A DNA stretch of 32,000 nt from NCBI RefSeq assembly GCF_000016745.1, contig NC_009483.1, forward strand, positions 1,740,001 to 1,772,000. The letters are read 5' to 3'. Shown one piece after another: positions 1 to 32,000 of the stretch. The DNA comes from Geotalea uraniireducens Rf4. Its GTDB lineage: Bacteria > Desulfobacterota > Desulfuromonadia > Geobacterales > Geobacteraceae. A program made the position numbers and the translations under genes. Under the pieces are notes generated by a model. It searched no databases. It saw only the letters and a program-made list of their open reading frames with translations, and was not told the origin of the DNA. Position 1 is the first letter of the stretch, and each line of letters opens with the position of its first letter.

Positions 1-21
1 ACGGAAGTGCTGTTTCCGGAT

Positions 22-1161
22 TTACTGCTGTTCACGCAGTCGTTCGATAATCCCCGGCAACACGTCCAGCACGTAATCCATTTCCGCTTCCGTGGTTCCC
101 CTCCCCAGGGAAAAACGGACCGAGCCCCTGGCCAGAGCCGGTTCGACCCCCATCGCCGCCAATACCGGCGAGGTTTTCAGGGTGCCGGAGCTGCAGGCGG
201 AACCGGAGGAGACGGCAACGCCGGCCAGATCCAGGTTCAAGAGGAGCGAGTCCGCTTCCAGACGGGGGAAGGAGAGGTTTGTCGTGGTCGGGAGGCGATT
301 TTCCGGGTGACCGTTAAGCCGCACATCCGGGAATTCAGTCAGGATCCCATGTTCCAGTCGGTCGCGCAAGGTCTTGAGACGTGACGATTCCGCGGCCATC
401 TCTGCCTTCGCTATCTCGCACGCTTTTCCAAGGGCGACGATGCCGGCGACGTTTTCAGTGCCGGCCCGGCGGTTGCGCTCCTGCGAGCCGCCATGGATCA
501 ACGGGTGGAGTTTGACCCCTTTCCTGACGATCAGGGCGCCGATCCCTTTCGGCGCACCTAGCTTGTGACCCGACAGTGCCAGCAGGCGAATGCCCATTTC
601 CCGGCAGTCTATCGGCGCCTTGCCGACGGCTTGCACTGCATCGCAATGGAAGTACACGCCGCGCCTCGCGGCGATTTCCCCGATCTCGGCTACCGGGAAG
701 AGCACGCCGGTCTCATTGTTGGCGAACATTGCCGAAACAAGGATGGTCTTTTCATTGATGGCCGCCTCAAGTTCGTCGAGGTCGACGATGCCGTGGCGGT
801 CCACACGCAGCCGGGTAATCTCGAACCCGTTGCTTTCCAGGTAGAGACAGGCATTCAAAACCGCCGGATGTTCCACCGCGGTGGTAATGATGTTGTTACC
901 CTTGCCGCGCAGGGCCGCTGCAACCCCCTTGACGGCCATGTTGTCCGCTTCGCTGCCGCAGGAGGTGAAGACCACCTCGACCGGATCGCAGCCGACCAGC
1001 GCCGCCACCTTTTCGCGGGCTTCTTCCAACGCCCCCTTGACCATGCGGCCGGCCCAGTGGATGCTGGAAGGGTTGCCGAAGCTTTCCTTGTAATAGGGGA
1101 GGAGCGCCTCCAACACATCCGGGTGAACCGGGGTTGTGGCGTTGTAGTCCATGTAGATCAT
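22..1161 (-). CDS. nifS: Cysteine desulfurase (NifS/IscS-type, class V PLP aminotransferase)
   Basis: 379-aa ORF. It has the PLP-lysine motif ALSGHKLGAPKG and the catalytic-Cys loop SSGSACSSG. It is the last gene of a cysE - Rrf2 - desulfurase string on the minus strand. Confidence 0.9.
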   Translation of the reverse strand: MIYMDYNATTPVHPDVLEALLPYYKESFGNPSSIHWAGRMVKGALEEAREKVAALVGCDPVEVVFTSCGSEADNMAVKGVAAALRGKGNNIITTAVEHPAVLNACLYLESNGFEITRLRVDRHGIVDLDELEAAINEKTILVSAMFANNETGVLFPVAEIGEIAARRGVYFHCDAVQAVGKAPIDCREMGIRLLALSGHKLGAPKGIGALIVRKGVKLHPLIHGGSQERNRRAGTENVAGIVALGKACEIAKAEMAAESSRLKTLRDRLEHGILTEFPDVRLNGHPENRLPTTTNLSFPRLEADSLLLNLDLAGVAVSSGSACSSGTLKTSPVLAAMGVEPALARGSVRFSLGRGTTEAEMDYVLDVLPGIIERLREQQ

Positions 1162-1217
1162 GCTGAACCTGTTGAATTGGTGAATGTTTAACTGTTGAGG
1201 AGGAACGGCGGAGTCTC

Positions 1218-1643
1218 TTAGCTTTCCAGCTTTTCCCGTGCCTCGTGGGTAAGGTCTTCAAGGGTGATGGCGTCGAGAAATCCCCTGATCCGCTCTCCCA
1301 GGTCTTTCCAGATGTTGTGGGTGACGCACCGGGAGACCCTCGAACAACCGGTGCTCCCTTCGTCCATGCAGGCTACAGGGCTGAGAGGTTCTTCGACGGT
1401 GACGACTATCTCACCCACCTTGATGAGGGCGCTGTTTCGCGCCAGGATATAGCCGCCGCCCGGTCCGCGGATGCTGGTGACGATCCCGCCGTTTTTCAGA
1501 CGGAAGAAAAGCTGCTCCAGGTAGCTCAGGGGGATATCTTCCCGCTGGGCTATTTCCTTGAGCGATACAGGTTTGTCCGTGGCGTAGAGGGAGAGGTCGA
1601 CCATGGCCCGCACAGCATACTGAGCTCTTGTTGACAAGCGCAT
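1218..1643 (-). CDS. Rrf2-family transcriptional regulator (IscR/CymR-like, probable Fe-S binding)
   Basis: 141-aa ORF with an Rrf2-type N-terminal winged helix (MRLSTRAQYAVRAMVDL). It has a clustered C-x7-C-x5-C (VACMDEGSTGCSRVSRC). There is a 4-nt gap to the cysE stop and 56 nt to nifS. Confidence 0.85.
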   Translation of the reverse strand: MRLSTRAQYAVRAMVDLSLYATDKPVSLKEIAQREDIPLSYLEQLFFRLKNGGIVTSIRGPGGGYILARNSALIKVGEIVVTVEEPLSPVACMDEGSTGCSRVSRCVTHNIWKDLGERIRGFLDAITLEDLTHEAREKLES

Positions 1644-1647
1644 GCCG

Positions 1648-2325
1648 TTATTTCCCTTCGTCGAGCCGTTTTTTCAGCTGCTCGTATTCGGTGGTAAGGG
1701 TCGATAATTTACGTTCCAGCTCCCGGATCTGGTCAAAGAGACAGGAGATGGCTTTCGCTTCCGGGTCGGGCAGCCGGCCGTGCTGCAGGTCCATCTTTTC
1801 CGTGGGCTTTTCCGTGGCCATGACCACGCGACCCGGTATGCCCACAACCGTTGAATTGGGCGGCACCTCTTTGACGACGACCGAATTCGAACCGATCTTG
1901 CTGTCCCGTCCGACAGTGAACGGCCCGAGAACCTTCGCGCCGGAACCTACCACCACGTTGTCCCCGAGGGTGGGGTGGCGTTTGGTCTTTTCCCAGCTCA
2001 CACCGCCAAGAGTTACCCCATGGTAAAGGGTCACGTTGTCGCCGATCTCGGCGGTCTCACCAATGACTACTCCCATGCCGTGATCGATAAAAAAGCCTTT
2101 GCCGATGGTTGCGCCGGGATGAATCTCTATGCCGGTAAAAAACCTTCCCATGTGGGAGCAGAAGCGGCCGAGGAAGAACAATTCATGCGTCCAGAGCCAG
2201 TGGGAAATTCTGTGAAACCAGATGGCATGCAGGCCCGGATAGCAGAAAAAGACCTCTAAAGCGCTTCTGGCTGCCGGGTCCCTGTCAAAGACGGCTTTAA
2301 TGTCCTGCTTTAATCTTGAAAACAT
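1648..2325 (-). CDS. cysE: Serine O-acetyltransferase
   Basis: The track ORF is 1648..2340. I moved the start to the ATG at 2325 (MFSRLKQD), which follows an AAAGGGGAG Shine-Dalgarno (SD). It has an N-terminal SATase region and hexapeptide repeats ([38 protein letters not shown]). Confidence 0.9.
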
Positions 2326-2446
2326 CGGCTCCCCTTTCATGACTCCAGTAAATCGTGCCTAGAATTTTTACTAACATACCTTACTATTTTAGTCAATTAT
2401 TAAGTGGGAGAGAAATTGGGGGCCGAGCGGTGAAGTGCAAAAAACG

Positions 2447-4486
2447 TTATGAGCGGGATAAGGGGAGGGCAAAGCTGAACGTGCTTCCATGGTTGAGAGT
2501 GCTGTCAACCCACATCCTGCCGCTATGGGCGTCGACTATTCGCTTGCAGATGGCAAGGCCCAGGCCGCTCCCTTTCTTGGCGGAACTGTTAGTGGATTTC
2601 AGATGGTAGAATTCGTTGAATATCCTGGTTATGTAGTTTTCCGGAATCCCCTCGCCGGTGTCCGTAACGGAAACAAGAAGTTCTTCATCACAGACGGAAA
2701 CTGAAATGCCGATTTTCCCGCCGCTGGGGGTGAATTTGATGGCATTGCCGATCAGGTTGGTCAGAACGCATTGGATTTTCTTGCTGTCAAAAAACGCGGA
2801 GATATTGTCCTGCAAAGGTTCTACGCTCATTTGCAGGCCGTGCTGCCAAGCGAATGGGGCGAGGACCGTGTATACTTCCTGGATAGACTCCATGATATTT
2901 TTATCTTCACATGATAGTTCCAGTTCGCTGGAGTCGAAATTGGAATTGTCGAGCAGTTCTTCAATGAGGTCCATCAGGCGGTCGCAGCTGTCGATGGCGG
3001 AATCCAGATGCTCGCGCTGCATCTCGGTGAGGTTGTTCGTGTCCGAATCCCGGAGCTGCGAACAGTTGCTGTGGATAACGGCAACCGGCAGGCGAAGGTC
3101 GTTGGTGGCGGTATAGATAAATTCCGACTTTAGATGGTTGACCCCCTTGAGCCGTTCATTTGCCTCTGCCAGCTGATGCTGCGCCCTTCTTTCCTCTGTA
3201 ACATCCATGAACGTGAGAATGGCATAGTTCCCTTCGAGGCGGTAGTTGCTGACAGATACCGCTACGCAGCGTTTTTCCCCGCATTTGGTTTTAAAGAGGA
3301 GATCGTACTTATTCCTGAAATTACGACCGAGGAAAAAGTTCATATGGTTTTCCATCCCCACCTGGAAGCTTTCCTCGGCCAGGAAGTCCGTCAGCGTCAT
3401 TTTCAGCATCTGGTCCCGCTGGTAGCCGAGGATGTCGAGCGCGCTCCTGTTGACGTATACCGGTTCTCCTCGTGCATTCAAAACCATGAGTCCTTCCGAT
3501 GCATGCTCGAAAAGACTTTCGTAAACGGCTTTTTCCGCTAGCTCCTTTTCCAGTTTCTCCTTTATTTCCCGCAGCTCATCGGACTCTTCCAGAACCTTTT
3601 TAAACTGGGATGCGTTTTTTATGGCATTTGCCGAGGCATCGGCGACCAGTTGACAGAAACGGAGTTCGCGGCTGCTGAATGAATTCCTGTCGTTGGTGGT
3701 CCTGACCATCAGAGAACCGATTATCTCGTTCTGAGACAATATCGGGACGACCAGGATCGTGTCCAGGTCGATATCCGAAATATATTTTTTGACATCGTCG
3801 AGCAGCGGGTGGTGCTTGGCGTCTCTGATAACAAGGGCTTTGCGGGAGCGGATCACTTCCAGGAGTTCCGGGTAGCGTGACAGTTCAATGCGAATTCCCT
3901 TGGCTGAGGGGTTGTCGCTCGATGCCAGGACAAAACCGTACCCTTCTTCGCTAAACTTTACTATGGAACAACGTTTGACCTCAATGTGGTCTGCAATTTT
4001 CTTGACGATGATCTGGAGGATTTCCCGGGTGTCGAGTGTTGATGTGATAGTTTGTGAGATATCCAGGACTGTTTCCGCGTCCTTATTCTTCAGCTCCATC
4101 ATGGCAATGGCCTCACGCTTGAAAAGGTTGGCGCGGATCCTGGCCAGGAGTTCCTTGTCGGAAAAAGGCTTGGTGATGTAATCATCGATTCCGGCGGCGA
4201 AAGCCGCAAGGAGGTTGTCCTTTTCTTTTGAGGCGGTAATCACGATCACGGGAATCGTGGCAGTGTGCATATCCTGTTTGATTCGCCTGCAGGCCTCAAC
4301 GCCGTCCATCTCCGGCATTACCAGGTCCATCAGGATAATGTCCGGCATGAATTCCTGGGCTTTCGAGACTGCTGAAGCCCCGTTGGTCGCCTCTTCGATG
4401 ACATAATGCAGCGGGGCGAGGGTGTCCCGCAGCATTTGCAATGCGAATTTCTGATCGTCGACTATGAGGATTTTATTTGCTTTCAT
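2447..4486 (-). CDS. Hybrid sensor protein REC-GAF-PAS-HisKA(degenerate)-HATPase_c
   Basis: The receiver domain is at the N-terminus (KILIVDD, IILMDLVMPEMDG, KP). A GAF-like and a PAS-like middle region follow. The ATPase boxes are intact (NLIGNAIKFT, DTGEGIP, GSGLGLAICKRIV). The H-box reads KSEFIYTATNDLRLPV where SHELRTPL is expected. The track start is a GTG at 4495; the ATG at 4486 (MKANKILIVDD) is more typical. Confidence 0.85.
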   Translation of the reverse strand: MKANKILIVDDQKFALQMLRDTLAPLHYVIEEATNGASAVSKAQEFMPDIILMDLVMPEMDGVEACRRIKQDMHTATIPVIVITASKEKDNLLAAFAAGIDDYITKPFSDKELLARIRANLFKREAIAMMELKNKDAETVLDISQTITSTLDTREILQIIVKKIADHIEVKRCSIVKFSEEGYGFVLASSDNPSAKGIRIELSRYPELLEVIRSRKALVIRDAKHHPLLDDVKKYISDIDLDTILVVPILSQNEIIGSLMVRTTNDRNSFSSRELRFCQLVADASANAIKNASQFKKVLEESDELREIKEKLEKELAEKAVYESLFEHASEGLMVLNARGEPVYVNRSALDILGYQRDQMLKMTLTDFLAEESFQVGMENHMNFFLGRNFRNKYDLLFKTKCGEKRCVAVSVSNYRLEGNYAILTFMDVTEERRAQHQLAEANERLKGVNHLKSEFIYTATNDLRLPVAVIHSNCSQLRDSDTNNLTEMQREHLDSAIDSCDRLMDLIEELLDNSNFDSSELELSCEDKNIMESIQEVYTVLAPFAWQHGLQMSVEPLQDNISAFFDSKKIQCVLTNLIGNAIKFTPSGGKIGISVSVCDEELLVSVTDTGEGIPENYITRIFNEFYHLKSTNSSAKKGSGLGLAICKRIVDAHSGRMWVDSTLNHGSTFSFALPLSRS

Positions 4487-4743
4487 TGCATGCACCCAAA
4501 GTGAAACAGCAAATTACATACCAGTATCAATAATAATTCAGAGGGTGAATGGGGTATAATTAAGCTTGGGCACAGGAGGCTTTTACTCGATATGGATGAA
4601 CATTGCTCCTGATACGGTAAATTAATGAAAATGCAGCTGTTTTGCCGTCTGTTGTTTATATAAATATGTCGATAGTTCACTCGATATATCTATGCAAGTC
4701 ACAAGAGTATATCGTAGATTCTCCGTGAAACAACCGACATGAT

Positions 4744-6009
4744 TTAGAGATTTGTCTGCATTCTTTGCAGTATCTCCAGCTCTTCTTTGATTCCTTCTGC
4801 CGGCTGTTCACCCGCCCTTTGCAGAAGCGCCGGCATTGTTTCCTCCGCTTTGCAGCGTGGATAATCGGTTGCAGAAAGGTGGTGGATCAGTTTCATGGTT
4901 CTGAGTCCGTCGAACCAGCCGTGGAAGGCCGTCATTGTCGCCCGGTCATTTTTGTTGTTCACCCGCAGCTTCTCCCATGCCGCGGCAAAGCCGATGCTTT
5001 CCAGGTATCCGGCAAGTTGCGGGGAGATTTCCGCTGAACCGGTCAAAAGCTCCACGCCGTCCAGCCCGGTGTTATGCATGACCATTTCCAGCCAATCCTT
5101 GAGGACCAGGAAGCATTCCGGCCGGTAAAACCTGATGGCGTCGTCATCGCCGGCCAGGACCCGGGAGATTGAGCGGCCGGTGCCGAAGGGGACCCGGTGG
5201 GAGGCCCTGGCCGAGGGGTAGACCACTGTGCCCCTGACCTGCGCCACCCCTGAAGTCCGATGCAACTGCTGGAGGAAATAAAAATCCTCTCCCGCGGCAC
5301 GGCTGTTCATACCCCCCATGCGTGCATAGGCCGAGGCGCGGCAAGCCATGGCGCTTCCTACCGTGTGGAAGGCGTATGGTGACCCGGCAAGCTCAAGTCC
5401 CAGCACATAGCCGCGGAGAAACAGTTCGTAATGGTCGATGGCCTGCTGCTCTTCTGTTGAAGATCCGGCCTGGTGCCGGAAGGGGATCACCGCGCCTCCT
5501 GCGCGTGATGTTTCGAAGTGATGGACAAGGGCTGGGAGGTAATCGGGGCGGACCAGGGTGTCGGCGTCAAGATAGACGAGAAGCGGATCGGCCGCATGGT
5601 AATCGAGGCACGGCAGAGCCAGGTCGGCGCCGATTTTCCTCGCCAGACCGACCCCACCTCCCTTGATCGGCATTTCCAAACCCGGCGAGGCAGCGTCAAC
5701 CCAGGCGAGGTGCATCTTTGCCAGGGCAGGATCGGTTACGGCCAGGCGCTTCAGGGTGACATTATTATCCGTCTTGTCTTGTCGGGAGGCATCTGCCCGG
5801 TGGTTGACCACTACCATCACCAGGAACCGGTCGAGGCGTTCCGGCGGGTTTTCCGCCAAAGAGCGGAGTGTTGTAAAAAGGCGGGAGCTTTCTGCCAGGG
5901 CGGGAATCAACACGGCCCCTGCAAAGGTGCGGTGAACGGGCACCGCTATTTTCCAGGGGGCGCTAATCGCGCGCTTTATCAGGTATTGAGAGATATTGGC
6001 AGGTATCAT
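4744..6009 (-). CDS. Putative GT-A fold (family 2-like) glycosyltransferase
   Basis: The track ORF starts at a TTG at 6051; I prefer the ATG at 6009 (MIPANISQ). It has a DxD-type motif (LVYLDADTLVRPDY) and a GEDFYFLQQL segment. The family assignment is by eye only. Confidence 0.5.
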   Translation of the reverse strand: MIPANISQYLIKRAISAPWKIAVPVHRTFAGAVLIPALAESSRLFTTLRSLAENPPERLDRFLVMVVVNHRADASRQDKTDNNVTLKRLAVTDPALAKMHLAWVDAASPGLEMPIKGGGVGLARKIGADLALPCLDYHAADPLLVYLDADTLVRPDYLPALVHHFETSRAGGAVIPFRHQAGSSTEEQQAIDHYELFLRGYVLGLELAGSPYAFHTVGSAMACRASAYARMGGMNSRAAGEDFYFLQQLHRTSGVAQVRGTVVYPSARASHRVPFGTGRSISRVLAGDDDAIRFYRPECFLVLKDWLEMVMHNTGLDGVELLTGSAEISPQLAGYLESIGFAAAWEKLRVNNKNDRATMTAFHGWFDGLRTMKLIHHLSATDYPRCKAEETMPALLQRAGEQPAEGIKEELEILQRMQTNL

Positions 6010-6051
6010 GGGACTATCTGTGGGTAGAGAGCATGGCGGTCGGCAAATCAA

Positions 6052-6199
6052 TTAATCCCAAAAACGGCTGTTAGCCACGAATGACACGAATAAACACGAA
6101 TGTTATTAACCCCTTGTTATGTCTTGAGTAGTCAGCAGTCTGGTGAGTGTCTTCTGCATCAGAAGAGCTTATATATTTGTGCAAATTCGTGAAAATTCG
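6052..6199. repeat. Palindromic repeat element E1, part upstream of the intron
   Basis: The outer arm TTAATCCCAAAAACGGCTGTTAGCCACGAAT is the imperfect inverse of the sequence after the intron (ATTCG|TGGCTAAAATGCTTTTTATAGG). It carries three CACGAAT subrepeats at 6075-6104. The whole element recurs reverse-complemented at 18822-18950 plus 21024-21052. Confidence 0.65.
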
Positions 6200-6767
6200 G
6201 TACGCCAGGCCAAGCCTGGCTGATCTATCTGACTGAAAAGTGTCAGACATGTAAATTGCTCGTTCACCATGTAGTCGCGGTCTGTCACGAGAGGGTAACC
6301 AAACGTGGGGAGTAAGACCGGTTCTTTGTAAGAAAAGAGCGAAGGGTACGATAACTACCCTGACGACGAAGACGCGAGCCCAGCGCAAGCGAACCCGTTT
6401 CGGCCTCGTTACACGTAGTTGACAGTGGCCAACCTTCCGAATGTGGTGAAGCCTGCCACCCACCGGTGATAAACGAGCGAAAGAACCGGTGGGACTGTCC
6501 GGGGTGATTGGGGAGGGCGCGTGTCGAAAGATCAGCCGAGGAACCTGGGAGGTCCGACGTAATTCCCAAAGCGAAAGGGTTTCGCCGAAGGGAGAACGCC
6601 GACGGGGAATCAATAACCCGCCAAGCGTGTACGGTCGGAATTCGGAGCGGCCCATAGTAGCCGGGAAGCGGGGTAATGCCCGTGGAGCCAAGGGGCCGTA
6701 CTTCAGTCATGTTTACACGGAAAGAGAGGAGACCCGCTTGAGCGACAGACGCTCCATAACGGAATGG

Positions 6768-8072
6768 ATGGCCGAAGGATTCGAACCTGAACCCGGACTG
6801 CCGGTAAAAGTCTCCCTTCTGCGGTGGAAACTGAGCAGCAAGGCCAAACGAGAACCGCAGTTCCGGTTCTATGCCCTTTACGACCGAATCCATCGTCGTG
6901 ATGTACTTGAAACGGCGTGGTTGCGAGTAAAGGCGAACAAGGGCGCGCCGGGAGTCGATGGTGTCAGCATTGAATCCATCGAGGTGCGGGCAGACGGAAT
7001 ATCCGGCTATCTTGACGAAATTCAAGAAAGCCTGAGAACCAAAAACTACAAACCATCCCCGGTGCGTCGCGTCTACATCACCAAGCCCAACGGCAAACTG
7101 CGCCCGCTCGGCATACCGTGCGTGCGGGACAGAATTGTACAGGCAGCCGTACTCCTTATCCTCGAACCGATATTTGAGGTGGACTTTCTCGACTGCTCCC
7201 ATGGATTTCGTCCCAAAAGGCGTCCCCATGGAGCCCTCGACCAAGTCGGTAATAACCTCCAACTCGGACGGCAGGAAGTGTATGACGCGGATCTTTCGAG
7301 CTACTTTGACAGCATCCCCCACGAGCACCTGATAGTAGAACTTGAGCGGCGCATAGCCGACCGGAGTGTCCTCAAACTGATCCGGCAATGGCTTCACAGT
7401 CCGGTAGTAGAAGAAGACGGCAGCATCAGCCGTCCCAAACAAGGGACGCCACAAGGCGGGGTAATATCTCCCCTTCTTGCCAACATCTACCTTCACCGGC
7501 TCGACCGGGCCTTTCACGAAGAAGCAGACAGCCCCTACCACTTCGCCAGAGCGCGCATGGTACGGTTTGCCGACGACTTCGTAGTAATGGCCAGACACAT
7601 GGGCAATCGCATAACCGGATGGCTGGAAGAGAAACTCGAAACAGACCTTGGACTCAGCATCAACCGTGACAAAACCGGTATTGTCAGAATGAACAAGAAA
7701 GAGAGCCTGAACTTTCTGGGATTCACCCTCCGCTATGACCGTGACCTGCGGGGCAGAGATTGGGATTATCTCAACATCATGCCGAGTAAGAAGGCCATAG
7801 GAGCACTCAAGGGAAAAATCCGGGAGAAGACCCGAAGCGGATACAAAAAGCCGCTTGTCGAAGCAATTGCCGAGGTAAACAGCATCCTTCGCGGATGGGG
7901 CAACTACTTCGACTACGGGTATCCCCGGAAAGTATTTCGAGACGTGAATCATTACACGAGGACTCGCTTTCGAATATTTCTGAACAATCGGAGCCAAAGG
8001 CGGAGCAAACCCTTCAGGGCAGGTGAAAGCCTGTATGCCGGACTTAAGCGATATGGTCTGGTTTACCTGTAA
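6768..8072 (+). CDS. Group II intron-encoded reverse transcriptase/maturase (no endonuclease domain)
   Basis: 434 aa counted from the ATG at 6768 ([10 protein letters not shown]). The track ORF extends upstream to 6489 through ribozyme sequence. Motifs: [50 protein letters not shown] (YADD variant), and maturase X motif RGWGNYF. The protein ends shortly after X, so there is no HNH/En domain. Confidence 0.92.
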
Positions 8073-8123
8073 CAGCAAAGCCACAACTCCTCAATAATGC
8101 CGTGCAGCAAGAGGCTGATAGGT

Positions 8124-8272
8124 AAGCCGTATGCGGGAAATCCGCACGTACGGTTTGACGAGGGGGAGCTGGTTAAGGCAACTATGGTAAGGCTACTTAG
8201 GCACCGCCAAACGAAAGGGGCGGAAACGGACAAGCCAAACCTAATGATGTCGTAACCTGCTTCCTACTCTAC
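8124..8272 (+). ncRNA. Group II intron domains V and VI (ribozyme core and branch site)
   Basis: Domain V is AAGCCGTATGCGGGAAATCCGCACGTACGGTTT (8124-8156), with an AGC triad, a 2-nt bulge region and a GAAA loop. In domain VI, 8160-8169 GAGGGGGAGC pairs with 8259-8269 GCTTCCTACTC, leaving A8266 bulged 6 nt before the 3' end. An 89-nt insertion (8170-8258) extends domain VI. Confidence 0.7.
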
Positions 8273-8295
8273 TGGCTAAAATGCTTTTTATAGGT
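8273..8295. repeat. Palindromic repeat element E1, arm downstream of the intron
   Basis: TGGCTAAAATGCTTTTTATAGG is the exact reverse complement of 18822-18843. It abuts the miaA stop codon at 8296. Confidence 0.6.
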
Positions 8296-9201
8296 TCATC
8301 GTGGAATGGCGTTGAGCCGCAGGATTTCCTGCGCCTCCTTGAGCGGGTCGCCATCCCCTTCCAGCCAGTGGATCACCGTGCCGTGCCGCTCCATGCGGCG
8401 GAACCAGTTGTCCTGGCGCTTGGCGAAGTCGTGAATGGCGCTGTTCAGCTTCTGGAACATGTCGTTGCGGTTCAGCTCCCCCTTGAGGTACTTTGCCACG
8501 AAACGATATTCCAGACCGTAGAATTCCAGGGTTTCATAGGGGATGCCCGATCGGTGGAGCTGTTCGATTTCATCGATCATTCCCTGCTCCAACCGTGCCT
8601 TCAGCCGGTCGGTAATCCGCTGCCGAAGGACCGGCCGTTCCCAGCGGATGCCGAAGATCAGCGGCGCCAGTTCCGGCAGAGGGAGAGGTTCGCGGGAGTC
8701 TTCATACTCGGCGATCTCGATGGCCCGCACCAGGCGGCCGCGTTCAAGCAGATCGGTGGTGTTGTGCAGGCGGGGATTTGCGCCTTTCAGGCGCTCAGCC
8801 AGCTCCTCATCGGAAAAGGTAGAAAGTTCCCGGCGCAGATCGGCATTTTCAGGTACTTCGACAAACCGGTATCGATTCAGCACCGCTTCCAGGTACATGC
8901 CGGTTCCACCCACCATGACCGGCAGTCTGCCCCGGTTGACGATATGGGCGAATGCCCGCTGAAAGCAGCGTTGGAATTCGAAGACGTTGAACTCGAAACC
9001 CGGATCGACAATGTCGATGATGTGGTAGGGAATATCTCCGTACTCGGCTAGATCCTTGCCGGTGCCGATGTCCATTCCCCGGTAAACCTGCCGCGAGTCG
9101 GCGGAGATGATTTCGCCGGAAAGGCGGCGGGCAAGCTCAACACCCAGTTGCGTTTTGCCTGATGCGGTGGGGCCCAGTATGACGAGGAGGTTGCAGGACA
9201 T
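8296..9201 (-). CDS. miaA: tRNA dimethylallyltransferase
   Basis: 301 aa with P-loop GPTASGKT, then SADSRQVYRGMDIGTGK and the rest of the typical IPP-transferase sequence. Confidence 0.93.
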   Translation of the reverse strand: MSCNLLVILGPTASGKTQLGVELARRLSGEIISADSRQVYRGMDIGTGKDLAEYGDIPYHIIDIVDPGFEFNVFEFQRCFQRAFAHIVNRGRLPVMVGGTGMYLEAVLNRYRFVEVPENADLRRELSTFSDEELAERLKGANPRLHNTTDLLERGRLVRAIEIAEYEDSREPLPLPELAPLIFGIRWERPVLRQRITDRLKARLEQGMIDEIEQLHRSGIPYETLEFYGLEYRFVAKYLKGELNRNDMFQKLNSAIHDFAKRQDNWFRRMERHGTVIHWLEGDGDPLKEAQEILRLNAIPR

Positions 9202-9209
9202 CGGTACGG

Positions 9210-10544
9210 TTACTTGCCGAGCTTCAACTGCGACATCAGGTCGACACCCTTCAACAGGTCGAGGGCGCGGGAGAGCTGGTAATCATTTTTACCCGTTTCA
9301 TCGGGTTTGGTGACAGGATGCAGTTCTTTTTTCTGCTCTTTTGCCGGCTCCTTGCCAGGCGTTTCAAAGTGGTTCTCCAGGTCCTTCTCCCTGATCTCCT
9401 TGTCCTTCTTCGGTTCACTCACCTTGGGTTTCATGGCGCTGACGACAATATCCGGGGTGATCCCCTTTGCCTGGATGGAGCGGCCATTGGGGGTGTAATA
9501 CTTTGCCGTGGTCAGCTTGAGGCCATCGCCGCCTCTCAAGGGAAGAATGTTTTGCACCGAGCCTTTGCCGAAACTCTGGGTTCCCATGATGATGGCCCTT
9601 TTGTGGTCCTGGAGGGCGCCGGCGACTATTTCCGAGGCGCTGGCGCTGCCGCCGTTGATCAGCACGACAATCGGGTAGTGGGGCTCTTTTTCCCCGACGA
9701 AGGCGGTCCAGCTCTTCTTTGCAGACGGTTCGCGTCCTTCTGTGTAGACGATGAGCCCGTTACTGAGTCCTTCGCCGATGAAACGGTCAGCCACGCTGAA
9801 GGCCTGGTCCACGAGCCCGCCGGGATTATAGCGCAGGTCGAGGACTAACCCGTGCAGGTTGCCGCCGTTTTCAGCCCTCAGCTTCTTGAGTGCGTTGGCA
9901 AAATCTTCTCCGGTCCTGGCCTGGAATTCGGCAATGCCGATATAGCCGTAACCTGGCTCCAGGGTCCTGGCTTTGAGGCTCTTGGTCTTGATGATATCCC
10001 GAATCAGAGGGAAGGTCAGGGGCGTTGACGATCCGTTCCGCAGAATGGTGAGCGTCACTTTCGTTCCCTTTTCGCCACGCATAAGGCTGACGGCCTTGGA
10101 GATGTTCATTTCTTTGGTGAATTTGTCGTCGATCTTCAAGATATGGTCGCCCGGTTTGATGCCGGCTTTGAAGGCCGGTGTATCGTCGATGGGGGAAACG
10201 ACCGTCAGCTTGCCGTCGACGATATTGATCTCGATCCCCAACCCTCCGAAAGAGCCGGACATGTGGACCTGCATCTCCTTGAAGGAGTCTGCGGCCATGA
10301 ATTCGCTGTGGGGGTCGAGGGATGCTAGCATGCCTTTTACCGCACTCTGCATCAGCTTTTTGCTGTCGACCTCCTCCACGTAGTTACTTTTTACCAGGGT
10401 AATCACTTCCTTGAGCAAGCGGATATAGTCCTGGTCATCCTTGCGCATGACGTTGTTCCTGGTGTAAAGAGCCGCAAAGATCGACAATGACAGCAGGATG
10501 ACAATGACTGCAAGCGTGAGGATGGTCTTTTTAGTGATGCTCAT
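9210..10544 (-). CDS. ctpA: Carboxy-terminal processing protease (S41 family, PDZ domain)
   Basis: I moved the start to the ATG at 10544 (MSITKKTILTLAVIVILL, an N-terminal TM/signal anchor), which follows a GGAGG SD. It has a PDZ region (GIKPGDHILKIDD), the catalytic Ser region GGSASASEIVAGAL and the Lys region FGKGSVQ. There is an 8-nt gap to miaA. Confidence 0.9.
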   Translation of the reverse strand: MSITKKTILTLAVIVILLSLSIFAALYTRNNVMRKDDQDYIRLLKEVITLVKSNYVEEVDSKKLMQSAVKGMLASLDPHSEFMAADSFKEMQVHMSGSFGGLGIEINIVDGKLTVVSPIDDTPAFKAGIKPGDHILKIDDKFTKEMNISKAVSLMRGEKGTKVTLTILRNGSSTPLTFPLIRDIIKTKSLKARTLEPGYGYIGIAEFQARTGEDFANALKKLRAENGGNLHGLVLDLRYNPGGLVDQAFSVADRFIGEGLSNGLIVYTEGREPSAKKSWTAFVGEKEPHYPIVVLINGGSASASEIVAGALQDHKRAIIMGTQSFGKGSVQNILPLRGGDGLKLTTAKYYTPNGRSIQAKGITPDIVVSAMKPKVSEPKKDKEIREKDLENHFETPGKEPAKEQKKELHPVTKPDETGKNDYQLSRALDLLKGVDLMSQLKLGK

Positions 10545-10780
10545 CGGGGAGCGCCTCCGAAATGTGGGAATAAAAGGATGTTGCCTTATGCAACGGGGGA
10601 ATGGAATGGTTCTCAACCGTGCGTTTCTTACTGTAAATTTAGGCCGTCGAATTGTCAACTTCAAACCGGCGTCTGGTCCTGAATGTAGTTTCACACTCTT
10701 TTTACTCAACTGTCACATAACTGCGAGGTTACAGCGGTATCATCTCGAAAAGGAAAAAATAATGTCAAAGGAGACGAGCA

Positions 10781-11053
10781 ATGAAATTAACGCTGATGGG
10801 TGACTACTACGTCTGGTATTGCGAATGGTGCGATTCGCGGAATCTCACGTTATGGACGAGAATCGATGCGGAAAAGGTGTCGTGCGGCTGTTGTCACAGG
10901 GAGTTTGCCGTATCCGAGCAGCCAGCGGCTGAAAGGAAAGCCGGGCTCTCAAGCCTGTTTCAGGAGAATTTCCACCAGGTAAATCAGGATCTCGATCACA
11001 ATCAGGATAATGATGATCCATTCCAGGCGGGCGGCCCTCTTGTCATGGCTTAA
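10781..11053 (+). CDS. Small zinc-ribbon-like protein (two CxxC pairs)
   Basis: An AGGAGA SD lies 7 nt before the ATG. The N-terminal 45 aa carry CEWC...CGCC. The C-terminal 35 aa overlap the convergent gene by 105 nt and look low-complexity, so the true 3' end is uncertain. Confidence 0.45.
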   Translation: MKLTLMGDYYVWYCEWCDSRNLTLWTRIDAEKVSCGCCHREFAVSEQPAAERKAGLSSLFQENFHQVNQDLDHNQDNDDPFQAGGPLVMA

Positions 11054-11779
11054 GCTGGTAAAGACCTCCGTTATGTCCATGAGAGTCTCTGCTTTGTGCT
11101 TGATTTCATTGTAGCGCTGGTTCAGTTCGAACAGGTTGGCCATGGTCAGGTACAGCCGGTCGGCTTCGATGTTCTCCCAGGTTATTTCAGGCTTGTCCAA
11201 CACCATGATGTGGGCGATGGATCGATATTTGAAATTGAGAATGGATGACGCCAGCTTGGCAAGCTTCCGGTCGGTGAGGTTCAACCTCCCCTGATCCAGG
11301 AGGGTGATGAGTCCTTCCACCTCGTCGAGCACCAGGTCAAGCTGTTCTTCGATCCGTTCCAGCGCCACCGATTTGGCGATGACAAAGCAGATAATGCCGA
11401 TAAAAGCAACGTCATAGGCCGGCATTACCGCGTAGTCATTGGTAATGGCGGGTTTTGTCCCACCATCGATGCGCAGCGAGTAGTCGTCACGGTATTTCAG
11501 TTTCGGGAAATCTCTGAATTCGTCGGCAGCCTTTGTCATGGCCGCGGAAAAGGTGCGAATCTCATCGACAGAACAGTTCAGAAAAACCACACCGCCAAAA
11601 TAATAAAGATAAACCTGTTTCCGTTCGCTCCGCTCCATCGAAAGAAGTCTCAACCCCTCCGGATCGAGAACCATCGGCTCTTCCCAGCGAAATTTCCTGG
11701 TAATGCCAAGGGATGCGGCAAGCCGGTTCAGATCCAGTTCCCCACCCAGCGCGTATGCGGCAAATTCGTGTCGTTCCAT
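10949..11779 (-). CDS. RMD1/DUF155-family protein with C-terminal TM helix
   Basis: 276 aa. It has a VYLYYFGGVVFLNCSVDE segment typical of DUF155 and a single C-terminal hydrophobic helix (EWIIIILIVIEILIYLVEILL). Confidence 0.65.
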   Translation of the reverse strand: MERHEFAAYALGGELDLNRLAASLGITRKFRWEEPMVLDPEGLRLLSMERSERKQVYLYYFGGVVFLNCSVDEIRTFSAAMTKAADEFRDFPKLKYRDDYSLRIDGGTKPAITNDYAVMPAYDVAFIGIICFVIAKSVALERIEEQLDLVLDEVEGLITLLDQGRLNLTDRKLAKLASSILNFKYRSIAHIMVLDKPEITWENIEADRLYLTMANLFELNQRYNEIKHKAETLMDITEVFTSLSHDKRAARLEWIIIILIVIEILIYLVEILLKQA

Positions 11780-11893
11780 GTCTCGGCTCCTTTTTTAATC
11801 ATATCCCATTCGCACAGTCGATGCAAAGTTAACGAGCCGGTTTTGATTTACATCAAGGGCTATATTTATTGACTTCGGTAAGCTGCTTTATGG

Positions 11894-12220
11894 ATGGAGG
11901 GGAATAGAGTGGGTGATATGGTCCTGGAAAAACGGAAGGAGAAAAAACGGACAGGATTTAAGAAGCTTGCCGTCAGAGCGGGAATCGGCATCGGCGCCAT
12001 TGCCAATGTCTGCTACCTGTATGCGAACCATGCCCGTCAGGGAATTCAGGGGGGCATGTCGCCCCCCGACCCGGTCTGGGCGCAGTTTGTCAACGTGGCG
12101 CTGATCTTCTTTGCAGCCATCTATACGGCAAATTTGCTTGGTAAGGGTCTTGAGCGGGTGCTGCCGGCCGGCAGAAAAGTTGAAAAGTCTGATAAGAGAA
12201 GCGAAATTTCCCGGCGATAG
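11894..12220 (+). CDS. Small hypothetical membrane protein
   Basis: There are two hydrophobic stretches (AGIGIGAIANVCYLY, VNVALIFFAAIYTANLL) and a basic N-terminus. A GGAGGGG SD precedes the in-frame GTG at 11909, so the start may be 11909 or 11918. The competing antisense ORF 11888..12232 looks less protein-like. Confidence 0.4.
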   Translation: MEGNRVGDMVLEKRKEKKRTGFKKLAVRAGIGIGAIANVCYLYANHARQGIQGGMSPPDPVWAQFVNVALIFFAAIYTANLLGKGLERVLPAGRKVEKSDKRSEISRR

Positions 12221-12247
12221 GAAGGGACGCACAAGTCCGTGTTATGG

Positions 12248-12427
12248 CTAGGCGCAATCTTCCCGCCAGAGACAGTTTCCCTGTCCACACTCCATGGCCT
12301 TGCCGCTGGCAAAGCATTCTTCATTCCCTTCCGTGTTCTGGATTGTTTTGATGAGCTCGGTTTTTTTCATTTTTCCGGTCTTGATTCCATGTTGCTTCGC
12401 GATTTCCTTGATGTCTTCCACTTTCAT
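12248..12427 (-). CDS. Small SAP / Rho_N-domain protein with C-terminal Cys cluster (59 aa, absent from ORF track)
   Basis: Hand translation gives MKVEDIKEIAKQHGIKTGKMKKTELIKTIQNTEGNEECFASGKAMECGQGNCLWREDCA. A GGAGGAAATC SD sits directly upstream of the ATG. The helix-extended-helix KTGKMKKTELI is typical of the Rho N-terminal/SAP motif. Confidence 0.7.
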   Translation of the reverse strand: MKVEDIKEIAKQHGIKTGKMKKTELIKTIQNTEGNEECFASGKAMECGQGNCLWREDCA

Positions 12428-12860
12428 GATTTCCTCCGGCAGATTGATGTCCGTATTTTTTTGTCACAGCAGTTTCTAATTTTATCAGGAAGATTATCAG
12501 TCGCAACCTTGCAAGGGCGATTTCCTCCAAAATAATTCGTTCTGCTCACTAAACCGGCACAGCCGGAACCAAAAAATTTTATTTCACGCACCAAAAGTAG
12601 GCGCTTTTAAGCGACGACGCAGCGACGCAACGAAAGGCTTTTAAATAAATTATTGGTTCATGGTTTTAAAACGTCGCGTGAGTCATGTCTTGCTTTAACA
12701 TTTTGCTCACATATTGTAACGACTCAAGTAGGACCCAAAGGGCCTAAAGGGCGGCGCTTGCTCCGGCCAATCGTCACACAGCATTAACACGATCACAACG
12801 CCCATTTAACAATGTTTTTGTAACATAGCTACAAATAGTCGTTCCCCTTTAAAAAATACG

Positions 12861-15338
12861 ATGGAGGAACCCTTGCATCATAACCATAGCCAATTCCCGG
12901 GACGACATAACTCTGTTGCCGGGGAAGAGGCGGAATTACCGGCCGCCATTCTTGCCCGCCTTGGTATACATCAGGGCCTCTCCCACGATCTCCTCGAATC
13001 ATTGCCGTTTTCGTCCCATGACACAACAGCCGGTTCCGAAACCGAATTGCAGGCGGTGGTAGCCGGCTGGCGACATGATGTGGACCTGCCGCTCGTCATC
13101 GAACAATCCAACTATTACGCCAACATTCTCAAACGGGCGGCTGCCGGTGAAACACCGAGACGTCTGGCCGGCGACCTGGAACGCTTTATCAGCGACAACA
13201 GGGAGAGGGTCTGGGAAAACAGCTGGGTGAGGTTTCCGCGCCGGGTCCTTTCACCCTATGCCGGCCGGGTGTTCGACGCTGATCTCCTGGCTGACAAGGG
13301 GAATCCGGGCGGCGGAAGACGCAGTGATGCGCCTCGTTTCATCTTTCACGATAATGAGGGGGAGGAGTATCTCCGTGTACCGATCAGCTACCTGATCAAG
13401 CTGGCCCTGGCTGACCTGCTCGGCTCGCAGCATGATCTGCCCGGGGCGGTGCAACTGACCGGCCGGCGGCTTATGAACCACTACCTCAACGACAACACGT
13501 CGCCGGAGACATTCTCGTTTTATGTGGTGCCGCTCCGCCCCGAAACCGGCATGGGGCGGGAAATAGCCCGCGAGACGGCCAAGCGCTTTCTCGTGACCCA
13601 GCTGCTGGTCATGTACGCAAACGAAAGCTTCGAACTCACGGCGCGCGGGCAGAGGGCGATGATTTACTTCGCCCCCCATCCACCACTCAGGCAGAAAGAG
13701 CTCAACGACATCGTCTCCGATGCCTTCTATCGGGAGCTGTTCATGAGCCCGTGCTTGTCAGGCTGGCAGAAGGGAGAAGAAAAGTACCGCTACATGCAGC
13801 TTTGCCACCAGGTTCTCTCCCGCAGCCAATTGAATGGCGTGGCAAAATTGCGGGAAGCGGGGATCATCACCAACAACCTGGTGGTGTTGCCATCCGTTTC
13901 AAATGTGAGCCTGGCCAACAACGGCACCCATCTGAGCCTCGGCAGCCGCATATTGAGCCGTGCCCTCAAAGATGAGGCATCTGGCTTCAACGCGACCCAC
14001 GAAAAGCATCTCGGCGACCTGACAATCAAGATGGTCGAGCATTTCCTGCCGCTCTTCGTCGGAACCTATAGTGCAGCGCCTTACCGGCTGGGCTATACGG
14101 ATTTCCATCCGGAGCGGGCGCTCGGATTCCTCGCCCATGAATTGGATTATACCCATTTGCGCATGATCTGGCGGCGCTGGAAGAAAAAAGCGAGCCTGTC
14201 GGTATTCGGCCGGCCGCTCACCCCCTTCGGCCCGAAGTGGCTCGACCGGATGCTGAGCGGCATGTTTGCGCTGAAGGGAGATTTTGTCCCCGATTTCCGC
14301 TTGGTGGATTACCTGGTATGTCTTCTCAGCACCGATCAGAGCCCGGCGCTGGATGGCACACCCGGCAATACCGACCGGCTGCGGAAGGACCTGGCCGATT
14401 TAGGGGTGTTCGACAGCCAGATGTCGGTCTATCTCCTCTATAAGCTGCGGGAATCCGCGACCATGGGGTTTTCCGGTTTCGAGGGACGTCATTACAGCCA
14501 GTTTGCCGACCTGGAGGAGGATCTGGGGCGGGCAGCCGACCTGCAAACCCTGCTTAACGCCCTGGCGTTCAAGTATATGGCGGACGGCAGGCTCAACCAC
14601 GCGTTGATCCCCGATGACCCGACGGTGGAGAGCGAGCGGCGGCAGATCTTTTTCGGTGCGGCTGTCGGCATCCCTACCTTTTATGTGCACCGGCAAAGCA
14701 ACAACCATTTCCTGAAGCGTATCCTGGCGCGTACCCGGAATATCCGTCAAAGCCGCCGCTATCCCAATTACCTGCGGGTCCAGAACCTGGAATACCGTCG
14801 GGCATTGATTCTGTTGCTGCAAGAGGACGCAGCTGACTTGATCGAGTCGCTCCGTCTCGGGGAGACCATCCGTGACCTGCAGGCGAGGATTGAGGCTCCC
14901 GACGAGTGTTCCACCATGGGGAAGCTGACCAGCGGCATTCTTGCCGAGGCCGGTGCAGCCGGCCCCATGGCCATGGGAGCCGGTGATTTCAACCGGGCTG
15001 CCGAACGATATTACCGGGAAACCTTGCGCAGGCGCCATATGGAAGAGGCATTCCATTTTCTGGAAGAAGATTTCCGGCGGCTTGACCGGCACCGGTCAAA
15101 TACGGAACTACCGGGGGTGGCAGCGCTTCGTGTTACGGCACGGGATCAATCCACGTCCGATTTCCTGAAGCTTGTGAAACGCGATGTGCTCAATGAATCC
15201 GCCTCGCTGGAGACCCTGCGAAAACTGACCAACCTGGTTTTGCTCTCCATTTATCACGACAGGGCCGATGCCGATGCCCTGCTGGAAGAAAGTCTACCCA
15301 ATGAAAACCATTCAGCACCAGTATATAGAGCGGGATAG
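12861..15338 (+). CDS. 825-aa protein of unknown function, with possible GCS2/YbdK-like carboxylate-amine ligase motifs
   Basis: This is a long uninterrupted ORF with no TM segment. The central motifs GTHLSLG (13923-13943) and HFLPLFVGTYSAAPYRLG (14040-14093) resemble the GQHVHVG / FVPHFIALSASSPY pair of YbdK-type ligases as I recall them. No SD precedes the ATG at 12861; a GGAGG inside codons 1-3 precedes the in-frame TTG at 12873. Confidence 0.8.
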   Translation: MEEPLHHNHSQFPGRHNSVAGEEAELPAAILARLGIHQGLSHDLLESLPFSSHDTTAGSETELQAVVAGWRHDVDLPLVIEQSNYYANILKRAAAGETPRRLAGDLERFISDNRERVWENSWVRFPRRVLSPYAGRVFDADLLADKGNPGGGRRSDAPRFIFHDNEGEEYLRVPISYLIKLALADLLGSQHDLPGAVQLTGRRLMNHYLNDNTSPETFSFYVVPLRPETGMGREIARETAKRFLVTQLLVMYANESFELTARGQRAMIYFAPHPPLRQKELNDIVSDAFYRELFMSPCLSGWQKGEEKYRYMQLCHQVLSRSQLNGVAKLREAGIITNNLVVLPSVSNVSLANNGTHLSLGSRILSRALKDEASGFNATHEKHLGDLTIKMVEHFLPLFVGTYSAAPYRLGYTDFHPERALGFLAHELDYTHLRMIWRRWKKKASLSVFGRPLTPFGPKWLDRMLSGMFALKGDFVPDFRLVDYLVCLLSTDQSPALDGTPGNTDRLRKDLADLGVFDSQMSVYLLYKLRESATMGFSGFEGRHYSQFADLEEDLGRAADLQTLLNALAFKYMADGRLNHALIPDDPTVESERRQIFFGAAVGIPTFYVHRQSNNHFLKRILARTRNIRQSRRYPNYLRVQNLEYRRALILLLQEDAADLIESLRLGETIRDLQARIEAPDECSTMGKLTSGILAEAGAAGPMAMGAGDFNRAAERYYRETLRRRHMEEAFHFLEEDFRRLDRHRSNTELPGVAALRVTARDQSTSDFLKLVKRDVLNESASLETLRKLTNLVLLSIYHDRADADALLEESLPNENHSAPVYRAG

Positions 15339-16317
15339 CGGTACGGTCCGTACCGAACGACTCTTCGGCGACCGACTCATCAGGTTCCTCTACAACAGCG
15401 TCAGGGAGAATGCCCCGCTGCTTTTCCGGGCGCTCACGAGTTCATGGAACTCCAGCCTGCTCGGATTCATGAACTACGATCTCTCTCTTGGCGGGCGAAT
15501 TGACCGAAACGGCAGCTTTTTAAGGGAATGCGGCGTCGATCTGACCGAGTGCCTGGACAGCCCGGAGTCTCTGAACACGCCACGCAAGGTGTTCGAACGC
15601 AAGATCCGTTACCGGGATTGCCGCCCCATGCCGGATGACCCCGACGCTGTTGTCTCGCCTGCCGATGCACGAGTGATTGTCGGCTCGTTTCGAGAGACTT
15701 CCGGCCTGTTCATCAAAGAGAAATTCTTTTCCTATGCCGAGTTTTTCGGCCATGACAAGCGGGAATGGCTGGAACGGTTCAGGGACGGCGACTTTGCGGT
15801 TTTCCGCCTGACTCCCGACAAGTATCACTACAACCATACCCCCGTCTCCGGTCAAGTTCTGGACATTTATGAACTGACCGGTGATTACCATTCATGCAAC
15901 CCGGCGGCAGTGGTGACGGTCGTCACCCCCTATTCGAAGAACAAGAGGGTGGTAACCGTCATTGACACCGATGTGCCGGGCGGAACCCGGGTCGGCCTGG
16001 TGGCCATGGTCGAGGTGGTGGCCCTGATGATCGGTGAAATCGTCCAGTGTTACAGCGATGACGAGTATCGGACGCCGCGGCCGGTTATGCCCGGTCTGTT
16101 TCTGTACAAAGGTTTTCCAAAGAGCCTCTACCGCCCCGGCAGCAGCACCGATGTGCTGATTTTTCAGAAAGAGCGGATCGAGTTTGCCGCCGACATCGTG
16201 CAAAATATGTCCCACCCCACTGCCGTGAGCCGTTTTTCCTCCGGTTTCGGCAGGCCTCTGGTGGAAACGGATGTCAGGGTTCGCTCCCTGATTGCCAAGG
16301 CAGTAAAAACACTATAA
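15301..16317 (+). CDS. psd: Phosphatidylserine decarboxylase-family pyruvoyl proenzyme
   Basis: I chose the ATG at 15301 (MKTIQHQYIERDSG); the track start is 15268. It has the PSD motifs RLTPDKYHYNHTPVSG and a self-cleavage-type GSST in YRPGSSTDVLIF. It overlaps the upstream ORF by 38 nt. Confidence 0.8.
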   Translation: MKTIQHQYIERDSGTVRTERLFGDRLIRFLYNSVRENAPLLFRALTSSWNSSLLGFMNYDLSLGGRIDRNGSFLRECGVDLTECLDSPESLNTPRKVFERKIRYRDCRPMPDDPDAVVSPADARVIVGSFRETSGLFIKEKFFSYAEFFGHDKREWLERFRDGDFAVFRLTPDKYHYNHTPVSGQVLDIYELTGDYHSCNPAAVVTVVTPYSKNKRVVTVIDTDVPGGTRVGLVAMVEVVALMIGEIVQCYSDDEYRTPRPVMPGLFLYKGFPKSLYRPGSSTDVLIFQKERIEFAADIVQNMSHPTAVSRFSSGFGRPLVETDVRVRSLIAKAVKTL

Positions 16318-16340
16318 CCACAAACTTCAGGAGCCGAACC

Positions 16341-17393
16341 ATGAATGAAGAGTTGTTTATTATTGTCCTGCTGGTCCTTTCCGTCCTGTTGTTTCGCTGG
16401 GGGGGGAAGACCCTGCCCGGTGAACGCTGGCAGATCTTTGCGACGGTTCCCGCTGACAGTCATGGAGATGGTCGTTGGGCCGGGATAAACTTTACCTGGT
16501 ACGGTTTGCTGACCGCAAACGCTTACGTGGTTGCAGTTGCCATGGTTTTAATCCTCTTGGGGGCCGTAGGAGTGCCCATATCCGGCATTCTTGTCATGGT
16601 TGCAGCCCTGCTGGTTTTCTGCGTGCCCGCTTCCAGGCTGGTAGCCTGGCTGGTGGAAAAGAAGGCGCACACCTTCACCGTCGGTGGGGCAGTTTTTGTC
16701 GGGATGCTGATCGCCCCGTGGGTCGTGGTGGCGACCAACCGTAGCGCGGGAGCATTCCTGGGCTACCATGTTCCGGTTATGGCGGCGCTGGCAGCCATTT
16801 CCATTGCCTATGCATTCGGCGAAGGACTGGGACGGCTGGCATGCATCAGTTTCGGTTGCTGTTACGGTAAACCGTTATCCGCTTGCCATCCCCTTCTGCA
16901 AAGGGTTTTCCGCCGCTACAGTGTCATCTTTACCGGCAAGACCAAGAAAATAGCCTATGCCGGCGGCATGGAGGGCGTGAAGGTGCTGCCGGTTCAGGCG
17001 CTCACGTACATCATCTATGTGGGAACGGGTCTGTTCGCCACCATGCTGTTTCTCAAAACACACTTTACCGGCGCATTCGTTGCGGCAACGACGGTAACCC
17101 AAGGGTGGCGCATACTGTCGGAACTGCTGCGCAACGATTACCGCGGCACAGGTAAAATATCCGCCTACCAGGTGATGGGAGGCATTGCAATCGTCTATGC
17201 CTGGGGCGTTGCCCTTGTATTCAAAGGCACGCCGGCGCCGGTCATGGATTTCACGGCAGGGATCGGCTCCCTCTGGAATCCACTCGTGATCATCACCCTT
17301 CAATTGCTTTGGTTCACCATCTTTCTCTACACCGGCCGCAGCATGGTAACCGGCGCGACTATTTCCTTTCATGTCCACCAGGACAGGATCTGA
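16341..17393 (+). CDS. Lgt-family (prolipoprotein diacylglyceryl transferase-like) polytopic membrane protein
   Basis: 350 aa with about 7 hydrophobic helices. By eye it is collinear with E. coli Lgt: WYGLL, GGAVFVG, GEGLGRLACISFGCCYGKP (versus GAGRLGNFINGELWGR), PVQALTYIIY, GWRILSELLRNDYRG (versus FRIIVEFFRQPD). The gap after the psd-like gene is 23 nt. Confidence 0.75.
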   Translation: MNEELFIIVLLVLSVLLFRWGGKTLPGERWQIFATVPADSHGDGRWAGINFTWYGLLTANAYVVAVAMVLILLGAVGVPISGILVMVAALLVFCVPASRLVAWLVEKKAHTFTVGGAVFVGMLIAPWVVVATNRSAGAFLGYHVPVMAALAAISIAYAFGEGLGRLACISFGCCYGKPLSACHPLLQRVFRRYSVIFTGKTKKIAYAGGMEGVKVLPVQALTYIIYVGTGLFATMLFLKTHFTGAFVAATTVTQGWRILSELLRNDYRGTGKISAYQVMGGIAIVYAWGVALVFKGTPAPVMDFTAGIGSLWNPLVIITLQLLWFTIFLYTGRSMVTGATISFHVHQDRI

Positions 17394-17446
17394 TCCCTAT
17401 TCGGTTCCGGCTTTGCCGGCTCAGGTCAATAGCCTACCTGAATAGC

Positions 17447-17580
17447 ACTAATCTTCCGCAGCAGTTACCCTCCCTTTGAGAAAGGGGGGCAAGGGGGGAT
17501 TTTCCCGGCTGCAATGAAAGGCAAATCCCCCTAAATCCCCCTTTCATAACGGGGGACTTGGTCTTTCGGAAGATTGGTAC
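17447..17580. repeat. Structured palindromic element between convergent genes (G/C-tract hairpins, flanking inverted repeat)
   Basis: The inverted repeat is AATCTTCCG (17450-17458) / CGGAAGATT (17567-17575). Internal hairpins are CCCTCCCTTTgagAAAGGGGGG (17468-17489), GGGGGGATTT...AAATCCCCC (with a duplicated AAATCCCCC) and TCCCCCtttcataacGGGGGA. The right end overlaps the pstS stop codon. Confidence 0.5.
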
Positions 17581-18611
17581 TAATCGGCAAAGCTTATGCT
17601 CCTGATCGTCTCTTCAACCATAGTTACCACATGGGATGGGAGCGGCACATAAAGCTGAAGATATGCCATCTTCTGGCCGTAACGGATGCTCCAGTTCAGA
17701 AATTCAACCAGCTTTTTCCCTTTTGCCGGGTCTCGCTGGTGCTGATGGACAAGTAGCCAGGTAAATCCCGCCATGGGATAACTGTCCCTCCCCGGTTGAT
17801 TAACCAGGGATGCCCGGTAATCGGCAGGAATGGATGCAACGGTCTGGGCGACCGCTGCGCTGATCGTTTTCAGGTCGGGAAGCACGAATCTTCCGCTTCT
17901 GTTTCTGATGGCGGCATAAGCGAGGTTTTCTTCACTGGCGTAGATGAGTTCCGAATAGCCGATTGAATAAACATGCTTTTTAACCTCTACGGTTACGCCT
18001 GCGTTACCTTCACGACCATACCCCACCGGCCAGCTGACCGTCGTCCCCCGGCCGACCAGCCTGGCCCAGCTGGAACTGACTGCACTCAGATATTCGGTGA
18101 AGATGCTCGTAGTGCCGCTCCCGTCGGAACGATGCACAACAGCGATCTCCTTGTCGGGTAGCCTGAGGTTCTTGTTGAGCACCGCGATTCGTGGATCATT
18201 CCAGCGCACTATCCTGCCGAGAAAAATGTCGGCGACAACATCCGGGGTTAGTTTCAGCCCCTTGCCGATGCCGGGAATGTTGTAGGTAATCGCAACTGCA
18301 CCAATAACCGTCGGTATGTGAAGAATCTTTTCCGGCACGGATTTAAGCTGTTCGTCGGACAGAAACTTGTCGGTTGCACTGAAATCGAGAGTGCCGGCCA
18401 GCATCTGCCTGACACCGCTTCCACTGCCGATGGGCTGGTAGTTGAATGTCACGGAAGGGTCGACCCGGGCGTACTCCTTGAACCAGGTGGCATAGAGGGG
18501 ATAGGGAAAGGTAGCGCCTGCGCCGGTAATGATTGTTTGCCCCGGGACAGCCAATGCCGGCGCTGAAAGAACAAACAAAACGATCAGCAGGATATACCAA
18601 TTATTTCGCAT
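17580..18611 (-). CDS. pstS: Phosphate ABC transporter substrate-binding protein, paralogue 1
   Basis: I moved the start to the ATG at 18611 (MRNNWYILLIVLFVLSAPALA, a signal peptide). It has GAGATFPYPLY, SGSG and HRSDGSGTT motifs, and is similar throughout to the other two pstS copies. Confidence 0.9.
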   Translation of the reverse strand: MRNNWYILLIVLFVLSAPALAVPGQTIITGAGATFPYPLYATWFKEYARVDPSVTFNYQPIGSGSGVRQMLAGTLDFSATDKFLSDEQLKSVPEKILHIPTVIGAVAITYNIPGIGKGLKLTPDVVADIFLGRIVRWNDPRIAVLNKNLRLPDKEIAVVHRSDGSGTTSIFTEYLSAVSSSWARLVGRGTTVSWPVGYGREGNAGVTVEVKKHVYSIGYSELIYASEENLAYAAIRNRSGRFVLPDLKTISAAVAQTVASIPADYRASLVNQPGRDSYPMAGFTWLLVHQHQRDPAKGKKLVEFLNWSIRYGQKMAYLQLYVPLPSHVVTMVEETIRSISFAD

Positions 18612-18681
18612 GTTTACTTTTCCTTTCGCACTGACTTTGTGTTTATATAGTAGCATATCATTTTTGATATTAATTTTACTT

Positions 18682-18698
18682 TGTCAGACAACTATCAG
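18682..18698 (-). promoter_or_regulatory. Possible E. coli-type Pho box upstream of pstS paralogue 1
   Basis: In gene-sense orientation it reads CTGATAgttgtCTGACA. These are two hexamers resembling CTGTCA, 11 bp apart, 71-89 nt upstream of the start codon. Confidence 0.3.
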
Positions 18699-18821
18699 CC
18701 ACAGTTTTAACCCCTCCCAGCCTCCCCTTTAGGCCCGTTGTTTGGGAAAATTAAATTGCCGGAGCAGCCATATCCTCGCGAATATGGCCGTTCCGGCAAC
18801 GAAGTCAGCCCATGCATTAAT

Positions 18822-18950
18822 CCTATAAAAAGCATTTTAGCCACGAATTTTCACGAATATACAAGCTTTTGTGAAGCAGAAGACACTCACCAGATCGGTG
18901 ACTAGATTTAACAATGGGTTAAAAACATTCGTTTTTATTCGTGTCATTCG
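18822..18950. repeat. Palindromic repeat element E2 (reverse orientation relative to E1), part upstream of the intron
   Basis: CCTATAAAAAGCATTTTAGCCACGAAT... is about 85 percent identical to the reverse complement of E1, with small indels. It ends ...CGTGTCATTCG immediately before the intron. Confidence 0.65.
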
Positions 18951-21023
18951 GTACGCCAGGCCAAGCCTGGCTGATCTATCTGACTGAAAAGTGTCAGACA
19001 TGTAAATTGCTCGTTCACCATGTAGTCGCGGTCTGTCACGAGAGGGTAACCAAACGTGGGGAGTAAGACCGGTTCTTTGTAAGAAAAGAGCGAAGGGTAC
19101 GATAACTACCCTGACGACGAAGACGCGAGCCCAGCGCAAGCGAACCCGTTTCGGCCTCGTTACACGTAGTTGACAGTGGCCAACCTTCCGAATGTGGTGA
19201 AGCCTGCCACCCACCGGTGATAAACGAGCGAAAGAACCGGTGGGACTGTCCGGGGTGATTGGGGAGGGCGCGTGTCGAAAGATCAGCCGAGGAACCTGGG
19301 AGGTCCGACGTAATTCCCAAAGCGAAAGGGTTTCGCCGAAGGGAGAACGCCGACGGGGAATCAATAACCCGCCAAGCGTGTACGGTCGGAATTCGGAGCG
19401 GCCCATAGTAGCCGGGAAGCGGGGTAATGCCCGTGGAGCCAAGGGGCCGTACTTCAGTCATGTTTACACGGAAAGAGAGGAGACCCGCTTGAGCGACAGA
19501 CGCTCCATAACGGAATGGATGGCCGAAGGATTCGAACCTGAACCCGGACTGCCGGTAAAAGTCTCCCTTCTGCGGTGGAAACTGAGCAGCAAGGCCAAAC
19601 GAGAACCGCAGTTCCGGTTCTATGCCCTTTACGACCGAATCCATCGTCGTGATGTACTTGAAACGGCGTGGTTGCGAGTAAAGGTGAACAAGGGCGCGCC
19701 GGGAGTCGATGGTGTCAGCATTGAATCCATCGAGGTGCGGGCAGACGGAATATCCGGCTATCTTGACGAAATTCAAGAAAGCCTGAGAACCAAAAACTAC
19801 AAACCATCCCCGGTGCGTCGCGTCTACATCACCAAGCCCAACGGCAAACTGCGCCCGCTCGGCATACCGTGCGTGCGGGACAGAATTGTACAGGCAGCCG
19901 TACTCCTTATCCTCGAACCGATATTTGAGGTGGACTTTCTCGACTGCTCCCATGGATTTCGTCCCAAAAGGCGTCCCCATGGAGCCCTCGACCAAGTCGG
20001 TAATAACCTCCAACTCGGACGGCAGGAAGTGTATGACGCGGATCTTTCGAGCTACTTTGACAGCATCCCCCACGAGCACCTGATAGTAGAACTTGAGCGG
20101 CGCATAGCCGACCGGAGTGTCCTCAAACTGATCCGGCAATGGCTTCACAGTCCGGTAGTAGAAGAAGACGGCAGCATCAGCCGTCCCAAACAAGGGACGC
20201 CACAAGGCGGGGTAATATCTCCCCTTCTTGCCAACATCTACCTTCACCGGCTCGACCGGGCCTTTCACGAAGAAGCAGACAGCCCCTACCACTTCGCCAG
20301 AGCGCGCATGGTACGGTTTGCCGACGACTTCGTAGTAATGGCCAGACACATGGGCAATCGCATAACCGGATGGCTGGAAGAGAAACTCGAAACAGACCTT
20401 GGACTCAGCATCAACCGTGACAAAACCGGTATTGTCAGAATGAACAAGAAAGAGAGCCTGAACTTTCTGGGATTCACCCTCCGCTATGACCGTGACCTGC
20501 GGGGCAGAGATTGGGATTATCTCAACATCATGCCGAGTAAGAAGGCCATAGGAGCACTCAAGGGAAAAATCCGGGAGAAGACCCGAAGCGGATACAAAAA
20601 GCCGCTTGTCGAAGCAATTGCCGAGGTAAACAGCATCCTTCGCGGATGGGGCAACTACTTCGACTACGGGTATCCCCGGAAAGTATTTCGAGACGTGAAT
20701 CATTACACGAGGACTCGCTTTCGAATATTTCTGAACAATCGGAGCCAAAGGCGGAGCAAACCCTTCAGGGCAGGTGAAAGCCTGTATGCCGGACTTAAGC
20801 GATATGGTCTGGTTTACCTGTAACAGCAAAGCCACAACTCCTCAATAATGCCGTGCAGCAAGAGGCTGATAGGTAAGCCGTATGCGGGAAATCCGCACGT
20901 ACGGTTTGACGAGGGGGAGCTGGTTAAGGCAACTATGGTAAGGCTACTTAGGCACCGCCAAACGAAAGGGGCGGAAACGGACAAGCCAAACCTAATGATG
21001 TAGTAACCTGCTTCCTACTCTAC
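18951..21023 (+). mobile_element. Group II intron, copy 2 (2073 nt)
   Basis: It is identical to 6200-8272 except T19685 (C6934 in copy 1; Ala to Val in KANKGAP) and A21002 (C8251 in copy 1, in the domain VI insertion). Confidence 0.9.
19519..20823 (+). CDS. Group II intron-encoded reverse transcriptase/maturase, copy 2
   Basis: It is the same 434-aa protein as 6768-8072 with one substitution (KVNKGAP). Confidence 0.92.
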
Positions 21024-21052
21024 TGGCTGACTGCCGTTTTGGGGTTAATAGG
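21024..21052. repeat. Palindromic repeat element E2, arm downstream of the intron
   Basis: TGGCTGACTGCCGTTTTGGGGTTAATAGG matches the reverse complement of the E1 left arm at 18 of 21 positions over its first 21 nt. It overlaps the stop codon of pstS paralogue 2. Confidence 0.6.
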
Positions 21053-22079
21053 TAATGCTGCTGATGGTTTTTCCCACCATGTCGGCCAGTTTCTCGTGGA
21101 GCGGCGTATAGAAGAGCGTTGATGTCATTTTTTCAGCCTTTCTCAACTCCCAATTGAGAAACTCAACCAGTTTCTTCCCCTTTACCGGATCCTTCTGCTG
21201 CTGATAGACAAGAAGCCAGGTGAAACCGACGATAGGATAAGCCTCTTTCCCCGACTGATTGACGAGAGATATGCGGTAATCATCCGTAATCCGATTCACC
21301 GCATCGACCGTTGCAGCCCGCACCGAACGCATGGTCGGGTTGACGAATCGGCCGCTTTTGTTTTTCAGAGCAGCGGCAGGAAGATTGTTCACCATTGTAT
21401 AGGCATTTTCCACATAACCAATGGTAAAGGGTACGGTCTTGATCTGATTCACTATCTCGCCACTCCCTTTGCCGCCAATGCCGACCGGCCACTCAACGGT
21501 GGTTCCTTTGCCGATTTTCCGAGCCCATTCGCCACTCACGCCGGAAAGATAATCGGTAAAGATATTGGTCGTCCCACTGCCGTCAGAACGATGAACTACG
21601 ATGATGCCCTTATCGGGAAGATGCAGCTTTTTATTGACGGAAGCGAGACGCGGATCATTCCAGCGGGTGATTTTGCCCAGAAAAATATCGCTCAGGATAT
21701 CCGGTGTAAGCTTCAGCCCTGAACCTGCACCAGGCAGATTGTAGGTTATCGCCACTGCCCCCATCACCGTCGGTATCTGGAGGAGTTTGCCGGGTGCAGC
21801 TTTCAATTCCTCGTCGGTGAGAAATTTGTCTGAAGCACCGAAATCGATTGACTGAGCCATGATTTGCTTAATGCCGCCACCGCTGCCGACAGCTTCATAG
21901 CTGAAGAAAACCTCAGGGTCAACCACGGCGTAATCCCTGAACCATTTACTGTAGAGCGGATATGGAAACGTCGCACCGGCGCCTTTCAGGACAGTTTCTG
22001 CAAAAGCCTGCCCCGTCGTTGCAGCCATTACCAGCAAAACCAGTACAAAAATACGTTTACAAATCGTTTTGACCATCAA
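21045..22079 (-). CDS. pstS: Phosphate ABC transporter substrate-binding protein, paralogue 2
   Basis: 344 aa with signal peptide MMVKTICKRIFVLVLLVMAATTGQAFA and the motifs GAGATFPYPLY and HRSDGSGTT. Confidence 0.9.
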   Translation of the reverse strand: MMVKTICKRIFVLVLLVMAATTGQAFAETVLKGAGATFPYPLYSKWFRDYAVVDPEVFFSYEAVGSGGGIKQIMAQSIDFGASDKFLTDEELKAAPGKLLQIPTVMGAVAITYNLPGAGSGLKLTPDILSDIFLGKITRWNDPRLASVNKKLHLPDKGIIVVHRSDGSGTTNIFTDYLSGVSGEWARKIGKGTTVEWPVGIGGKGSGEIVNQIKTVPFTIGYVENAYTMVNNLPAAALKNKSGRFVNPTMRSVRAATVDAVNRITDDYRISLVNQSGKEAYPIVGFTWLLVYQQQKDPVKGKKLVEFLNWELRKAEKMTSTLFYTPLHEKLADMVGKTISSITY

Positions 22080-22144
22080 TCTCTCCTTTTTCCCGATACT
22101 ACTCTTGAATGTTATTTAATTCTAAAAACGGCAGTTACTCACGT

Positions 22145-23419
22145 CTATGGAGTGGCGGACGGCCTGGCCAGCAGATACCCCTGACAGAGCGTCACGCCGA
22201 TGTCTCGAAGGTAGTCCAATTCCTCCTCGCGCTCGACCCCTTCGGCAATGACCTTTGCCCCGATCTTGCCGCAGAAGGTGACGAGCGCTTCGACGAGGGC
22301 CTGCCTGGTGGATGAGGCGTCGATGTCGCAGATGAGGAACCGGGCGAGTTTTACATAGTCGGGTTCCATCCGGGCGAGCATTTTCAGGCCGGCATAACCG
22401 GAACCCAGGTCGTCGATGGCGATGGAATAACCTTGTTCCCGATAGTAGGAGAGGACCCGGTTGAACAGCTCGTAATCCTCGATCAGTGTTCGTTCCGTCA
22501 GCTCAAAAGTGATGCTGGAGCGCTGGATCCCCAGTTCGTCCAGCAATGCGGCGGTAACTCCCCTTTTATGGTCGTTTGCCTGGAGGAGACTCGGGCAGAC
22601 ATTGAGGAAGAGCCGCCCGGAAATTCCCAGCTCTTTGGCCCTGATGAGCGCCTTTCTGCGGCATAGCCTCTCCAGGGGGAAGGTGAGGCCGTATTCGCCC
22701 GATTTTGCGAAGAGCAGCTCCGGGTCGGCGAGGTGGCTCGGCCTGCTGACGCGGCTCAATGCTTCATAACCGTAGACGGAGCCGTCACACAGGGAGATAA
22801 TCGGCTGGAAGAGGGGGGTAATCAAACCGTTGGCGATGATTTCCTCTATTTCACGCCGGTCTGCGCTCTGCTGCACAACAGGCGATGCAGAGGCGCTGAA
22901 AAGCTCCTGGAAGGCCCTGAAAAGGGCGTTGTCGGCATTTTCTTCGTCGCGGTTGGAGAGGAAGACCCCGTCGAGCCTGAACAAGGCATCGACCGTTTCC
23001 GTGTTGTAAAATGTTTTTCTTTTTATATGGCTGAGAGAGAAATAACTGCGGAGTTCCCGGCGGATTACTTCAATATCCTCGTGGAAATGTTGTTCGCAGT
23101 AGTCGCCGCTGGGTACGAGGAGCAGAAAGTATTCGCCGTCGGCAGCCTTGTAACCGCCTTCAATGCGCCCTGTGAGCCGTTTATCCATCATCCTGATGAA
23201 AAGGGCGATGGCTTTGCCGGCAGTTTCCATGCCATGGCCACTGTTGGCAAAGTTGAGCGCCACTATGCCTGCGTGCCCCGAACTCTTCAGGTGTTCCTTG
23301 AATTTCAAAAACAGGTAGCTGCAGTCGCTGAAAGAATCTTCCAATCTCGGAATGCGGCGCCGATAGACGGTGGTTGACTGCTGCGGTATAAGTGGTAAAG
23401 CTGTCACCTGCACCTCCAT
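22145..23419 (-). CDS. Degenerate-GGDEF / EAL-domain protein (putative c-di-GMP phosphodiesterase)
   Basis: EAL motifs are present: YEALSR, LNVCP, FELTER, DDLGSGYAGL, AEGVE, QGY. The N-terminal half resembles a GGDEF domain, but the signature reads KAADGEYFLLL. I chose the ATG at 23419 (MEVQV); the track start, a GTG at 23599, has no SD and its extension looks non-protein-like. Confidence 0.8.
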   Translation of the reverse strand: MEVQVTALPLIPQQSTTVYRRRIPRLEDSFSDCSYLFLKFKEHLKSSGHAGIVALNFANSGHGMETAGKAIALFIRMMDKRLTGRIEGGYKAADGEYFLLLVPSGDYCEQHFHEDIEVIRRELRSYFSLSHIKRKTFYNTETVDALFRLDGVFLSNRDEENADNALFRAFQELFSASASPVVQQSADRREIEEIIANGLITPLFQPIISLCDGSVYGYEALSRVSRPSHLADPELLFAKSGEYGLTFPLERLCRRKALIRAKELGISGRLFLNVCPSLLQANDHKRGVTAALLDELGIQRSSITFELTERTLIEDYELFNRVLSYYREQGYSIAIDDLGSGYAGLKMLARMEPDYVKLARFLICDIDASSTRQALVEALVTFCGKIGAKVIAEGVEREEELDYLRDIGVTLCQGYLLARPSATP

Positions 23420-23436
23420 GCTTTTTCCGGTGAACG

Positions 23437-23583
23437 TCAGTCGTTGAGGAGCGCGGCCAGATATTCTCCGTAATGTCCCACGTTGGCTGCATGGTAGGAA
23501 TCCCGTAACGCCTTCAGTTTGGCTATCTGCTGGTCCATTTCTGAAAAATCCAAGAGAGAAAATTCCAAGCATGTCAGTTTCAT
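23437..23583 (-). CDS. 48-aa micro-ORF between the STAS and EAL genes (absent from ORF track)
   Basis: Hand translation gives MKLTCLEFSLLDFSEMDQQIAKLKALRDSYHAANVGHYGEYLAALLND. An AAGGAG SD lies 7 nt upstream. It starts 28 nt after the STAS stop and ends 17 nt before the EAL ATG. Confidence 0.5.
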   Translation of the reverse strand: MKLTCLEFSLLDFSEMDQQIAKLKALRDSYHAANVGHYGEYLAALLND

Positions 23584-23611
23584 AATCATTCTCCTTCACG
23601 ATTTTCGACTG

Positions 23612-23926
23612 TTATACCTTGGCAGGGGTTGCCAACAGGAATATTCCGGTCATTTTGAAGAGCATGGTGTTCATGGGGGTAAGGCCGACAAGTTCGATAT
23701 CGGCCTTTTTCTCCTCCCTGATGGCCTTGAAACAGCGGAGAAGAAGAGCGATCCCCATTGAATTGATTCTGCCGGTCTTGCTGAAGTCGATGGTGACCTT
23801 CGGCTGCTTGACTTTTGCCGGAAGTTCTTTCAGCTGTTTTTCCGCCTGGGCGTCGATGTTGCCGTTCAGCGCGAAGTAATCGTATTGTGGAAAACGGTCA
23901 GGAACGATGTGTAATAGTGCATCCAT
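23612..23926 (-). CDS. STAS-domain anti-sigma-factor antagonist (RsbV/SpoIIAA-like)
   Basis: 104 aa from the ATG at 23926, which has an AAGGAG SD. The STAS core has the phosphorylatable-Ser region IDFSKTGRINSMGIALLL. Confidence 0.8.
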   Translation of the reverse strand: MDALLHIVPDRFPQYDYFALNGNIDAQAEKQLKELPAKVKQPKVTIDFSKTGRINSMGIALLLRCFKAIREEKKADIELVGLTPMNTMLFKMTGIFLLATPAKV

Positions 23927-24899
23927 TGATTTTCTCCTTTTCGGTAGTAGTGATGTGGAAGCCGCGCGGCGCTTCAGGCGGGAAGGGTGATGATACACGC
24001 AAATGCCCACCAACGACGGTCTGATTTCCCGGGGTTATGTTCACATGAAACTGGTCGAGAAATCGCCAGATGATGAACAGGCCACGCCCGCCGATGTCAT
24101 CCGGCAGCCCGATGCTGTTCTGGTTCCTGGCCAGATATTCCATGATCATGTCTGGCGCGAGGCTTCCCCAGTTGTCCGCCATTTCCATGGCAAGGGTTTC
24201 GCCGTCAAAGGCAAAACTAAAGACGATCTTCTCACCGGGGAGGAGCGACCTCTGCTCCCCTTTTCTGAATATCTTGTTGCCGTCGGCCCCTTTGGGCGCC
24301 CCATAGAAAGCGTTTTCCAGCATTTCGTCCGCCAGTAGCGCCCCTTTCTGCCGAAGCAGTTCATGTTCGGCCGTTTCACCTTGAACCATGCTTTCTATCG
24401 TACCTATTACCTGCTCTTTTTCATTAGAAGACGAGAGCTGAAAAACATGGATTTGTGTGCCGTCTTTCACATATTCGGCAATCTCCCATTTTTGTTTGTT
24501 GACGAGGTTGTTTACGGCAAGCAACAGAGGCGACTGATTTCTGCACAAAGCGGCGTTTTGCGAGATGGGTTCGATAACCAGATGTCTGACTTTGTCGGTC
24601 AGGAGCCGTTCAATCTGCGGGAAGGGAGCGACGGTCGACGAGAGCACCAGAATTTCCATTCTCGGGAAATTATTCTTCAGCTCTTTGATAAGTTCCGGCA
24701 TCATAGTGGGATAAAGAGCGCCGGAAACAATCGCCAGTCGCGGATTTATTCCCAATCCGCGCATGTTGTCGAGGGTAACGAGTAGAAAGCGATTGGCGAT
24801 TATCCTGATGACTTCGGGAATCATGCTCAAGGAGCTGTACCAGGTATTTTCATCGTCGGCATCAGCGAACAGCGCCAGAACGGGATCGTTTAACTGCAT
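23898..24899 (-). CDS. RsbW/SpoIIAB-like serine kinase (HATPase_c) with about 170-aa N-terminal domain of unknown type
   Basis: The C-terminal half has an N-box-like LADEMLENAFYGAP and a G-box GGRGLFIIWRFLDQF. An AAGGAG SD lies 7 nt before the ATG. The 3' end overlaps the STAS gene by 29 nt. Confidence 0.7.
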   Translation of the reverse strand: MQLNDPVLALFADADDENTWYSSLSMIPEVIRIIANRFLLVTLDNMRGLGINPRLAIVSGALYPTMMPELIKELKNNFPRMEILVLSSTVAPFPQIERLLTDKVRHLVIEPISQNAALCRNQSPLLLAVNNLVNKQKWEIAEYVKDGTQIHVFQLSSSNEKEQVIGTIESMVQGETAEHELLRQKGALLADEMLENAFYGAPKGADGNKIFRKGEQRSLLPGEKIVFSFAFDGETLAMEMADNWGSLAPDMIMEYLARNQNSIGLPDDIGGRGLFIIWRFLDQFHVNITPGNQTVVGGHLRVSSPFPPEAPRGFHITTTEKEKINGCTITHRS

Positions 24900-24916
24900 G
24901 GTAGTCTCCTTAATTG

Positions 24917-26110
24917 CTATAGTGTCGAGGACGCAATGAGAATAGTTACGTCATCAGCAAAGGACCGGGTACCGGTAAATTTTTCGAGTGCTTCCAGCAG
25001 CAGTTTCCTTGCAATATCGGGCGGCAGAGTGACATGTTCGTTGAGAAAGGCTTCCAGTCTCTCATAGCCGAAATCTTCTCCCGCCTTGTCCGTGCATTCG
25101 ACAATACCGTCGGAGTAGAGGAAGAGGGTATCGCCAGCCTCGAACGTTGCAGAGCATTCCTGGAAACGGCAGTTCTCCTCGAACCCGAGGGGGAAGCCGG
25201 AAGCGTCTTCCACCATCTCCAGCGACCCGGTCCCGGATTTGTACAGATAGGGGAAGTTGTGACCAGCATTGGCGATGACGAGCCGCCCTTGCTTTGGATT
25301 GATTACCGCTATCAGGCAGGTCATGAGCAGGGTCTGGCGGGCCGTGGTGAGAATGGCGTTGTTCATGCCGAAGAGCAGTTCAGCGGGCGTATCGATTCCC
25401 AGGGAGATGAGTGTGTGGAGGCTCGCCTTGGCAGCGGTGGTCACCATTCCCGATTGGACGCCGTGACCGCTTACGTCGGCAACCACAAGTCCCAGCCTGT
25501 CATTGCCCAGAGGGAAGTAATCAAAATAATCTCCGCCGATTTCCGATGATGTGGTGATCCCTCCACTGACCCTGATTTTGTCGAAAGAGGAGTCGGGGAG
25601 GGGGAGGAGCGCCTGCTGGATTTCGCCGGCTTTCCTCACTTCATCCGTGATGCGGGCGCTGAGGCGTTCGAGGGCGCCAAGGAGCAGCGCCTGATTGGCG
25701 GAGATGTTCATCATCAGATCGGAAACGGATACAATGCCGATGCACTGTTCTCCCTCCGTAACGGCAAAACAATCGGTCTCCAGCAGTGGATCTACAGCCA
25801 GGAGTCTCGCCAATGCATCACTGACCTCCAGTTCCGGTTCCATACAGACGCAGTTTTTTTCCAGCAGTATCCTGATCGGTTTTTTCCCGTAGAGTTCCAG
25901 GGCAAAAGGTCGTCCCAGATGATGATAAAAGAGCAATTTGCGGCTGATAACACCGCAGAACCTTCTTCCGTCGGCAACCGGTATCGCCAGGATCGACGGG
26001 TCGTTCTTGAAGATTTCCAACACGTCGTTTACCGCAAGGTCTGGACTTATCGTTTCGGTTGTCTTTACGATTTCTCTTAAACAGTGGGTCACATGGTGGG
26101 CATTTTCCAT
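24917..26110 (-). CDS. CBS-pair / PP2C (SpoIIE/RsbU-type) serine phosphatase
   Basis: 397 aa. The N-terminal tandem CBS-like region has IAIPV...GVISRKLL and IGIVSVSDLM. The PP2C metal-binding motifs GGDYFDYF, ADVSGHGVQSG, YSDGIVE and DDVTIL are present. Confidence 0.85.
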   Translation of the reverse strand: MENAHHVTHCLREIVKTTETISPDLAVNDVLEIFKNDPSILAIPVADGRRFCGVISRKLLFYHHLGRPFALELYGKKPIRILLEKNCVCMEPELEVSDALARLLAVDPLLETDCFAVTEGEQCIGIVSVSDLMMNISANQALLLGALERLSARITDEVRKAGEIQQALLPLPDSSFDKIRVSGGITTSSEIGGDYFDYFPLGNDRLGLVVADVSGHGVQSGMVTTAAKASLHTLISLGIDTPAELLFGMNNAILTTARQTLLMTCLIAVINPKQGRLVIANAGHNFPYLYKSGTGSLEMVEDASGFPLGFEENCRFQECSATFEAGDTLFLYSDGIVECTDKAGEDFGYERLEAFLNEHVTLPPDIARKLLLEALEKFTGTRSFADDVTILIASSTL

Positions 26111-26156
26111 AATGATCGTCGCCTCTCATTAGCTTTACGACCATCATAGAAGAGAA

Positions 26157-26175
26157 ATGTGGAAATCGTGTTACA
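26157..26175 (-). promoter_or_regulatory. Pho-box-like direct repeat upstream of the PP2C operon
   Basis: In gene-sense orientation it reads CC-TGTAACAC-GAT-TTCCACAT, then 8 nt, then TATGAT (a -10-like hexamer). It lies 47-65 nt upstream of the ATG and has the same architecture as the pstS site at 31112-31130. Confidence 0.45.
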
Positions 26176-26237
26176 GGAGGGTAAATGTTTTAATGAAAGG
26201 TGGCGTTTTCAGGGTTATGGCCGGGATGGGGAACTGC

Positions 26238-26270
26238 AAAAAAAGGGCGCAACAGCCGCTGCGCCCCTTT
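26238..26270 (-). terminator. Rho-independent terminator after phoU
   Basis: The minus strand reads GGGCGCAgcggctgtTGCGCCC followed by TTTTTTT, about 20 nt downstream of the phoU stop. Confidence 0.8.
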
Positions 26271-26290
26271 GCGATCAACCCGCTTGCAGA

Positions 26291-26962
26291 TCAGGCGATG
26301 GTATGGCGGATGTCCTTCCCCTTGACCATGAAGATGACCATTTCTGCCACGTTGGTGGCGTGGTCCGCGATCCGCTCCAGGCACTTGGAGATGTAGTTGA
26401 CCTTGATGGCGCGGCTGATGGTGGACGGGTCCCCCATCATGAAGGTGAGGAGTTCCCGCTGGATCTGCTCGTTCAGCTCGTCCACGAACTGGTCGTCCTT
26501 GCAGACCTTGATCGCCAGGGTGTCGTCGCCGCGGACGAAGGCGTCGAGCGCTTCCTTGACCATCATCGAAGCCCAGTCGGCCATGCGGGGGAGGTCGATG
26601 TAAGGTTTGAGCGGCGGCTCCATGTTCAGCTCCTTGGCCCTTTTGGCAATGCCAGTACACTGGTCGCCGATCCGCTCCAGGTCGGTGACGATCTTGAGCG
26701 CCAGGGTGATGAAACGCAGGTCGCGGGCTGCCGGCTGGCGGCGCGCCAGCACTTCCAGGCATCTCTCGTCGATCTCCATCTCCAGGTGGTTGATCTCGTG
26801 GTCAAAGGCAATGGTTCGTTCGGCCAGCTCGGAGTCCCGCTCCACGAGGGATTTCATCGAGTTGGCGATCATCACCTCCACCTTCCCCCCCATTTCGAGG
26901 AGCTTCTCGCGGATGGTGTTCAGTTCCTCGTCGAATACTTTGCTGAAATGTTCTCTTTCCAT
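26291..26962 (-). CDS. phoU: Phosphate signalling complex protein PhoU
   Basis: 223 aa with two PhoU repeats, each carrying a D-x-x-E/ERIGD-type motif (VTDLERIGD, CLERIADH). It is the last gene of the pst operon. Confidence 0.93.
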   Translation of the reverse strand: MEREHFSKVFDEELNTIREKLLEMGGKVEVMIANSMKSLVERDSELAERTIAFDHEINHLEMEIDERCLEVLARRQPAARDLRFITLALKIVTDLERIGDQCTGIAKRAKELNMEPPLKPYIDLPRMADWASMMVKEALDAFVRGDDTLAIKVCKDDQFVDELNEQIQRELLTFMMGDPSTISRAIKVNYISKCLERIADHATNVAEMVIFMVKGKDIRHTIA

Positions 26963-26973
26963 GGTAACCTCAT

Positions 26974-27101
26974 GTTTTAAGTTCGAAGTTCGAAGTTCGA
27001 AGTTCTAAGTTCGAAGTTCTAAGTTCTAAGTTCGAAGTTCGAAGTTCTAAGTTCGAAGTTTCAGGTTTAAGGTTTTTCAACGTCGAACGTCGAACGTCGA
27101 A
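26974..27101. repeat. Heptanucleotide tandem array in the pstB-phoU spacer
   Basis: There are 15 consecutive 7-mers at 26974-27078: 7x GTTCGAA, 4x GTTCTAA and 4 degenerate GTTT-type units. Three CGTCGAA units follow at 27081-27101. Confidence 0.95.
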
Positions 27102-27108
27102 CCGGTTC

Positions 27109-27867
27109 TTACCCAAATCGGCCGGTGATGTAATCCTCGGTCTGTTTCTTGTCCGGGGTGGTGAAGACCTTCCTCGTTTCGCCGCATTCGATCAGCTCTC
27201 CCAGGTAGAAAAAGGCGGTGAAGTCGGAGACGCGGGCGGCCTGCTGCATGTTGTGGGTGACGATGATGATGGTGTACTTCTCCTTCAGTTCCTCGATCAG
27301 TTCCTCGATCTTCAGGGTCGAGAGCGGGTCGAGAGCCGAAGCCGGTTCGTCCATGAGGATCACCTCCGGTCTTACGGCAATGGTCCTGGCGATGCAGAGC
27401 CTTTGCTGCTGGCCGCCGGAAAGTTCCATGGCGCTTGCCTTCAGCCGGTCCTTCACCTCGTCCCAGAGGGCGACCCGTTTGAGAGACGACTCGACGATCT
27501 CGTCCGCCTCGCTCCGGTTGACCCTGCCGTTCAGCTTGTAACCGGCAATCACGTTATCATAAATCGACATGGCCGGGAAGGGGTTAGGTTTCTGGAAGAC
27601 CATGCCGACCCTTCTCCTGATGGAGACCGGGTCCACCCCCTTGTCGTAGATGTCGGTGTCGTCAAGGATGATCTTGCCCGTGACCCGTGCCGCAGGCGCC
27701 AGGTCGTGCATCCGGTTGATGGAGCGGAGCACCGTCGATTTGCCGCACCCCGAAGGGCCGATGATGGCGGTGACGCTGTTTTCCGGGAAGTCGATGGAGA
27801 CATCCTTGACCGCGTGGTTGCTGCCGAAATGGACGTTGAGATTTTCCAGTTTTACCTTGGTGTTCAT
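27109..27867 (-). CDS. pstB: Phosphate ABC transporter ATP-binding protein
   Basis: 252 aa with Walker [10 protein letters not shown], signature LSGGQQQRL and Walker [12 protein letters not shown]. Confidence 0.95.
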
Positions 27868-27921
27868 TCAGACCTCTTTTGTTCTTGCCAGAAATACGTA
27901 TAGATAGAATCAGAACCTTTG

Positions 27922-28055
27922 AACCGCAAAGGCCCCAAAGAGCCTAAACCGCAAAGTTCGCAAAGTAAAATCGAAAACTACTTTCTTTTTGTCTAAGGCA
28001 CTAAAAAATAGCTTTTTTTAAGTTTTCTTGGCGCCCTTTGCGACTTTGCGGTTCG
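27922..28055. repeat. REP/MITE-like inverted-repeat element in the pstA-pstB spacer
   Basis: GAACCGCAAAG (27922-27932) and AACCGCAAAGTTCGCAAAGT (27948-27967) are complementary to CCTTTGCGACTTTGCGGTTC (28036-28055). The stem is about 19 bp around a 68-nt A/T-rich loop. It sits inside an unusually long 242-nt intra-operon spacer. Confidence 0.7.
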
Positions 28056-28109
28056 ACAATGTTGTATTTTTCGTTTTTCTCCGTGTCTCTGTGTCTCCGT
28101 GGCAGGTTG

Positions 28110-28952
28110 TCAGCCTTCTTGTCTGCTTCTGCCGAAATACCGCGCAGCCAGGCTCAAGGAGAACATGACCGTCACCAGGACCAGGGCGCCTGCCCAGGCG
28201 AGGCGGTGCCAGTCCTCGTATGGCGAGATGGCGAAGTTGAAGATCTGTAGCGGCATCGCCGCCATCGGTTCGGTGAGTTTCCTGCTCCAGAACTGGTTGC
28301 CGAGAGCTGTGAAGAGGAGCGGCGCGGTTTCCCCCGCTACCCGGGCGACGGAGAGGAGTATGCCGGTCATGACCCCGGTCATGGCGCTCCTCAGGGTGAC
28401 CTTGAGGCTCGTGCGCCAGAGCGGCACCCCCAGTGCCAGCGAGGCTTCACGCAGGGTGCCGGGGACCATCTTCAGCTGTTCCTCGGTGGTGCGGAGCACT
28501 ATGGGGATCATGATCATCGCCAGGGCCACTGCGCCGGCCAGGGCGGAAAAGCCCTTCATCGGCACCACGAGCAGGGTGTAGGCGACCATGCCGGTGATGA
28601 TGGAGGGGATGCCGGAAAGTACGTCGGCGGCAAAGCGGATGACGGTGGAGATGCGGCTGCCGCCGTATTCGGCCAGGTAAATGGCGCCGAAGATGCCGAT
28701 GGGGAGGCCTATTAACGAGGCCATGGCGATCATCACCGCGGAGCCCACCATGCCGTTGGCCATGCCGCCGCCGGTCTCGCCGGTCGGTTTCGGTATCTGG
28801 GTGAAAAAGTCGAGATTTACGGAACTAAGTCCCATCTTCACGATATGGACGAAGATGAAGACGAGCGGCACCAGCACCGACAGGGTCGCAGCGACCATCA
28901 GCGCCGTCATCAGCAGGTTTTTTGCCTTGCGCAGGGCGACACTCCGCATCAT
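28110..28952 (-). CDS. pstA: Phosphate ABC transporter permease PstA
   Basis: 280 aa from the ATG at 28952 (MMRSVALRKAKN), preceded by a GGAGG SD. It has the EAA-loop region EASLALGVPLWRT. The 535-aa track ORF is an artefactual upstream extension. Confidence 0.9.
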   Translation of the reverse strand: MMRSVALRKAKNLLMTALMVAATLSVLVPLVFIFVHIVKMGLSSVNLDFFTQIPKPTGETGGGMANGMVGSAVMIAMASLIGLPIGIFGAIYLAEYGGSRISTVIRFAADVLSGIPSIITGMVAYTLLVVPMKGFSALAGAVALAMIMIPIVLRTTEEQLKMVPGTLREASLALGVPLWRTSLKVTLRSAMTGVMTGILLSVARVAGETAPLLFTALGNQFWSRKLTEPMAAMPLQIFNFAISPYEDWHRLAWAGALVLVTVMFSLSLAARYFGRSRQEG

Positions 28953-29923
28953 AGTCCACCTCCGCTCTGTTTTCGGTTCACGCTCCAGATCAGAAAGCGG
29001 GCAAGGGCGTTGATGACGAGGGTGACCACCAGCAGGATGAGGCCGATCTCCATGAGCGCCGCGGAGTGGAGCTGCGAGCTTGCCTCGGCGAATTCGTTGG
29101 CGATGACGCTCGGCATGGTGTAGGCGGGGGAGAGGAGCGACAGGGATATCTGCGGCGTGTTGCCGATCACCATGGTGACCGCCATGGTCTCGCCGATGGC
29201 CCGCCCCAGGCCGAGGATCACCGCTCCCAGGATGCCGGAGCGGCCGTAGGGGAGGACTGCCATGCGGATCATCTCCCAGCGGGTCGCGCCGAGGGCGATG
29301 GCAGCCTCTTTCTGGCTCTGGGGCACGGCCAGAAGCACCTCCTTGGTGATGGAGGTGATGATCGGCACCACCATGATCATCAGGATGAAGACCGCGGCGA
29401 GCATGCTCACCCCGTAGGGTGCCCCCTTGAAGAGGGGGAGGAAGCCGAAGTGATCGATGAGAAACGGCTGGACGGTCCGCTGCAGCCATGGCGCCATGAC
29501 CAGCACCCCCCAGAGGCCGTAGATGACGCTCGGGATGGCGGCCAGGAGCTCGACCAGGGCGGCGATCACGCCGCCGAACTTTTTCGGCGCGATCTCGGTG
29601 ATGAAGACGGCGCTGCCGATGGAAAGCGGCGTTGCGAGAAGGAGGGCGAGGATCGATGAAACCACCGAGCCCCAGAGGTAGGGAAGCGCGCCGAAGGTCT
29701 CCTGCACCGCATCCCAATCACTGCTGGTGATGAACCGCCAGCCGAATTTTCTCATGGCGGGGAGGCTCTCGCCGACCATTTCGTAGACCATGAGAAGCAG
29801 TATGGCGAGGATGCTGAAGGCGAAAACGACGGTGATCCCCTTGAAGATGAAGTCGCCGTTCAGGCCGGTTTTGATGTTCCACTTCTGTGAGATTGCTTCG
29901 GGCGGCACGGCCTTCCTCCACAT
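28949..29923 (-). CDS. pstC: Phosphate ABC transporter permease PstC
   Basis: 324 aa from the ATG at 29923 (MWRKAVPPEA). It has the EAA-loop region EAAIALGATRWE. Its stop overlaps the pstA start (ATGA). Confidence 0.9.
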   Translation of the reverse strand: MWRKAVPPEAISQKWNIKTGLNGDFIFKGITVVFAFSILAILLLMVYEMVGESLPAMRKFGWRFITSSDWDAVQETFGALPYLWGSVVSSILALLLATPLSIGSAVFITEIAPKKFGGVIAALVELLAAIPSVIYGLWGVLVMAPWLQRTVQPFLIDHFGFLPLFKGAPYGVSMLAAVFILMIMVVPIITSITKEVLLAVPQSQKEAAIALGATRWEMIRMAVLPYGRSGILGAVILGLGRAIGETMAVTMVIGNTPQISLSLLSPAYTMPSVIANEFAEASSQLHSAALMEIGLILLVVTLVINALARFLIWSVNRKQSGGGL

Positions 29924-29966
29924 GTTTGTAACGAAATGTTGAAACGGTTGTAATAAAAGTTTCGGC

Positions 29967-30013
29967 AGAAAAAGGCCCGGGCAGGTGCAATCGGTGGCGG
30001 ACCCTGCCCGGGC
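29967..30013 (-). terminator. Intra-operon hairpin/attenuator between pstS and pstC
   Basis: The minus strand reads GCCCGGGCAGG-17 nt-CCTGCCCGGGC followed by CTTTTTCTG. The position is typical for uncoupling pstS from pstCAB levels. Confidence 0.65.
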
Positions 30014-30032
30014 GGATTGGTGTTTGAAGCTG

Positions 30033-31061
30033 TTACTTGATGCTCTTGACGGTTTTTTCCACCATCTTCGCCACGTTAGCAGGGAGTGGCGCATAGAGGA
30101 TCTTGTCGGCCATCTTCTGGCCATGCTTCAATTCCCAGTTGAGGAACTCGACCAGCTTCTTTCCTATTACCTTGTCCTTCTGGTCCTGGTAGACGAGGAG
30201 CCAGGTGAAGCCGACGATCGGGTAGGCATCCTTGCCCGGCTGGTTGACCAGCGAGATGCGGTAATCGGCAGGCATGGATTTGGCCGCGCCGGCAGCTGCT
30301 GCGCTGGTGGACTTGATGGAAGGCTCGACGAAATTGCCGCTCTTGTTTTTCAATGTGGCGAAAGGAAGCTTGTTTTCGAAGGCATAGGCCAGTTCCACGT
30401 AACCGATGGTGTACTGGGTGGTCTTGACCTGTCCGGCAACCCCTTCGTTACCCTTGCCGCCGAGGCCGATAGGCCACTTGACGGAAGCACCCTTGCCCAC
30501 CTTGCCTGCCCATTCCGGGCTGACGCTGGAAAGATAGTCGGTGAAGATGCTCGTGGTGCCGCTCCCGTCAGAGCGGTGAACAACGATGATCGGCTGGTTG
30601 GGAAGCTTGATCTTGGGGTTGTCGTTGGCGATCTTCGGGTCGTTCCACTTGGTGATCTTCCCCAGGTAGATATCAGCCACATCTTCGGAAGAAAGCTTCA
30701 GCCCTTTACCCACGCCGGGAACGTTGTAAGTGACGACCACGGCGCCCATAACGGTCGGGATGTGGAGCAGCTTGCCGGGGGCAGCCTTCAGTTCTGCGTC
30801 GGAGAGGAATTTATCGGAAGCGCCGAAATCGACGGTCTGGGCAGTGATCTGCTTGATGCCGCCGCCTGAGCCGATGGACTGGTAGTTGAACTTGACGGTC
30901 GGATCGACCTTGGCGTATTCGGCGAACCACTTGGAGTAGAGCGGGTAGGGGAAGGTTGCGCCTGCGCCGTTGATGAGCGTTTCTGCCGATGCCTGGCCGG
31001 AGATGGCGGTTACCGCCAGGATGGCCAGGGTCAGAATGCTTTTACGGATGATGTTGAGCAT
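30033..31061 (-). CDS. pstS: Phosphate ABC transporter substrate-binding protein (operon copy)
   Basis: 342 aa with signal peptide MLNIIRKSILTLAILAVTAISGQASA and the motifs GAGATFPYPLY and HRSDGSGTT. A strong AAGGAGG SD is present. Confidence 0.95.
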   Translation of the reverse strand: MLNIIRKSILTLAILAVTAISGQASAETLINGAGATFPYPLYSKWFAEYAKVDPTVKFNYQSIGSGGGIKQITAQTVDFGASDKFLSDAELKAAPGKLLHIPTVMGAVVVTYNVPGVGKGLKLSSEDVADIYLGKITKWNDPKIANDNPKIKLPNQPIIVVHRSDGSGTTSIFTDYLSSVSPEWAGKVGKGASVKWPIGLGGKGNEGVAGQVKTTQYTIGYVELAYAFENKLPFATLKNKSGNFVEPSIKSTSAAAAGAAKSMPADYRISLVNQPGKDAYPIVGFTWLLVYQDQKDKVIGKKLVEFLNWELKHGQKMADKILYAPLPANVAKMVEKTVKSIK

Positions 31062-31111
31062 GTATGTTCCTCCTTTTTTATGTTTGCTTTGGGCTTATTA
31101 TTGCCTGCTAA

Positions 31112-31130
31112 ATGTTACAACCATGTTACA
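31112..31130 (-). promoter_or_regulatory. Pho-box-like perfect direct repeat in the pstS promoter
   Basis: In gene-sense orientation it reads CC-TGTAACAT-GGT-TGTAACAT, then 9 nt, then AATAAT. The period is 11 bp and the site is 51-69 nt upstream of the pstS ATG. Confidence 0.6.
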
Positions 31131-31238
31131 GGTTGGGAAAGATTCGGTGAAAAAGCGTGAACGTTGCATTGTGAAGGGGGAAAGGGGAGAAAACATCTGC
31201 GTGCTCTGCCACCCTATCCAAGAAATATTACCATCTTT

Positions 31239-31676
31239 TCACAATTCTGCACGGTGGCTGCGGGGTGAATACCTGACGGCAATAATCCTGACAAAGGCCA
31301 GCGACAGGACGAGGATGATCACCATGGCCAGCTGCTGCCAGTCCATTTCCTTGTACCAGAAGGCCATCACTTCGGTGAGGACGGTGACCATGACCGTGTC
31401 GATGATGTAGGTGACCTTGACCCGTCCCTCGGTAAAGTAGGCCAGCGCGGTTCGTAATATTTCGACGATGGCCAGGACGGTGAGCACATCGACGAGGAAT
31501 GTCCTGAACGCGGTATGAAACTCCGTGATGAAGATCAGCCTCAGATCGTAAAAGGTGTAGATAATTCCCGTCAGGATCGCCAACAGTATTGCGGCAATGA
31601 GCAGGCTCAAAAGAACCCTGGCTGAAATCTCGAAAAATCTGGTCAGTTTTAAATCAACGACATCTTCTTTCCACAT
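31239..31676 (-). CDS. psiE: Phosphate-starvation-inducible protein PsiE family (4-TM membrane protein)
   Basis: 145 aa with four hydrophobic helices and a conserved-looking LAIVEILRT segment. Size and topology match PsiE. A Pho-box-like site lies upstream. Confidence 0.65.
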   Translation of the reverse strand: MWKEDVVDLKLTRFFEISARVLLSLLIAAILLAILTGIIYTFYDLRLIFITEFHTAFRTFLVDVLTVLAIVEILRTALAYFTEGRVKVTYIIDTVMVTVLTEVMAFWYKEMDWQQLAMVIILVLSLAFVRIIAVRYSPRSHRAEL

Positions 31677-31712
31677 GATTCCTCCTTTTTTTCGATAAAG
31701 GATAGCGGCTGA

Positions 31713-31732
31713 ATGTTACAGCCTCGTTAAAT
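31713..31732 (-). promoter_or_regulatory. Pho-box-like repeat upstream of psiE
   Basis: In gene-sense orientation it reads CA-TTTAACGA-GGC-TGTAACAT, then 8 nt, then TATCCT. It lies 37-56 nt upstream of the ATG. Confidence 0.45.
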
Positions 31733-31828
31733 GCAAGTCAGGACTGGGAAAATATTGACATTGGCAGGGGAAAAGGTATCTTCAGATGAGCGGCGTCATG
31801 GTCGTTAAAGATTTACGAGGGGGGCGCT

Positions 31829-32000
31829 ATGGAAAAGGTGTTCAACCATCTTAAAAGCAAGTTTGTCACAGGGCTGTTCGTGGTCATCCCTCTTGGGATA
31901 ACCATCTTTATTCTCAAGTTTCTCTTCAATTTTGCCGACGGAATCCTCGGTTCCTATCTGGACAGCCTGTTCAGCGCCATTGCCCATGAAGAGTTCCATT
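31829..32000 (+). CDS. DUF502-family membrane protein (5' part, runs off the window)
   Basis: The ATG at 31829 follows a GAGGGGGG SD. The translation MEKVFNHLKSKFVTGLFVVIPLGITIFILKFLFNFADGILG matches the characteristic DUF502 N-terminus. It is not in the ORF track because there is no stop inside the window. Confidence 0.7.
   Translation, partial: MEKVFNHLKSKFVTGLFVVIPLGITIFILKFLFNFADGILGSYLDSLFSAIAHEEFH

Follow-up and report, generated by a model that had tools for sequence, protein, structure and literature searches.

How has one and the same group II intron come to occupy opposite arms of a small inverted-repeat element, in two oppositely oriented copies of that element? The question is raised by a stretch of DNA of 32,000 nucleotides (hereafter the window, meaning that whole stretch), in which intron copy 1 spans 6200..8272 and intron copy 2 spans 18951..21023, both 2073 nt long and both on the + strand. 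The two differ at two of 2073 positions (6934 C/T and 8251 C/A; 99.9% identity), begin with GTACGCC (at 6200 and 18951) and end with CTCTAC (at 8272 and 21023). Matches to the Rfam model RF00029 (domains V-VI) end exactly at 8272 and 21023, score 52.2 and 53.3 bits (gathering score 40) and contain the AGC triad; in copy 1, domains V and VI occupy 8122..8272 (+). The Rfam D1-D4 models gave no match to the intron domain I. At the RNA level the 5' end, GUACG, is a one-base variant of the group II boundary consensus GUGYG...AY, and the 3' end is ...CUAC; the GUACG start is common to 13/13 relatives with at least 68% protein identity, GUGCG being found in more distant ones. Both introns are antisense to their neighbouring genes, and a + strand scan upstream of both for a sigma-70-like promoter returned nothing convincing.

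The intron encodes a reverse transcriptase/maturase (6768..8072, +, 434 aa from ATG; other called starts are TTG 6738, giving 444 aa, and GTG 6489, giving 527 aa), and about 770 nt lie outside this ORF (2073 minus 1305). In Pfam the protein matches RVT_1 (1.6e-31) and GIIM (2.6e-13) only, with no D/En endonuclease domain after GIIM, and it scores 387 bits against TIGR04416 (cut-off 300). The sequence hallmarks of a group II intron are present: domains V/VI, an RT/maturase ORF in domain IV, the boundary consensus and an EBS1-IBS1 pairing. The 90% protein cluster to which the protein belongs includes Geotalea uraniireducens Rf4 ABQ25493.1 and WP_232278983.1, and Ge.ur.I1 of G. uraniireducens Rf4 is a core member of class F / group IIF (PMC3753933, PMC3552965). 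The domain V loop has 5 nt, GAAAU (GCGG-GAAAU-CCGC in the Rfam alignment), and not the usual tetraloop; a 5-nt loop has been described for IIE/IIF introns (Nagy et al. 2013, PMC3753933). Ge.ur.I1, which self-splices in vitro as Ge.ur.I1-1 (Nagy et al. 2013, PMC3753933), is reported with the same IBS1 AUUCG, the same IBS2 CGUGU, upstream IBS repeats at 9/19 nt, a 5-nt domain V loop and an En-less protein (PMC3753933). Given the 90% cluster shared with Rf4 proteins, the published exon motifs, the absence of En and the domain V loop, the window intron is, on sequence grounds, almost certainly the Ge.ur.I1 intron and, by this indirect link, of class F (IIB-like, "IIF").

Its host is a non-coding, palindromic element of about 172 bp, present twice in the window in opposite orientation. 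Copy 1 lies 5' of its intron at 6050..6199 and comprises an outer flank, a left arm, an asymmetric centre and a right arm up to the insertion; homology with the reverse complement of copy 2, and with two further copies found elsewhere (L124 and L204), begins at about 6050. The left arm (6071..6101, -) reads TTAGCCA-CGAAT-GA-CACGAAT-AAA-CACGAAT, corresponds in reverse complement to the junction of the rejoined exons and holds an unoccupied - strand target, ATTCG.TGGCTAA. The right arm (6175..6199, +) reads ATTTGTG-CAA-ATTCGTG-AAA-ATTCG and holds IBS2 and IBS1. The element resumes 3' of the intron at 8273..8294 (TGGCTAAAATGCTTTTTATAGG), whose initial TG completes the heptamer split by intron copy 1. 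Copy 2, reversed, extends over 18822..18950 on the 5' side of its intron and over 21024..21052 (TGGCTGACTGCCGTTTTGGGGTTAATAGG) on the 3' side, where it overlaps the stop codon of a pstS paralogue (21045-22079, -); its unoccupied arm is TTAGCCACGAAT-TTT-CACGAAT (18837-18858) and its occupied arm ATTCGTTTTTATTCGTGTCATTCG (18927-18950). Copy 1 is placed between miaA and a glycosyltransferase (GT2) gene, copy 2 between pstS paralogues of a Pho-type cluster with pstCAB, phoU and psiE. As a possible target-site duplication, the element is edged by TTAA on both sides in copy 2 and by TTAA and TTCA in copy 1, while L124 and L204 each reveal a single side.

With a slash marking the insertion point, the rejoined exons of copy 1 read ...AAAATTCG/TGGCTAAAATG and the flanks of copy 2 ...GTCATTCG/TGGCTGACTG. 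The initial annotation, made from the sequence alone, had claimed that removing 6200-8272 restores an arm that is the inverse of the element's other end, and indeed ATTCGTGGCTAA, formed at the rejoined junction of copy 1, and TTAGCCACGAAT, at 6071-6082, are exact reverse complements. It had described this repeat as a perfect terminal one of 12 bp within an imperfect one of about 30 bp. The 12-mer is perfect but not strictly terminal, homology between the copies reaching about 21 nt beyond it, to ~6050, at one end and 15 nt beyond it, to 8294, at the other. An imperfect repeat that includes the 12-mer and runs on through these outer stretches is also present but measures about 45 nt per arm. 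The CACGAAT subrepeats that it had pointed out proved to be phased units: each arm is an array of two or three of them, 9-10 bp apart and ending ...TTAGCCA, the left arm having successive spacings of 9 and 10 bp and the right arm 10 bp twice. The query CACGAATNNNCACGAAT (at most 2 mismatches) has five occurrences where 0.22 would be expected, each of them within these arms, and a count of five was reached in 0/100 shuffles. The second element had been read as the reverse complement of the first at about 85% identity with indels and with its arms swapped. This agrees well with our alignment: introns removed, copy 1 and the reverse complement of copy 2 share 86.5% of ungapped columns (171 columns in all), the indels being of 5 and 10 nt, the latter equal to one repeat unit, and the flanks match as inverted repeats (6129-6191/18842-18904, 6078-6124/18904-18950, 6180-6199/18844-18863 and, without a mismatch, 22/22, 8273-8294/18822-18843).

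What the intron recognizes in these arms can be deduced from covariation. CGAAT at 6438-6442 had been proposed as a candidate EBS1; in a register-tolerant test with matched permutations over 29 relatives, EBS1 and the last five exon bases form 5/5 pairs in 23/29 junctions and 4/5 in 6/29, through about 10 different EBS1 sequences, while 2000 permutations gave a mean 5/5 count of 9.1 and a maximum of 16. The candidate thus stands. It is located (6438..6442, +) in the loop of a short hairpin in a local fold. The EBS2 core, CACG (6412..6415, +, within ACACG 6411-6415), covaries in 31/34 junctions (CAC/GTG, CGC/GCG, TAC/GTA, AAC/GTT), its partner being CGTG of the preceding heptamer; in the right arm of copy 1, IBS1 is ATTCG 6195-6199 and IBS2 is CGTG 6188-6191. 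Since the host arms are phased CACGAAT arrays, the intron therefore reads two successive units. Nagy et al. gave 5'-CGUGU as the IBS2 of Ge.ur.I1-1 and mapped alternative 5' splice sites 9/19 nt upstream, at AUUCG repeats with IBS2 CGUGU, reading the repeated IBS motifs as the source of these sites in vitro (PMC3753933); the published passages on the intron make no mention of a palindromic host element, of insertion in both arms or of a clade-wide tie to heptamer arrays. The published 9/19-nt spacing is that of the left arm here (CATTCG/TGTTTATTCG/TGTCATTCG/), and the alternative sites can be put down to the repeat-unit array. Inner units also carry ATTCG/TG, yet they are unused in the four element copies, so that a further determinant is expected: the TGG of the 3' exon is one candidate, a contact made by the protein another.

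Overall, we regard it as very probable that independent retrohoming events brought this class F, Ge.ur.I1-type intron into the two copies of the ~172-bp non-coding palindromic element; retrohoming as such we infer from sequence comparison. Itself a retroelement, the intron has specialised in colonizing a second kind of repeat. EBS1 CGAAU pairs with ATTCG of the outermost unit and the EBS2 core CACG with CGTG of the preceding one, and insertion splits the last unit as ATTCG/TG. Because the arms are inverted, each strand of an element presents the site once, always in whichever arm comes last when that strand is read 5' to 3', and because the elements are oppositely oriented while both introns are on the + strand, each between ATTCG and TGGCT, opposite arms have been used relative to the asymmetric centre. 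The earlier proposals that the symmetry gives two targets per element, and that both have been used, are thereby borne out. The lack of an endonuclease domain suggests that insertion may depend on the replication fork, with reverse splicing into transiently single-stranded DNA and nascent DNA priming the reverse transcription step, which would account for only + strand sites being filled in both elements; the GC skew of the + strand is +0.03, a weak signal. RmInt1, a class D and likewise En-less intron, prefers the lagging-strand template (PMC8914252), a replication-linked strand bias like the one proposed here. It homes into ISRm2011-2 of Sinorhizobium meliloti, also a multicopy mobile target, through EBS1/EBS2/EBS3 (PMC1802570, PMC8914252). 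Its target, however, is a unique sequence in an IS transposase gene, whereas here it is a periodic unit recurring in each arm and on both strands.

Heptamer arrays of this kind are by no means restricted to the window. Among relatives of the intron (53-100% protein identity), which come from many metagenomes, 26/33 lie in phased heptamer arrays, defined by the IBS1 5-mer being repeated 8-12 nt upstream, against 11% of random positions, and their 3' exons start with TG or CG, completing the unit. We found at least 148 arrays in at least 119 loci, in many phyla. A preceding CCA, a feature outside the search pattern, is seen in 82% of the listed arrays, and 66% of the listed arrays have an inverted partner arm at most 400 nt away. 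The CACGAAT unit with its CCA end ranges from Bacteroidota to a Thermococci MAG. In other organisms the arrays flank a gene for a ~125-aa GxxExxY (PDDEXK_3) nuclease in 9/9 loci examined, five of them reached via the arrays or the intron and 4/4 chosen by the protein alone, the genes being bracketed by CCACGAAT...ATTCGTGG arrays. When the ORFs of 120 listed array loci were clustered all against all, this small PDDEXK_3 family was the only recurrent one, and no large gene or transposase recurred beside the arrays of those loci. No ORF of at least 60 codons in the window, the element included, matches the GxxExxY profile, and a profile scan of viral contigs for PDDEXK_3 relatives found none. With the arms flanking a GxxExxY gene in 9/9 loci, the window element is probably a gene-less derivative of a widespread cassette in which such a gene is enclosed by the same inverted arrays. 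GxxExxY / PDDEXK_3 has thousands of members, and we know of no solved structure or function for it. A literature search on the function of GxxExxY, PDDEXK_3, PF13366 or TIGR04256 yielded only passages that mention the family in passing, and one on a CACGAAT/ATTCGTG repeat, or on MITEs with heptamer arrays, nothing relevant.

How far the element resembles known palindromic repeats is therefore of some interest. The initial annotation had placed the homing site in the terminal repeat of a REP/MITE-like element. The site does lie in the outermost unit of inverted arms, and the element has several traits of a MITE, being small and non-coding, with inverted terminal arms and four dispersed copies in different contexts. 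The REP/REPIN part does not hold: the ends are ...CCAC/GTGG..., with no GTAG/CGTC head, the arms are unit arrays of a phased-heptamer type found across phyla, and no RAYT-like gene recurs beside the arrays among the loci listed. MITEs and REP/REPIN, the latter mobilised in trans by RAYT, are likewise small, non-coding, dispersed palindromes with gene-bearing relatives; here, on the other hand, a ~125-aa PD-(D/E)XK (GxxExxY) protein, and not a DDE/Y1 transposase, lies between the arrays, and the arms are neither GTAG/CGTC-headed hairpins like those reported for REP (PMC3733652) nor simple TIRs. We tentatively put forward a wider reading, about which our doubts slightly outweigh our confidence: CCAC NNNN arrays with a 9-10-bp period and in inverted pairs may bound the mobile cassettes of a family so far overlooked, present in many bacterial phyla and in archaea, whose autonomous form would hold only the ~125-aa GxxExxY/PDDEXK_3 nuclease. 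The many gene-less palindromes, among them the one described here and, in Geobacter, the "global regulator sites", would be MITE-like derivatives, and the class F clade a dedicated hyperparasite, placing EBS2/EBS1 on successive units and diversifying EBS1 to fit the local unit.

The arrays could instead be neither mobile nor MITE-like, but binding sites of a host regulator or nucleoid protein (IHF/HU "global regulator sites", Pho boxes) whose common sequence the intron exploits, which we consider unlikely. The sites of classes 1-3 in G. metallireducens do resemble the window arrays, having 3-5 tandem hepta-/octanucleotide units in opposite-strand pairs at variable distance, in intergenic positions (PMC2700814). 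Aklujkar et al. read these paired tandem-repeat sites as IHF/HU sites, the passages devoted to them drawing no tie to group II introns, GxxExxY or other phyla (PMC2700814); the same study notes IS elements inserted at constant distances from the sites (Aklujkar et al. 2009, PMC2700814). The location of copy 2 between pstS paralogues of a Pho-type cluster points the same way, as do the spacers between units, which show no complementarity between the arms, so that protein sites fit better than a hairpin. Yet the repeats that resemble Pho boxes, found upstream of pstS and psiE, belong to the ATGTTACA type, not CACGAAT, and copy 1, between miaA and the glycosyltransferase gene, is unrelated to phosphate genes, so that Pho boxes were rejected. 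Moreover, the copies vary in their number of whole units, close relatives may have the element or lack it, and the unit with its CCA end, spread across phyla and bracketing GxxExxY genes, makes a lineage-specific regulator an inadequate explanation. The regulator-site and mobile-element readings are nonetheless compatible, and the units may well be bound by protein.

It is less probable still that the intron targets structure in the manner of group IIC, recognizing the palindrome as a DNA hairpin with only a minor part for exon pairing. Long imperfect hairpins are indeed predicted for the rejoined elements as single-stranded DNA (z = -5.0 and -3.9), every intron copy interrupts, as seen along its own strand, the 3' arm of the palindrome, and IIB introns beside attC-like hairpins have been reported (PMC7923331). 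The insertion site, however, is not placed after a hairpin but 7 bp in from the outer end of the basal 12-bp helix, which would have to open for EBS1 pairing. Also at odds with structural targeting are the covariation of both the 5-bp EBS1 and EBS2 with the exons across the clade, the class F protein, and the strict inverted partner arm being present in only 6/25 relatives that have at least 150 nt of upstream sequence. Class IIC introns, cited as a known analogue by the initial annotation, are apt as an analogy only. Those of the IIC and IIC-attC types share with the window intron the lack of En, a place on the 3' side of palindromic repeats in non-coding or mobile DNA and, often, an antisense orientation to neighbours (PMC1702495, PMC3001079), but they insert after a stem-loop with a short IBS1 and no EBS2, whereas here the ribozyme is IIB-like, pairs through both EBS1 and a covarying EBS2, and inserts within the helix. 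Group IIC membership was itself rejected, the site being without a following T run and not 3' of a terminator or attC stem-loop, and the ribozyme having ~770 nt against ~400 nt in IIC. An attC site or integron cassette was also discarded: GTTAGCC (6070-6076) breaks the RRR of the R' consensus GTTRRRY, there are three phased units per arm and not two boxes, and an integrase is absent from the window ORFs.

The preferred reading, independent retrohoming, can finally be set against the copies of the element found elsewhere. Four copies of the ~172-bp element were retrieved (miaA/GT2, the two pstS genes, L124, and L204 beside a HIT-family gene), and in each of them one arm has the intron while the opposite one retains ATTCGTGGCTAA or ATTCGTGGCTAG intact; none of the four is intron-free, a pattern biased by two of them having been found via the intron. 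Passive co-duplication, in which a single insertion was followed by transposition or segmental duplication of the intron-bearing element, would suit both this filling of all four and an element that looks mobile, but is very improbable, since the right arm is occupied in window copy 1 and L124 and the left in window copy 2 and L204 (as in the published Ge.ur.I1-1 exon), which copying of one intron-bearing element cannot yield, and since the host elements are only 79-87% identical, with indels, while the introns are 99.9% identical. At the miaA locus, one of the relatives at 93-94% lacks the element and has other neighbours, and three have an ATCAGAT-type array at a contig end; no clean orthologous empty site was found downstream of miaA among them. 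Contigs from other samples break inside the intron at both loci, and most intron relatives sit on contigs of ~2 kb. L001, L124 and L125 have one common 3' flank and different 5' flanks, and assembly across the 2-kb repeat has probably produced several chimeric metagenome contigs; introns and arrays of this kind interrupt short-read assemblies.

Although the intron is already known, neither its host element, nor its insertion in either arm, nor the targeting of arrays throughout its clade appears to have been described in those parts of the literature that were available. They illustrate a new targeting logic for group II introns, in which two EBS read two successive units of a periodic repeat, so that each element presents a target on either strand, with spare ones inside every arm. 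The arrays, non-essential and multicopy, represent a safe haven for the intron, and the ~10 EBS1 sequences of the clade, each fitting its local unit, amount to natural retargeting. GxxExxY / PDDEXK_3, for its part, can now be connected with a defined DNA motif, so that its function becomes accessible to experiment.

Two further repeats of the window, both intron-free, have other units. A palindrome of the same architecture at 27924..28051, CCGCAAAG...CGCAAAG // CTTTGCG-a-CTTTGCGG, has no match to EBS1 of the window intron. At 28078..28102 (+), a single array, TCTCCGTG TCTCTGTG TCTCCGTGG, fits the class 2 consensus TCTCCGTS of G. metallireducens.

Our findings support a model where not only the group II intron of this window but its whole clade resides in phased heptamer arrays, with the exon-binding site EBS1 tuned to the local repeat unit. 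The window holds two intron copies of 2073 nt, both on the + strand, at 6200-8272 (beginning GTACGCC, last bases CTCTAC) and 18951-21023. The initial annotation placed them correctly: the sequence reads as stated there, and matches to the Rfam group II domain V-VI model, above the gathering score in both introns, stop exactly at 8272 and 21023. The copies are near-identical, differing only at 6934 (C/T) and 8251 (C/A). The intron ORF encodes RVT_1 and the maturase domain GIIM, with no domain C-terminal of these, and scores 387 bits against the NCBI group II RT/maturase model (cut-off 300); the 90%-identity cluster of its protein includes Geotalea uraniireducens Rf4 ABQ25493.1 and WP_232278983.1. 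Domain V has a 5-nt loop, GAAAU, a length described as a IIE/IIF peculiarity (Nagy et al., PMC3753933). Among the few members left in class F after its revision is Ge.ur.I1 of Rf4 (PMC3552965), which Nagy et al. (PMC3753933) investigated as a "group IIF" ribozyme. They attribute two alternative 5' splice sites of Ge.ur.I1-1, located 9 and 19 nt before the canonical site, to further copies of AUUCG (IBS1) and CGUGU (IBS2) at those positions (PMC3753933); the left arm in the window, CATTCG|TGTTTATTCG|TGTCATTCG|intron, has this very geometry. Judged by its sequence, the window intron is almost certainly Ge.ur.I1 or a near-identical copy.

The intron itself is therefore not new, and earlier work had noted its repeated IBS motifs. 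Multicopy targeting by introns without an endonuclease (En) is also known, since RmInt1 targets mobile DNA, an IS, and the En-less IIC introns target terminators and attC sites. In the searchable literature we found no description of a palindromic heptamer-array host, of symmetric use of both its arms by the intron, of EBS2 and EBS1 reading two successive units, of a clade-wide specialisation with diversified EBS1, or of an association of such arrays with GxxExxY genes across phyla.

Each window intron splits the outermost unit of a palindromic host element whose arms are inverted arrays of phased CACGAAT units; the window contains five occurrences of this phased motif against 0.22 expected, all of them within these arms. 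When the exons of copy 1 are rejoined, the junction reads ATTCG|TGGCTAA, which is exactly the reverse complement of TTAGCCACGAAT (6071-6082), as the initial annotation had it. That the second element is inverted relative to the first, with flanks swapped, is borne out by a repeat finder, which pairs the flanks as inverted repeats. The proposed identity of about 85% with indels also agrees with our alignment of copy 1 to the reverse complement of copy 2, introns removed (171 columns, 86.5% identity over ungapped columns, indels of 5 and 10 nt). The perfect 12-mer stands as well, whereas its strictly terminal position in an imperfect repeat of about 30 bp does not: inter-copy homology and the imperfect inverted repeat go 15-21 nt past it, so that each arm measures ~45 nt and inter-copy homology sets element copy 1 at ~6050-8294 minus the intron. 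In the left arm successive units are spaced by 9 and then 10 bp; in the right arm both intervals are 10 bp.

A search for further intron copies, as called for earlier, retrieved two more in copies of the ~172-bp element, in a JGI metagenome contig (L124) and a Logan contig (L204, run SRR9436595). The four elements have in common an asymmetric centre (...TCTGGTGAGTGTCTTCTGC..., 79-88% identity) and occur in unrelated contexts: one separates miaA from a glycosyltransferase gene, one lies between two pstS paralogues, and that of L204 adjoins a HIT-family gene. Their right arms hold 3, 3, 2 and 1 units, and whole units are therefore gained or lost. As single-stranded DNA the element is predicted to form a long imperfect hairpin (z = -5.0 and -3.9) in which units would pair with units and spacers form internal loops; spacers in one arm are not complementary to those in the other, so conservation lies in the units and not in the helix. 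No intron-free copy was found, all four retrieved being filled; contigs from other public samples end inside the intron at both window loci, and miaA loci of relatives 93-94% identical have no element or a different array. Two other identities for the element, an attC site and a Pho box, were rejected, the Pho boxes, which precede pstS and psiE, being repeats of ATGTTACA. At the centre of copy 1 (6150-6166) a 7-bp hairpin, TCTTCTG-CAT-CAGAAGA, is followed by a T-rich run; a scan marked this as terminator-like for the + strand, and copy 2 has only a degraded version. A frame of ~30 codons at 6099-6194, opening at an ATG within unit three of the left arm (CACGAATG) and closing at a TGA in the right arm, resembles no GxxExxY protein and is probably without significance.

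A metagenome-contig scan with the intron protein found relatives at 53-100% identity in 80 loci; the 5' start of the intron is GTACGCCAGG in all those at least 68% identical and GTGCGCCAGG in more distant ones. In the domain I alignment, the 5-mer proposed as EBS1 (CGAAT, 6438-6442, in the context CCTTC-N5-RTGGTGAAGCC), complementary to the exon end ATTCG, covaries with the last five exon bases: CGAAT/ATTCG, CAGAG/CTCTG, CAAAG/CTTTG, CGAAA/TTTCG, CAGGA/TCCTG and CGACT/GGTCG. All five pairs form in 23 of 29 junctions and four in the other six, against a mean of 9.1 and a maximum of 16 full matches when exons were permuted 2000 times among the introns. A local fold puts the segment in the predicted loop of a short hairpin. 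A second contact, EBS2, lies 3' of a conserved CYTCGTTA, its first three bases (CAC/CGC/TAC/AAC) matching GTG/GCG/GTA/GTT located 2-3 bases upstream of IBS1 in 31/34 junctions; in the window CACG (6412-6415) faces CGTG of the preceding unit, in agreement with the IBS2 given by Nagy et al. (PMC3753933). Because GTG is common to most sites, this contact reaches only modest significance (45/2000) in a looser permutation test. Metagenome contigs spanning the 2-kb intron repeat can be chimeric, and we thus relied on 5' junctions, which EBS1 ties to their intron. The same assembly problem explains why most relatives of the protein lie on ~2-kb contigs. Three contigs from different samples (L001, L124 and L125) have one 3' flank (TGCCTCCCAACCTTTAGTC...) in common and three different 5' exons, most likely through assembly chimerism across the intron.

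Array residence extends to the clade because, in 26 of the 33 relatives whose 5' junction could be determined and whose exon sequence covers 20 nt or more, the IBS1 5-mer recurs 8-12 nt upstream (at most one mismatch), against 11% at random positions of the same loci. The units vary (ATTCGTG, CTCTGTG, CTTTGCG, TTTCGTG, CTTCGTG, ATCCTG and others), 3' exons start with TG or CG, completing the split unit, and the arrays terminate in GTGG or GCGG, several introns sitting one unit inward from the end. In L124 a CACGGAT/ATCCGTG palindrome (3059-3165) follows one intron copy, and in L205 (3680-3749; also L206 and L207), 94%-identical relatives, a ...GATAAA/ATCAGAT palindrome lies directly after miaA, where the window has its CACGAAT element; these contigs belong to the same or closely related organisms as the window.

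Since both arms have been used and the introns are far more alike than their hosts, the two window insertions arose recently and independently rather than by co-duplication. For insertion, the intron RNP would reverse-splice into an arm's top strand, EBS2 contacting unit n-1 and EBS1 unit n. The intron protein being without an endonuclease, cDNA synthesis would be expected to depend on the replication fork, by analogy with RmInt1 (PMC8914252). Each element offers one site per strand; in both window copies only the + strand site is filled. In every filled element the opposite strand retains an intact ATTCG.TGGCTAA or ATTCG.TGGCTAG. GC skew of the + strand is weakly positive (+0.03), and if this is the leading strand the intron could perhaps lie in the lagging-strand template. 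Both introns run antisense to every gene that flanks them, and a + strand scan found no promoter upstream of either. Inner units likewise read ATTCG|TG, yet the outermost is preferred; bases +1 to +3 (TGG versus TGA or TGT) are the obvious candidates for this preference.

Similar arrays are widespread. A pattern for the inner arm (CGAAT-N2-3-CACGAAT-N3-MACRAAT) gave at least 120 matches in a one-genome-per-species collection, those listed including Verrucomicrobiota, Planctomycetota, Chloroflexota, Acidobacteriota, Bacteroidota, Calditrichota, several proteobacterial classes and other groups. Among the 148 arrays in the matches listed, CA precedes 91% and CCA 82%, neither demanded by the pattern, and for 66% an inverted, phased partner lies no more than 400 nt away; most of the arrays form short palindromes without a gene. 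At four loci (L073 3600-4100; L116 2850-3350; L046 5880-6300; L034 2000-3500) both arms directly flank an ORF of ~125-130 aa, PF13366 PDDEXK_3, also TIGR04256 "GxxExxY protein"; a fifth (L165 4150-4757) has CACAGAG units and adjoins a distant intron relative. These five were reached via arrays or the intron. Four more, picked by protein sequence alone (L209, L219, L227 and L237, gene at 501-887; one a Thermococci MAG), all have ...AACCAC(G/T)AATGG at the start codon or spanning it and, past the stop, ATTCGTG-N3-ATTCGTGG. Inverted phased arrays, CCACGAAT... and ...ATTCGTGG except in L165, hence flank these putative nuclease genes in 9/9 loci examined, the start codon often falling within the last unit (CACGAATGG). 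The cassettes of L209, L227 and L237 (sister loci L210-L218 and L228-L246) lie inside BREX-like operons, with an N6 methyltransferase or SNF2 helicase gene on one side and pglZ on the other, and may be hitch-hikers in defence loci or their accessory genes. For this family, listed as "unknown, multiple transfers" in a 2012 PD-(D/E)XK survey, we found no solved structural relative and no matching defence-system model.

The pstB-pstA spacer of the window holds an intron-free palindrome of CGCAAAG type (CCGCAAAG/CTTTGCGG, 27924-28051) and an intron-free array, TCTCCGTG-TCTCTGTG-TCTCCGTGG (28078-28102), which matches TCTCCGTS, the consensus of the class 2 "global regulator site" of G. metallireducens (PMC2700814). 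Paired tandem-repeat sites on opposite strands of that genome were interpreted as IHF/HU sites (Aklujkar et al., PMC2700814). Metagenomic intron relatives with an EBS1 fitting such units exist (CAAAG in L127; CAGAG in L126, L132 and L141). The phoU-pstB spacer (26974-27103) carries ~12 copies of GTTCGAA/GTTCTAA, then three of CGTCGAA, uninterrupted 7-bp tandem repeats of a different kind from the spaced arrays. Three pstS (PBP_like_2) paralogues on the - strand (17580-18656, 21045-22079 and 30033-31061; ~67-72% DNA identity; families D1, D3 and D5) cluster with psiE, pstC/A/B and phoU. A Pho-box-like direct repeat, ATGTTACA-N3-ATGTTACA, lies at 31112-31130, and a similar pair upstream of psiE at ~31713-31731.

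Follow-up and report, generated by a model that had tools for sequence, protein, structure and literature searches.

We describe a three-gene cassette that is conserved in hundreds of anaerobic bacterial species beside phosphate-starvation and lipid-remodelling genes and that, because it is kept together in this setting, probably makes or remodels a not yet described membrane lipid. Within the 32,000-nt window (the whole stretch of Geotalea uraniireducens Rf4 DNA that was analysed), it consists of a predicted carboxylate-amine ligase (gene 1), a putative pyruvoyl decarboxylase (gene 2) and a membrane protein with a divergent Lgt fold (gene 3; Table 1). The best reading of the product is a non-canonical, possibly phosphorus-free, diacylglycerol-based aminolipid; if this is true, phospholipid would be replaced under phosphate starvation by a nitrogen-containing lipid that is poor in or free of phosphorus. 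In the literature we found no pathway of this composition, in agreement with the first-pass annotation of this DNA, which had known of none.

Organisation and conservation of the cassette

The three ORFs are co-directional, with a 38-nt overlap between genes 1 and 2 and a 23-nt gap between genes 2 and 3, exactly as the first-pass annotation had placed them. The first in-frame ATG of gene 2 is at 15268 and would extend the overlap with gene 1 to 71 nt; gene callers on near-identical contigs made the identical choice of the ATG at 15301, with which orthologue lengths are concordant. The alignment of gene 2 begins ahead of the end of the gene 1 alignment in 56 of 81 loci, and an AGGAG lies 8 nt ahead of the gene 3 ATG. 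That genes 1-3 would form one translationally coupled operon is part of the lipid pathway reading proposed below, and we give it about an even chance.

Table 1. Features of the cassette and its surroundings, in positions of the window.
Feature	Position	Strand	Basis or context
Gene 1, 825-aa soluble protein, unnamed family	12861-15338	+	AlphaFold2 model, Foldseek, motifs
Gene 2, 338-aa putative PSD-family self-processing pyruvoyl decarboxylase	15301-16317	+	PF02666, invariant catalytic residues
Gene 3, 350-aa 9-helix membrane protein, divergent Lgt fold, Cys-rich signature motif	16341-17393	+	Foldseek, hhalign, loop charges
pstS, three copies	17580-18656; 21045-22079; 30033-31061		Window Pho context
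phoU	26291-26962		Window Pho context
psiE	31239-31676		Window Pho context
Divergent 59-aa Rho_N/SAP gene	12248-12427	-	Upstream neighbour of gene 1
Intergenic/promoter region, 433 nt	12428-12860	.	Between divergent small Rho_N/SAP gene and gene 1
Pho-box-like heptamer array	12773-12825	+	GTCACAC-n4-TTAACAC-n4-ACAACGC-n4-TTAACAA, 11-bp phase; TGTAACA at 12819
Structured G/C-run palindromic spacer	17394-17579	.	Between convergent gene 3 and pstS

Gene 1 is encoded in at least 535 species genomes, and synteny of the trio reaches far beyond Desulfuromonadota, the group for which its conservation had initially been considered. The three genes are contiguous in 67 of 82 related loci, and a further 8 have all three within 10 kb, spanning at least six phyla and including Geobacteraceae, Syntrophales, Desulfobacterales, Brocadia, NC10, Nitrospinota and Acidobacteriota. 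Across these loci, gene 2 shows 57-73% identity and gene 3 shows 45-61%. Exceptions include one locus with gene 1 alone (L073) and one without gene 3 nearby (L022).

The position of the cassette amid Pho-regulon genes, also noted in the first-pass annotation, is evident in the window, where pstB and pstA/pstC are found in addition to the three pstS genes, phoU and psiE. This link recurs in other lineages, along with phospholipase C and glycosyltransferase. Among 54 loci of at least 15 kb, pstS, phoU, pstAC or psiE is present in 17, a Zn-phospholipase C or GT4 glycosyltransferase in 26, and at least one gene of either kind in 39; pst/phoU/phoBR/psiE genes are the other frequent neighbours, and in many loci no Pho gene lies within 10 kb. 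Citrifermentans carries phoR-phoB-phoU as an insertion that separates gene 1 from genes 2-3. In 13 loci the operon runs on directly after gene 3 with a DUF2062 gene and then phospholipase C.

The region upstream of gene 1, initially described as a non-coding leader of about 430 nt, is indeed free of ORFs up to the divergent 59-aa gene and has no Rfam match at E<=1, but is not necessarily transcribed as a leader; it contains a sigma-70-like site (12784-12813). No canonical Pho box was found upstream of gene 1 in the window as a 7-4-7 match with at most 2 mismatches, the best match (at 12695) having 4. The heptamer array listed in Table 1 is not a canonical 7-4-7 box; TGTAACA/TTTAACR heptamers also build the canonical boxes before pstS (31113-31130) and psiE (31714-31731). 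Among orthologues, 7-4-7 Pho-box-like repeats with at most 3 mismatches precede gene 1 in 17 of 78 loci, compared with 3.2% of shuffled sequences, an enrichment that is inflated by the common ancestry of the Geobacteraceae loci. Downstream of gene 3, the structured palindromic element proposed earlier is borne out by a predicted fold of -82.9 kcal/mol (z = -4.8), which 0 of 200 shuffles equalled. This spacer occurs once in the window, contains several inverted repeats and a terminator-like site at 17538-17555, and is probably a bidirectional terminator region.

Predicted functions of the encoded proteins

Each motif quoted in the first-pass annotation was found: gene 1 has GTHLSLG and HFLPLFVGTYSAAPYRLG, gene 2 has RLTPDKYHYNHTPVSG and GSST, and gene 3 has GEGLGRLACISFGCCYGKP and RILSELLRND. 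For gene 1, neither the window protein nor any of the 37 aligned family members has a match in Pfam or NCBIfam. Its AlphaFold2 model (pLDDT 90.4, pTM 0.91) has GCL and PafA, of the glutamine-synthetase-like carboxylate-amine ligase superfamily, as its only coherent structural matches, the top credible Foldseek matches being GshF 3ln7 (prob 0.99), GshA 3nzt, 2d32 and 1v4g, PafA 4bjr (prob 0.87) and yeast GCL 3ig5, all with weak scores (E 1e-2 to 3e-1, TM 0.26-0.50). Sequence or profile similarity to GCL/PafA was not detectable, and hhalign against a GshA profile gave nothing. Gene 1 carries the metal and ATP signature of GCL/PafA in identical order (ExE ... E ... GxH ... ExR), with E60, E62, E216, H357, E541 and R543 invariant or near-invariant and equivalent, by sequence context, to E. 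coli GshA E27, E29, E67, H150, E328 and R330. Compared with GCL/PafA, it has some 300 additional residues, with large insertions and a helical domain at the C terminus. From the model, its structural matches and these residues, we predict that gene 1 is a GCL/PafA-like ATP-dependent carboxylate-amine ligase. The ligase-like character first suspected from motifs is therefore retained in fold and catalytic signature, through a link that is structural and weak and carries no sequence or profile signal.

Gene 2 matches PF02666 (E = 2.2e-36) and has an intact catalytic Asp, His and Ser, with D122, H176, H179 and S282 invariant; the PSD signatures initially claimed for it hold, and by sequence it is assigned to the PSD family of pyruvoyl decarboxylases. 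It nevertheless falls below all NCBIfam PSD equivalog cut-offs (at best 133 bits where 371 are required). Among solved structures, E. coli Psd (PDB 6l06/7cnw) comes closest (1e-16), ahead of PsiD tryptophan decarboxylases (2e-5 to 2e-4). With E. coli Psd, to which it is 27% identical over 183 residues, gene 2 shares the PF02666 domain, the Asp-His-Ser triad and the Gly-Ser self-cleavage site, whereas its cleavage motif is the type-II-like G-S/S-T (GGST in one orthologue) and its partners are genes 1 and 3 instead of a recognisable pssA: the ten recurrent neighbour families annotated around the trio include no CDP-alcohol phosphatidyltransferase.

The one credible Foldseek match of gene 3 (prob 1.00) is E. 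coli Lgt, the phosphatidylglycerol:prolipoprotein diacylglyceryl transferase (PDB 5azb). PF01790 is matched by 33 of 35 orthologues and not by the window protein itself, and gene 3 reaches 21.8 bits against an Lgt equivalog cut-off of 334. In E. coli Lgt, R143 with the R239/E243/R246 network performs the transfer, selectivity for PG comes from E151 and the signature motif, and the H103/HGGL motif binds the lipobox peptide; all tested substitutions of H103 and E151 abolished complementation (Mao et al. 2016, PMC4728403). By hhalign, R143 and G154 are retained in gene 3 as R165 and G176, and by motif spacing R257, E261 and R264 are equivalent to R239, E243 and R246, whereas H103, N146 and E151 are replaced by V120, C168 and C173. 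The catalytic Arg/Glu are invariant among orthologues, as are C168, C173 and C174. As judged from the fold match and these alignments, gene 3 is an Lgt-fold protein that keeps the Arg/Glu transfer network and has lost the peptide-binding His103 and the PG-filter residues Asn146 and Glu151, and the three invariant Cys in its active-site motif could serve chemistry other than diacylglyceryl transfer, for instance by forming a thioester acyl-enzyme or binding a metal.

Gene 3 also differs from E. coli Lgt in having one extra helix at each end (9 vs 7), in sharing an operon with cytoplasmic enzymes, and in its inverted positive-inside bias. Lys and Arg total 1.4 in the loops homologous to Lgt cytoplasmic loops and 11.9 in those homologous to periplasmic loops, compared with 12 and 5 in E. 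coli Lgt itself, and from this inversion, with the positive-inside rule as the single basis, an inverted topology with a cytoplasm-facing active site is predicted. Of the earlier description of gene 3 as Lgt-type, the fold stands, but residues essential in E. coli Lgt are missing and the predicted topology is reversed.

A proposed lipid pathway and its alternatives

We hypothesize, at roughly even confidence, that the operon encodes a three-step pathway on the cytoplasmic side of the membrane that, in the phosphate-starvation response, makes or remodels the polar head group of a lipid; its topology, substrates, step order, product and regulation are what we infer from the evidence above. In the first step, gene 3 would take diacylglyceryl off a phospholipid and attach it to a small acceptor of amino-acid type in the cytoplasm (such as Ser, Cys or homoserine), freeing the phosphorylated head group inside the cell. 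Gene 2 would then decarboxylate the amino acid attached to the lipid, in the way that PSD acts on phosphatidylserine, and the amine or carboxylate so produced would be amidated by the GCL-like ATP-dependent ligase of gene 1. The net product would be a phosphorus-free or phosphorus-poorer aminolipid in place of phosphatidylethanolamine, for which the first-pass annotation had supposed a thioether or amide linkage.

A possible, though unlikely, alternative is that the trio acts on lipids with another chemistry or purpose, either through a gene 3 Cys acyl-enzyme that yields N-acyl amines or lyso-lipids, or by dismantling phosphatidylserine, phosphatidylethanolamine or phosphatidylglycerol for phosphate recovery with no new bilayer lipid. 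The replacement of N146 and E151 by invariant Cys beside a third invariant Cys and the co-located phospholipase C are consistent with this, and scavenging fits the Pho context as well as synthesis does; however, gene 3 strictly keeps Lgt's Arg/Glu network for diacylglyceryl transfer, and an ATP-consuming ligase is hard to fit into a purely degradative route. It is improbable that the product is soluble, for instance a gamma-glutamyl amine or other decarboxylated amino-acid conjugate, with gene 3 merely anchoring the complex or exporting the product. Some PSD-family enzymes accept free amino acids, the gene 2 profile has hits to PsiD tryptophan decarboxylases, and GCL-type ligases work on soluble substrates, but gene 2 is far closer to the lipid-acting PSD than to PsiD, the catalytic Arg/Glu of a lipid transferase are invariant in gene 3, and the neighbours include lipid enzymes.

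Slightly more doubtful still is protein modification, in which the Lgt-like enzyme would lipidate the cysteine of a dedicated protein, the PafA/GCL-like ligase would handle a peptide tag and the decarboxylase would trim a terminal residue. The native Lgt acceptor is a protein cysteine, the protein ligase PafA is among the structural matches of gene 1, and Lgt-like enzymes have been postulated for C-terminal sorting tags (PMC11980579); against this, the peptide-binding HGGL motif is lost in gene 3, the neighbour families surveyed around the trio include no conserved gene for a candidate substrate, a sortase or a tag, the genes that do recur beside it are Pho genes and those for the lipid enzymes phospholipase C and GT4, and the closest solved relative of gene 2 acts on lipid. 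Despite the strong PF02666 match of gene 2 and the public annotation of gene 3 homologues as 'prolipoprotein diacylglyceryl transferase', it is hardly credible that genes 2 and 3 are ordinary psd and lgt (for phosphatidylethanolamine and prolipoprotein lipidation) lying by chance behind an unrelated hypothetical gene, given the loss in gene 3 of H103 and E151 (essential in E. coli, PMC4728403) and of N146, which is conserved in the Lgt signature motif, the low equivalog scores of both proteins, a charge bias that would turn the active site away from exported lipoproteins, the association with gene 1 across phyla at identities that we judge well above the housekeeping level, and the two exceptional loci, L073 and L022.

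Comparison with known phosphate-starvation lipid systems

The replacement logic of the aminolipid pathway that we favour, from phospholipid to a nitrogen-containing, phosphorus-poor lipid, would be like that of established systems. Membrane remodelling under phosphate starvation involves PlcP with BtaA/BtaB for the betaine lipid DGTS, Agt/Pgt for glycolipids, and OlsBA/OlsF for ornithine lipids. None of the trio's enzymes belongs to the BtaA/B, OlsA/B/F or PlcP families, and the proposed Lgt-type diacylglyceryl transfer has no known counterpart among these systems. Like them, however, the trio is tied to Pho genes, with phospholipase C and glycosyltransferase co-located.

Organization and conservation of the cassette

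The three co-directional ORFs that the first-pass annotation had proposed as a lipid operon are present at the positions drawn there. The start adopted for gene 2, the PSD-family decarboxylase, is that chosen by gene callers on two near-identical contigs and is also consistent with the lengths of its orthologues (median 336 aa), while the 23-nt gap between genes 2 and 3 contains an AGGAG motif that precedes the ATG of gene 3 by 8 nt. Coordinates of these genes and of other features in the window are collected in the table below.

Features of the cassette and its surroundings in the window (nt)
Feature	Position	Strand	Description
Group II intron, first copy	6100-8280	+
RT/maturase ORF, first copy	6489-8072	+	527 aa
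RF00029 domain, first copy	8122-8272
ORF	11894-12220	+	108 aa; hydrophobic segments; no family match
Rho_N/SAP-like gene	12248-12427	-	59 aa; divergent from gene 1; N-terminal Rho_N/SAP-like domain and Cys-rich tail (CFASGKAMECGQGNCLWREDC)
Region upstream of gene 1	12428-12860		433 nt; intergenic; borders the divergent 59-aa gene
Gene 1	12861-15338	+	825 aa; unnamed family
Gene 2	15301-16317	+	338 aa; 38-nt overlap with gene 1
Gene 3	16341-17393	+	350 aa; divergent Lgt-fold membrane protein
Spacer, gene 3 to convergent pstS			186 nt
Group II intron, second copy	18850-21030	+
RT/maturase ORF, second copy	19240-20823	+	527 aa
RF00029 domain, second copy	20873-21023
Gene group within pst cluster	22145-26110	-	EAL-domain, STAS, HATPase_c_2 kinase-like and CBS-SpoIIE (PP2C) phosphatase proteins
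phoU	26291-26962	-
Tandem repeat in phoU-pstB spacer	26960-27078		7-bp unit (GTTCGAA/GTTCTAA), ~17 units
pstB	27109-27867	-
Pho box before pstS	31113-31130	-	TGTAACAtggtTGTAACA
Pho box before psiE	31714-31731	-	TTTAACGaggcTGTAACA

The non-coding stretch of about 430 nt previously described as a leader is indeed intergenic. It adjoins a divergent gene, however, and so is a shared promoter region that need not be a leader. A riboswitch or other RNA element upstream of gene 1 was rejected, as Rfam returned no match within this region. Downstream of gene 3, the structured element noted earlier was borne out by the strong predicted folding of the spacer (z = -4.8).

Small genes also occur at equivalent positions elsewhere. 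In the Citrifermentans locus (L001), a 63-aa gene (7581-7772) lies upstream of Gbem_1868, in the place of the Rho_N/SAP-like gene of the window, and a 132-aa gene (7099-7497) occupies the relative position equivalent to that of the 108-aa ORF. In addition, the two group II intron copies, which lie 12751 bp apart and are 100% identical over 300 nt, the sole stretch compared, bracket the trio together with one pstS.

Gene 1 is encoded in at least 535 species, with one genome scanned per species. The best 80 loci come from Geobacteraceae and other Desulfuromonadales, Syntrophales (Syntrophus buswellii and Smithella), and Desulfobacterales (Desulfonema), as well as Brocadia, NC10, Nitrospinota, Nitrospiraceae, and Acidobacteriota. 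Of 82 loci compared, 67 have the three genes side by side on one strand, five are interrupted by contig ends, and eight have the complete trio with an insertion; in the remaining two, gene 3 is absent within 10 kb (L022) or gene 1 stands alone (L073). Conservation of the trio, which the earlier annotation had raised for Desulfuromonadota, thus extends across phyla, with cross-phylum identities of 57-73% for gene 2 and 45-61% for gene 3. In 56 of 81 loci, gene 2 again overlaps gene 1.

Gene 1 belongs to an unnamed family that probably resembles glutamate-cysteine ligases

No Pfam or NCBIfam model describes gene 1, as judged from the window protein and 36 diverse relatives, and Pfam searches with all 37 members gave scattered chance matches only. 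The family is nonetheless large, with 2925 matches in a collection at 90% identity, and clustering at 50% identity leaves 786 groups, of which many are fragments. By sequence and profile, gene 1 falls outside PF04262 and PF04107, and phmmer and profile hmmsearch against PDB sequences found nothing relevant. Alignment by hhalign gave a probability of 0.1 both with E. coli GshA alone and with a 12-sequence GshA profile, which is shallow because none of the GshA homologues retrieved was less than 82% identical.

Foldseek searches of the PDB with an AlphaFold2 model (pLDDT 90.4, pTM 0.91) returned glutamate-cysteine ligases (GCLs) and PafA as the only coherent group of matches, accounting for seven of the top ten, with probabilities of 0.33-0.99 but weak E-values (1e-2 to 3e-1) and TM scores of 0.26-0.50. 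These include GshF (3ln7, probability 0.99), GshA (3nzt, 2d32, and 1v4g, 0.89-0.93, target-based TM scores reaching 0.50), PafA (4bjr, 0.87), and yeast GCL (3ig5, 0.33). The GS/GCL-fold core suggested previously is therefore a candidate on structural grounds, albeit at these E-values and with no profile signal.

The conserved residues of gene 1 mirror the order and local context of the GshA catalytic signature (ExE, E, GxH, and ExR). The E. coli segments GLE27RE29TL, LLE67FITP, SGVH150YNFSL, and YIE328VR330SLD correspond respectively to GSE60TE62LQ, SPE216TFSF, NGTH357LSLGS, and GFE541GR543HYS in gene 1. The candidate metal and ATP ligands E60/E62, E216, H357, and E541/R543, which vary little or not at all, lie on predicted strands, their equivalence to GshA being drawn from sequence context. 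The YbdK-like motif pair cited in the first reading pointed in the right direction. We predict that gene 1 is probably an ATP-dependent carboxylate-amine ligase of the GCL/PafA fold.

Gene 2 is predicted to be a competent decarboxylase of a distinct PSD subfamily

The phosphatidylserine decarboxylase (PSD) signatures read by eye in gene 2 are confirmed by its match to PF02666 (125.9 bits against a cut-off of 22, E = 2.2e-36), by the Asp-His-Ser triad, and by the motif for self-cleavage and pyruvoyl formation, G-S|S282-T, which corresponds to LGS254T of E. coli. The protein shares 27% identity with E. coli Psd across 183 residues, and D122, H176, H179, and S282 are invariant among 32 orthologues; inspection of the E. 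coli sequence confirmed D90, H144/H147, and S254 as their equivalents. One orthologue carries GGST, and the cut was accordingly placed before the invariant S282. No NCBIfam PSD equivalog cut-off is reached, the best being NF001941 (133 against 371 bits), with TIGR00163 at 79.9 against 111.75. A profile of the gene 2 family matches E. coli PSD at 1e-16, whereas its matches to PsiD tryptophan decarboxylases are much weaker (2e-5 to 2e-4). From the conserved triad and motif, the profile ranking, and the scores below cut-off, gene 2 is predicted to be catalytically competent and to belong to a separate PSD subfamily that stands nearer to the lipid-acting enzymes.

Gene 3 has an Lgt fold with altered active-site residues and inverted charge bias

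Homologues of gene 3 are named diacylglyceryl transferases in public records. The window protein has no match to PF01790 at E<=1 and scores 21.8 bits against NF000778 (cut-off 334), while 33 of 35 orthologues do match PF01790 (best 3.4e-14). Sequence and profile searches of the PDB gave only spurious HisF matches. The relationship to prolipoprotein diacylglyceryl transferase (Lgt) being invisible to those searches, we drew it from the Pfam matches of the orthologues, hhalign, and Foldseek. With an AlphaFold2 model (pLDDT 82.7, pTM 0.86), Foldseek returned E. coli Lgt (5azb, probability 1.00) as the single credible PDB match, the next best having a probability of 0.18; the model contains the seven-helix Lgt fold and an extra helix at each end.

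The alignment by hhalign pairs FGLGAGRLGNFINGELWGR of Lgt with FGEGLGRLACISFGCCYGKP of gene 3, and GGMSFHGGLIG with GGAVFVGMLIA, which indicates that R143 and G154 of Lgt are retained. The Lgt signature G142-R-x-G-N146-F-x-N-x-E151-x-W-G154 is broken by replacement of both N146 and E151 with invariant cysteines. The HGGL motif is likewise absent, H103 being replaced by V120, which is at least 90% conserved. Gene 3 also has an invariant W256-R257-x2-S-E261-x2-R264-x-D266 segment with the i, i+4, i+7 spacing of Lgt R239/E243/R246; hhalign left this segment unaligned, and the equivalence was assigned by motif spacing. In Lgt, transfer is performed by R143 and the R239 network, phosphatidylglycerol selection is attributed to the signature motif and E151, and H103 with HGGL is the proposed site for the lipobox peptide; E151A, E151Q, and every H103 substitution inactivate the E. 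coli enzyme (PMC4728403). The pattern of kept and lost residues suggests that gene 3 retains the transfer machinery without the donor filter and protein acceptor site of Lgt. Three cysteines (C168, C173, and C174) are invariant and may hint at another chemistry.

The distribution of charge differs as well. E. coli Lgt has 12 Lys and Arg residues in its cytoplasmic loops and five in its periplasmic loops, whereas the gene 3 family has 1.4 in total in the loops homologous to the cytoplasmic ones and 11.9 in those homologous to the periplasmic ones, 7.0 of them in the 'head' loop (172-217). Under the positive-inside rule, these counts suggest that the core of gene 3 is inverted and that its active-site cavity would face the cytoplasm and not the periplasm. 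The initial assignment of gene 3 as Lgt-type thus holds for the fold and the Arg/Glu network; it does not hold for N146, E151, and H103, which are replaced, or for the charge bias.

Genomic linkage to phosphate response

The Pho context reported for the window is present, comprising three pstS genes, pstB, pstA/C, phoU, and psiE, and across loci the trio is linked genomically to pst, phoU, phoBR, and psiE. We clustered all flanking ORFs and ran Pfam on the representatives, with counts taken over every locus clustered. Neighbors near the trio include a PhoR-like kinase (23 loci), an OmpR/PhoB-type regulator (13), a pstB/ABC ATPase cluster (13, which includes low-identity non-Pst ABC ATPases), pstS (11), phoU (9), pstA/C (9), and psiE (6). 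A strict Pho gene, phospholipase C, or the GT4 glycosyltransferase described below lies within 10 kb in 39 of the 54 loci of at least 15 kb. In Citrifermentans bemidjiense, genes for a histidine kinase, phoB, phoR, and phoU lie between gene 1 (Gbem_1868) and genes 2-3, and in G. pickeringii the trio adjoins genes for a PstS-like binding protein, Ppx/GppA, and a CHAD protein.

Canonical Pho boxes occur in the window only before pstS and psiE, and these two boxes gave the local PhoB consensus. Before gene 1 of the window, a search for a canonical box (7-4-7, <=2 mismatches) found only phased half-sites. Of 78 loci, which are not independent, 17 have box-like 7-4-7 repeats (<=3 mismatches) ahead of gene 1, versus 3.2% of shuffles.

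Several further features recur around the trio. The proteins encoded at 22145-26110 look like a partner-switching module tied to phosphate signaling, and at least five other loci have SpoIIE homologues near the trio. Immediately downstream of gene 3, 17 loci encode a DUF2062 membrane protein (171 aa); in 13 loci (including L010, L011, L012, L014, L016, L023, L024, L029, and L075) the operon is extended past gene 3 by this gene and, immediately after it on the same strand, a Zn-dependent phospholipase C (312 aa, PF00882). The window contains neither gene. An 816-aa GT4 glycosyltransferase, present in 22 loci, is partnered by a 732-aa protein with no Pfam or NCBIfam match (L003, L005, L010, and others), and in five Trichlorobacter-type loci (L020, L028, L032, L035, and L039) the pair separates gene 2 from gene 3. 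In Smithella/Syntrophales loci (L026, L059, L064, L069, and L070), that place is taken by a DksA/TraR-type zinc-finger protein (147 aa). Finally, a 255-aa protein with no family match is encoded near gene 1 in 14 loci, and directly upstream on the same strand in six.

A candidate pathway and its alternatives

The predicted activities and the genomic context support a putative phosphate-linked lipid pathway of three active enzymes, with catalytic sites all predicted to be cytoplasmic. Following the chemistry of the parent families, a diacylglyceryl group would be moved off a phospholipid onto a small amino-acid acceptor, a PSD-like decarboxylation would come next, and an ATP-dependent amidation would complete the product. 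We tentatively hypothesize, while regarding it as the less probable outcome, that the cassette makes a new class of phosphorus-free, diacylglycerol-based aminolipid, with an inverted, cytoplasm-facing Lgt homologue acting as a small-molecule diacylglyceryl transferase. A diacylglyceryl-ethanolamine or -cysteamine, ether- or thioether-linked and with an amide-linked substituent, would be one example of such a product.

Rival readings are that the cassette makes a soluble product, that it is a scavenging or acyl-transfer variant, or that it modifies protein. That genes 2 and 3 are simply the housekeeping psd and lgt is unlikely on residue and topology grounds.

Comparison with known systems

In the literature searched, no description of this gene combination was found, and neither the fitness study of D. 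alaskensis nor the genome paper on G. bemidjiensis mentions the trio genes. Carriers of the trio include Geobacter, syntrophs, sulfate reducers, anammox bacteria, and NC10. In anoxic sediments and aquifers, phosphorus stress is traced through phosphorus-free lipids. If the aminolipid reading is correct, the cassette would represent a new phospholipid-replacement route in anaerobic sediment bacteria, anammox bacteria, and NC10, and a new lipid route in the carrier groups would bear on biogeochemistry and on the interpretation of lipid biomarkers. It would also give the Lgt fold its first non-lipoprotein function, possibly with inverted topology, and gene 1 would define a large new family of GCL-fold ligases with no Pfam model.

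Each of the three enzymes lies within a known superfamily, and phosphate-driven lipid remodeling is already known. To our knowledge, the known pathways (betaine, ornithine, glyco-, and sulfolipids) leave some sediment and aquifer lipids unexplained. There is a substantial chance, though well short of even, that the trio will open up a new class of lipid, together with the first Lgt homologue of inverted topology and non-lipoprotein function.
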